Program-made: the position numbers and the translations under genes
Assembly (NCBI GenBank): GCA_964187785.1
Contig: OZ076409.1
Coordinates: 51,834,001 to 51,898,000 of the forward strand
Source: Amphiscolops sp. MND2022
Taxonomy: Eukaryota
Reading direction: 5' to 3'
Length of the DNA: 64,000 nt
Notes under the pieces: generated by a model
What the model saw: the letters and a program-made list of their open reading frames with translations, nothing else
Databases searched by the model: none
Told to the model about the DNA's origin: nothing
Shown: piece after piece, positions 1 to 64,000 of the stretch
Layout: each line of letters opens with the position of its first letter
Position numbering within the stretch: the first letter of the stretch is position 1

Positions 1-191
1 GGCTGTATAACTAACGCCTCCATAACGGAATTGTGTTTATAACGGACGAAAACTTTACCTCCCAAACACAAAAAGTAAGTTTATAAAACGGACCACGACA
101 CGATATGAAGGTCATGAAACAGAATTCCATAAGCAGAAAAACTGATTTCTTTAGGATGGTACTTCCAATCAGGAAATAGTGTCATTTTCAA

Positions 192-2695
192 GTGAATACT
201 CTTGAAGCCGAACCATTACATACGAACTATTCATTGGAGCACTGCCCGAAATGCACAAAAAGTTCGATTGCTAACGCAAATGCTCTTTTGGTGTTTAAGC
301 TTCAATTAAATGCACAGTATTTACTGTGCTTATACTCTCCAAACAACGTTGTCCGCTCTCTTAGACAGTTCTCAAGACGCGTTGTTGGTCGCTATGGTAG
401 TCCCCATTTTGTACTCCCGCGAACGAAATGCGAAAATGATGGATCACAGAACTAAACGCTAACGCGACAGTTGGAAATGTGGCTGAACGGACCATTCGGT
501 GATGTGTTTCATCGAGCGAAAGACCTCCAACTACGTCTCAGGGAATCTAGAGTCAAACAAAAAGACGTTATAAGAAACTTCGATCACCACATTACATATG
601 GGAAAATTTTTAACGCACTCAGATGTCTAGAAGATCAGAGACGTCACATACTGTCGCTAAGCGATAAAGTTGATAACTGTGAACCAAATCTTGCTCGAAA
701 AACATCCAGAGCCAGCAGACAAAAGAAAATTACTTGGTACAGAATTCCCTCGGACAAACTCTGTCCTTTCACCCTTCAATCTTGAACAACTTAACTCCCG
801 AACAGTTCGAAAAGCCGCCATGAAAACTCCATGAAGTCACGGACCGTTAGGATTGGACGCAAACGAATGACGACGATTTTGACACTTTTCGGACAATCCT
901 CTGTAAATGCTTAGCGGACATAGCAAAGCTCATCGCTACAACCGAGCTACCTTCCAAACCCTCGACGCCTATAACGCTTGCTGTTTGACTCCATTAGACA
1001 AGAATACCGGTGTCAAGCACATTGGCGGATGTGAAGTACTTCGACGAATGATTGGAAGAAGTATTCCAAAATGCCTCTCCAACAAACTAAAACCTGAGGT
1101 ACCCTGCAGCTTTGCGTAGGCCAAAAAAGCGGAATAGAGTTCGCCATACATTCGCTAACAGACGCCTTTGACAAACCTGAATGGGAAGGAATGCTCCTAA
1201 TTGACGCCACAGATGGGTGCAGTTGGGATTGAATAGAAAACTAGCACTCGAAAACAAAAAAGTAGTCATCCCGCGGAAGAATTTTTATGCAGCGCCCTGC
1301 TCCCTATTCGTCAACGGTAAAGTGGTTCTGCAATATATAGATTTGCCCTTTTGCCACTTTTGGAGTTACTGGAGGACACTGGTATAGTCCAGAAGTGGTA
1401 CGTCGACGACAGAAAGCCGTAGGAAAACTGAAAAATCTGCTTCGCCCAGCGCTTGGATACATTAGCAAGTGCCACCTTGTAGAGAAAAAGTATCATATGG
1501 AAAACAACAGATATTTTAAAGAATAAAGATGTTTACATTTTGGAAGGCCATCGAGTACTCGGATTGGTCATCAGCAGCGCATCTGCCTGTCACAACTTCA
1601 AAACAAAAATAGTGTCAGAGTACGCAAAGACCATTTCGAAACTAATCAGAGAAAATCTAATTCAATCTCTAACAGGATAAACACTGCAATGACCACTGAT
1701 ACTTTCATTCTCCCTACCCGTGAGAAATGGAGGTCTCAACATGACCCTCCCGGAAAATAATAGAAAAAACCTCAGATGGTCCAAATCCCTAGGTTACAGT
1801 CTGTATAACGCCGATCCCATGACACCTGAAAACTCGCAACACAGGATTGAGAGCGAGTTATGAGAAAAGATGTAGACGGAAAAAAACGAAGTGAAACAAG
1901 GCGCCACGGAAGCTCTAAAGCCTGCAACTGGCGTCATAGAAAGGGGTATCCAGTAGGCTGAGCGCCTTACCCCTCAAAAGGTACGGGTTCTTGTTAACAA
2001 GACTGCGTTCCACCACGACGATCTTGCAATTCGATTTGGATGGGAACCGAAGAAAATCCCAGCATCATGTCCATGTGGAGAAAGTTTCTATCTAGCGCAC
2101 GGACTCCACTATGCCAAAGGCAGATACACCCATTTGAGACAACGAAAAACAGGGAGACTTTTGCAGATGTCCTGAAAGATGTTTGTTTCAACGTAGAACT
2201 TGAATTAAAACGCTTCAGCCGTTAGACGGTTAGTCTGAGGACGAGGCCAGGTGGGATATGAAAGCAAACAGTCTATGGAAAACGAGATTTGATCTTACGT
2301 TTTTCGATGTGAAAATTTCCAGTCCTCGTGTTTGTCACCAAAGGTGGAGCCGCACCGTCTGCGTCTAAGAAAATGAGCAGGCTCGCATTCAAACAGCAAA
2401 AGACACTTATGCAAAGGTAATGGGTTACATAAGAACGAAAGTAAGCTTTGCCCTACTGAAAAGCTCAGTTCTAAGCCTCCGCGGATGCCGTTCCCTCAAA
2501 CGACAACCTGAAATCATCGAAATATCTTACAAGTGGAAGAGGGAAGACTGTCTTAGTGGCACCACAGCTTTGTATCCTTGACGTGCATTCAATTGCTAGA
2601 TTCTACTTTACAACGAGCGATGTCTAACATGTGATAATAATGCAGGAATTCATAAAATTTCATTCATTTACCAAGGTTTATAATATTTATTTATT
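192..2695 (+). mobile_element. Decayed CRE-like non-LTR retrotransposon (RT + restriction-like endonuclease)
   Basis: Broken frames give ACCLTPLDKNTGVKHIGGCEVLRRMIG (CRE-type RT motif), WYVDD (~1396-1410), LPVRNGGLN (~1713-1740), ETFADVLKDVCFNVELE, ARWDMKANSLW..FFDVKI (RLE) and YIRTKVSFALLKSSVLSLRG (~2425-2485), then an AT-rich 3' tail. Many stops and frameshifts; ends approximate. Confidence 0.8.
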
Positions 2696-2895
2696 ATATG
2701 GGACTGTTAGTGACACTGCAAGGAGGCTTTGCAGCTTGCAGTGTATACAACACCCTCTTCTTTCCCGACCCGCCCTTTTTAACAACGGGCTCATTTTATA
2801 TTTGTCCCAACATGATGCACATGATGCAACAGTATGCACGGTAAACTTTTCTGGTAAAAATAAAAATGCACAGAAAAAGTGAAATAGTTACTTAC

Positions 2896-3079
2896 TGTTT
2901 CCAGCCAATATTTATCAATGTTGGTTTTTTCATCGAAGCTTTTTTTCTGCATGGTGAGGATCCACCGCCCCCCGTTGGCATTGATGGGGTCTTCCCAAGA
3001 GGGCTTGATATCTTCTTTGAATAAAGAGTAATCCGATCCCCGAGTCAGTTGATTGGCGGGTTGGATATAGTTAAACAAT
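2896..3079 (-). CDS. EIF4E: eIF4E second coding exon; later exons not seen in the window
   Basis: TTTTAACAG acceptor (3080-3082) completes codon TC|A. Reads LFNYIQP..GSDYSLFKEDIKPSWEDPINANGGRW...DKYWLET, then a GTAAGT donor at 2895. Confidence 0.93.
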
Positions 3080-3285
3080 CTGTTAAAAACAATCATCAGA
3101 ACTGGAACCGACCTTGGACATTTTCTCTTAGTTTACTTGAGAATTGATGCGAAGTCTCATTGAAGAAAAATACATAGTCAACAATATTTTCCCAAACAAA
3201 AACTTCAAATCAATTTTCTACAACCTCGAATGCAGAATTGCTTTCTCATTCAAATACACAGAAAACTATAGCTCAAAATACTTAC

Positions 3286-3500
3286 GACCAGAAGTCTTCC
3301 ACAGTCTGGAACGAATGGACAAGTTTCTGACCTCCAACCCAAGACGAGGCCCCAGCTGAATCTTTTTTGAACCACAACGACCATCGTTTTTGTAGAGGAT
3401 GGTATTCTAAAGCAGGAGGCAGCTTTTCCTTACTGGTCTCTTCCTCCTTTTGGCTCAGAGAAGGCTCTGCGATAACTTCTGTTTTAGATAATTCGACCAT
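3286..3500 (-). CDS. EIF4E: eIF4E first coding exon (class I cap-binding protein)
   Basis: MVELSK...HPLQKRWSLWF...SW...SFQTVEDFWS, with Trp at the W43/W46/W56/W73-equivalent positions. GTAAGT donor begins at 3285 (phase 2). Confidence 0.93.
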
Positions 3501-4395
3501 TTTGTCTGAAAAAAGGTCTTCACAAACCTCAGTTTCTTACGGCACCAAGATTACTTCCCAGTAAAATTTAAGTGAAGAGGTGAATTGGTCCATTACACAG
3601 GAGCTTTCAAAAATTTAAATGCGAAACAATTGATCGCAAGTAGTTGCAATTGACGGATTTCTGAAGCCGAAAGTATTTCGATAATTGCAACTAATAAATT
3701 TTATTTTTTTTTCATGAAAAATGTCAAGGGGACTATCACATTTCTGAAATACAGAATTTGAGATTTCTGAGAAATGAGATAACAAACTCTAATTCAAATT
3801 GAACTCAACCATAGCTTGTCATAACATTTCTCAGAAAAAGTCAATCTCAATCGGTTTCTATACAGATGAGCTTGAATTGTCAAGATGACACCGGATTAAA
3901 GCAATGCCTTATGCGCATTATACTTCAAACAAGATTCAAGGACGAGAGAAAATGGCGTTTTCTGGAGCAAAAATCTTTACACATGCAAAAGGAACTGAAC
4001 CGACTAATTCACTAAGTGCATGTCAAGTTTGTAGAGAATGCGAGTTCGTAGAAAACGGTAGTTTATAGAAAAAAAACTATTCTACAAACTTACCACAATT
4101 GTAGAATACTAAATCGTAGAAAACGGCAGTTTCATTTAGACGGCATATGCAACAATATATATTTTCTTTAATTAAGCTTTCCTAACGCTTTAATTTCATT
4201 GGAAAAGGAAATGAAAAATCACATCAACGAAAATGTGTGAACAAGGTGTGATTTCTTATAACATTTTTTAAAAAGTGAGACGAAAAAGTTTGAAAAACGC
4301 GGGAAATCTTAGCATATATATAATTTCTGTATGAATTTGCGGGAGGATGTTAATAATAGCAGATCATGAGTCTTTATGTTGTTTATTTGCATTCA

Positions 4396-4875
4396 AAATA
4401 GGCCCCTCCGGGGCTCAGTACTATTTCTGCTTTAATCTTTATTTTTTTAAAACAAAAAATCATTAATAAAAGAATCATATCTGGAATACCAATACACTCC
4501 TGTTTAATCATTACTTAGAGCACAATTAATCACTGTACAAGTTTACACCGCCTTTAATTCTTCTCGGACTAAAGAAAATATAACTAAGCGTAGACGAAGT
4601 TTCGCATTCGCATTTGAATGCAGGCGAAGCTCTCAACGAACGAATAATTAACACTCATTCGCTTCATCTCAATGACGTCAGCATACGAATGGATAATTAC
4701 CACTCGCTCGTTCTATCGCACTAGAATTGAATTGTTGTCGGCAGCTTTCCCACGCTTACACTCACTGCCGAACAAAATATCTGAATTATTCAGTAGGACG
4801 AAATTTGACGACTGAAAAAAAAAAGGACCAACTTTGAGGTTACAATAACATTCCTGCTAAAGCAGAAATATTAAA
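4396..4875. repeat. Dispersed repeat with an inverted copy at ~60325-60852
   Basis: AAATAGGCCCCTCCGGGGCTCAGTACTATTTCTGC... and downstream blocks match the reverse complement of 60325-60852 with indels. Confidence 0.8.
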
Positions 4876-4991
4876 AATGTAGTTTCTGAGTTGTTCACAA
4901 TCAGTCTTCGTCATTAGATTTAGTGTCGCTACATCTGGGCGTAACTCGTTGTAAAGTGGGCAGCAGAAGAAAAAGTGATATAGATTGTCTT

Positions 4992-5300
4992 GGGTGGGCG
5001 GAAATAGGTCGAAGGAACGGGATCGAAAATCAGAGTTAGTCCTCAGGTCGACATACCAAATTTTTGAATGTGATCGAAACAACTCGGATCGAAATTTTCA
5101 TATCGTAGTCAGATATGTTCACATACCCCTAGTGCCCTGAATGCAGGAGCGAAGCGAAGCGGAGCGACGTGCCATATGGCCATGCCTCAATGTTTCTACT
5201 TGGCGAAGGGAGTGAAGCGACCGAGCCATTCAACAAATACGATCAAAGTCGACCGCACTCCATTCGATCCCTGCAATTCGATCAAAATGGACACTTATCG
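4992..5300. mobile_element. MITE fragments related to 29266-29776 and 24026-24643
   Basis: 4992-5100 is the reverse complement of ~29670-29776. 5113-5240 matches 29965-30085 (AATGCAGGAGCGAAGCGGAGCGACGTGCC). Confidence 0.7.
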
Positions 5301-5699
5301 TCCGAAGTAGATTGATTTCTACTGCGTGTGCCAGTCATTTCCTGATTCAACAGGTAGTTCACTCTCCCCGGGCCGCTCCAAACCAATAAAGGCTCAAATA
5401 GCTACCCAGTTAGAGATTGCTGCTTTTCTTTTTTGTTTCTTCTTCTAGCAGAAGAGGATCGTTTCTTCGACTTTCGTTTCGAAAATCTTAGCAAACGTTT
5501 CATTGTTTGGAAGACGTTCACTGTGTAAAGTCGACTTCGGATTTTTTTTCATTTTAAAGTATCTGTTTTCCCTGTGAACCTAAAATTCCAATATTGGGTT
5601 TATTACGAACCTAATATTCCAATATTGCTTTGTGAGGAATTTTTCAAAATTGAACTCAAAAATGAAATTGAAAAAAATCCGAAGTAATGACTTGAGATT

Positions 5700-6887
5700 A
5701 TGGCTGACAATTCGAGCGATAGTACGCAACCGGCCGACGACATTTGGGATGTCTCAAACCCATCGATTTTGAGCTCTAACTCGAAAAAAAGTTGCAACTG
5801 GGTGATAAACTTGTGGAAACGCTGGATGCTTGGTCTTCAAGAATGTGGTGATAAAACTTTTGCAAGTAGCCTAGACATGTTATTCACTAACTTCCGGTCA
5901 GTACTTAATGATCAACTTCCCCGTTTTTTCAATGAAATACGAAGAGCTGATGGTTCAAACTTCCCCGTAATACACTTCCTCAAAGATTTGTGAACATGCA
6001 GCTAATGGTAAAAGACATGAATTTGCCATTCAATTTGTTAACAGATAAAGAATTTGAGAAATCAAGAAGGTTTCTGTATAATGATCGTATGAAAATATTA
6101 AAAGCTAATGGATATCAACCATTTAGGAAACGGGCGGCAATTATAACGGATAAAATGGAGCAACAACTGTGGAACAATTGCATTTTAGGCTCAAGTAACC
6201 CCAAACAATTGTTGTGTACTGTTTTTTATATTGTTGGAAAACATTTTGCACAACGTACAAGACAAGAACACAGAAACCTCTGCTTTGGTACCGAATCGCA
6301 AATTAAAGTAATTGGTATGCCCCCGCATGAAAAAGTTGTATACATTGAAACAGTATCAAATACGAACCCTGGCGGAATACGGAACGTAAAACACGAACAA
6401 AAAAGTATGGAAAGTATGGTCACCAATACAAATCATTGTCCAGTTGAGATCATCAAGTTCTACATAAGTAAAATTCCAGCTGGATCGAAAGCCTTCTACT
6501 GTAAACCACATCCGAACTTTGGTTGTCCAGGTTGTTCAGTCTGGTACTGGAATCAACCAGTTGGAGAAAAAAATTATGTGATGTCGTAAGGACAATATCA
6601 ATCTGTGCTGGGTGGGATCAAAACATTTGTGGACTGGTCATTCGCTTCGTGCGTCAGCAATTGCATTGCTGGCCGACAAAAAGTTCCCAGACTCAAGTTT
6701 TCAAAAACTTAGTGGCCACCGAAGTGTTCAAGCATTGAACATATACAAGCGGTCAAAAGAAGTTAATGAGTCAATTTCTAATGCATTGGCGATACCAGTT
6801 CGGACATTACAGCATGCATCTGCTGAAGTAGCAGCATCCACTGAAATAACTGCAGGAACTTCTAAAACCGGGTCTCAAATTGTGTAG
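5700..6887 (+). pseudogene. Crypton-type tyrosine recombinase (DUF3504/CryptonA-like), frameshifted
   Basis: LGSSNPKQLLCTVFY..GKHFAQRTRQEHRNL, CPVEIIKFYISK, WYWNQPVGE, TGHSLRASA, SGHRSVQALNIYKR. The R, HxxR, H and Y catalytic motifs are present. Frameshifts near 5975, 6570 and 6620. Confidence 0.85.
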
Positions 6888-7487
6888 TTCCAACGACTTC
6901 CGACGGGGTATCGAGAAAAAGAAAACCAAATGATGAATATGATTGGAGTGACGATGATTTCAATAGTGAACTGGTGAAAGCAGCTGACAATGCTGAAAAA
7001 ACAGCGATGGCGAAAAACGTGTTTGAAAAAATTCAAATAAAATCTTGTAAAACTGTAAATATCAATATAAAATATAATTTGAAATTTAATGACGTCAGAA
7101 GTTTTTTTGTTCTCCCCCAAGTTATTTTGTGGCTAAATGCCGTCTAAATACGTTATACGGCAATGTTTTAACGGTCTCGACAATTATAGATAATCTCGGG
7201 CGCAAAGCGACCTCGACCATCCTACAATTGTCTTGACCTGATAATCATTGCCGTATAACATATACTAAATCTTAAAACGTTTGAGTTTTTAAATTTTGTT
7301 GAAAATACCAGCGTTGCTTGGTTTTTCACTAGTATTGTCCGAGAAAAGTTTCACATTACAAGATCATAACAAATGCATTGAGTTTCTACTACAGTCAACT
7401 CCGGTTAATTCGGATCTTCGTTTAATTCGTACGCATCTGAATTTAATTCGTACGCATCTGAGATCCCTATTTGGGACAACCAAATTA

Positions 7488-8181
7488 ATATCATCCGGTC
7501 AAATCGTATTTCTCACTATTCGTACTATTTTATTCGGTCCCTAGCGATACGAATTCGCCGGATTCCCCTGTGTGTAGTTGAAGTTTTAAATGGCGCTTTT
7601 TTAACACTCAAAGCCTTCACAATAGGTATGTCTTTAATCGTGCTTGGAAAGTGTCATATCAAGGGCTCAATATAAGATCACATGGTGCTGAATTCTATAA
7701 TTCAGCACCTTATACCCAGAAGCATCGTTTTCCATTGGTATTGTTGGTAATTCTGACAGTCAATTTCCGTTCTCTGGAAGGTCTCAGATCGTACTGATCA
7801 AGCTAAGTTGCTGATACCTGAAAAACGGTACCGACAAGTGAATAGGTTTTTCAGGTATCAGCAACTTGATCAGTACGATCTGAGAAATTCCAGAGAACAA
7901 AAATTGACTGTCAGAATTACCAACGATACCATTGGAAACCGATGCTTTTAAGTATAAGGTGCTGAATCATGGAATTCACTACCATGTGATTATATATTGA
8001 GCCCTTGAGATGACATTTTCCAAGCACGATTAAAGACATACCTATTGTGAAGTCTTTGAGAGTTGAAAAAGCGTCATTTACAACTTCAACTACATACAGG
8101 GGAACCCGGCTAATTCGTATCGCTAGGGACCGAATAAAATAGTACAAATAGTGAGAAATACGATCTAACCGGGTGATATTA
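7488..8181. repeat. ~700-bp imperfect palindrome (foldback)
   Basis: Arms ~7488-7826 and ~7847-8181 are reverse complements around a ~20-nt spacer. The left arm overlaps a small CAGT-ended MITE (~7390-7570). Confidence 0.9.
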
Positions 8182-8189
8182 CTTTGCAG

Positions 8190-11100
8190 TCTTCAGGGTC
8201 AAGGAGATTCAATGAGTCATTGTCTTCCCGTCTGATGTCTTGGTATAGACACGTGACTGATGACGAAGATCCATAAAATCTGTTAGTAAGATTCATAATC
8301 TCATTTAAACTTTTTTCACCATTAGTGGTACATCTTTTCTAATATCCCCAACTTGCGGGAGGTTGTTCAACATATAAATAGTACGAAGGGAGCATTGAGA
8401 GTTCGATAAAGTAACGTTAGGTTTTAATGATGAGAACTATGCGATTCCGTTTAACTTCTTTGAATGTGAGATGTAATCGACAATGGTATTCCAGTCTTCA
8501 GGGTCATGGAGGTTCAATGAGTCAATGTCTTCTGGTTTGATGTCTTGGTATTGACAACATGACAGAAAGGATTCTGCAGTCTCTTCACTTTTACCACGAC
8601 GACACGTCGGAGATTCTGCCTGCCAATTTTTCCAAGAGTAATCAGCTAAAGAGAAAAAGTTGCCAATCAGCTTTTCACATAGTTTGATGGCCTCATACCT
8701 TTGGAGGTTGAAAAGCGGCGATAGAGTGTTACAAATGATGGGGTTTTGGTGCAACTTTTCAGAAATCACCTGTTGTCATTTTTTTCCATCTGAGGTTCCA
8801 AAGATGGTTACTGAAATGGCGGATTGACATCTTGCTGTTTATCTCTCGTAAAATTTTGAATTCTCAAAAACTTTCCGAATCCAGTAACACGACTTTCGAG
8901 GAGGTAGCAACACTGTCAGGGAAAGAGGAAGATGCATCATGGGTCCAATGTAGTAAATCGTCTTCTAGTTTGAGCTTCAAGAGTAATTTTACGTTGATAG
9001 CTGTACTCAGAAGAACAAGAGGCAGCGTTCCTAGCAGAACCTGCCATGAGTCGATATTCAGCGAAAATCTGAGTCCAAATACTGCCCTTATGAAATTGTT
9101 CTGTACTGCTGTGAAGTATTTGAGGTTTTTCTCAAGCCAAATTGGCGCTGCAAAAAAAATGAGGGTAAGATTGTGGGTTTGTACAACAGAACTAGCGTTG
9201 AATTTTCAAGGCTTGCTTTTCTATTGCATAACGACTTGATTATATTCCAATTTTGCTTTACTTTCTCGGTTGTTTTAGTAGAATGATCCCGGTAGTTGAA
9301 CTTGCTATCGATAATTACTCCGAGAGACTTTTGCTTTTTTAACTTGACATATATCACCATTGAGGGACGGGAGTTCGATGTCGTTCGCTTCGCAATTGAA
9401 AAAAGTTAAATCAGTTTTTCCTCCGTTCACTAACATCCTCCAATCTGCACACCACTTCTCGATGTCAGAACAAGTTTATCGAAGGATGGCAGATCATTCT
9501 GACCTATCTTTGCCAGTGACAATGAGAGAACTATTGTCTGCAACCTTGAGATTTTGTGCTTGAAAACTGAGGAAAATGTTTAGAAAGATGATGAAGAACA
9601 TTGGCTACAACACACTTCCCTGTGGAACGCCAATGTCATTCTGGAACTTTTGAGATTGGTATCCAATCATTCCGATAAAAGCGACTCTAGTTTTTAAAAA
9701 CGATTTTATTATCTGATCCATTTTGCCAAAAAAACTGTGTTCCAACAGTTTAAAGCGAAAGCCGTCCACCCACACGCTTTTGAAAGCATTTTCGAGGTCA
9801 ATGTTAAGCAGAGCCGTCGGCAAACGTGAACGTTTGACATTTTCGAGCATGAGATGTAGTCTCTAGAGCAACCGAGTGGTGTTTCTTTTCGATCTGAAAC
9901 CCTCCTGTTCGTCCCCAAGCAGTCAATGCACATCGAGATGTGATTTGATTCTAGTTGCAAGACATGACTGGAGACTGAGAGTGGTCGATATGAAGTACAT
10001 TTATCATATCTCTCTTTGTTTGGTTTGCGTATGAAGTTGACTCGCGACACATGAAATTCCCAGCAAGCATTGAAAATATTCAGCAGAAAAAAAGAGAGCT
10101 TCAGTGCCCAAATTCTTTATCATTGTCATATGAAGACTTTCAATATCAAAAGATTCAGTGTTGCTTGATTTCAAAATGGCATTCTTCAAATCATCGATGG
10201 TAATTTCTTCATGATATACTTCTTTATCATGTTCAGGATCATCATGTGGTTGGTTTATTTTGGCTTCTACTTGCATGTGTGTTGCATCGTTGAAAAATTG
10301 GTTTTTCAGATGTTCTCCTCCGAAGAACGTGGTTTCAAATTCTTTGCTAATTTTCCTCTGGAGCCTCCCTTCCTTACTACGTATTAGACCAACTTCTTCA
10401 TGTTTAGTGTTGAGTAAGGTTTTGTAAGAAGTCCAAAACTTTTTTTCTCTTTCATGCCCAAGCAAAGACAGATACTTTTCCATCCATTCAGTTACACTTT
10501 TGTTGAGTAGAATTTTGAATTCCTTCGCTGGCTTTAGTTTTCTTCAGTTTTCGTGCGTTTTCAAAATTTGAATTGTGCATAAAGTATTTGCGTAAAAAAT
10601 CGAAGCTTATTGCCTGTGTCTGTCAAGTCTATATTGAAAAACGGTTTGCTATGATTTGAAAAACATTTGAGGGGTATCTGACCAAAAGAAGCTTCATGAA
10701 GCAGATTCTTGAACTGCTTGTTCCAAAGAAAAACAGGGTCGTCCCAACAACCGTGAGATCCATCTATTCCACCCTCAATGAAGAATTCCAACCTGCCCAA
10801 TCAGCTTTTTCAATCCATAAGTGCTTGGTTTTCTCGGTGATGCTACTACGTTCCAATCTCATGATAACAGGAACATGACCCCTCAGTGAAGCACCGGTCA
10901 ACTGCTCGAGAAATTCATCCGTAGACCGAGAGTGTTTGCATATATCGAACAGACGCCCATAACAGATGCAAAGATAGATAACACTGGACGCATTTGCTGC
11001 CAAAAACGTAGGCTCACTATCATTGAGAACGCTGAAGTGGTCGGCTATTTGAACATGTTCCTCACCTAACATGTTACAGGATTTGTCTCCCCCATAGGTA

Positions 11101-12900
11101 TGCCTTGCTTTGAGATCACCAAAAAAGAGCTCCATTCAGCTAATGATTGTCAACATACGTTTTGCAACCCTGTTCAACGATTATTGTTTTCTCAAGCCCT
11201 AGAAGTCATCAGGTCTGACATATGCAGTAGACACAACTAACTTAATACCGCCCAGCCTAACAATCAAAACAACATTATCAACAAAGGTTTCTTCGAGTTG
11301 AATATGTCTTGATTAAGGGATGTGATTGTTCAATAAAACAGCGACGCCCCCAGACCTTCCACCCATACAACTGATTGTTGTGAAATGGTCAAAAAGATTT
11401 GCGCTAACTTGTGTCTTTGTTTCATTAAGAAAAACGATATCAACTTTTGTTCGTTGTAAGTATTGGTTCAGTGCTATTTTACTATGATCACTCAGGCCGC
11501 ATATATTAATCTGCAAGAAGGTGAAACCAGGGTTAGCCATCCTTTTTTGACACAAGGTTTCACGAAGGCGGTGCTTGAAGACCTCGCACATCATAAACTA
11601 TTTGCGCCTGTTTAATATAAGTTGGACAGTCAAGAGAATCAGTTTTGTGGCTTCCACTGCAATTCGTACAACTGGCAGGCTGATTACTTTTGCAGTTTTC
11701 GACAAAGTGCTCACCGGAGCAATGTTTGCTAGACACTTTCGAATGGCAATTGGGACTGACGTGTCCGAACGTTTGACATCGGTAGCAGCGGATAATACGT
11801 ATTCATTGCTGTATGAATTCGACTGGTTGATAGTACAAATGGTCAATGAAAATCCCGTCGGTTTTTGCCTTGTCAAACTGAGCTTTTGAGGGAAACGTCA
11901 GTTGGACAGTTTGCAGTGATTTCCTATCGCTTTTGACGAAGCGTCTGATTCTGACACCTGAAAAACTATCCGTAAGATCTGATGTCATGTCCGAGTCCGA
12001 TACTTCTAATGGAGCACTCCGTAATACGGTGCTGTGCTGTTCATTCCTGTTAATAGCTCTCCGAACCGACGAGTTGCCCCAAAAAATCAGGCTTCCATCC
12101 GGGCAAAACACAGTCAGCCTCCCCTGGTGTTGTAGTCTCAAGATGTATACTACCAAGCGCTGTAATATAGGTGTAGAGTAACTTTTTGTTTGGATAAATG
12201 GAAGCAAACGTTTTTTTGATTTCAATGCTATCTCTGAATTTCTGATTTGGCTTGATGAGCAATATGTTGTGAGGATCACGATTTTGTCTTTTTCCACTTC
12301 TGGTCTCAGTTGTAATTTTCGTTGGAGTTTCGTTCGGTTAGTTTTTATTTTATCCGCATGGTTCTCGAGAGGCTAAGTTATTGCGGGGTTGTCAAGCTTG
12401 AATTTGATGGTTAGTAGGTCCTTTTCCATGAATTCCATAATTTGTATCTTCGTTGTTCTAGTTCCAGTCTCTTTTTTCTGTTGTTGATTTATGGCATTCA
12501 AGGATTTCCATACGTTGGAAGAACGACTTTGTACATGCTTGTCTTCAATTTTGGAGCGATACCAACGAACAGAGGCATCTTTTGAAAGTATTCGTACGCC
12601 CTTTACATCACGGTCGCCACAAGCTCCATGCCACCACGACTCACATCTGTTGCAACATATTGAATTCTTTCAGTTTCCTCAACAATACTTTAACATTTAG
12701 GGCAACGATCATCCGAGACTGACTGATTCCTGTTTTTCGGTCTCATTATGACAGATCACTGACAAATCGCAAGGTCTCCCAACCAACTAAGGTTTTCGAA
12801 GACCAAGAAATTTATCAGATCACTAAATTATTGAGACACGTTCAGTTGTCGGAGCTTCTTTCTTATTCTCTGATTCGGTTTCTTCCTTATCTTTTTATCT
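8190..12900 (-). mobile_element. Decayed APE-type LINE (I/Jockey/R1-like): PHD + CCHC ORF1, APE-RT ORF2
   Basis: PHD remnant ~12620-12715 and CCHC knuckles ~11640-11795. APE: FLQINICGL, FLNETK, FFGDLKARH. RT: SYRPLS, IDLENAF, GVPQGSVL, LGVIIDSKFNY. C-terminal CxxxxxxETAE zinc motif. Many disruptions. Confidence 0.85.
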
Positions 12901-12957
12901 GGTTTGAACCTCTGTACGTGCTTTCGGTGATTCCAGACTTTAGATAGGAGCTTGAAT

Positions 12958-14036
12958 TGTAGTGCTGCTGACGGATGCACCTGTTGCCAGCACATCACAG
13001 TGCACAGGCAAGCTTTTCGCTGCTTTTCGTGGAATCCGGGACACGAAAATTGAGAGAAGTCGTGGAATCCAGTACAAAATTTCTCTTTGATGTTATGCGT
13101 TTCTTGGATTCCACGACAGTGCCTGTTCTGGATTCCACGCCAATACTGCTGCTATAAAGACACTTTTGCCGCTGCTCTCTGATTGGTCCGCTGATTTTGA
13201 ATAATCATTTTAAATTAATTCAATTTTATATCAAAGGAAATTGTTTTGATTGACACGAAAAATCCAAGAAGTACGAATAGAGATACTCGTGACTGGTACC
13301 AAAAATGAAGCATGTCATCAAATATTGGCAGATTGTGATGATCTGGCAGTTTGTTCAAAACTGCTACTAAACTTGAAAATTCGAATAATTGTGTAATTTA
13401 ATATTCATTTTGCATGAGCATTATTAGAAAGGCAGAAGAACTTGAATTAAATCAATCTTATATCAAAGGAAATTGTTTTGATTGAGACAAAAAATCCAAG
13501 AAGTACGAATAGAGATACTCATGACTTGTACCAAAATTGAAGCATGTCATCAAAAAATGGCAGATTGTGATGATCTGGCAGTTTGTTCAAAACGGTACTA
13601 AACTTGAAAATACAAAAGTTTTGTGTGATATTGGTGTGATTGTCTGAATCATTTTGAATTAATTTACGAAAAGTAGTGCATAATATTATGTTTGTTCAAT
13701 CTACCACTTAAATTTAATTAAAGAAGAGATGCCGCGTATCGCGTCAAGCATAAAGTAGTGGAATCCAGGAAATTTATAAATTCTGCAATTTGATTGGTTC
13801 ATTTCGCAAAACTTACGTTTTTGTGGAATCCGGGACACCGCTGCATGCCGACAGTTCGTACAGCTAAGCATTTGTTACTGGAATCCACGACTAAATCCGT
13901 GGAATCCGGGACAAATGACGTAATTTGCCAATTTTGCACGGTTAAAGCTATGGTTGTGGAATCCGAGCTATTGAACGCACTATGTTGCGCTTTGAGCAAA
14001 TAAGGCTTGCCTGTGCACTCTAATGCAGCACTACAA
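12958..14036. mobile_element. Non-autonomous TIR element (MITE) with internal repeats
   Basis: Ends TTGTAGTGCTGC..AGTGCACAGGCAAGC and GCTTGCCTGTGCACT..GCAGCACTACAA. Repeated GTGGAATCC motifs and an internal ~235-bp tandem duplication (13210-13400 and 13445-13630). Confidence 0.7.
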
Positions 14037-14051
14037 GCAATATTTCAAGCA

Positions 14052-14289
14052 AGAGTTAAAACAATATTTTACTGCCGTCGTTTGGGCACCGGGGACATTA
14101 AAAAGCGGTTATTCGGTTCGCAGAAAAGGAGAGTCCAGGTTGGAAGTTGGACAGGATCGTCCTGTTTTTCCGTTGCCTATGGGAAATTAATTTTCTAACA
14201 GCGTCGATGATGATGATCTGCGAACCGAATAACCGCCTTTTGATGTCCCCGGTGCCCAAACGACGACAGTAAAATTTTGCTTTAACTCT
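14052..14289. mobile_element. Small foldback MITE with ~72-bp TIRs
   Basis: 14052-14123 is the near-exact reverse complement of 14217-14289. Confidence 0.85.
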
Positions 14290-14598
14290 GTCTTCGAACA
14301 GCAGGAGGATGTCTATTAGCTGGTCGATCGACCCTGGTTGATAGTTTTTGCTTCTTTTGGGCGAAATTGTATTGTTTATAACGTCGGGCCATATAATAAT
14401 AAGGGTAACTTTACTGAGAGATCCTCGAGTAAGAAGGTTTTGAAAAATGTTTTGACTGTTGATGGCTTTATCGTTGAAGCTAAGCCCTGGAACCGAAAAA
14501 CAGCTGCGAACAAGAAATTTTTTAGTATTGTAAGCAATAGAATCAAGAGTTCAACACAATGAACTAGCGCCAAAAATGAAAACCATGAAAGTAGTCAT
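14283..14598 (-). pseudogene. SGNH/GDSL-like ORF remnant downstream of CR1 ORF2
   Basis: Manual translation MTTFMVFIFGASSLC*TLD...CFSVPGLSFNDKAINSQNIFQNLL...IIIWPDVINNTISPKRSKNYQPGSIDQLIDIL aligns by eye with the ORF at 40521-41211. Confidence 0.65.
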
Positions 14599-15229
14599 GA
14601 ACGGAACGGGGTGCGTGCCAAATGATAAGAATAAAAGGAACGAACTAACTGTTTTTGATAGAGGCCGAATTGGCACGACAAACCAGCAGAAGAGTCCCAG
14701 AGACCAGACAGTGACGATTGTTTAGAGCCCGAGTCAGTGGAAAGTGAACAATCAATCCAATCAATAACTTCTCTGAAACTATCCAACAAGTTTATCTTAA
14801 CAATTAGGCTGGTAGAACCAACGTTTGAAAACGTTGCGATGACATACTGGTTTGAAAAGTAATCATATGTAAGAAATATCTTCAAACGCATCTCTTTCTC
14901 TCAAAATTCCTACAGTACAGACTGCATCGTCGATCTGAAGAGCCAAATATATAAACTTCTTCAAATAACCCAATGATTGATCAATTCATCAACCCATTCT
15001 GTCAACCCTTTTGTCGCCCATGTGACCGACCGACGCCATTTTATCGCCAAAATGGCTAGTGCCGAAGGGTTCCTGACCCTGTCTGCTTTATGAGAGACTT
15101 TAGCGTAACCTGACGTCAGAAGCGACCACCCCTCTCTGTAAAACAAATGCACCACGTTTTGTTTGTTTGTTTTTGAGGGTTTGCAGAAAAAAGCAGAAGG
15201 GCACTGGTCACGATCATGAAATCTTGAAA

Positions 15230-18200
15230 AACGTCCACTGGTTTTCGCACAAGTTGCAATCACCATTTGCCATGTGCACACCAGTTTTTCAGAGAATCCT
15301 TTGTTGACAAATTCCGCTATCGAGCGGATAATTCTGTTATTCAGTCTGATAATTTTTCTGAGATCTGTGTATTTGTTTACGCAATTTGAAATTTTGCACG
15401 TACAAAACGTGATTTCTCTTCTTTCTTTTTTAAAGCATCTTCTGGGCAAAACAAAGATTCCGGTTGATCTTCCACCAGGTCTCTTATGATTTGGCTGAAG
15501 AGGGCTGCATCTTCGACGGCGGCAATCTTGGTCATGGTCAGGATATCACTCAGTTTAACATATGTAAAGGTAATTTAATTAGCAGACAAAGTTGGTTTAT
15601 GAAACTCGCAACCTTCAACCCGGTGATCCACATCACCACCTTCTTCTGGAACTGCTATAGTAAGTGTAAGTCAGCTCTTGATGCCAATACACATATGAAA
15701 CCGTACAACAGAACTGGCAATATCAAGGATTTGTACAGACTGAGTTTCATGTACTGTTTTTACTTGTACAGCAACATTTCGATGTATCCAATAAAGGACT
15801 TTGTTGGCTTTTCTGACTCTGAATTCATAATGGTTTTTCCAAGAGTTATCTTTCTGAAAATAAATGTAGAGGTCCTTCACATATTTTGTTACGCCTAGTA
15901 CCTGGTTGTTTATTCTAAAGACAAAGTCCCTGCCTCTGACTTGCAATTTCGCACGTTTTGCCACTAACACCATTTCGTTTTTCTTTACCCAGGTTTCCAC
16001 AGCATGTAGGTCATCTTGAACGTGACAGTTGATTTGTTAGTAGAAAAAAGTTTTAGATCATCCTAGAAAAAAAGGGTTCGGAGAATACAAGGATCTCAGG
16101 TAGGTTATTTATTGGTTATACAGAAAAGTGGTGTCCCTAACAATGACTTTGGGACACACTTGTGGTATCAAGCGTTTTCGAACTGGTGAATTGGACTCTG
16201 GAAAACTGTTTTCTATTTTCCGGACAATTGATTATAATTCGAGTAAACATCTCCCGACTTCAATTTTTGCAACTTTGTGGATGGAATAGTAAGGAGGTAC
16301 CTTATCAAATGCTTTTGAAAAGTTCTATAAATTAGTCATTTTAATACTTTGATTCCCATCCAGTACTGTGTGGATTTTCTTCATGAAGCTCAGCATGTCT
16401 ATCGGGGTTGATCTTCTTTTACCAAAACTACTTTTGCGTTTGTGTCACATATTTGCCGAAATGCGGGTACAGAAATGCGTAATACCGCAAATTCGTACCC
16501 GGCGCAAAGAACCGAAACGTGAGTACTATGGTTTCATGGAAAGTAGATCTTTTCTGGACAAAACTATCTGATACACTGTCGAGAATGCTAGCTGAAGAAA
16601 AAATAACTGAAACCCAAACTGAATGGTATCTAAAAACGGAAATAAGAGCTAAAACAGAGAATTGTTTCTTGCGTCTGTCAAAACGCATAATGAACACTTT
16701 TTATAGTCTTCGATATCACTTCCATCACATTCTAATCCAATGTACTAGACATCAATGCGTTAGTTTAGTGATTACACAGTCTCATTTTAACCATATTGTT
16801 CAAAGTCCCAAATTCAGGTAAACTCCATTGGAACCACATTTGTGTGTAAATCTCAGTGTAGTTTCAAGTTAGTCTCTGTGTTGTCGAGATTGAAATGAAA
16901 TTCAAGGACCTTTGATGAAATACAGGTACTTTTCACATTATGGACTGCATATTCAGTGTATGCACACCTTTCCTTTCAGTCGAAAAGACCAGCACCCGCT
17001 ACAATTGGTTTGCGATCTCCGTTTCCGCTAGGTCTTTGCTCATGCTGGACCTCGGTTAGCAAGATGAGGAAATAGGCGGCACATGGGGCAGAGTAGAACC
17101 GGACGAATTGGGACATCCAAGGCAATTTTTGTCGCCAAATGATGTGAAATATGTTGAAACGTCAATAGAATATCATCCACCAAAAATTGGAACTGATCAC
17201 TTGCGCATACTTTTTTAGGAAATCCATCAAGACCTGAAATTTTCTAAAAACCATTGTAGAGGTCTGTAATTTATTCCTTCTTGAACCGGGAAAAGTATCA
17301 AACAATTTAGATCTAATTCTTGAAAGAAGATTCCAATCATGTCGGAATTGAATATTTTCCAGAAACAGATAATTCTTTAGATATTAATCGTTAGATACCA
17401 TTCTGGTCGGTCGACGATCTCTCATGATGTAACGTCTATCAATTTGGTGGCACCTGTTAGATTTTCTAAACACACGAACTGTGACACAACTGAACTTCCA
17501 GGTACCCAAAATTGGTTCAGAAGACGGTGCACGGATGAAAAAAAGGAGAAAATTCCAGCCCGTAAACAAAAACCACCTGCATAGAGTACCATTGGCATAA
17601 CCGAAAAGGCCCTGGAACACACAGTGCTGTGCATTTTTGCCCATAAAGATCCAATTCGAGAGTTTTGCAGATTTTCTCATAAAAAGTCGACATGCCCGGA
17701 ACCCGGAAGGAAATTGCAGACAAAGGAAAGAGCTGTTATGCAGACAAAAACTTGCTAAGACTAATTCAGATGTTTTTCTTGGCATACAGTATAATTAAAC
17801 AGCCGTAAATTGCAGGTGTAAGAAGTTGTTTGATCTGATCCCAAGAACTTTAGGAATAGTTTTTTTGTGCTTCTGAGACGTGTGCGGACAAGGATTGAGT
17901 GTCTCCTCTACGTGAGGAAGGTCCCCTAAGAGAACACTGTTGGGGCCAAAACTGATGTTCAGAGTTGTCGTAGGACCATGGTCTGCTGTCGAAGCAACCT
18001 ATGCATAATCACAGCTCCAGTATGTACTTCTTCTGCTTGACGTTACAACTCGATTAGTTTTTATCGCAACCACCGAGGGATCTATTTGAACGGTGATATC
18101 TTTTTCTGTTCACTAGAACTTGTGATTAGCATCTTCTAATGCATGATCTACTGCATCTATGTTCGATAGACTTAGTAATTAAATTCACGCAAGAAACGAA

Positions 18201-18290
18201 TGAAGCAGGTACCTTTTCCAATACAAGACCCTGAACAATCAATCAACATCTTACCAACTTGGTACGCCGCGCTACAAGTTCACTTCGTTG
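15230..18290 (-). mobile_element. Decayed CR1/L2-type LINE
   Basis: FSKAFDKVP (~16296-16322), DDLKL (~16047-16061), VKDLYIYFQKDNSWKNH..RVRKANKVLY, and a C-terminal CTWQM..DCNLC end (~15245-15280). Heavily deleted, with small insertions. Confidence 0.7.
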
Positions 18291-18378
18291 AGTCAATATC
18301 GGCATAATCATCGACTTTAGAGTGTATATGTCAATATCATCAATCGATGAAAAATAGTTAGCATTGAATCAAGTTCGT

Positions 18379-21300
18379 TGTAATAAAAGTGAAACCTCTA
18401 GGGCAAGAGGTCCCTGAGGCAGTTGACCTTCCCAGTTCAGTCACTAATTTACCCTCTTACAAACCAGAATTGTGCATCGCTTCTTAAAGCCTAATGCGTC
18501 TAACTCCTAATCAGGTTTCGTTCAAGTTTTAGAGCTCAGAAGGTCCCTCTTTTTTCAGTTTCGTTGTTTCACAAACACACCTATATCTCACTTGTGAGTA
18601 TACCATCACCTCACCACACTCCCGCAATGAACCCTTCATCAAGATCTAGATACCCGGGCCTCTGCGCCACACAAGTCCATCACCCACAATCACAACGCAA
18701 CTACCCGAGCACGGGCTTTCCTCTGCTTCGCTGCCCATTGATAAGAATAATGGCAGAATGAATCAAATGGCTTGAGTTGAAGACAGGCCCCGTACACGAG
18801 ACACGCGAACGCTGGTAGCGGAAATAGCAAAGCTCATTGACCAAATATTTACAAGAACCCCACTTTGACATCACCCCTACTCTGTCAAGTGGCATAGATT
18901 CATTTAGGCAAAAGGCAGAGGTCTATAGGGGATTTTGACCTGGACATTATCAAACGCACCACGTTCATTTTTCAGATATGAAATTAAGAGGCTGCAACGC
19001 CGCGCATGGACCAAGAAAGGTGTCTTCGGGTACCACCACGACTCCAGTAACCGTCATTGTAGTCCGTCGGAGTCAAATGCCACCTCTTTTCACACATGGA
19101 ATCTCGCCGGCACTCCAACCCTAAGATCAATACCAGTTCTTTTGTACTCTACGTTAAGACCCCCTCCATCCAGAAAATTGTATCATTCCTTCTTCCTCAT
19201 TTCTTGAAAACCCACGTAATGTAAACAGATCTGTTGCAGTCAAAAGTTCCCTGTTTGGCGTCGTAATGATGCTCAAACCCCCAATGACACGATCCCCGGT
19301 CCGGTTAGAGTAAGACTACTAGTGCAGGCGAACTGCAGCCTCAAGCTTCATCCTTCCTTTCACGGATGAGGGGTACAGCAAGGCACGCCACACTTCGAAG
19401 AACCACTACTAAAGGTACAGTCCAATCCATAGCTGTCGTCTGCAGTGAGCGATCCACGGGCTGGGACAAATTTTAGTCAAGATTCATACAATGCGATTCA
19501 AACCTACCTTTTTTCATGCTGGAAATCCTGTGGATAACCCCCAGCACTTAGTATGTTATCACGACGATCCACAACCGAGGGAGCGACGGGTGCAGCAGCA
19601 ACCTGCAGAAAACAAATCAGCTAAAGCACTCATTGACCTGAGGCAAAAGATACAGCAATTAGCTCAAGAACTTAGAGCTACGCAGCAGCACACATCTAAC
19701 AAAAGACAGCAAACACATATGCGCACAACAGCCGAAAGCTTGGAGAGAGCTGGTTTCGCGCGAACTACTTTCGCAGACGGACAAACAACAGATGGACCTG
19801 ACTTGCTAAAAACTCGGTGCGTCTGCAAAGAGAATTCATTCCAGATTTGCAAGATACTTGACCACCTACAAATCAGACAGCAACATGCACTGTCACCAAG
19901 GAAATAGTCAGAACAATTGAAAAGGCCAGTATTGACATGCACTAACTTCGGCCAAACAAGACCCCTCAAAGAACACCCGATCGAATTCCCCATGATTTGA
20001 GAAGCTACGAACTGGTTTGAAAAGATGATTTACCCTGCATAGCGCCTCTCCCACCACATGCAATTTTGACATACCAAAAGGTGGCCAGATATCACCAGCA
20101 GTTGTGGCGGTGCAGAGAATTCATGAGGGACCCTTTCACGTTACACTCAATGGGAACAGAAATGCTTCAAAAGCTTAAGGTTGCCGTTGTCGTAGACTCG
20201 ATTCTGAAGGCCACGAGCAGTATGAATAACACCATGTAGACGTTCTCGTCCTGGACATGCTGTGTGTCTCCTTGGAAAATGTGTTGGAGGTGACATCTGA
20301 GGTCTAAGGTCCCGCCGATACCCCCAGAGACAATTGCATTCCCCCAATATTCGTCTTTTCTATTGTAATTGACCATCTGCGAGGCACACTACAACGTTTT
20401 TGAGAAGGGCACACTGGAGTGGCAAAAGATTTCATGAAGAACTGGTTTGCTGCTTATGCTCACGCCATTAAAATGTTCGTCTCTCCTCCCTGTTACGGCA
20501 ACCTCACGGAATCACTGAAACAATTCCAATATCTGGTGACATCTACGCCCAAGACATCTACGTCCACATAGTAACCCTGAACGTCAAAATCAGCGCATCT
20601 ACTTTGCGCCCCTGCAAAAGCTCATGAACAACGTTCATCACCGAGTTGCCTTGAAGACCTACACGGGATACAAGAGCACTTAACACTTGTTGGTCGACGA
20701 CGCCACTGCCTTGAATTCGGGATGCAAATGGCCCACTGCACTTTCGACGAGAACGGCGTACGCCAGATCAACGATCGTAGTAATGCTATGAAGTCCAATA
20801 TGATCGACAATATCTGGTTCGAGTGACGCGATGAGTCAACGTTGTATGATAAGACTCTTGCGTCAAAGCTACATAAGGAGCTAGTAGCTCATTCCTAAGG
20901 GACCGACAAAAAAGAAGACACTGTTTTGTGTTTCCTGTGGCAATGCAAGCAATTGACTCACAGCCTGCCATGGCAAGGACTGTTGAAAGAGACGCCGACC
21001 AGATTTCCTTCGCGATCTTTCTCTCCCTCATCTCACCACTTCGGTTCCCTTGCATTGCACATTCGAAACGAACCTGGACAAAAACTGAGTTTAAATGTAG
21101 AAGCAATGGAGGGAGCGATGATGAAGGAATCTTGGCATACCTCATGGTCACTGGCCTTGTCGGTCGCCTTCTACAAGGGACCAGCTCATCTGATACAGAA
21201 GTTTCTCAGGGATAGGGGCAGCTCCTCTCTGCTCAGCTTCTTGATCTTGGCGAAACCCAATGAAGCTGGATACACGCGTTCAAACGCACCCTCAACCCAG

Positions 21301-21845
21301 CGGGTGCCCTGAAAATTGGATCCCAGTTAGAGCAAAACACCGTGTCGATCTACTCCAGGTGGGTAAATATATCCGCTATGATGCATACGCTAGTTGATTC
21401 CCCCACACTGCACGACGTGGCGCAAGTGACCCGCCAGGATGCCTTTCACGTCACAAGTAGCTAGCCAGATGATGTTGGAGACGGAGGACCCGATTCCTTC
21501 AATTGCCCCAAGTCATTGACCAATCTTCGACTCAGTGATGACGTTGCGATACCCCACTGAGCGATTGCGGGTCGCTGCTAACACCCCTGCTCACTCGAGA
21601 GCCATGAAAGTTTTCCCTGGTTGGAAAGTGAATTCGATCATGTCGATTGAGCTGCATAAGACTTAGTAGATGTTTTATCTCGTTTATAGAAAACATAGGA
21701 AATTTCTGAGTATTAAACAAAACCGTTTACTCAGCTAGCTATCTTTCACTCTGAGTTCTCAGTTCTTTTCTTCTACTTCTTCAAGATAAAAATACTGTCG
21801 AATATTGAGATTCTAGTTGCTCTGAATAAAACGTTAGTGATTACA
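18379..21845 (+). mobile_element. Probable highly degenerate LTR (Gypsy-like) element relic
   Basis: Block with higher GC than its flanks, bounded by TGTAAT...ATTACA, with AATAAA near the right end and a coiled-coil gag-like remnant at 19491-19907. No clean LTR pair or TSD seen. Confidence 0.35.
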
Positions 21846-21849
21846 TCAA

Positions 21850-23850
21850 TGATAACTAAAATTGAATATCATTCTATTCATTACACAGTGAAGGCGATAA
21901 GATTAGATCGACAAAGAAAATCTTACAAAGTATCAGCATATTTATGATGAAGTGTTAACTTCTAAATGAAGTGACATCTGTCCAGTTTTGCATTCAAAGA
22001 GATAAGGTAAAGAGAATATGAAAATACATGAGGTCCTGCAACATGACATCACAATCAACCTGGAATTGAAAAAGTTTTGAACATATACGTGCACTACAGA
22101 AGAATGAGTTTCAAATTCGAGTTCCATCTTTCACGTTGAGGTTTACATTTCCAATGATTGCACATGATCCAAAATAAATCCCACAAATGTATTATACTTA
22201 AGGAATGAGAACAACCTAAGACGGTTTTAACTTCTTATGTTTAAACGGTTCACGTTGATGCAACAATTTTTAAAGGTCAGTATGAAAGTTTGACTGACGG
22301 CTTGGTTCGAGTTGTTTGACAAGGTGTTTTTATTCTTAGTTTCTAATTTAGTATCTATTCAACGGCCTTGAAAACATTTTTTAGTCCTTTAACGTAAGCA
22401 TTCTAAATTTTGGAGTTGAAGAAAGATTCTCTAAATAAAGTTTTACACAAACTTTGAAGGGTAGAGAACAAAGTGTGAAGAAGTCTTCAAAATTAAAGGT
22501 TTGAGTTTAATTTCGACAAATGTAATGAGCAAGAGTGAACGTCTAAAAGAGATCTTAATTTCAAGTGTTCCAAACTTCAGAATGTTTCAATCTTTCAAAA
22601 ATAAAAGTATTTAGTGGTGTTCTGGAAGTAGACAGTTTTGTGCTTATGAAGGAATTTCCAAGTTCTTTTATTTCAAAAGATAGTGATTCATGAACGTAAA
22701 TTGCCACACCTTCATTTCTATGTTTTCCTGGTTGGAACTTCATTAGTGCATAATTATCTAAGACATAAAAGTCTTCAGTGGATGATTCAACCATCCACGT
22801 TTCAGAGCAGCAAACTACAGATAGTTTATTCACTCCAAAATATTCTACCAATGTTTCCAATTCCTCAAAGTGGAGGTCGATTGATCTCACATTTAGGTGC
22901 AGAATCCATTCGTTTTCAACATTATCAGAGGTAACAGAATTGCGAATTTGTTCACGTTTACGCTGTAATTTTTTTTACCTTTTAGTGTAAAAGTGAGGTG
23001 GCCCACTAACAAAAATGTTAGCTCGTCTTGCAAACAGGTTTTATTAAATCTGGATCCCATTCATATAGCTTGAACAGAATCTCAAAAGTAGTTTTACATT
23101 CATCAGTTTTATAAGTGACGACTTTCTCATTTAAAATGACGACAGAATTGATGTCTGTACGCAATCTTAACGCAGTGGCTAGCCTCGCCCTCAACAGAGT
23201 TATGTCGTCATTGATGAAACTTTTTTCTTCTCAATCTTTCAAAGGTTTTTTGTTCGCTATCAGCCCACTTTTTGTTTGTCTGCGTACAAATTTCATAATG
23301 ATAGGGCGACTTCATTTTTTTTGCAACTTTCTGCTAGATACCCAATGACATATGCTGAAGTGTGGTTTTGAAACTTGGTGTCCCACTTTCTTTCACTCCG
23401 AATCCTCTGACATTATCAGGCCTTCCACACTGCTTGTTAGAATCAGCGCTGAGTAGGCTGCAACGTTCACCAGTAACTGGGTATTCCTGAGGGTCTCTGG
23501 ACTGCTTCTCAAAAAGCTCCGAAATCTCAGAAGTTGCGCAGAAGCCACACAAAAAGGACGATTCGTGAATCCTTTGGGTATTTTTTTGGGAGCCAGGTAG
23601 GGATCCACGCCACACAGCCCTTTCTGTTCTGCGCGTTTCCTGTGCATTCAATACGGGGATGATGCAAATCTAGTAGAGGGCATGTTTCTTCGAAACTATT
23701 CAGTAAGTTTATCACAACAATTAGGCTGACCCTCGACAAAGAACAGGTGCAAAGACCTAGCGTGAACGGACATCGCGAAGCGATCGTAGTGGATGCTGGT
23801 CTTTCCGACGGTGAGGGCGAGCGTGCATACACCGGATATGCCCCACATTT
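21850..23850 (-). mobile_element. Internally deleted CR1/L2-type LINE
   Basis: PHD-like remnant (FLCGFC, 23535-23690), ORF1 end IIMKFVRR..FINDDITLLRARL, and APE start CCSETW..GVAIYVHESL. Confidence 0.7.
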
Positions 23851-24025
23851 CAGTTTTTAGTTTTTATTTTTTCAGATCTTAGGCAGTGGAGTTCTCAGGA
23901 TCTTGTGTAAAGGATGTCCAATTTCTAGATTTTTTTGATCCAGTTTGTAGAAAAAAATTCTACAAACTGGACCACCTAGGACCAGTTTGTGGATTTCTGG
24001 AGTTCTACAAACTGGACCTAGTTTA

Positions 24026-24643
24026 TTTAGAGAGCATAATATGACATGGAATGAATTGATTTCGGCCAATCAAATTCCTGCATTCAAACTTACGATAACG
24101 AAGTCAGCTATATTCACATACTTCTAGTGCCTTAAATGCAGGAGCGAAGCGGAGCGACAAGCCATATGGCCATGCCTCAAGATTGCTTCTTGGTGAAAGG
24201 AGCGATGCGACTGTGCCATAGAACAAATTATGATAATCACCACAGGTATAAATAAAAAAAATAATCGCTGATATGGAATTCTTTTCACATATTGAATAGG
24301 ATTCATTTTTCGACAATTTCGGCCACTCAATTCGTCGAACATTCAATTCGTCGAAAAAAGAAAAGCTGTTCAATGCGTCGAAAGAATTCCACATCAGCTA
24401 TTATTTTCATTTTGTTATTTTTTGTGGCGATTAGCATATTTGTTGTATGGCTTGGTCGCTTCCTTTCTTCGCAAAATAGCAACACTGAGGCATGGTCATA
24501 TGGCACGTCGCTTCGCTTCGCATCTGCATTTATGGCCCTACGGGTATGTGCACATAGCTGACTACGTTATCGTAATTTTGAATGCTCGAAATTGATTGGC
24601 CGAAAGCAATTCATTCCACAACGTCATACCATGCTCGCTAAAA
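24026..24643. mobile_element. Foldback MITE with ~200-bp TIRs
   Basis: 24026-24230 pairs with 24430-24643 (TTTAGAGAGCAT..GGAATGAATTG versus CAATTCATTCC..ATGCTCGCTAAA). Confidence 0.85.
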
Positions 24644-27339
24644 TGATACGTGTTCGACGAAGTGAATTTTCGACGTACTGAACAGTCCCCTTGAAGTTGC
24701 TTTTCATTTTATTTCAGAAGATCAATGTATGAAATAAGTGTTTCAATGACACTGTTTCTATAAATAGAGGTTTCTAAAATCCGTTTCGGATCTTGTTTGC
24801 TAATGCCTCTCCCCACGGAGTTATCGCCCCCTCAAAACATTTCGTAATTTCAGTGTAAAATTGATAGGTAATTCTTGTTCCGGTAAACATTCCGGACCGA
24901 ATTATTTTACCTAATTGTTATGATGGACTTGTTGGATAGCTTCAGAGATGGCAATGATTTGAATTTGAGACTAGACAACACTTCTGACGCTGTTTTGTTG
25001 GTTTTTCGCTGCACTGGGACTGAAAGAATCATCACAACCCGTTGAGATAATTATATTTATACTTCTATGTATCAATTCAAGGTTTCTTTTCATACACGGA
25101 TTGCTTCACTGCTGTTGTGATTGTTTTTTTTGGGGGGAGCTTGGCACACACCCAAATGTGGTATTCCTGCAATTGATTAGGTTTTGAGGTTGAGTTGTGA
25201 TGAAAAACAATGAAACCTGCAACGCTCTGAAGTGTCTGAAGCCCTTAAGGTTGATAGATGGGGTAAATTGTAGGCTATGCAACGGATGGGTTCAATTAAA
25301 ATGCGCCATTTTATTAAAAACGGAGGCCCGGAGCCTGTCCGAATTTAAATGTTGTATATGCTTCATAGTGAACACAATCCCTCAGTGTCACGAGGATAAC
25401 TTTAGACCTGACACCCTTTTTAATTCAGGCGTTGTTCACTGTAAAAGAGTTCCTTAACAATCACGGATCCCTCTAGCTGAAAACGTTGTACCTAAATTTA
25501 ATGATATTTGTGAAACCCCCACAAATATTTTCTTGTGGTGCATATTGCTCTCCTCTCTAAGCTCTTTTTTGGAAAAACCACCCCGAGGAGGTAGATGTCA
25601 GAAGTCATCACTCAATGCAATAATCAACGAGCGTGTTCGGGATGGTGTCATTCAGAAAAGACCGAAACGCGACAGAAAACCGCAGCAGAAAAGCAAGTTA
25701 TATCGACGACTGCATTCCATTTGCACTAAATTAGACGAAGGTAATGTTAAGGCCGGAATCAGAATGGCGGTAGATAACAAAAAGGTTGCCAATTTCCACG
25801 GTCGACAACTACGCAGCCCTCAAGCTTAAGCATCCGCAAAGGGAAACTTGCTCTATTCCGGACCCCACAGATATCGATGGTTTATCAACTTTGGAGATTT
25901 TCGTCCACAAGACTCTCGTGTCCTTCCCCAATGGCTCTAGTGCAGGGTTGGATGGTATTTCACCCAAAAAAATTTGTAGCATTTGACTGCCAAGTCCAAT
26001 GGGCAAACTGGACTGAATTTTCTCAGAGTCTTAACAAAACTTGTGAATGTGATTCTCGAAGGAAAAGTACCTTTCGATCTTCGGCCGTACTTCTTTGGTG
26101 CGAAACTAATTAGGCTGAAAAAGGCTGATGGATGACTTCCTCTATCGCTGAAGGCAAATTTTTTGGTCGGTTATACGCAAAATGCGCCGGAAACCATGCC
26201 TTCGAATCCCGTCAGGGAAATACGGAAGTCGACAAGTAGGTGTAGGCACCAAAAGAGGCGCTGAATTGGCCTCACATGTTTTCCGTTGTTTGATAGAAAG
26301 CCCCAGCCCAAAGAAAACGTAATTTTGAAAATTGACTTTGAAAACGTTTTCAATTCGATTACCTGACAATTCATGCCAGAGAAAACTTTTGAAATACACC
26401 CTGAAGTTCATAAATACTCACATTCGGCGTACAGTCAACCAAGTTTTCTTTTTTTACGGTGATTCAGTAATCAAATCTTGTGAAGAGATTCAGCAAGGAG
26501 ATCCTGAGTCTTCAGTTTTTTTCGGATTCCATTCAGGATCTAATTGACAGTTTGGAGTCGAAAAGAAACATTATGGTACCTTGACGATGGAAAGTTAAGT
26601 GATGATTACGGAACCGTTTGAAAGATCTTGAAAAACTTGTTGAAGCGGAAAAAACATGGGACTCAAAATTAAACCCACGAAATGTGAAATTTTTTCTTTC
26701 CTTTTTTTCCATCACTAAAAAACGCCGATCGACACGTTTAGCATCTTTCCAAAAACTTTGTCCCGGGATGAAAACAACAAAAAATGATGAACTTATCATT
26801 CTTGGTTCACCGCTCGGCCCGAAATCACGAGCAAACTTATTGGAAAAGAAAATCGATGAACTGGAAAGAGGTAATGGAATTGTTGAAAAACTAGATGCGC
26901 ACGATGGTTTTTTCATGTTGAAAATTTGCTTCATTCTGCCAAAGTTGTTGTACTTCCTAAGAACCAGTACACGTTTTAATCACCCACCTCTCATGGAAAA
27001 GTATGACAAAACCGTACGCGACGTGCTTACCAAAGTGTGTAACGTGAACTTCGACAATTTTCTGAGTACTCAGCTGGCTCTGCCCGCTGAAATGGGTGGT
27101 CTTGGGGACTTCCCGCCTTTTTGGCCTCAGCTTTTGGTGCAAGTGGCTTTCGCACGATGATTTTGTTGGAAACATTCGAATATGTTTCATTTACAAAAGC
27201 GCTTGAGGAATGGTTGAGATTACATATGAGAAATACATATAACCTAATGGTTGTATGTACACTTCAGATGAATGCTTATCGTATAGAAACTTCCTGCAGG
27301 GAGTGTTTTCCCCCACGACAATTCTATTCGATAATCCTC

Positions 27340-27906
27340 ATGCGTTATCACCTCTTCAAGACTTCGCCCACTCGTAACCTGATTATTACTGATTCACAAG
27401 GAAGGAGCCTGACGTTCCCTAACTTCAAGATTCTCGTTCTACCAAGTGCCCGAGTTGGAGACGTGAGACCCTTCTTACCTGCGAAAGGTCGGTTTGATCT
27501 GATTGTACTCTTCATCGGAGGCAACGACTTACCAACCGACAACACTCGAACTGTTGCAAGGAACATCTCTGACCTTGCCGTAGCAGCATCAGAAGTTGCA
27601 CTCATAGTCTTCGTTATTGCGGTTCCTCCTCGGCTAGACATTACTGACCAGGCCAAGGCATTGAATCGACTCCTAGAAGACAACAACGATCGCCGTTGGC
27701 TTTACAGAGGCATATCTCGAAGCATCTACAGCGTCGAAAAACACGCTACCCGAGACGACATCCACCTAGAGACTAGGGCTATTAGTGGAATTCGTTCCAT
27801 CTTGAAGAACCGAGTACTTCGGAAAGCCTTCTGCCGCCAGATCGACAAACAAGGTCACCCACGAACATACGAGTGCCCTCGAGGTCATTGCGCCTGCCCG
27901 CGCTAA
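27340..27906 (+). CDS. SGNH/GDSL hydrolase-like protein, 188 aa, open
   Basis: Block I LIITDSQG, block III LFIGGND, AVPPR, block V DDIHL, and a Cys/His-rich tail. The ATG lies 20 nt after the 5' LTR. Confidence 0.8.
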   Translation: MRYHLFKTSPTRNLIITDSQGRSLTFPNFKILVLPSARVGDVRPFLPAKGRFDLIVLFIGGNDLPTDNTRTVARNISDLAVAASEVALIVFVIAVPPRLDITDQAKALNRLLEDNNDRRWLYRGISRSIYSVEKHATRDDIHLETRAISGIRSILKNRVLRKAFCRQIDKQGHPRTYECPRGHCACPR

Positions 27907-27953
27907 GTCACGTAAGCTGGACTTGTCTTCAGGTAAGCGACTTTCCTGTTTAG

Positions 27954-28110
27954 GCTACTACGGTACCTTTGTTTGGCTATTCTGCTACTACGGTACTTCC
28001 TAAAGTTCCTCGTAGCTATCGACCATTCCGCTACTACGGTACTTCCTTAAGTTCCTGGTAGCTATCGGATGAGTCTGCTACTACGGTACTTTCTTAAGTT
28101 CCTCGTAGCA
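27954..28110. repeat. Four-unit tandem repeat in the Gypsy leader
   Basis: GCTACTACGGTAC at 27954, 27984, 28030 and 28077. Confidence 0.9.
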
Positions 28111-29265
28111 ATTGTCTATGCGCTGTATTTCCTCTTCTGACGCCCATGAAGTTCAAACCACCCGACTTGCCATCAAATCTTTCTCCCGAGAAATGGAAAT
28201 GGTGGAAGAAATGTTTCGAAGATGCTGACAAATTTGGCAACAGAGCGCTAAACAGTTCAAAACCAGCGCCACAACGGAATTGTGTGGAAAGCCGTTCAGT
28301 GCCTGCTACACTCCACAAACCGCTCACTAACTGACTCGGAAAATGTATTACCATCAGCGCTCTCGTTGATTCGGACACTTATCAATACCGTCACCAAGGA
28401 GAGCCCCCATGATCACTTCTTCTGTTTCAACCGCAGCGAGCCGCTGATCCGTCTTTCTAGTAGCGCACCTTGGCTCAGAGCAGACGCTCCCGCGTACCTC
28501 CGGAAATTTGTAAGGGCGAAAGACCAAGCTCCAGTTGTGCCTGTACAGATATCCGAAGTCATCTCCCCTCACCTTGCACGAGTCTCCTTTGGCGATGAAC
28601 GAGCTGACACAGTTTCTACAAGTGACCTCTCTCGGCGACCGCCGGATATTGACAATGAAGGAACAACCTCACAACCTGGAGGTTAATACAAAGACAAGGA
28701 GAACGATGTAGACATCAGAACATCGGGTCCTGACATCAGAATCGAAGGTGAACCACCTAAATCTGTGGAACCAATAAAGGAATCTCAATTCAACCCGGAC
28801 TCTTGTGCTCCCACCTTGCGACGCACGGCTAGGAACAGGAAACCACCTACATACCTGGGCGACTTTGTTTCGGCTATGAACTAGAGACTTTCGAAGCGAG
28901 AAGGAGTGTTATGAATGTAATATACATATGTACTTATTAATACTGTTATATAATGTCGTTGTGTTATTTATGTTAACATAATTGTTGTATGTATACTTCA
29001 GATGAAAGCTTATTGAATAGAAACTTTCTGCAAGTAGTGTTTTCCCCCACGACAGGAGCCAACATCTGCGTTGCGCATACTTGCCACTGTGGTAAAAGAG
29101 TTGAACGGGACGGTTTACACAGTCTTTCTTGCACCAAGTGCCAAGTGTTCTGGTCGCTTTTCACGTCTTGCTACTCTCAATTCTCTCATAAAGCAGACGT
29201 TGGGATCTCTCGGCTTGCCTTCAATGCTCGAACTGCGTGGACTGTACCGAACTGATGCAAACGCC

Positions 29266-29776
29266 AGGTGGCTGTGAATAGATCGAATGTTTTTGGTCGA
29301 AAGGACAGAGGTCGAACCTTTTGATCGAATGGAATGCGGTCGAATTTGATCGAAAAGTCTTTGTCTCTGAAACGTCCTTTCAAAAGCTAAAAAGTTTCGT
29401 TGTGGAAGCGAAAATATTATAATATGGGCAAAAGCTGTGTATGGACGCTCGCCCTCAATGTCGCAAAGACCAGCTCCCACTACGATCGCTTCGCGATCGC
29501 CGTTCCCGCTAGGGTCTTTGCTCCTATTCGACCTCGCTTAGCAAGATGGGAACATAAGCGGCCCCAAGGGGCCGCGTGGCACTAGAGGACTTGGGGACAT
29601 ATCCGAGACACGTTTCATACTTCTCTAGAAATATCTATCTGCGGCAATTCGATTTATTTCCCCAAAATCAAAATTTCGATCCGAGTTGTTTCGATCTCAT
29701 TCAAACTTTTGGTATGTCGACCCGAGGACTAACTCTGATTTTCAATTCCGTTCATTCGACCTTATTCCGCCCACCC
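29266..29776. mobile_element. Mutator-like MITE with 9-bp TSD
   Basis: GCAAACGCC is duplicated at 29257-29265 and 29777-29785. Termini are (A/G)GGTGG...CCACCC. It splits the KRP codons of the CRE endonuclease. Confidence 0.8.
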
Positions 29777-30372
29777 GCAAACGCCCAGAGGGTGTTACCA
29801 TGACTCCTTGGGAAATGGGTAAACAGCTGGTGTGGGATGTCACGGTTGTGGATGCTCTTGCACCGAGGCAGGGACGTTTCGTCACCAGCCATTTGGGCGA
29901 CAAAAATTTCAGCCCATTTCGACGACAATATTGTCGCCCAAATGTCTCGTAGACTAAATGGCCACATATGTTCACATACCCCTAGTGCCCTAAATGCAGG
30001 AGCGAAGCGGAGCGACGTGCCATTTGGCCATGCCTCAATGTTGCTACTTGGTGAAGGGAGCGAAGCGACCGAGCCATACAACAAATATGCTAACCTCTTC
30101 AAATCAAGTTCCATACAATCAAGTTTGAAGAAATTTGTTACATGTAGCCCAATTTTTTTAACCTTTATATCATAGCAGCTTTAAATTTTTTTTCTACTGG
30201 TTGACTGGGATAGTGGCTGGTATGAGTAGTTTGTTGTTTTTTTTTGTTACTGGGATAGTGGCTGGTATGGGTTCCCTACTTTCGTTGCAGACCACGGGTG
30301 TGTGTCTTCTCCCCTCAACAACACTTATAGCCTAATTGTTGTGATAAACTTATTAAATAGTTTCCGGTTGTG

Positions 30373-31185
30373 ATGCCTCCAAAAAGACAGACGAAGCAGA
30401 CAAACAGCAAAAGTGCAACTACTGACCTCCTACCCTGTGCAAAAGAAACGTGTGGAAAATGTGATGTGGAGGTAGTTGACGGGGATTCAGCCCTGGCCTG
30501 TGAACAATGCCTCAGGTACTTCCACGGGGTCTGCTTGGGCGTAAACAATGCTGTGGTGACGGCAATGGGGAATCTCCCTGGGTGCTACTGGTTCTGTGAA
30601 GAGTGTGATGGACCTCAGCGGGCTCGTGTGGATCTGCCAAAGGAAACTGAAAAGCTAAGTAAAATGGTTTCTCATTTGAATACATTAGTAGCAAAGATTC
30701 CTCCTCTTGAGATACCAAAAACTCCTGATTCATCGACTGCTAAAATAATGAATGTAATGACTGAAGATTATAAATGTCAAGTACGTATCTCTGGCATTGA
30801 AGAAACTCCTGAAAACACTGCATCAAAACAGATGATTAAAGATCAAGTTCAAATTGAAGAAGTCCTTGAGAAAATTGACTGTTCCTTCCCGATCAAAGGT
30901 GTAAGACGAATGGGCCGCTATTACCCAGGACGCAAACGGAAAGTTTTAATAACATTCCAATCACCATGGGAAGCACGGCTGGTCATTGCCAAAGCGATTG
31001 AAAATAACCTCTTCCAGGAACACAAAGTACTGATTACTCCTGGGCTTTCCAAAGAAGACGCATTGCGCGAGAAAACGCTCCTGCAAAAGAGATATGATAT
31101 GATACAGAATGGCACTGATTCAAAAACTTTGAAAATTAGAAAACTTAAACTCTACCAAAATGGCAAGGAGGTTCAAATTGAATGA
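30373..31185 (+). CDS. LINE ORF1 (PHD finger + RRM-like region), 270 aa
   Basis: CGKC..ACEQCLRYFHGVC..WFCEEC PHD; VRISGIEE, RMGRY..RKVLITF and a KIRKLKLY end typical of CR1 ORF1. Confidence 0.9.
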   Translation: MPPKRQTKQTNSKSATTDLLPCAKETCGKCDVEVVDGDSALACEQCLRYFHGVCLGVNNAVVTAMGNLPGCYWFCEECDGPQRARVDLPKETEKLSKMVSHLNTLVAKIPPLEIPKTPDSSTAKIMNVMTEDYKCQVRISGIEETPENTASKQMIKDQVQIEEVLEKIDCSFPIKGVRRMGRYYPGRKRKVLITFQSPWEARLVIAKAIENNLFQEHKVLITPGLSKEDALREKTLLQKRYDMIQNGTDSKTLKIRKLKLYQNGKEVQIE

Positions 31186-34005
31186 CTCACAAAGTTGGAA
31201 GAAAAAGTTTCTAAAATTCTCTACTTGAATGTGCAAGGTCTCTTATCGTTCCAAAAATGTATTGATTTACAAAAGCTTTATCTGACTGGTTCATATGATT
31301 TGATGCTGTTATGCGAAACCTGGTTTGACGAAAATGTTGAATCGATTATATTTCCTAATGACATCCCAACAGTCCTGAATCGAGCGGATCGGAAGGATGG
31401 TTCACATGGTGGTGTGGTGATATGTTCGAATACTTTGGATACATCTCCGGTCAAAACAAATTTCGACTTCGGTTGCGCTGTTATTTTCCAGAACTGCTTG
31501 GTGATAGTTATTTATAATCCTCCCCTGACCAGCAAATACCGGATAATGGATAAACATCTCCTCAATTTTATTAAATCGGTTATTTGCAAAGCTTTTTGGT
31601 CGGTCGAGAAAAATATCTTAGTGTTAGGCGATTTCAATATCCCTTCGATTAATTGGGCACTCTTTCCCGCTCAAATTCCCGAGGAGTACTCCGAAGTTTT
31701 CAATTTCTTCATTCACAATGGCTTTGATCAATTAATTCATCAAACGACCCATGACGGAGGCAATATTCTAGACCTTTGTTTTGCAAACTTTGACATTCAA
31801 TCAATCTCTGTGTCGGGAAAAAATTTCCAGTCTGACCACTTCGGAATAACTATTATTTTAGAAACTTTTCATCTTAAAAAGTGGGAAATGCCTCAATCCA
31901 ACTCAACCTTCTCCCTTACTCCAGATGCGGTGGAAAACATAAAGCTTGACCTATCTGACAATATATTTTCAATGGTACAGCCAAATTCCGAATCTACTTA
32001 TAGCCAGAATTGGTTCGATAATTTCGACGAAATTCTGAAGAAACACATGAGAAAGAAACGTCAAAAGCGTTTGAATCTACCGTTCTATTACACTTCGCAT
32101 TCGATTCACCTTTATAATCAATTGAAAACCCTTGCGTCTTCAACGAAAAATTACAACATATCAAAATTTATGTCAGTGAAAAAAGACCTCTTGGAGTCTA
32201 TTGAGTTGGATATCCATTGTTTTGTTAACCATTTTGTTAGTAACAACACGAGAATGCATGACTGTTATAATCTAGTCAGATCTTTCAAAAATTCTTCGTC
32301 CTATCCCTCAAAAATGACATGGGAGAAAAAGAATTTCTCTGGTAAACCTGATATTGCCAATGCTTTCAACGACTTTTTCTTTTGCCAATATCAAGAATGT
32401 TCAACTATCAAAAATTTCAACAACTTCGATGAATTAGAATTGAATGATGTTGAAATCACTCTAGATGAAGTGTACTCAGTTCTAAACTGTTGCACGAATG
32501 GAACTGGACCGGATGGTCTTTCTGGGTTTCTACTGCGACAGATTTCCAACGAATTTAGCATTCATTTTCTTAAATTGGCAGAACACATTCTCAGTACATC
32601 AATTTTCCCTGCAAACTGGAAAACAACTTTCATTAGACCAATGCACAAAAAGAAATGTAAAACGGTAATCGAAAATTACAGACCTGTAGCATCTTTATCC
32701 CGTCTTTCAATTTGTTTTGAACGGCTCCTTTTTAAAAAACTTTATCCCCACTGCTCAAAAAAGATATCCCATTTACAGCATGGGTTCATGAAAAGCAAAT
32801 CGATACAATCCCAATTGTTAATTCACTTAGATTACATATACAACAACCTCGACAGAGGAGATGAAGTTTTCACAGTTTATCTTGATTTCAGCAAAGCGTT
32901 TGATCGTGTTGATCATGAGATTTTATTGAAAAAGGTTGCCAGTTTTGGGATTGGTGGCAATATACTCAAACTCTTGAAAAGTTATCTCGAAGATCGTGAA
33001 CAACGAGTTAAAATTGACGACTGTCTCTCAACTGCCCTTCCAATCAAAAGTGGTGTCCCCCAGGGCTCGGTTATTGGACCTTTATTATTTTTAATCTTCA
33101 TTAATGATTTGCCTGGTGTTTGTGTCGACTCAATAATGTTACTCTTTGCAGACGATTCGAAAATCTCAAATGCTGATCCCATTGAACTCCAGAATGATCT
33201 TATAAGGATTTATAACTGGGCGAAAGCAAATAAAATGGAATTCAATAACACGAAAACTGAACTACTATGGTTTACTCTTCATCGCTATAAAATTTCTGAT
33301 AGACGTGTATTGGTCTTTGATTCTAAAGATATTGAGTTTTCTACGGTCCCTATTAAAGATTTGGGTATCAATTTTACGTCTGATTTGAAATGGTCAGCCC
33401 ACATCGATGTTCGTATTAGAAAAGCTTTTTCACGATTCATGATGTTAAAGCGGTCCTTACCGACTACCTTACCGGCTAATGTAAAATCACAAGTTTACAA
33501 ACTTTATATCCTACCAATAATCACCTATGGATCAGTCCTATGGTTTCCCAACAAGACTGATTTATCGAAATTAGAAGTCTTTCAAAATAAAGTTATTCGT
33601 TGGTTTGGACTTATAGATGATTATAAGGATCGGTTATTAGCCCTAAATTTGCTTCCCTTTTCTCTGCTGTTTCAGTTGAACGACCTCCTATTCCTACATC
33701 AATGTATTGTGAACGATTCTCCGATATGTTCAGGACTGCTCTACAAAGAATCTCTCCGCCATTATGACACCCGATTTTCATCACGAAAACTTCTCTTTAA
33801 AAAGAAAACAAGACTGAAGTCCACTGACAGCTTTTTCATAAACAGAGTTGTTAATCTAGCTAATTTCGTATCATCGAAATTCGAGATTGACTTCTTTGAC
33901 ACGACCTCATTTAAGCCTAAACTGAAAAATATTTTCCGAAACTACCTTAAATATGGCTATGATAAATCGGATTGTAGAAGGTTTTTGAAGTGCTATTGCT
34001 GTTGA
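31186..34005 (+). CDS. LINE ORF2 (APE endonuclease + reverse transcriptase), no ATG at its 5' end
   Basis: YLNVQGL, CETW, GDFN, LDL, SDH (APE); NYRPVA, DFSKAFD, GVPQGS, FADD, KDLG (RT); CYCC end. Confidence 0.95.
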   Translation, partial: LTKLEEKVSKILYLNVQGLLSFQKCIDLQKLYLTGSYDLMLLCETWFDENVESIIFPNDIPTVLNRADRKDGSHGGVVICSNTLDTSPVKTNFDFGCAVIFQNCLVIVIYNPPLTSKYRIMDKHLLNFIKSVICKAFWSVEKNILVLGDFNIPSINWALFPAQIPEEYSEVFNFFIHNGFDQLIHQTTHDGGNILDLCFANFDIQSISVSGKNFQSDHFGITIILETFHLKKWEMPQSNSTFSLTPDAVENIKLDLSDNIFSMVQPNSESTYSQNWFDNFDEILKKHMRKKRQKRLNLPFYYTSHSIHLYNQLKTLASSTKNYNISKFMSVKKDLLESIELDIHCFVNHFVSNNTRMHDCYNLVRSFKNSSSYPSKMTWEKKNFSGKPDIANAFNDFFFCQYQECSTIKNFNNFDELELNDVEITLDEVYSVLNCCTNGTGPDGLSGFLLRQISNEFSIHFLKLAEHILSTSIFPANWKTTFIRPMHKKKCKTVIENYRPVASLSRLSICFERLLFKKLYPHCSKKISHLQHGFMKSKSIQSQLLIHLDYIYNNLDRGDEVFTVYLDFSKAFDRVDHEILLKKVASFGIGGNILKLLKSYLEDREQRVKIDDCLSTALPIKSGVPQGSVIGPLLFLIFINDLPGVCVDSIMLLFADDSKISNADPIELQNDLIRIYNWAKANKMEFNNTKTELLWFTLHRYKISDRRVLVFDSKDIEFSTVPIKDLGINFTSDLKWSAHIDVRIRKAFSRFMMLKRSLPTTLPANVKSQVYKLYILPIITYGSVLWFPNKTDLSKLEVFQNKVIRWFGLIDDYKDRLLALNLLPFSLLFQLNDLLFLHQCIVNDSPICSGLLYKESLRHYDTRFSSRKLLFKKKTRLKSTDSFFINRVVNLANFVSSKFEIDFFDTTSFKPKLKNIFRNYLKYGYDKSDCRRFLKCYCC

Positions 34006-34741
34006 TTTTTGTTTCTTATATTTTCAATCATAAATAATCAGGCTGTTTAATATCTACAGAAAAGTAGAATTTAAGTCTTTTACTACACTACATAATGATA
34101 CACATGGCACTTGATTGATGACGAAGATCATGATATCTGATAGAGGAAAAAAAGAGTTCAAATAATAGACTAAGGCGCCTCCATATATTATAGCCCGGCC
34201 GTGAATACCTTCATGAATTTAATGTTCCAATTGGCCTTTGTCAGCTATAGTCTGATTACAAGAATGTCAGATAATTACATCATGTTCACCCCCATGTTGT
34301 TCTACATGTTGTAAAAACAGTTTGGTGGATGAATGCATCAGTGTTAAATGTAATAACTCTCAAGGGTTATTTCATTTTTTAATTTAAAAATACATGAATT
34401 ATAAGCGACCCCGACTGAGTAATTTTTGATCCTTCCGATATCTCCTGATTTTCTTTTCAGATTCTATTGAATACGGCTATTCTTCCGTGGAGAGATACAT
34501 TTTCAGCTCAAAAGATCAATTATGTAGTCAACGAATAGTTTTTATGCTCTACATTTGATCTTGTTCATGTTGAATTAGTCAACAGTTGAATGAAGTTCTA
34601 AAATGTCTTCGGATGAAATTCTTAGTGATTTGATTGGTCAAGCCATGAAATGATTTTACACTATCTGACTGTGATTCTCGGCTTTCATTGAGTTCTTATT
34701 TGTCGTTGATTGCTGCTGAATTCTTCAACAGACGTACCATC

Positions 34742-34811
34742 ATGAATTGTTTGAATGGAATTTTGTGGTTTACTTTCGTCTCTGCCGCTGTTGCAGCCTC
34801 TTGTACTGCAA
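34742..34811 (+). CDS. SOD3: Extracellular Cu/Zn SOD exon 1 (signal peptide)
   Basis: MNCLNGILWFTFVSAAVAASCTA followed by a GTTAGT donor (phase 1), compatible with exon 2. Confidence 0.65.
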
Positions 34812-35903
34812 GTTAGTTTTAATGCTAATCGTTTCATCATTTACATGGGACTCGGGAATGACAGAAATACACGGGGATTTTTTGTTAATTACACCGCTTG
34901 TTTTCATAGAAAATCCGAATTTCACGGTAGCTTTGAGAAAACACGGGATTTCTCATTGATTGAAATCTATTCTGGAAAATCAATGAAATATCTTCCGAAT
35001 TGCTTTTGATGTCGATCACGACTTTTTACGGGGCCAGTTTATCATACAATGTCACTCTTTAGACGCAATGAATTTCCGCCATCCATGATTGAAATATCTA
35101 ACATATTGGTACTACTTTCAGCTTTTTATTGGAACTACAAGAGGCTGTAAGTAATATACAGTCGAACTCGGATAAAAGAATCATTCGGATATAAGAAACG
35201 TTTCCACTTTGGCTTAAGTTGCTAATATTTTCAGTTTAATGTTTGGTTGTCCCTAATGCTGCTCAATTACAGAACTAAAATGCTCATTGAATGTTTTTAG
35301 CCATTTAAGAATATTTGCCCCAGCTCCTAGACTCTGACCAATCTCAAAGAATTAGTCTAACGTAGTATAACTTGAAGTTCATTTTCTACCAACACATTCA
35401 ATGGACATTCATCAGGTTTACAAATTTAGGTGTCCCTCAGACCCAGTTTTGCGATTTTCTTTCTAATATTGATAGAAACTATTCGATCTACTATAGACAA
35501 TGTTTTTAACGCAAAGTTCGAAAAAAAACCACTGATATATGGGTTTTCTCAGAATTGAATATTACCCGGTCCCCCTATCCTAGTACATAAAAACACCGAA
35601 CTTTGTTTTGCTCAGTTAGTCACCAATGAAGTCAGTATTTGTTCAGTAGACTTTTATTCGAGTCTAATTCATTTTTTTTGGAATCAACAGGTCTGATTCA
35701 TTCATTACAGTACTGTTGTTGTGTATCGAACATTATAGCTATTTTGTCTCTGTAAAGTAATTTTGCATCGAAATGGTTTTTTTGTCAATTCCAATCCTTG
35801 TGCTGTTCAGTTCCGGATAGCCCAGGTAATCTATCGATCAAACTTTCAATTTGAATTAACGGTAAAGAAATACTTTATGATACAAGAGGCTATTCTATTT
35901 CAG

Positions 35904-35995
35904 GGAATCAAGAATCAACCGATTCGTCTTTCACGAATTATGCTACTTGTTCCATTCAAGGTCACATCCACGGGACCGTGTTCATGAGAGAGGGC
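35904..35995 (+). CDS. SOD3: Cu/Zn SOD exon 2
   Basis: TATTTCAG acceptor; NQESTDSSFTNYATCSIQGHIHGTVFMREG matches SOD strands 1-2 (AxCxL..V.G.V.F.Q); GTTAGT donor, phase 0. Confidence 0.8.
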
Positions 35996-36712
35996 GTTAG
36001 TTGTTTTCATTTCGAGCATTACTGTCATGAAATCCTCATGAACAATAATGGCCAATTAAATTATCACTGCTAGATTTTTTCAGGTTCCGTTTAAAGTGTA
36101 TGGATTTTGATGAAAGAAGACAAGTTGTCCACTGAGCACCGGGATATTTTCTATCGCCTCAAGCGTAGCCGACATACTGCAAAATTTGCACGAAAAGTTC
36201 AAAAATTGAAAGTTCATTTTAGGCATGTTCTCTTCACAGAACATCAAAAGTATGTGAAGCTGCTAACTTTTCTGTCGTCCAACAAAAACTCAAAAAAAGT
36301 ATCAGAATTGCTCAAAACAGATTTTCGGGTTTTTTGGAACATTTGAAAAAAGAAAACGATCTAAAGAAATGAAACATGCCCGAAGTCAAACATTTGAAAA
36401 AAAAGTTCGCTTTTTGCGACGATTTGCTTTTTTGGTCTTAATTCAACTGTAGTTGTAATCTACGGAACAATTTATTTATATTGGATGAAAATTTGAACTT
36501 GCGGAATTCGACACAAAACGCAGCCGAGTTGGTTATATTTTTCTCATAAGGAGAATGGGCGGTAAATATCAACTGATCCGTTAAAACCTGATTATATAAG
36601 TGGTCATCGTTGATCATGAGCTGTTCCAACACCCTTTATTGAGACGCAGGAATAGAACAAGCCGGGAACGGCCCAAGTCGGCGCCATATCTAAGGCTCAA
36701 AAATAGCAAAAG

Positions 36713-39700
36713 TGTGACATTTAATTGTGTTTCATTTCAGTTTTGTATATGTCTGTGGTGGGGTTTTAATATATAGTTGAACACCAATCATTTGTTTTCA
36801 TGGTAGCAGAAGGTACATGGCGTCAAGCAGCAGTTTGAAAACCCCACCACTATGGGAAGATGGGAAGTCATTCGAAAAATGGAAGTCCGAAATGGAATTT
36901 TGGGCGTTAATAACAGAACTGGATAAAAAGAAACGCGGACCAGTAGTCGCACTTACTCTGACTGGAAGAAAACGCGAGATTGCACTCGAAATCAAAGCCG
37001 AAGATCTTAATAAAGATGAGGGCCTAAAAACATTACTAGACAAACTGAAATTGTCATTTAGACAAGACGAAACTGATAGAATTTTTGAGGCGTACTCGAA
37101 ATTTGAATCGATTAACAGAGGCACTAAAAGCATGGTGGAATATTTGCAAGTGTTTGAACGACAGAATGACGAAATAACCTCATTGGGGATAAAATTACCG
37201 ACAGAAGTATTGGCATGCAAGATATTATATTGCGCAAATCTCGACTTTAAAGAGCGACAAATGGCGCTTTCCGCCACTTCAAAATTGGAATTTGAACAAA
37301 TGAAGACGGCATTGAGAAGGATATTTGGAAGTAGCGAATTCAGCGAGATTCCAGACGCACCGAAAATTAAATCAGAACCGGCATTCGTGACAACTACTGA
37401 GTCTCAACAAATTGAAAGTGAAGAAATCGAAGAAAACTGTTATTGGGGTAGTAGAGGACGGGGGACTCGTGGACGTCCCTTCGTCAAAAGAGGAAATATG
37501 AGAGGAAATTATCGAGGAAGACAAAAAACTGGCACGAACCCATTAAACAATAATGGTATATCACAACATGTTCCATATGCGGATCAAGGTATCAATGGAA
37601 GCGTGACTGTCGCGAAAATCCAGAAAACAAGAAAGAAGAGGAAGAACCGCGTGGTTATTTAACATTCGCTACGATACCCGAGTCGGTAACCAAGGAGTGC
37701 ATGAAAATTGGAATTATCGACACCGGATGTACTATGACGGTCACTGGAGAACCATTGTACCAAGCTTTCTAATCACCAGTGAGTTTTGAAATTAACGAAG
37801 GTAGACCAGACAAGACATCTATCATTTTTGGCGATGGCAAGAAAGTTTTCGGTAGACGAAATGTCAAGATACCTGGTACAATTGGAGATATCAACTGTTT
37901 TATATCGGTTGAGATAGTACCGGTGAATATACCATTGCTGATCAGTATCAAATATTTATCGTTAATGAGTTCTCAACTCAATTTTTCTACGAACACTTTG
38001 GAATTATAAAATGGCTCACATGTTTCACTGGTAAAATTGTCCACTGGACATATTGGGATTGACATTAGTTCGACCGACAATATACGACCAAACGTCCTAT
38101 TTACAAAGAAGGAATTGGACAAGACAAGAGATGATGAAGTTACATCGACAATTTGGACACTGTGGTGTTGATCGTTTATGTAGACTAATAAACGCCGGAG
38201 GCGTAGCAAAGCGTAACGATATTCGAGAAATCGTGGATAATTGCGAAATTTGCGTCAAGTTTGGACGTCCGAAACCGAAACCTGCAGTATCGATGCCACT
38301 AGCATCCGAGATTAACGAGGTTGTAGCAATGGATCTTCATCAATTGAAACCGAGCGTATATTACATTCATTTTATCGACTTATTTTCCCGATACAGTCGT
38401 GCAGCTATTATATATGACAAATCACCGAGAACAATAATAGCATCTTTCATATCTGAATGGATATGCGATTTTGGTGTACCACAAAGTACCCTAACAGATA
38501 ATGGAGGTGAATTCGACAACCAGCATTTTCGATCAATGGCGGAGAATTATGGAATCCGTATAAAAACGACAGCTGCCGAGAGCTCATGGTCAAATGGTGT
38601 TTGTGAGCGACATAATGCAGTATTGACAGATATATTTTTGAAGCTCAAAGCAGACCAAACATGGGATATTCCAGATTCAAGCCTGATGAAGTATTGTTCG
38701 TTTGCAAAAAATTGTCTTTCCTATAAAGACGGTTTTTCTCCTCAGCAGATTGTTAGAGGGTATGCTCCAAGATTACCCAGCACACTCGACCAAAATCAAC
38801 CAGCCTTGGAAAACGTCACAACCTCGGATGTGATTGGAAGTCACCTAATTACGTTACACAAAATACGAGAGGCATACATTCAGTCCGAAAATGCAGATCG
38901 AATAAGACGAGCATTGCGAGCAAATATTCGTTGCAACGAAGAAAATTTTGATACTGGTGATTCAGTATTCTATAAACGTGAAAATGACAATGAATGGAAG
39001 GGACCAGGAGAAGTGATAGGAGTTGATGGCACGAATATCCTGGTGAAACATGGTGAATACGTTGTCAAGGTTGACGCAGTTGGCGACTCCATGCAACACG
39101 AATCGGATCAGGAAGATCTCGGTGAAAGTAAGTTATTGGAAATCGTCGGTTCTTCAGACGGAGAACCAGTACGGGAACATGTCACGTTCAAAACAGTCTA
39201 CGAATATGATCATGGAAATAATTTTAAAGGATTTGTGCTGAGTCGTGCTGGAAGAGCGAATAGCAAGCACAAGAACTGGCTTAACATTGAGTACACGCAC
39301 CCAGAATCGATGGCTGCTAATGCTAAAACAGGCCCAGTGGATTTTCAAATAGATGTTTCTGAATGGTCCTATGACGAAGCAGAAAATACAAAAATAGCTT
39401 TAATTACCATGGATGATGACTTCCACGAAGCAAAATTGGCTGAATATCAAAGTTGGATTTAAAAAGATGTATTTGAACGTGTTCCTGATGAAGGGCAACC
39501 AAGAGTGACTACACGTTGGATCTTAACGGTAAAGGACGATGGCAGCAGAAAAGCCTGCTTAGTCGCTAGTGGTTTTCTGGAAAACGAAGCTGAACTAACC
39601 AAAGATCCGCCGACAATTTTCAAGGAAACATTCCGCACTATGCTGGTAATTTTAGCCGCACAACCACGATGGCAAACAGAATTTTTGGACGTCAAAACGG

Positions 39701-41355
39701 CTTTTCTTCAAGGCGAGTCGCTATCACGAACTGTTTATCTAGCTCCTCCTCAGGGGATGATACATGCTTGTGGAAACTGAAGAAATGTGTTTATGGACTT
39801 TTGGATGCCTCGCGTCATTGGTATAACAGTCAAAACTGAATTATGTTCTCTTGGATGTCAAATGTCTTCCTTCGATTCATCGTCGTTTTACTGGAAAAAG
39901 GGCACAAATCTGGAAGGCATTATATGTGTGCACGTAGACGATTTCTGGACTCCTGGCACTGACCTATTTTTTCGACTCGTTGTGGACAAGTTAGCCACTG
40001 TGTTCACGATAGGTTCAAGAAAGAAGTTGCCATATCGATACTTGAAATTAGACATATCTCGAACTGATGAGGGGATTAAACTCTCAATAGGCGATTATGT
40101 CTACAACAAAAGTCTGGTTGATGCGGTGAAGTCTACAAAATCCGTTCAAGACAAGCGGTTGCGGGTAGACATGAGTCATCTGAAACACTTAGTGAACGAA
40201 CAAAAGGAATTGCAACTTAATTGGATTGCCTCGAGTAAACAACTTGCAGATTGTTTAACGAAAACAACAAGCGCTAATTATGGCAATCTGGAACGAATTA
40301 TCGGTGTTGTACAGGCGCCATCATTTGTGACTCCAGAGCCCTTTGACTAACTCGGAAGTTGCTCATTGACGGTGTTTGCGATTCATATGACTAATTTTAT
40401 CAATCGTCTGCACCAGAACAGTTAGCAATATATGAATCTACCAATATTTTTTATTCATTAATGGTGTTCATTCATCATTCATTTATCCCCTGCCAATCGC
40501 TTCAACGTGTTATTTTTCAGACTCACCATTGTTTATTTCCTTGGTGCCAGTGGATTCAACTTTGCATTCAAGTCATTGTCAGACTGGGATCGAAGACACT
40601 TTCAGTCACGTTATCCTTTTTCTCTGTTAAAGGTTTATCTTTCAACCCAAATGCCATTAACAAATCCAAGGACTTGAACGTACTGTTGAAGGATAGTTGC
40701 TTGAAGAACCACAAGAATTTTGTGATTCTCCCTGGAGTGATCAACAACACTATTTCTGCGCATCACAGTAATAACACACCCTACCCAGTTGACGATCTGG
40801 TGAACACCTTGAAAAAGTTAAAACCAAGAATAGCTGGAATCGTCTATTGTCGCCGTGAAGGTCTGCGTGATATTAGGGCAGAGCTATAATCCACTGACTG
40901 ACGAGAAACTGCCGAATATTGACGTGAAGAAACATCTTTTGTCATACAGAAAACGGCACAATCAACTGATTATCTCTGACGTAGCAAAGTTGCACCCTTC
41001 TGTCGAATTGCATCTGAATATGGTAGTTACTGTACTGGAATACCAGCACAATTTACGGCAACTTGTACGGCAAACTAGAAGCAAGTCGAAGAACAAGCCT
41101 TCAGCCAAACAACATGCAAAGCAGAAGCGAAAGGCACAACAACTCTTGAATAAATTGAGAATTTGTTTTCCCCTTTGTCAGATCCTAGTGACGCCAGAGT
41201 CTTTTGACTAACTCGGCTGTTGCCTGGTGACGACTGCGCTACATTTTTAAATTTTGTTTACCGGGAATCTGTGACATTTCATTGTGTTTCATTTCAGTTT
41301 TGTTTATGTCTGGTGGGGTTTTAATATATATTTGAACACCAATCATTTGTTTTCA
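36713..41355 (+). mobile_element. Ty1/Copia LTR retrotransposon, GalEa-like, defective (copy 1)
   Basis: LTRs 36713-36800 and 41270-41355 (TG..CA), PBS TGGTAGCAGA, AAAG flanking duplication. Domain order gag, PR (IIDTGC), INT (KLHRQFGH..C..C, MDL, TDNGGEF, SNG..ER), RT (DVKTAFLQG, HVDDF), RNH (QLADCLTK). Stops, frameshifts and an RT/RNH deletion. Confidence 0.92.
40521..41211 (+). pseudogene. SGNH-like extra ORF between RNase H and the 3' LTR (copy at 46412-47102)
   Basis: Across two frameshifts (~40620, ~40885): IVYFLGASGF..FSVKGLSFNPNAIN..VILPGVINNTIS..IAGIVYCRREG..DVAKLHP, followed by a basic tail. Confidence 0.65.
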
Positions 41356-41895
41356 AAAGGACTTCAATGTATCAAGTATTCTCTTCTACAGTACCCGCGT
41401 GAGGAACAAAATTGGAAAAAAAACGAAAACTTGCACAAAAAATTTTTGGTCATGCGCGGGACTCATGCCCACGTCCTTCTGCTTGGCAGGCATCACAAAC
41501 TATCCTAATTAACCTCTATGCTAAGTGGCAGTAAAAGTTACAAGTGTGGCAGTTAGTGGATCATGAAAATTGTAAAAAGTGGACCATTCAGAGTGAGATT
41601 GTCAGTTGAAAAAAACTACCCATTGTAATAGTCGGACTTTTTTTCCTTAAGGGAGAAGGCGCCGACTAAAAACAGAATTTCAACTTCTACTTGTTCTTGT
41701 TTATATCGCATTGGTCACTGCAAGTGAGCTTTTGTTCAGACTCAAAAAACTACGTCAGTTGCCAAACTTGAATTTGCAAATCTGTTTAAACACTACGCGT
41801 ATCATCAATTAGTTAATTGCATGTTCCTATGTTGGATTTTTTGGCTGATGATACAAAACTAAATACGAATTGTCATCTGTTGATATTGATTTCAG

Positions 41896-42074
41896 ACTAG
41901 TGGAACTGAGTTCCGAGTGAAGCTTACAGGTGTACAGTCGTCAGGACCTCATGGCTTTCACGTACATCAATATGGCAACTTGTTCACCAAAGACGAGGCA
42001 GGGTTGTGCAAAGGGGCAGGCGGTCATTACAACCCCGAAAATATCAACCATGGGGGGCCTTCTGATGCTGTCAG
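41896..42074 (+). CDS. SOD3: Cu/Zn SOD exon 3 (copy a)
   Basis: TTTCAG acceptor; TSGTEFRVKLTG..PHGFHVHQYG..CKGAGGHYNP..NHGGPSDAVR; AG|GT donor, phase 2; 179 nt. Confidence 0.92.
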
Positions 42075-42526
42075 GTTAACAAAACTGCCGCTTCAATCTT
42101 CAAATGAGTTTATCATTTTTGAATAACCAATTTCAAAATTAAATTCTCACATATTCGAGCAAAAACTTGATATAATTGTTTCTCCTGAAATACTAACGGT
42201 GCTACAGATGAGGCGGCAACTCATTTTCACAAAGTTTTGACTGAAAATTGAGTGAAAAAACTAAATCCTCATACGTCGAAGCGATCACGTTCATTCGAAA
42301 GCGGATCTCCTTTACCATCATTCGACACAAAACGCAGCCGAGTTGGTTATATTTTTCTCATAAGGAGAATGGGCGGTAAATATCAACTGATCCGTTAAAA
42401 CCTGATTATATAAGTGGTCATCGTTGATCATGAGCTGTTCCAACACCCTTTATTGAGACGCAGGAATAGAACAAGCCGGGAACGGCCCAAGTCGGCGCCA
42501 TATCTAAGGCTCAAAAATAGCAAAAG

Positions 42527-45500
42527 TGTGACATTTAATTGTGTTTCATTTCGGTTTTGTATATGTCTGTGGTGGGGTTTTAATATATAGTTGAACACCA
42601 ATCATTTGTTTTCATGGTAGCAGAAGGTACATGGCGTCAAGCAGCAGTTTGAAAACCCCACCACTATGGGAAGATGGGAAGTCATTCGAAAAATGGAAGT
42701 CCGAAATGGAATTTTGGGCGTTAATAACAGAACTGGATAAAAAGAAACGCGGACCAGTAGTCGCACTTACTCTGACTGGAAGAAAACGCGAGATTGCACT
42801 CGAAATCAAAGCCGAAGATCTTAATAAAGATGAGGGCCTAAAAACATTACTAGACAAACTGAAATTGTCATTTAGACAAGACGAAACTGATAGAATTTTT
42901 GAGGCGTACTCGAAATTTGAATCGATTAACAGAGGCACTAAAAGCATGGTGGAATATTTGCAAGTGTTTGAACGACAGAATGACGAAATAACCTCATTGG
43001 GGATAAAATTACCGACAGAAGTATTGGCATGCAAGATATTATATTGCGCAAATCTCGACTTTAAAGAGCGACAAATGGCGCTTTCCGCCACTTCAAAATT
43101 GGAATTTGAACAAATGAAGACGGCATTGAGAAGGATATTTGGAAGTAGCGAATTCAGCGAGATTCCAGACGCACCGAAAATTAAATCAGAACCGGCATTC
43201 GTGACAACTACTGAGTCTCAACAAATTGAAAGTGAAGAAATCGAAGAAAACTGTTATTGGGGTAGTAGAGGACGGGGGACTCGTGGACGTCCCTTCGTCA
43301 AAAGAGGAAATATGAGAGGAAATTATCGAGGAAGACAAAAAACTGGCACGAACCCATTAAACAATAATGGGTATATCACAACATGTTCCATATGCGGATC
43401 AAGGTATCAATGGAAGCGTGACTGTCGCGAAAATCCAGAAAACAAGAAAGAAGAGGAAGAACCGCGTGGTTATTTAACATTCGCTACGATACCCGAGTCG
43501 GTAACCAAGGAGTGCATGAAAATTGGAATTATCGACACCGGATGTACTATGACGGTCACTGGAGAACCATTGTACCAAGCTTTCTAATCACCAGTGAGTT
43601 TTGAAATTAACGAAGGTAGACCAGACAAGACATCTATCATTTTTGGCGATGGCAAGAAAGTTTTCGGTAGACGAAATGTCAAGATACCTGGTACAATTGG
43701 AGATATCAACTGTTTTATATCGGTTGAGATAGTACCGGTGAATATACCATTGCTGATCAGTATCAAATATTTATCGTTAATGAGTTCTCAACTCAATTTT
43801 TCTACGAACACTTTGGAATTATAAAATGGCTCACATGTTTCACTGGTAAAATTGTCCACTGGACATATTGGGATTGACATTAGTTCGACCGACAATATAC
43901 GACCAAACGTCCTATTTACAAAGAAGGAATTGGACAAGACAAGAGATGATGAAGTTACATCGACAATTTGGACACTGTGGTGTTGATCGTTTATGTAGAC
44001 TAATAAACGCCGGAGGCGTAGCAAAGCGTAACGATATTCGAGAAATCGTGGATAATTGCGAAATTTGCGTCAAGTTTGGACGTCCGAAACCGAAACCTGC
44101 AGTATCGATGCCACTAGCATCCGAGATTAACGAGGTTGTAGCAATGGATCTTCATCAATTGAAACCGAGCGTATATTACATTCATTTTATCGACTTATTT
44201 TCCCGATACAGTCGTGCAGCTATTATATATGACAAATTACCGAGAACAATAATAGCATCTTTCATATCTGAATGGATATGCGATTTTGGTGTACCACAAA
44301 GTACCCTAACAGATAATGGAGGTGAATTCGACAACCAGCATTTTCGATCAATGGCGGAGAATTATGGAATCCGTATAAAAACGACAGCTGCCGAGAGCTC
44401 ATGGTCAAATGGTGTTTGTGAGCGACATAATGCAGTATTGACAGATATATTTTTGAAGCTCAAAGCAGACCAAACATGGGATATTCCAGATTCAAGCCTG
44501 ATGAAGTATTGTTCGTTTGCAAAAAATTGTCTTTCCTATAAAGACGGTTTTTCTCCTCAGCAGATTGTTAGAGGGTATGCTCCAAGATTACCCAGCACAC
44601 TCGACCAAAATCAACCAGCCTTGGAAAACGTCACAACCTCGGATGTGATTGGAAGTCACCTAATTACGTTACACAAAATACGAGAGGCATACATTCAGTC
44701 CGAAAATGCAGATCGAATAAGACGAGCATTGCGAGCAAATATTCGTTGCAACGAAGAAAATTTTGATACTGGTGATTCAGTATTCTATAAACGTGAAAAT
44801 GACAATGAATGGAAGGGACCAGGAGAAGTGATAGGAGTTGATGGCACGAATATCCTGGTGAAACATGGTGGATACGTTGTCAAGGTTGAGAGGCGTAAAG
44901 ACAGCATCGGCAGCACCAGTATCAGCGAAATCGGCTCGTATAGCACAAGGCGACACTGGTATTGACGCAGTTGGCGACTCCATGCAACACGAATCGGATC
45001 AGGAAGATCTCGGTGAAAGTAAGTTATTGGAAATCGTCGGTTCTTCAGACGGAGAACCAGTACGGGAACATGTCACGTTCAAAACAGTCTACGAATATGA
45101 TCATGGAAATGATTTTAAAGGATTTGTGCTGAGTCGTGCTGGAAGAGCGAATAGCAAGCACAAGAACTGGCTTAACATTGAGTACACGCACCCAGAATCG
45201 ATGGCTGCTAATGCTAAAACAGGCCCAGTGGATTTTCAAATAGATGTTTCTGAATGGTCCTATGACGAAGCAGAAAATACAAAAATAGCTTTAATTACCA
45301 TGAATGATGACTTCCACGAAGCAAAATTGGCTGAATATCAAAGTTGGATTTAAAACGATGTATTTGAACGTGTTCCTGATGAAGGGCAACCAAGAGTGAC
45401 TACACGTTGGATCTTAACGGTAAAGGACGATGGCAGCAGAAAAGCCTGCTTAGTCGCTAGTGGTTTTCTGGAAAACGAAGCTGAACTAACCAAAGATCCG

Positions 45501-47246
45501 CCGACAATTTTCAAGGAAACATTCCGCACTATGCTGGTAATTTTAGCCGCACAACCACGATGGCAAACAGAATTTTTGGACGTCAAAACGGCTTTTCTTC
45601 AAGGCGAGTCGCTATCACGAACTGTTTATCTAGCTCCTCCTCAGGGGATGATACATGCTTGTGGAAACTGAAGAAATGTGTTTATGGACTTTTGGATGCC
45701 TCGCGTCATTGGTATAACAGTCAAAACTGAATTATGTTCTCTTGGATGTCAAATGTCTTCCTTCGATTCATCGTCGTTTTACTGGAAAAAGGGCACAAAT
45801 CTGGAAGGCATTATATGTGTGCACGTAGACGATTTCTGGACTCCTGGCACTGACCTATTTTTTCGACTCGTTGTGGACAAGTTAGCCACTGTGTTCACGA
45901 TAGGTTCAAGAAAGAAGTTGCCATATCGATACTTGAAATTAGACATATCTCGAACTGATGAGGGGATTAAACTCTCAATAGGCGATTATGTCTACAACAA
46001 AAGTCTGGTTGATGCGGTGAAGTCTACAAAATCCGTTCAAGACAAGCGGTTGCGGGTAGACATGAGTCATCTGAAACACTTAGTGAACGAACAAAAGGAA
46101 TTGCAACTTAATTGGATTGCCTCGAGTAAACAACTTGCAGATTGTTTAACGAAAACAACAAGCGCTAATTATGGCAATCTGGAACGAATTATCGGTGTTG
46201 TACAGGCGCCATCATTTGTGACTCCAGAGCCCTTTGACTAACTCGGAAGTTGCTCATTGACGGTGTTTGCGATTCATATGACTAATTTTATCAATCGTCT
46301 GCACCAGAACAGTTAGCAATATATGAATCTACCAATATTTTTTATTCATTAATGGTGTTCATTCATCATTCATTTATCCCCTGCCAATCGCTTCAACGTG
46401 TTATTTTTCAGACTCACCATTGTTTATTTCCTTGGTGCCAGTGGATTCAACTTTGCATTCAAGTCATTGTCAGACTGGGATCGAAGACACTTTCAGTCAC
46501 GTTATCCTTTTTCTCTGTTAAAGGTTTATCTTTCAACCCAAATGCCATTAACAAATCCAAGGACTTGAACGTACTGTTGAAGGATAGTTGCTTGAAGAAC
46601 CACAAGAATTTTGTGATTCTCCCTGGAGTGATCAACAACACTATTTCTGCGCATCACAGTAATAACACACCCTACCCAGTTGACGATCTGGTGAACACCT
46701 TGAAAAAGTTAAAACCAAGAATAGCTGGAATCGTCTATTGTCGCCGTGAAGGTCTGCGTGATATTAGGGCAGAGCTATAATCCACTGACTGACGAGAAAC
46801 TGCCGAATATTGACGTGAAGAAACATCTTTTGTCATACAGAAAACGGCACAATCAACTGATTATCTCTGACGTAGCAAAGTTGCACCCTTCTGTCGAATT
46901 GCATCTGAATATGGTAGTTACTGTACTGGAATACCAGCACAATTTACGGCAACTTGTACGGCAAACTAGAAGCAAGTCGAAGAACAAGCCTTCAGCCAAA
47001 CAACATGCAAAGCAGAAGCGAAAGGCACAACAACTCTTGAATAAATTGAGAATTTGTTTTCCCCTTTGTCAGATCCTAGTGACGCCAGAGTCTTTTGACT
47101 AACTCGGCTGTTGCCTGGTGACGACTGCGCTACATTTTTAAATTTTGTTTACCGGGAATCTGTGACATTTCATTGTGTTTCATTTCAGTTTTGTTTATGT
47201 CTGGTGGGGTTTTAATATATATTTGAACACCAATCATTTGTTTTCA
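42527..47246 (+). mobile_element. GalEa-like Copia (copy 2, from the tandem duplication)
   Basis: LTRs 42527-42614 and 47161-47246. The gag ORF 42631-43587 keeps the knuckle CSICGSRYQWKRDC and the protease motif in frame. Confidence 0.92.
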
Positions 47247-47786
47247 AAAGGACTTCAATGTATCAAGTATTCTCTTCTACAGTACCCGCGTGAGGAACAA
47301 AATTGGAAAAAAAACGAAAACTTGCACAAAAAATTTTTGGTCATGCGCGGGACTCGAGCCCACGTCCTTCTGCTTGGCAGGCATCAAAAACTATCCTAAT
47401 TAACCTCTATGCTAAGTGGCAGTAAAAGTTACAAGTGTGGCAGTTAGTGGATCATGAAAATTGTAAAAAGTGGACCATTCAGAGTGAGATTGTCAGTTGA
47501 AAAAAACTACCCATTGTAATAGTCGGACTTTTTTTCCTTAAGGGAGAAGGCGCCGACTAAAAACAGAATTTCAACTTCTACTTGTTCTTGTTTATATCGC
47601 ATTGGTCACTGCAAGTGAGCTTTTGTTCAGACTCAAAAAACTACGTCAGTTGCCAAACTTGAATTTGCAAATCTGTTTAAACACTACGCGTATCATCAAT
47701 TAGTTAATTGAATGTTCCTATGTTGGATTTTTTGGCTGATGATACAAAACTAAATACGAATTGTCATCTGTTGGTATTGATTTCAG

Positions 47787-47965
47787 ACTAGTGGAACTGA
47801 GTTCCGAGTGAAGCTTACAGGTGTACAGTCGTCAGGACCTCATGGCTTTCACGTACATCAATATGGCAACTTGTTCACCAAAGACGAGGCAGGGTTGTGC
47901 AAAGGGGCAGGCGGTCATTACAACCCCGAAAATATCAACCATGGGGGGCCTTCTGATGCTGTCAG
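47787..47965 (+). CDS. SOD3: Cu/Zn SOD exon 3 (copy b, duplicate)
   Basis: Appears identical to 41896-42074 with intact splice sites. Confidence 0.9.
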
Positions 47966-48089
47966 GTTAACAAAACTGCCGCTTCAATCTTCAAATGAGT
48001 TTATCATTTTTGAATAACCAATTTCAAAATTAAATTCTCACATATTCGAGCAAAAACTTGATATAATTGTTTCTCCTGAAATACTAACG

Positions 48090-49272
48090 GTGCTACAGAT
48101 GAGGCGGCAACTCATTTTCACAAAGTTTTGACTGAAAATTGAGTGAAAAAACTAAATCCTCATACGTCGAAGCGATCACGTTCATTCGAAAGCGGATCTC
48201 CTTTACCATCATTCGTACAGCGCTCATAGCTTTGAGAGGCAAAAGGGAAAATATCATGAGGGCCACACCAATCAATGAATGTGACATCAACATCATGGCC
48301 AGCACCCTCTAACATAAAATTTGAATCGATCGTCTTAGCAGAAGAAATAAATATCCGCTGTATTAAAAGAATACCAAAGATATAAGGAAGTAGTTCTCAG
48401 TTTCAACATTCAACTTTTATTGCATCAAACCCAAGCCACGAGACCTGGAGACGTTCTCCAGCCTAAATCTATGCAGAATAGTTGCAGAATCTATTCAGAT
48501 TTTCATCATATATATATTATCATTACAACATTTGAAAGCGAATTTGTGTTTGGTACTCGATCCCGGACCTAATTGGATTTTGAAGGTGACTTTTTTTTCA
48601 ATCCATACGAACTGACCAAAATAGTTCTTCGAAAGTTCTACGAAATATTATGGTGTCAAATTGAACCCTTTCGCCTAGCGAACTGAACCAAAAATGTTTT
48701 TCCTGTGTTTCCGCGTAACAAACAGTACCGGGCGAGACTAAAGGGTCCCCCTTTCAGTTTTTTTGGCATTGAGAGACTTTTTTAAAGAAAAAATCCCTCA
48801 AAGGCCCCCTTCAATTTTTTTGACGCTTGACGACAGAAAGGATGTTGAAAAATCCCAAAGGGTCCCTTTCAGTTTTTTTTCGGCATTGTGAGAATTTTTT
48901 CGAGAATGACTTCAAAGGGCCCCCTTCAATTTTGTTGGATGTTTTGCGACAGGTGAAACGGCAACTCATTTTCACGAAGTTATGAGTGGAAAATTGAGTG
49001 AAAAAACTAAATCCTCATACGTCAAAGCCATCACGTTCATTCGAAAGCGGATCTCCTTTACCATCATTCGTACAGTGTTCATAGCTTTTAGAGGCAAAAG
49101 GAAAAATATGAGGGCCACGCCAATCAATGAATGTGACATCAACATCATGGCCAGCACCCTCTAACATGAAATTTGAATCGATCGTCTTAGCAGAAGAGAT
49201 AGCCGCTGTATTAAGAAAACCAAAGATATCAGGAAGTAGTTCTCAGTTTCAACATTCAACTTTTATTGCATC
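48090..49272 (+). mobile_element. Two 5'-truncated CRE-like 3'-end fragments (~48090-48430 and ~48950-49272)
   Basis: KLSEKTKSSYV.AITFIRKRISFTIIRT..IA.RG (RLE C-terminus) plus a shared 3' UTR, separated by HINE-family sequence. Confidence 0.7.
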
Positions 49273-49335
49273 CAGGCTGACCACTCGGTCTATTTAGAGA
49301 CTGGTCAAAGTGAAACACGACTATTTTAGTGACTC

Positions 49336-49959
49336 TTTTTAGTCGGCGCTTCATGAAGCGAACGGCGACTATTATAGTGACTTTTTTTATGATTTTTTCA
49401 ATCCACACGAACTGACCAAAATAGTTCTTATGAGTTCTACAAAATTTTATGGTCCCAAATTGAATCATTTGGTCTAGCGAACTGAACCGAAAAGTTTTTT
49501 GCCTTTTTCCGCGTAACACCATACTGGGAGAGACTAAAGGGTCCCTCATTTCAGTTTTTTTTCGGCATTGAGATTTTTTTTGAAATAAATTTCCCAGAGG
49601 GCCCCCTTCATTTTTTGGTTTCGCAACAGAATAGATATTGAAAAATCCCAAAGGATCCCCTTTTCAGTTTTTTCGGCATTGTGAGACATTTTTCGGATAT
49701 TTTTTACCAATTTTTTTCACCCTTCAATTTTTTGATGTTTTGCAACAATAGAATTTGAAAAATGTGAAAGGATCCCCTTTTAGCGCACCAGGGGCCCGCG
49801 CTAGCGGGCACCTGGCGCGCTAGTTCCGTCGTTTGGGTTTTTCGTGAGTTTGATGCACTTTTTGTGAGTTTGATACTTTGAGTTTTTTGACACTTTCATG
49901 TCCTTTTGCTATTTTCGAGCCTTAGATATGGCGCCGACTTATGCCGTTCCCGGCTTGTT
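49336..49959 (+). mobile_element. HINE/Helentron-like repeat
   Basis: TTTTT-AGTCGGCGC ... GCGCCGACT subterminal IR, 3' hairpin GCCG-TTCC-CGGC, ends TTGTT. Confidence 0.7.
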
Positions 49960-52900
49960 TTTCAATCCACACGAACTGACCAAAATAGTTCTTTAAAGTG
50001 CTACGAAATTTTTTGGTCCCAAATTGAATCGCCTAGCGAACTGAACCAAAAAGGATTTTCCTCTTTTTCCGCGTAACATACAATACCGGGAGAGACTAAA
50101 GGGTCTCCCCTTTCAGTTTTTTTCTTCTTTGTGAGACTTTTTTTCGAAATTGAAGGAAAAAATCAAAGTACTTCTGGGGATATATGAGCGTAGAACGAGT
50201 GCAAGTGTTCCAAAGGAGATCAGCAAAATTGAAGGGTGGACCCTTTGGAGACAAAAGATTTCGAAAAGAAGTCGCACAGTGCCGGAAAAAATCAAAGGGG
50301 CTATAGTCTCGTCCGGTTTTGTATCTACGTTACGGCCGGGTTTTATCAAGTCTCTTTGGTCTCTAGTTTGAGTATCAGGGCACTTTTAGTCTCTAATCAC
50401 TCTCGATCATTTGGTCTCTATTTTCGGAAGCTTAGGATGGTCACCCTGATTGCATCAAACCCAAGCCACGAGACATAGAGACGTTCTCCAGCTTAAGTCT
50501 ATCAAGAATAGTTGCAGAATCGATTCAGATTTACATCATATATATTATCATTACATTTGAAAGCGAATTTGTATTTGACACTCGATCCCGGGCTAAGTTG
50601 GATTTTGACTCAACTTAGTTAATTCAAGTTTTTTTTCTCCTCAAATAGAAACAACATGGCAATCACTTAGTCGCGTTCCTGACATTTAGAAGATAAACTT
50701 TCCGTTGTCCCATAATAATTTGGTTTTTGAGTAATAAAATTTTGACAACTTTGCTGACCTGTTTAATTTGTTCGCTTTCACTTGATCAAGTCCGCCCACC
50801 TGAATTATCGAATCTCAATAATTTATCGTACCGAACGTGTCAAATAGGGAGCATACATATTCATTTCAAGACTTAGTTACTGTTTTTGATATACTGCTGA
50901 TTAGACTCCGCAGAAACTCACGCTGAAGGACCGGTAAACTTCACACGCACTTTATTTGATAGATACCAAATGAAAAAGCGTTTCAGTTTCACGGGTAAAA
51001 TATTTCGCTTAACATTGTTAAACAGCAATACCAATTGTTTCAGTTTCAAAACTTGAATTTTGACACTCATCAGTAAGAACTAGCTGTAGAAAGTTCGCTC
51101 TACCGGTGCTTTTTGGCAAACTGCTGAACATTTTTCTGCCAAAATTGATTTTTGTTGAAATTTTATTCACTCTGTATTACGTAATCTCGATCAAAAATTT
51201 CACACTTTTCACTTCGGTGACTTTGAAAATTGGCAGGGTGTTATTTCACACGATTTTACGCCGCGTAAGTTCCTGCAGAATTGATTTTTTTAAACGCGAT
51301 TAACTATCGAGGAAGACTCAGTGTAAGTTAAATTCTCCGTGAGCAGAAAGTGAATTAGATTAAGGCATAGTAGACCAAATGTCAATTTCGAAATCATAGT
51401 TTTTAGCCACAATGAAGGGTGAAAGAAATCAGAAAACTTAGTTAACGGGACTGTTGAGTGGACTTAGTTAACGGTTTTTGTATTTCAACCATTATTCTCG
51501 GTTTCTGGTTGAAACTTGTAAAGCCGCTTGTATGATTTATTCACCTATACAAAGATATACCCCTGAAAAACAACAGAAATGAATGGATTTTAGATACAAT
51601 CGTCAAAAGCGTAAGTTCTTGTCTTAGTGCATGTATATTCTACTTTCAGTAACATGACGAATTACTTTAAGGAATTACTTTGATTTGCCAATCAATTCGG
51701 ATACAATGGCGGTTCGATACTTGATTTTACTCAATGTTGCATATTTTTCAATCGAAAATTTTCTAAAAGTCAGTGTCAGTTTTATCAACTTTCAGATGCT
51801 GAATGTATAATAATTTTGCAATGATCAGAATCACTGCATTCGTTGAGTATCTTACTCAATTCAGGAACTCATTTGCCTGACAAATAACTTCAAATCATAG
51901 ATCAGTAAATTGTATTAAATGGTATATTGAATATTATGTATAACATTTGAATTGGTTTTATTTCAGATAAGCTTGCTTTCTGTGGAATGCCCAAAAGATC
52001 GTTTTTTTTTAATCTGATGTTTTTGTGAGTGAATTTCATCGGTCTTCGTTTCACAATGTTTGACAGCTTTTAGTCAACATTGAGCAAAACTGAACTACTT
52101 TTTGATCTGGATAATTTTTGTATTAGATTTTATGGACTTCGCATTTTTCACTATTTTGACGCCTCGCTTTTTGTTTTAAACCATTTGGTGCTTACGTAAA
52201 CAAACTTCAAGTCTCTTAGCCTCAAACTTTTTGACTGTCGAGTATCTTCTTTACTTGCTGCATTATTTCAAAGTATGGTTCTCTAGCGTCGGAGCATGCC
52301 GCGTATTTAATAATTGACCCGTTCTAATGTAGACTGGAAAGCGTTGTTGCCACCGCTGCACAAAGCTTCTGTTTTGATGTTATTTTAAGAACATTGAATT
52401 TTCGAAAAAGTTGATGGAAAAAATTCATTGCTTGATATTGATATCTCCGACTACGTATACCACAGAAATGAATTGTGACGCGTTGAAGAGGTTATATACT
52501 AGGCTAAAGTCTGATATGACTTCGTTCGAACTTATGGGTTATACACAACATATTGTGTTGTTTTGTTGCTCAATGCCTTCTTGTATAAGGTGAAACTGTT
52601 GTTTTGTATGCGTCAGTGATTTGGGAATTTTTGCTCTTGCCGAAAATGGAGTTTTGGACAATCAACCTTTTTTCCGAGGAAAATAGAATTTTCTCAACAC
52701 CGGAGAAAACCTTACTTTTCTGCAACCTTTATGCATTTTGTACCAACCACCGTACCGGCAAAATGTGAATTGTAATGTGTGCTGAAAATGAGCTACTGGC
52801 AAAATCGTTCAGAAGTTGAAAAATTTGTAGGCCGCATTGACTGCTAGGTTAATTGGAGTTAAGTTTGGGTATAAAACTGAGTCACGGCGTTTTTTGATTC

Positions 52901-53848
52901 TTTTACATGTAAACATTACAGAGCAAGTTTTGAGTGTGATCAATCAATAATGGGCATCTTGAGCAATCAATCAATATGCAAATAACGACTGGTTACTGCC
53001 CTCAGATTGGGCTCTGAAAGCGAATTTTACATGTTAAGATTCATGTTTTTTTTGCAACATCTTGTGTTGCTGGTAATAAAGGCCCAGGACTTTGAGTGAA
53101 AAACTCTTGCGCAATCTCTTGCGTCAAATTTTAAACCTAAATTGCGTCAAATTAAAACAGAATATAGGTCCAAACATACTGTAATTGTTTTCAGAAGTGT
53201 TCCAAGGTTCAAGAAAGCATTTTTATATATGGAATTTTTTCGATTTTCTCAAAAAATGTTCATACGATTCATACGAAATTTTTACAATCATTCTACACCT
53301 GATTAGGGTCTTATGTGTGCAATGACATCAAAATCGTATGACTGGGATCTGAAGAACATAGCCAAAATTAGTCCAAAAATGACAAATTACGTGATTTGTT
53401 TTTCAATATTTTAATCCGTTTTCGACTTCTGTACCGCACATGCGGCTGTAGTTTGAATTTTTTCTTCGAAAATTTGGATTATTCTGATGTTTCCAGTTCA
53501 GAAAAAAAACTGTCTCAAGGGTACCCCTTCTGGTATTTTTGGCACTGTATGATTGAAAATTTTCACAATAGTTGTCCCTTGACTATTTCAAACATTTCGC
53601 TCTTTTTGAACCTTGAGCGTACCGACTTGGATCGTTCCCGACTTGTCGATGATTTAACTTGACGTGCAAGAATTATTTAGTTGTTTAAATCGAAACTCTA
53701 TGTACGGACTTCTGCAGCAGCCACAGCGTTCCCAGTTTTAAATAACTGTTCAAAATTTTCACACGGTTGAACAGGGTTTCAATCAAGAAAAAAAGTTGAG
53801 TCTGTCGATATTAATAAAAAACCTTGAATATATAAATTCAGTTTCAAC

Positions 53849-54438
53849 TTTTTAGTCGGCGCTTCATGAAGTGAAAAGTGACTATTATAATGACTTTTTT
53901 TCAATCCACACGAACTGACCAAAATAGTTCTTCAAAAGTTCTACGAAATATTGTTGTGTCAAATTGAACCATTTCGCCTAGCGAACTGAACCAAAACGTT
54001 TTTCCTGTTTTCCGCGTAACATACTGTACCGGGCGAGACTAAAGGGTCCCCCCATTCAGTTTTTTGGCATTTTGAGACCTTTTCCCGAAAAATCCCTCAA
54101 AGGCCCCCTTCAATTGTTTAATGCTTGGAAACAGAAAGGATGTTGAAAAATCCCAAAGGGTCCCCCTTTCAGTTTTTTTCGGCATTGTGAGATTTTTTTT
54201 CGAAAAATTTTAAATGACTTCAAAGGGTCCTTCTTTATTTTTTCAATGTTTTGCGACAGAAATGTTGAAAAATCCCAAAGGGTCTCCCCTTTTGGCGCAC
54301 CGGTTCGGTCGTTTGGGTTTTCGTGAGTTTGATACTTTTTTTGTGAGTTTGATACTTTGAGTTTTTTGACACTTCAATGTCCTTTTGCTATTTTTGAGCC
54401 TTAGATATGGCGCCTACTTATGCCGCTCCCGGCTTGTT
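53849..54438 (+). mobile_element. HINE/Helentron-like repeat
   Basis: Same termini and internal AAAGGGTCCCC/AAAAATCCC repeats as 49336-49959. Confidence 0.7.
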
Positions 54439-55012
54439 AATGGTAATCTCGACAGATCTCGAACCAAATCGCTTGAAATGGTTATTCCAATTATTTCGGT
54501 CTTCCATGGTTTCTTGTATTGACTAGTTCTAGTATTTTTGCTTAAAGTGGCGTCAAAAATAGCTAAATTGGCCTAAAGTGTTGGTGTGCAGAAAAGTGAG
54601 GTCAATTAATTGTGAAGTGCATGAAAACCGCCATTTTATCAAATAACTAATACTTACCTGTTTAATCTCGTAAAAAAACGCTCAAGTAGTCATTTGGCGT
54701 TTGAGATTTTTGAAACTCCTTGAAAGGCTTTCATTTTAACTAATGAATTTTGATTTGCGGTAATATGAACGTCAGCACTTCGATCTACCTTCACTTATAT
54801 TTTTGCGGTAGTTTGATTAAAGATTAGGAAATATTGATTTGTTCAAAATTAGTCGCAAATGTATATTTTTGTATTTGCCATTAGAAAGAAAGCAAAGAAA
54901 GCTTCAAAATGCTATAGCAATTTATTAAACTTACTAAAAAGGGAATACAGGCCGCGGCTCTCTGAAAGTCATCTAGTTTGACTTCCAACCAACATTTTAA
55001 CAATTCTCAATT

Positions 55013-55190
55013 TACCGTATTTATTCGAATACAGGCCTCGGCTTGTAAGTTTTTCCGCAGTGATTTCACGGCCTATATTCGGAGACATACGTTAAGCTAT
55101 GGCTTTTAGGATACAATTTTAAGTCTTCATGCGGCTTCTAATCGGGAGCGGCCTATATTCGGAGGCGATTTCTATTCGAAGAAATACGGT
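55013..55190. mobile_element. Small Tc1/pogo-type MITE
   Basis: ACCGTATTTATTCGAATA ... TATTCGAAGAAATACGGT termini and internal GCGGC repeats. Confidence 0.65.
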
Positions 55191-55257
55191 GTACTTCTTG
55201 GAATGTGTTCTTTGGTGAGGGTTCAAAAGTTAGCTGATATATCTTCTTTACTTTCAG

Positions 55258-55375
55258 ACATGTCGGCGATCTTGGCAACGTGTGCGCGGACGAGAATGGA
55301 GAAGTGGACGAAGTGTTCGTAGACTCCAAAGCTCTACTAACTGGTGCAAATTCAATTTTGTCGAGGGCCATTGTC
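55258..55375 (+). CDS. SOD3: Cu/Zn SOD exon 4
   Basis: CTTTCAG acceptor completes AG|A; HVGDLGNV..LTGANSILSRAIV; GTGAGT donor. Confidence 0.93.
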
Positions 55376-55742
55376 GTGAGTATTTTCTTGAAAATTGTGG
55401 GTACTTTAGGAGTGGAATCATTGTTCTCTAAAAAGTTGTCTATCTTGTTGGCAAGCAAAGTAAATTTTCGGTTTTGAAGGGTTTTGTTTATACACAAGTT
55501 TTTAGTCGGTGTTTGTTGTTGAGAAAAAGAGCCCACTGTTGCATTAAATTTGGTTTTCTCCGGGAAGTATCTCGACTAATCGAATCTATTACTGAAACAG
55601 ATTTAGTACTATAGTCCACTAGAAGACTGATTGTTACTGATTTATAATTGTACTATTTAAATTATGGCAATTTTTTCGTAATTTAAATTTTGAAAAATAT
55701 TTATACCAATATGATTGGATATCACTGCTAGAAGTCTTTAAG

Positions 55743-56000
55743 GTACACTCGGGTGCAGATGACTTGACATCGCAGCCCACAGGAGACGCTGGAAGCAGAC
55801 TGGGATGTTGCGTCATTGGTGATGCTGCTGAGTGGGCAGTTGAAGACATCGGATTCGGATTCGGATTCACCAACTTCAGCGAGTTCAACACCACGAGTTC
55901 GAATCCAAATCACGTCCATGATAGTTCACGGACACCACGAGTTCGAATCCAAATCACGTCCATGATATTTTGTATCATGGCTCTGTCAAAACTATTCTAA
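55743..56000 (+). CDS. SOD3: Cu/Zn SOD exon 5 with hydrophobic C-terminal tail
   Basis: TTTAAG acceptor; VHSGADDL..TGDAGSRLGCCVIG, then an extension ending IQITSMIFCIMALSKLF*. Confidence 0.9.
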   Translation, partial: VHSGADDLTSQPTGDAGSRLGCCVIGDAAEWAVEDIGFGFGFTNFSEFNTTSSNPNHVHDSSRTPRVRIQITSMIFCIMALSKLF

Positions 56001-58580
56001 TGACGTTATTTGTATAATCTGTAAATCTCACATACCTCTTGCTCGAACTACTTTACTAACTATATCTGCTATAATGAACCAAATTCAATCAAATGTGTCT
56101 GGACTGGAAACTTTTTGTTCCGTTTGTCTAGAGTCACATACTTTCTTTCCTTTAAACCTTTTTTCGCTGACTTCAAAAAATGTATTTGGTATGCTTCAAA
56201 GTAATTACATGGGTATCGAAACAGTTTGTTAGTGATGATAGCAAATTTTGTTCGATTTTGTTAGAGAGGGGTGTTGATATACTATATTCATTAGAAACAT
56301 CATTGAGACAATGAAATTATGAGGATAAAAAATTGGAATCTAGGAAAACACTTCGTGAAGTAATTGCTAGATTTGTTATAATTTTTGTATCATCAATAAG
56401 ATGATCTCTACTTTTTAGCCCAAGAGAGGCTTGTTTGATGAGGTATTTGAAGCTAAAAGCGGTCTGTGTTTATTATACGAGTTTTCCAGCTACCAAAGTT
56501 TTGGAATAGTATCGTAGAATTGGAAGTAGTGCAACAAGTCAACAAACTCTTTCGAAGACAAGCCAAAATCAAACAGCTAAAAACGCGTAGAATAAGCCAA
56601 AATTGTATAGTCTGGTCCCTATTTTAACGCAAAATTTTTAGCTATAAAATCTGATTATCAACTTTCAACCGTCAATCAATGTAAAAGATTGTCGACATCA
56701 ATTATTTTATCGGACCAAAAATATCAAAAAAATTGAAGGGAGGACCCTTCGGAGACATAAAAAAGTCTCACAAAGCCGAAATTACATGCACAAAAAAATT
56801 GGTCGAGTGAGACTCGAACCCACGTCCTTCTGCTTGGCAGACATCAAAAACTATCCTAATTAACCTCTATGCTAAGTGGCAGTAGAAGTTACAAGTGTGG
56901 CAGTTAGTGGACGCAGCTTATAAAGCTTATGAAATGTGTCACTTCGTTGGTCTTAAAAAAAGACACTACTATAGTCTGCGTTTTTCTACGAAAAGCGCCG
57001 ACTAATAATCGGGTACATTGCGCGAAATGTTTGGAATTACCAAAGAAACATGGTAATTATAATACTCTAGGGATCCAAATAAGAGGGGGCACTTTCTCGT
57101 TTTGAGATTTTTTAGAAAGGGGGTCCAAATTAGAGGGGTAATTTCTATTCAGAGATTGGATAAAAGCACTCAACAATGAAAGGGTTTTCTTTTTATAAAA
57201 AACATTACGGTCAAAAACATTTCGGTCAAAAACATCACAACGGGGGCCAAAATGGTAATCGCTCCACTTGGGGATACTTACCCCGCACAAGTTCTCGCTA
57301 TCGAAACTTAGGCTCATTAAGTTACTTTAATTTTAATCGAGATTCTCATTTCCGAAGCATAGAAATTTTAAACCCCAATTGACCTGGGCGTTTTTAAAAT
57401 TTCCAAAAAAAATTGGCAAAAAATTTTCAATCATCAATATCTCCACAACTACGCGTACCAGAGGAACGAAATATAGCACGTTTGAAAGCTCTAATATTGG
57501 GCTTTCATTTTGGTCGGCTGAGCCCCTGTCGCCGCGCGCCCCTTTCTTCAGAATTTTAATCTCTTCCGGTACCGCCGCGCGGGGGCTTGTAGTAACAACA
57601 GAATATTATAGGGGTTTGTTGTAGAAGGGCATGTGGTTGGTTTTTTCTAGTGATCAAAGACTTTTGAGAAAACTGGATTTCGTCAAAAACTGAATTTTGA
57701 GGAAATATAACTTTTTTGTGGAAAAAAAACATTTTTCTCAGCTTTGGAGACATATTCCCTTTTCTAATGCTTGTGCCATTCCAATCAATCTAGGTACCAA
57801 TTACTTGTTGAAAAAAACTGTGCTAGAGAAATTGGGCTACTGGCAAAAGGAATTTAGAAAAAAGGTAGTGCCAAAAAATGTAAAAGGGGGGACCCGTTGG
57901 GATTTTTTGAACGTTCATTCTGTTGCAAAATATCAAAAAAATGAAGGGAGGACCCTTTGGAGACATGAAAAAGTCTCACAAAGCCGAAATTACATGCACA
58001 AAAAAAATTGGTCGAGTGAGACTCGAACCCACGTCCTTCTGCTTGGCAGACATCAAAAACTATCCTAATTAACCTCTATGCTAAGTGGCAGTAGAAGTTA
58101 CAAGTGTGGCAGTTAGTGGACGCAGCTTATAAAGCTTATGAAATGTGTCACTTCGTTGGTCTTAAAAAAGACACTACTATAGTCTGCGTTTTTCTACGAA
58201 GAGCGCCGACTAATAATCGGGTACATGGCGCGAAATGTTTGGAATTACCAAAGAAACATGGTAATTATAATACTCTAGGGATCCAAATAAGAGGGGGCAC
58301 TTTCTCGTTTTGAGATTTTTTAGAAAGGGGGTCCAAATTAGAGGGGTAATTTCTATTCAGAGATTGGATAAAAGCACTCAACAATGAAAGGGTTTTCTTT
58401 TTATAAAAAACATTACGGTCAAAAACATTTCGGTCAAAAACATCACAACGGGGGCCAAAATGGTAATCGCTCCACTTGGGGATACTTACCCCGCACAAGT
58501 TCTCGCTATCGAAACTTAGGCTCATTAAGTTACTTTAATTTTAATCGAGATTCTCAATTCCGAAGCATAGAAATTTTTAA

Positions 58581-59104
58581 CCCCAATTGACCTGGGCGTT
58601 TTTAAAATTTCCAAAAAAATTGGCAAAAAAATTTTCAATCATCAATATCTCCACAACTACGCGTACCAGAGGAACGAACTATAGCACGTTTGAAAGCTCT
58701 GATATTGGGCTTTCATTTTGGTCAGCTGAGCCCCTGTCGCCGCGCGCCCCTTCATAATTTTAATCTCTTCCGGTACCGCCGCGCGGGGGCTTGTAGTAAC
58801 AACAGAATATTATAGGGGTTTGTTGTAGAAGGGTATGTGGTTGGTTTTTTCTATTGATCAAAGACTTTTGAGAAAACTGGATTTCGTCAAAAACTGAATT
58901 TTGAGAAAATATAACTATTTTTTGTGGAAAAAAAAACATTTTTCTCAGCTTTGGAGACATTCCCTTTTCTAATGCTTGTGCCATTCCAATCAATGTAGGT
59001 ACCAATTACTTGTTGAAAAAACTGTGCTAGAGAAAATGGACTACTGGCAAAAGGAATTTAGAAAAAAGGTAGGCTGCTTTAAAGCACCACTAGGCTCATT
59101 GGGG
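58581..59104. mobile_element. piggyBac-like MITE (copy at 62598-63121)
   Basis: TTAA|CCCCAAT ... ATTGGGG|TTAA termini. Confidence 0.7.
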
Positions 59105-61073
59105 TTAAAATGCAAAATTTTGGGTGTCTGCACGAAATACCAGATGACCGAATACAGGAGGACAAATTACCACAGGACTTCTTGCGCGCACTTCCGTAAA
59201 ATTGCTTGAAACGTTTGAAAGCGCTAGTGATTGCACTAACCTGAATGGAAGTTGCGCCCTTTGGAACAGCAACTAATCTTCCTCGAATATTTTTATTGGG
59301 TGATTTCTTTTCCTCTTGTCCTCAAATTACCCGCATGCCTGTGACTGGACAAATGATTTGGACAACTGATGGGGAAATCATTTCAGATCCAAGAGGAAAA
59401 GCGAAATATCTACCATCAAACTCAATCAAAACAGACCTTGAAAGAAATCCATATGAAGCCCAACTGACGATGCCATCACCTAGCATCAACATAGCAACTC
59501 AGATCACCCTGTGTCATAGAACACTTCCCGTCAACTATAAATGAATTGCTGTTAATTTGATCAAGTTTGATTCCTCGAGGAATATTTCCAAGATGTGAAG
59601 AATTTTACTGATGTATTTGTTCAAAACGGCATTGTATAGAGTGCTTCTACGGCTCTGAACTTCCTGGAATCTAATTCCCAAGTTTCCGAATGAAACCTAT
59701 TTTATTTTTGATAACAGTAAATTGCGGAATGGGTGATTTCTATGCAAGTATCCTAGTGATATTGATTTTTGTTTTTTTGCACCAATTGCCCTTTTTTTGA
59801 TTCATTGACCACTACGTGGAACATTTTGTAGAAAAGTTATACTGTGATTTGTATGTTCAACATTTCCTTTATTTCGGCCTCGAGCCCTTGGAGGCAAAAG
59901 TTGCAATATCTCAGTGAACTAAAATCGACAGCCATTTGGTCAATTAAATTAAACGAGCCGCGTATAATTTTGGATCAAGGCCACATGTAAGAATAGTTTC
60001 AGCCAACAATCAAATGAGCGAAAAGTAGAACAAATTGAATTAGCGAAAAGTAGAATTGTTCGTCACTAAATTACTGACCCAATATTTTTTTACCAACAGC
60101 TTAGATTTCATTGCTCCGAGTTAAACTACGAGATTATTTCTTTCACCAAATTCAAAATTAGGATTGGTATAAGAAACTTGTACGGAAGTTAAATGTTTAC
60201 TACTGGAATTTTTCAAAACTTCTCCGGAAAGTTTGTGGGAGTTACATATACTTTTTGCAATTTTTTTCGAGGATTAGTCAGTCGATTTTCCACGTCAGGT
60301 TCATTCCAAATGCAAGTAGGCTCCCTTGTTAATATTTCTGCTTTAGCAGGAATATTTTTGTAACCTCAAACTTTCTACTTTTTTTCAGTACATATTTTCG
60401 GACGATCTGAATAATTCAGATATTTTGTTCGGCAGTGAGTGTAAGCGAGAGAGCTGCCGAAGACAATTCAATTCTAGTGCGATGGAACGAGCGAGTGGTA
60501 ATTATCCATTCGTATGCTGACGTCATTGAGATGAAGCGAGCGAATGTTCGTAATTGTGCTTTCGTTGCCCCGAGTTATTGAGATGAAGAGTTAATTATTC
60601 GTTCATTGAGAGCTTCGCCTGCATTCAAATACGAATGCGAAACTTCGTCTACGCTTAGTAGTTATATTTTCTTTAGTCCGAGAAGAATTAAAGGCGGTGT
60701 AAACTTGTACAGTGATTACATGTAATTGTGCGCTAATAAAGATTGAACAAGATTGGTATTCCAGATATGATTCTTTTTTAATGAATTTTTTTGTTTCAAA
60801 AAAATAAAGATTAAAGCAGAAATAGTACTGAGCCCCGGAGGGGCCTATTTTTACCAAATGTTATAACACCCCATTATTTAACGACGTGGCCAGTCTAAAA
60901 TGAATGTTGATTTGGTGTCGTCACGCTGCAAGTTGCAGAGCCTCCTTGCAGTGTCATTAACGGTCCCATGAAAATCAACGTGGAAAACTTCAGCAATTTT
61001 GTTTTGAAAAACTGATTTTTTTGCTGACTCAAATATTAGTATACCCCCCAAAAAAGCCATTTTTTGTTTGTGG

Positions 61074-61507
61074 TTTTTAGTCGGCGCATTTTAGTAGAAA
61101 ATGTACCCGACTTCTACAGTGGGTAGTTTTTTTTAGACACGAAAGGTCCACTTTTTTGTTCAGTTCATTTGTTCAACAACTTGGGGGAGGTTCAAAATGC
61201 GGAGGTTAAAAACACTCGAAATCTCAGAACCTTGTGCAAAACAAAAAAAAAGAAACAAACGGACGTCCTGGAAAACATAAGGGTCCAAAGTTAGACTTTT
61301 CCAATTTTTTTTCGGCACTATAAGACATTTTTTCGAATTTTTTGTTACTGGAAAAATTTTTAATGTCTCCAAAGGGATCCCCTTTTCATACTTTGGAACA
61401 AACTGGGGTTTCTAAAAGCCCAAAAGGTCCACCTTTTTACAATTTTAAAAACTTCGCGCTTTTTGAGTCTTAGATATAGCGCCGACTTTGGCCGTTCCCG
61501 GCTTGTT
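61074..61507 (+). mobile_element. HINE/Helentron-like repeat
   Basis: Same subterminal IR and 3' hairpin, with a different interior. Confidence 0.7.
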
Positions 61508-64000
61508 ACTATATGCATTGCCGAAACCTACCAAATCACCTGTCGCCGCGCGCCCCTTTCTTCAGAATTTTAATCTCTTCCGGTACCGCCGCGCGGGGGC
61601 TTGTAGTAACAACAGAATATTATAGGGGTTTGTTGTAGAAGGGCATGTGGTTGGTTTTTTCTATTGATCAAAGACTTTTGAGAAAACTGGATTTCGTCAA
61701 AAACTGAATTTTGAGAAAATATAACTATTTTTTGTGGAAAAAAAAACATTTTTCTCAGCTTTGGAGACATATTCCCTTTTCTAATGCTTGTGCCATTCCA
61801 ATCAATCTAGGTACCAATTACTTGTTGAAAAAAACTGTGCTAGAGAAAATGGGCTACTGGCAAAAGGAATTTAGAAAAAAGGTAGTGCCAAAAAATGTAA
61901 AAGGGGGGACCCGTTGGGATTTTTTGAACGTTCATTCTGTTGCAAAATATCAAAAAAATGAAGGGAGGACCCTTTGGAGACATAAAAAAGTCTCACAAAG
62001 CCGAAATTACATGCACAAAAAAATTGGTCGAGTGAGACTCGAACCCACGTCCTTCTGCTTGGCAGACATCAAAAACTATCCTAATTAACCTCTATGCTAA
62101 GTGGCAGTAGAAGTTACAAGTGTGGCAGTTAGTGGACGCAGCTTATAAAGCTTATGAAATGTGTCACTTCGTTGGTCTTAAAAAAAGACACTACTATAGT
62201 CTGCGTTTTTCTACGAAAAGCGCCGACTAATAATCGGGTACATTGCGCGAAATGTTTGGAATTACCAAAGAAACATGGTAATTATAATACTCTAGGGATC
62301 CAAATAAGAGGGGGCACTTTCTCGTTTTGAGATTTTTTAGAAAGGGGGTCCAAATTAGAGGGGTAATTTCTATTCAGAGATTGGATAAAAGCACTCAACA
62401 ATGAAAGGGTTTTCTTTTTATAAAAAACATTACGGTCAAAAACATTTCGGTCAAAAACATCACAACGGGGGCCAAAATGGTAATCGCTCCACTTGGGGAT
62501 ACTTACCCCGCACAAGTTCTCGCTATCGAAACTTAGGCTCATTAAGTTACTTTAATTTTAATCGAGATTCTCATTTCCGAAGCATAGAAATTTTAAACCC
62601 CAATTGACCTGGACGTTTTTAAAATTTCCAAAAAAAATTGGCAAAAAATTTTCAATCATCAATATCTCCACAACTACGCGTACCAGAGGAACGAACTATA
62701 GCACGTTTGAAAGCTCTGATATTGGGCTTTCATTTTGGTCAGCTGAGCCCCTGTCGCCGCGCGCCCCTTCAGAATTTTAATCTCTTCCGGTACCGCCGCG
62801 CGGGGGCTTGTAGTAACAACAGAATATTATAGGGGTTTGTTGTAGAAGGGTATGTGGTTGGTTTTTTCTATTGATCAAAGACTTTTGAGAAAACTGGATT
62901 TCGTCAAAAACTGAATTTTGAGAAAATATAACTATTTTTTGTGGAAAAAAAAACATTTTTCTCAGCTTTGGAGACATTCCCTTTTCTAATGCTTGTGCCA
63001 TTCCAATCAATGTAGGTACCAATTACTTGTTGAAAAAACTGTGCTAGAGAAAATGGACTACTGGCAAAAGGAATTTAGAAAAAAGGTAGGCTGCTTTAAA
63101 GCACCACTAGGTTCATTGGGGTTAAAATGCAAAATTTTGGGTGTCTGCACGAAATACCAGATGACCGAATACAGGAGGACAAATTACCACAGGACTTCTT
63201 GCGCGCACTTCCGTAAAATTGCTTGAAACGTTTAAAAGCGCTAGTGATTGCACTAACCTGAATGGAAGTTGCGCCCTTTGGAACAGCAACTAATCTTCCT
63301 CGAATATTTTTATTGGGTGATTTCTTTTCCTCTTGTCCTCAAATTACCCGCATGCCTGTGACTGGACAAATGATTTGGACAACTGATGGGGAAATCATTT
63401 CAGATCCAAGAGGAAAAGCGAAATATCTACCATCAAACTCAATCAAAACAGACCTTGAAAGAAATCCATATGAAGCCCAACTGACGATGCCATCACCTAG
63501 CATCAACATAGCAACTCAGATCACCCTGTGTCATAGAACACTTCCCGTCAACTATAAATGAATTGCTGTTAATTTGATCAAGTTTGATTCCTCGAGGAAT
63601 ATTTCCAAGATGTGAAGAATTTTACTGATGTATTTGTTCAAAACGGCATTGTATAGAGTGCTTCTACGGCTCTGAACTTCCTGGAATCTAATTCCCAAGT
63701 TTCCGAATGAAACCTATTTTATTTTTGATAACAGTAAATTGCGGAATGGGTGATTTCTATGCAAGTATCCTAGTGATATTGATTTTTGTTTTTTTGCACC
63801 AATTGCCCTTTTTTTGATTCATTGACCACTACGTGGAACATTTTGTAGAAAAGTTATACTGTGATTTGTATGTTCAACATTTCCTTTATTTCGGCCTCGA
63901 GCCCTTGGAGGCAAAAGTTGCAATATCTCAGTGAACTAAAATCGACAGCCATTTGGTCAATTAAATTAAACGAGCCGCGTATAATTTTGGATCAAGGCCA

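Follow-up and report, generated by a model that had tools for sequence, protein, structure and literature searches.

SGNH esterases recur on many unrelated mobile elements, and the family described here bears on why they do. On LTR elements, such genes were already known from the 3' ORF3s of bdelloid rotifers (PMC5408684). In that paper, ORF3 of Vesta is a stand-alone SGNH frame that retains catalytic residues and resides on a Ty3/Gypsy element; such frames are spread over unrelated retroelement groups, vary neutrally among copies, and have a counterpart in a non-autonomous, cargo-keeping family, TelKA2n, in which the cargo is env. Each rotifer gene is found 3' of pol and makes up a spliced unit of its own, about 1.3 kb in size (PMC5408684), whereas the esterase described here lies between LTR and gag (or within a BEL LTR), spans 0.57 kb, is free of internal AUG codons and ends in a Cys-rich tail.

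ORF1p of ZfL2-1 (CR1/L2/RTEX/Penelope; structure 4c1b) is comparable in its SGNH fold, its basic charge and its location upstream of the replication genes, but is described as replacing gag, as including a coiled coil and as part of a non-LTR element (PMC3905857). In our case the esterase gene accompanies a true gag and does not take its place, no coiled coil was seen, identity to the ZfL2-1 protein is 21%, and the TM-score to the domain-swapped chain of 4c1b is 0.40. The OSK domain of Oskar (PDB 5a4a) also shares the SGNH fold (Z 13.4, rmsd 2.9, 154 residues aligned). However, OSK is non-catalytic, whereas in the family studied here S, G, N, D and H are retained and the resemblance to active esterases is closer.

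In searches of the open-access literature, we identified no SGNH gene located 5' of gag or within the LTR of a BEL element, no AUG purging in such a gene, and no self-priming in chromodomain-less animal Gypsy elements. The retrieved portion of PMC13524379 contains no mention of SGNH, esterase or self-priming, and those of PMC2774666 and PMC8556966 no mention of a PBS. In the retrieved portion of PMC7599744, the words searched for have no match outside the reference list.

The locus lies in a window of 64,000 nucleotides (the whole stretch of DNA that was analysed) from contig OZ076409.1 of Amphiscolops sp. MND2022. We consider it probable that it represents an old, deleted Ty3/Gypsy copy from a family with an esterase between the 5' LTR and gag, for which leaky scanning and self-priming are likely. 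What is of interest is the family, of which the copy in the window is no more than a fossil.

Anatomy of the element and its esterase

Judged by its sequence organization, the element is an old and internally deleted copy of a Ty3/Gypsy LTR retrotransposon (Table 1). The relatives of the integrase remnant (54-90% identity) have rve, Integrase_H2C2 and RT_RNaseH domains, and one of them (P0273) shows the domain order RT_RNaseH, Integrase_H2C2, rve, without DUF5641. The gag start matches a single protein, P0285 (55% over 76% of the query, E 6.7e-8). The sequence-only reading of this stretch had described gag-pol as reduced to a gag-start/integrase-end fusion. Both pieces are present, but they are in different frames and the integrase tail contains a premature stop; thus, their boundary is a DNA deletion junction and not a fusion protein. 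A tyrosine-recombinase (Ngaro) element was considered and discarded on account of the integrase, the polypurine tract and the TG...CA ends.

Table 1. Features of the LTR element and of the sequence that hosts it, in window positions
Feature	Positions	Strand	Description
Host, 5' part of decayed non-LTR retrotransposon	25458..27218	+	RT motifs KIDFEN, QQGD, YLDD and GGLG in shifting frames
5' LTR remnant	27240..27320	+	3' part, 81 nt; 5' part and adjoining host sequence lost; 88.9% identity to 28974-29054, 9 mismatches
Predicted self-primer	27276..27288	+	would be transcript 5' end; 12/13 nt complementary to 27322-27334; outer stem of predicted fold
Predicted self-priming primer-binding site	27322..27334	+	1 nt past LTR end; 12/13 to each LTR
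SGNH esterase ORF	27340..27906	+	188 aa, stop 27904-27906; AUG-free internally in all + frames; triad present, residue 36 substituted, Cys-rich tail
Splice-donor-like CAG/GTAAG	27930..27938	+	by sequence; shortly 3' of esterase stop; GTAAG also 3' of ORF in L001
46-bp tandem repeat	27979..28109	+	2.8 copies, in spacer ahead of gag
gag start	28146..28234	+	about 30 codons; P0285 match; internal deletion relative to P0285
Integrase C-terminal remnant	28258..28884	+	frame differs from gag; premature stop 28684-28686
Polypurine tract	28893..28906	+	13/14 purines, abuts 3' LTR
3' LTR	28907..29054	+	148 nt; TG...CA, imperfect 7-bp terminal inverted repeat
Host, 3' part of same non-LTR element	29055..29860	+	itself interrupted; restriction-like endonuclease motifs CHCG 29082, KRP 29779, WDVT 29833

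The sequence around the LTR element is a decayed non-LTR retrotransposon that we take to be CRE-like. A second decayed copy of this kind is present at 14961-15545 (-), and the host copy has been interrupted again near 29270-29740. No target-site duplication of the LTR element was found; its 5' junction is deleted. The LTRs differ at 9/81 positions (95% CI 5-20%), and because the 5' LTR is an 81-nt remnant with these mismatches to the 3' LTR, the copy is either old or recombinant. The LTR start fits seven of the eight letters of the Mag C 5' motif, but the 3' motif does not fit (Table 3 of PMC3601003), and we regard this as a lead only.

As claimed from the sequence alone, the esterase ATG (27340) follows the end of the 5' LTR (27320) by 20 nt, and the 188 open codons encode TDS (residues 17-19), GGND (60-63) and DDIH (139-142), then a Cys/His tail. 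A Pfam scan of the ORF product gave a weak Lipase_GDSL_2 match (E 0.007); the same domain is matched by 30/64 aligned family members, and P0100 is above the cut-off. An Atlas query with the ORF led to GDSL/SGNH clusters, and sequence searches of the PDB gave no significant match. A structure predicted from an alignment of 64 sequences reached a pLDDT of 89.5 (an earlier model from 18 sequences, with pLDDT 40.6, was not usable). It aligns with a sialic acid esterase (Z 16.9, rmsd 2.2, 156 residues) and with PAF-AH (Z 16.4), nearly all of the top 50 structural matches are SGNH esterases, and Foldseek pairs it with the ZfL2-1 esterase 4c1b at E 9e-4. In this model, the SGNH alpha/beta fold is present, which confirms the SGNH assignment.

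The description of this SGNH domain as intact needs one correction. The Ser-His-Asp triad is present, with S19 in block I, D139 and H142 in the Asp-x-x-His of block V, and N62 in block III is also retained, but residue 36, in the oxyanion-hole column of block II, is substituted in the window copy; it is conserved in 19/20 distant and 40/45 close relatives. The C-x(2-5)-C-x-C tail (27880-27903 in the window) is conserved in relatives, most of which also retain a His near the N-terminus. These cysteines and this His may bind zinc; the tail is outside the fold matches. The computed pI of the protein is 10.3. What PMC3905857 proposes for the ZfL2-1 esterase most probably applies here too, although only by analogy: a basic and slow lipid esterase would attach to acidic membranes and help the particles of the element to assemble there or to pass through.

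Copies, subfamilies and a BEL/Pao relative

An initial search identified 44 relatives among 151 candidates, all from ENA, and cluster listings added more, one of which is the window ORF. A profile search with an E limit of 0.001 gave 276 proteins. Among the best 150 of these there are at least dozens of esterase subfamilies near 40% identity, arranged in a star-like tree, in which Gypsy-linked and BEL-linked esterases form two separate supported clades. Some of the relatives derive from short ENA or Logan contigs. The counts given here leave out P0056 and P0269, which are the window copy, and P0179 and P0215, which are repetitive false matches. No relative was found in scans of viral contigs (with the esterase alignment and with P0273) or of genome contigs, and Pfam scans of 40 relatives with their extensions named no carrier element.

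The esterase ORF is consistently tied to these LTRs in other copies: 10/65 close esterase proteins extend back into the same LTR end, and 8/65 extend on into the same spacer. With contig size as a proxy for location, 10 of the 61 contigs with close esterases recur among the integrase relatives, versus none of the 28 for a distant subfamily (p = 0.018). The read-through and the co-occurrence with integrase relatives on contigs make the esterase ORF regular cargo of this Gypsy family. That it is the standing cargo of a multicopy Ty3/Gypsy family and not a domesticated gene is indicated by the equal rates of rare changes in esterase and integrase copies (see below) and by the substituted block II position of the window copy.

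Some copies are rearranged siblings: in P0044 the esterase start is joined to an antisense integrase tail, and in P0264 LTR sequence is joined to an integrase core. Members of the P0100 cluster (24 in number) are mostly full length and occur on many ENA or Logan contigs of about 1 kb, which may be transcripts or collapsed repeats.

Only one locus, L001, was confirmed among 292 metagenome candidates; its esterase is 43% identical to that of the window. The contig, of 1,689 nt, carries one LTR, and this is the one locus of its type that was seen. Its integrase end matches DUF5641 (E 3.4e-8, above the cut-off), which presumably places it in BEL/Pao. After the DUF5641 end come a TG start (near 170) and AATAAA (298). 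The esterase occupies 865-1461, and position 1541 has a TGG-type site that we take to resemble a tRNA-His site. Given this order, the ORF seems to be within U5 of a long BEL LTR, ahead of gag, and the LTR that apparently contains it would be about 1.37 kb. Two further proteins, both on long ENA contigs, have an L001-like context: P0034 is 89% identical to L001 and reads on to 1500, and the N-terminus of P0084 equals the LTR end plus the primer site. Since the same cassette is present in a BEL/Pao element, it likely moved between LTR superfamilies long ago. The presence of one gene on two LTR superfamilies and in dozens of lineages offers a natural experiment, in which the lack of AUG codons may serve as a mark of co-translation with gag and of the gene's worth.

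Absent AUG codons and a candidate self-priming site

Past the start of the window esterase there is no AUG in any frame over 564 nt, versus 12 on the minus strand (shuffle P 0.002). The L001 ORF likewise has none in 594 nt, versus 11 on the minus strand (shuffle P 0.001), and no AUG occurs across 719 nt until the next one, whose context is strong. Given the amino acids encoded, the out-of-frame AUGs expected in the window copy number 5.1 or 2.5 (P 0.0015 and, for the test with its own codons, only 0.039), and those in L001 6.2 or 4.8 (P 0.0005 or less), with none observed in either case. AUG is not depleted in five control ORFs. Internal Met accounts for 6 of 3,932 residues in 20 distant representatives, versus 1.5-2.6% for a set of four other window ORFs. 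However, Met is scarce in pol pieces of the same family too (3/460, 5/390 and 2/367, or 0.5-1.3%), and eight remote relatives are not Met-depleted (19/1,528).

If the RNA begins at the predicted self-primer, the esterase AUG would be the first, and its context is weak, with a pyrimidine at -3 and C at +4, as in L001. Two features of the window copy speak against scanning to gag: two AUGs in the spacer (28069 and 28118) precede gag, with a shuffle P of 0.04 when they are included, and the context of the gag AUG is also weak. The region upstream of the L001 esterase (320-864) is AUG-poor too, with 2 in 545 nt where about 10 are expected, and fits a long scanned leader.

Because this is a gene family without internal AUG codons, ribosomes likely scan through the esterase to gag, and the absence of AUG is likely a signature of leaky scanning. 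In the mechanism that we propose, the esterase gene would be the first ORF of the element RNA. Some ribosomes would leak past its weak start, cross the AUG-free body and reach gag, and Gag-Pol would be made in this way. The closest parallel is in ORFs I-III of rice tungro bacilliform virus, which are described as having weak upstream starts and hundreds of bases without another AUG before the capsid/polyprotein ORF (PMC3542737). That virus is a plant pararetrovirus with unrelated proteins, and its leaky scanning is experimentally established in the same source, whereas that between esterase and gag is deduced.

No TGG-type site follows the LTR, as the sequence-only reading had observed; however, a site of the self-priming type is visible. 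It starts one base past the LTR end, and its 13 nt are complementary at 12/13 positions to the predicted self-primer and again to 29010-29022 in the 3' LTR; the mismatched position differs between the two LTRs. For each of the four offsets tried, 20 of 61,988 control 13-mers equal this pairing. The predicted fold is a duplex of the 13-nt arms with an inner stem (z -3.5, for a segment picked after the match had been seen); wider segments gave z -2.35 and -1.8. In two older copies (P0006 and P0010), read-through peptides point to one change in each arm, at bases that pair with each other, a weak indication because it is deduced from amino acids and falls at a CpG site. In P0014 and P0282 both arms are unchanged at the paired position.

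A tRNA search found no tRNA, and Rfam gave no match. A TGGCAACAGAGCG stretch at 28234 presumably resembles a tRNA-Met site. We rejected it as a degenerate site of this kind because it is inside the gag start, far from the LTR end, and resembles the adjoining integrase sequence in a short local alignment.

The missing tRNA site has thus likely been replaced by a Tf1-type self-priming site of 13 nt beside the LTR. The element RNA would fold its own 5' end onto this site to prime reverse transcription. According to PMC10085805 and PMC6317226, self-priming is found in the Tf1/sushi chromoviruses, in Tcn1 of plants and in the TAR lineage of copia. Like the window element, Tf1/sushi elements have a site after the 5' LTR that is complementary to a stretch of the LTR, and an inner stem in U5 (PMC10085805, PMC6317226). 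Unlike the window element, whose integrase relatives gave no Chromo match (P0242, P0245, P0238, P0240, P0236, P0246 and P0273), they have a chromodomain. In addition, only two of the three 'pretzel' duplexes described there are in the predicted fold, and the LTR is just 148 nt. The window element may therefore work like Tf1 but is probably not a member of that group. If this is true, self-primed reverse transcription extends beyond chromoviruses to an animal Gypsy lineage, and 'PBS-less' elements discarded by annotation pipelines would be explained.

Two other arrangements of the 5' region would account for the same sequences differently. Splicing could bypass the esterase, as GTAAG motifs flank the ORF, or gag could be started by itself, and the lack of AUG would then serve only the unspliced RNA or be a by-product. 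We consider this unlikely. GTAAG is present at 27933 in the window copy, and in L001 the ORF would be enclosed by two such motifs (807 and 1500) together with an end at about 1529 that is rich in pyrimidines and acceptor-like; spliced messages also yield the rotifer ORF3s (PMC5408684). However, if the ORF were spliced out as an intron, nothing would favour the loss of AUG from all three frames, and no good donor was seen upstream of the ORF in the window copy. It is also conceivable, from the appearance of the L001 ORF inside an LTR of about 1.37 kb, that the true LTR of the window element is long, includes the esterase and is truncated at both ends. We give this almost no credence, as the 148-nt repeat follows a polypurine tract, starts with TG, ends with CA and has matching terminal 7-mers, and the primer site starts 1 nt past the end of this repeat. 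Leaky scanning from an esterase that follows a short LTR is the arrangement that we prefer.

Selection, carriers and neighbouring elements

Whether the esterase is retained under selection, as had been suggested, has a different answer for inserted copies and for active lineages. Rare residues occur at 334/7585 sites in 49 esterase copies (0.044) versus 158/3786 in 25 integrase copies (0.042; p = 0.90), after removal of close proteins with less than 84% identity or fewer than 60 aligned residues (16/65 esterases and 18/43 integrases). In the window copy itself, 8/188 esterase and 15/200 integrase-tail residues are rare changes (p = 0.20). Other copies thus carry disablements at a neutral rate, and selective retention is not supported for the window copy or its siblings. 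In a first pass, rare changes were fewer in conserved columns (63/2017 versus 271/5568, p = 0.001). With correction for codon mutability, 44 single-copy changes were observed in these columns versus 48-49 expected (p 0.4-0.56), and 49 versus 59-60 when changes in up to two copies are included (p 0.10-0.15); some purifying signal on inserted esterase copies may persist.

Only 21/65 close esterase proteins are full length, and all five catalytic positions are kept in 14/20 of the full-length close proteins tested. Because searches favour long ORFs, esterase decay is, if anything, undercounted. Between lineages, S19, position 36, N62, D139 and H142 are each kept in 19/20 representatives, at a median identity of 39%, and the three tail cysteines in 18-19 of 20. 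The comparison of the window esterase with L001 gives pS 0.85 and pN 0.41. From the neutral rate among copies and the catalytic residues kept between lineages, it appears that selection acted on transposing lineages and not on inserted copies, which decay, the window copy included. A comparable selection picture, with neutral variation among genomic copies, is given for the rotifer ORF3s (PMC5408684). The window copy appears to mutate like its dead neighbours, and the host likely does not maintain it.

It could be argued that the host keeps this particular copy as a working esterase gene, since its frame is open and its triad present although the LTRs differ at 9/81 positions, and since rare changes are less frequent in it than in the integrase tail of the same copy. 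We regard this as highly improbable. That difference is not significant, and 8/188 is the family mean; the 21 siblings noted above are full length too, the block II position is substituted, and the promoter-bearing portion of the 5' LTR is truncated. A much closer call, a little short of an even chance, is that the esterase resides mainly on a non-autonomous, pol-deleted subfamily that is amplified in trans by an autonomous partner without the gene, which is compatible with the explanation that we prefer. The start codon of the window copy's integrase remnant recurs in 7/14 non-self members of the closest integrase cluster versus 3/29 others (p = 0.007), but it may reflect the gene caller and is also found in three older relatives. 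By size, a proxy for location, 5/7 of the same-start tails share a contig with a close esterase versus none of 7 young relatives in which the integrase core or RNase H is retained (p = 0.021), and among all relatives the figures, by the same proxy, are 5/10 versus 0/14 (p = 0.006). TelKA2n, which keeps env without pol, is a similar case (PMC5408684). However, a search with the gag/integrase junction gave one gag relative (P0285) and not the junction, the view of the largest esterase cluster covered only the best 15 of its 30 members, two contigs (5846 and 5844 nt) with an esterase and a pol piece may be one locus and were left uncounted, and AUG purging is most sensible where gag is intact. 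The earlier proposal of a non-autonomous cargo carrier thus has indirect backing from contig sharing, with the junction itself not seen in other copies.

With the esterase taken as family cargo behind a short Gypsy LTR, a broader and more tentative scheme can be outlined, one that we think somewhat more apt to fail than to hold. The gene may be an ancient, portable, AUG-purged 'ORF0' esterase cassette that can be inserted before any gag without blocking its translation. It would have diversified into dozens of subfamilies and changed places between the LTRs of BEL/Pao elements and the leader of an animal Gypsy lineage that primes itself and lacks a chromodomain, where pol-deleted carriers would amplify it. 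LTR superfamilies would thus share it as an envelope-independent membrane accessory.

The sequence-only reading had also counted the esterase as another type of SGNH, the second one, on a retroelement of a third class. Confirmation was not obtained: neither the ORF at 14098-14550 (-) nor that at 40395-40889 (+) has an SGNH match in Pfam or a BLASTP alignment with the esterase family, and the hhalign probability is 0.3%, all of which are weak negatives. These two ORFs are degraded, are alike by eye, and are probably the ones that were meant. The second is a 164-codon ORF that recurs at 46286-46780, within a tandem duplication of about 5.8-5.9 kb (36500-48250, +) that is near 100% identical and in which a Copia-like element is represented by gag-like, integrase and RT pieces. 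An apparently intact LINE, with a PHD-finger ORF1 (269 codons) and an endonuclease/RT ORF2 (939 codons), occupies 30376-34005 (+). Nested tandem arrays with units of about 1.2 kb and 4 kb are present at 56700-63100 and 48590-54290, and dispersed repeats of 40-120 nt with inverted partners occur throughout the window.
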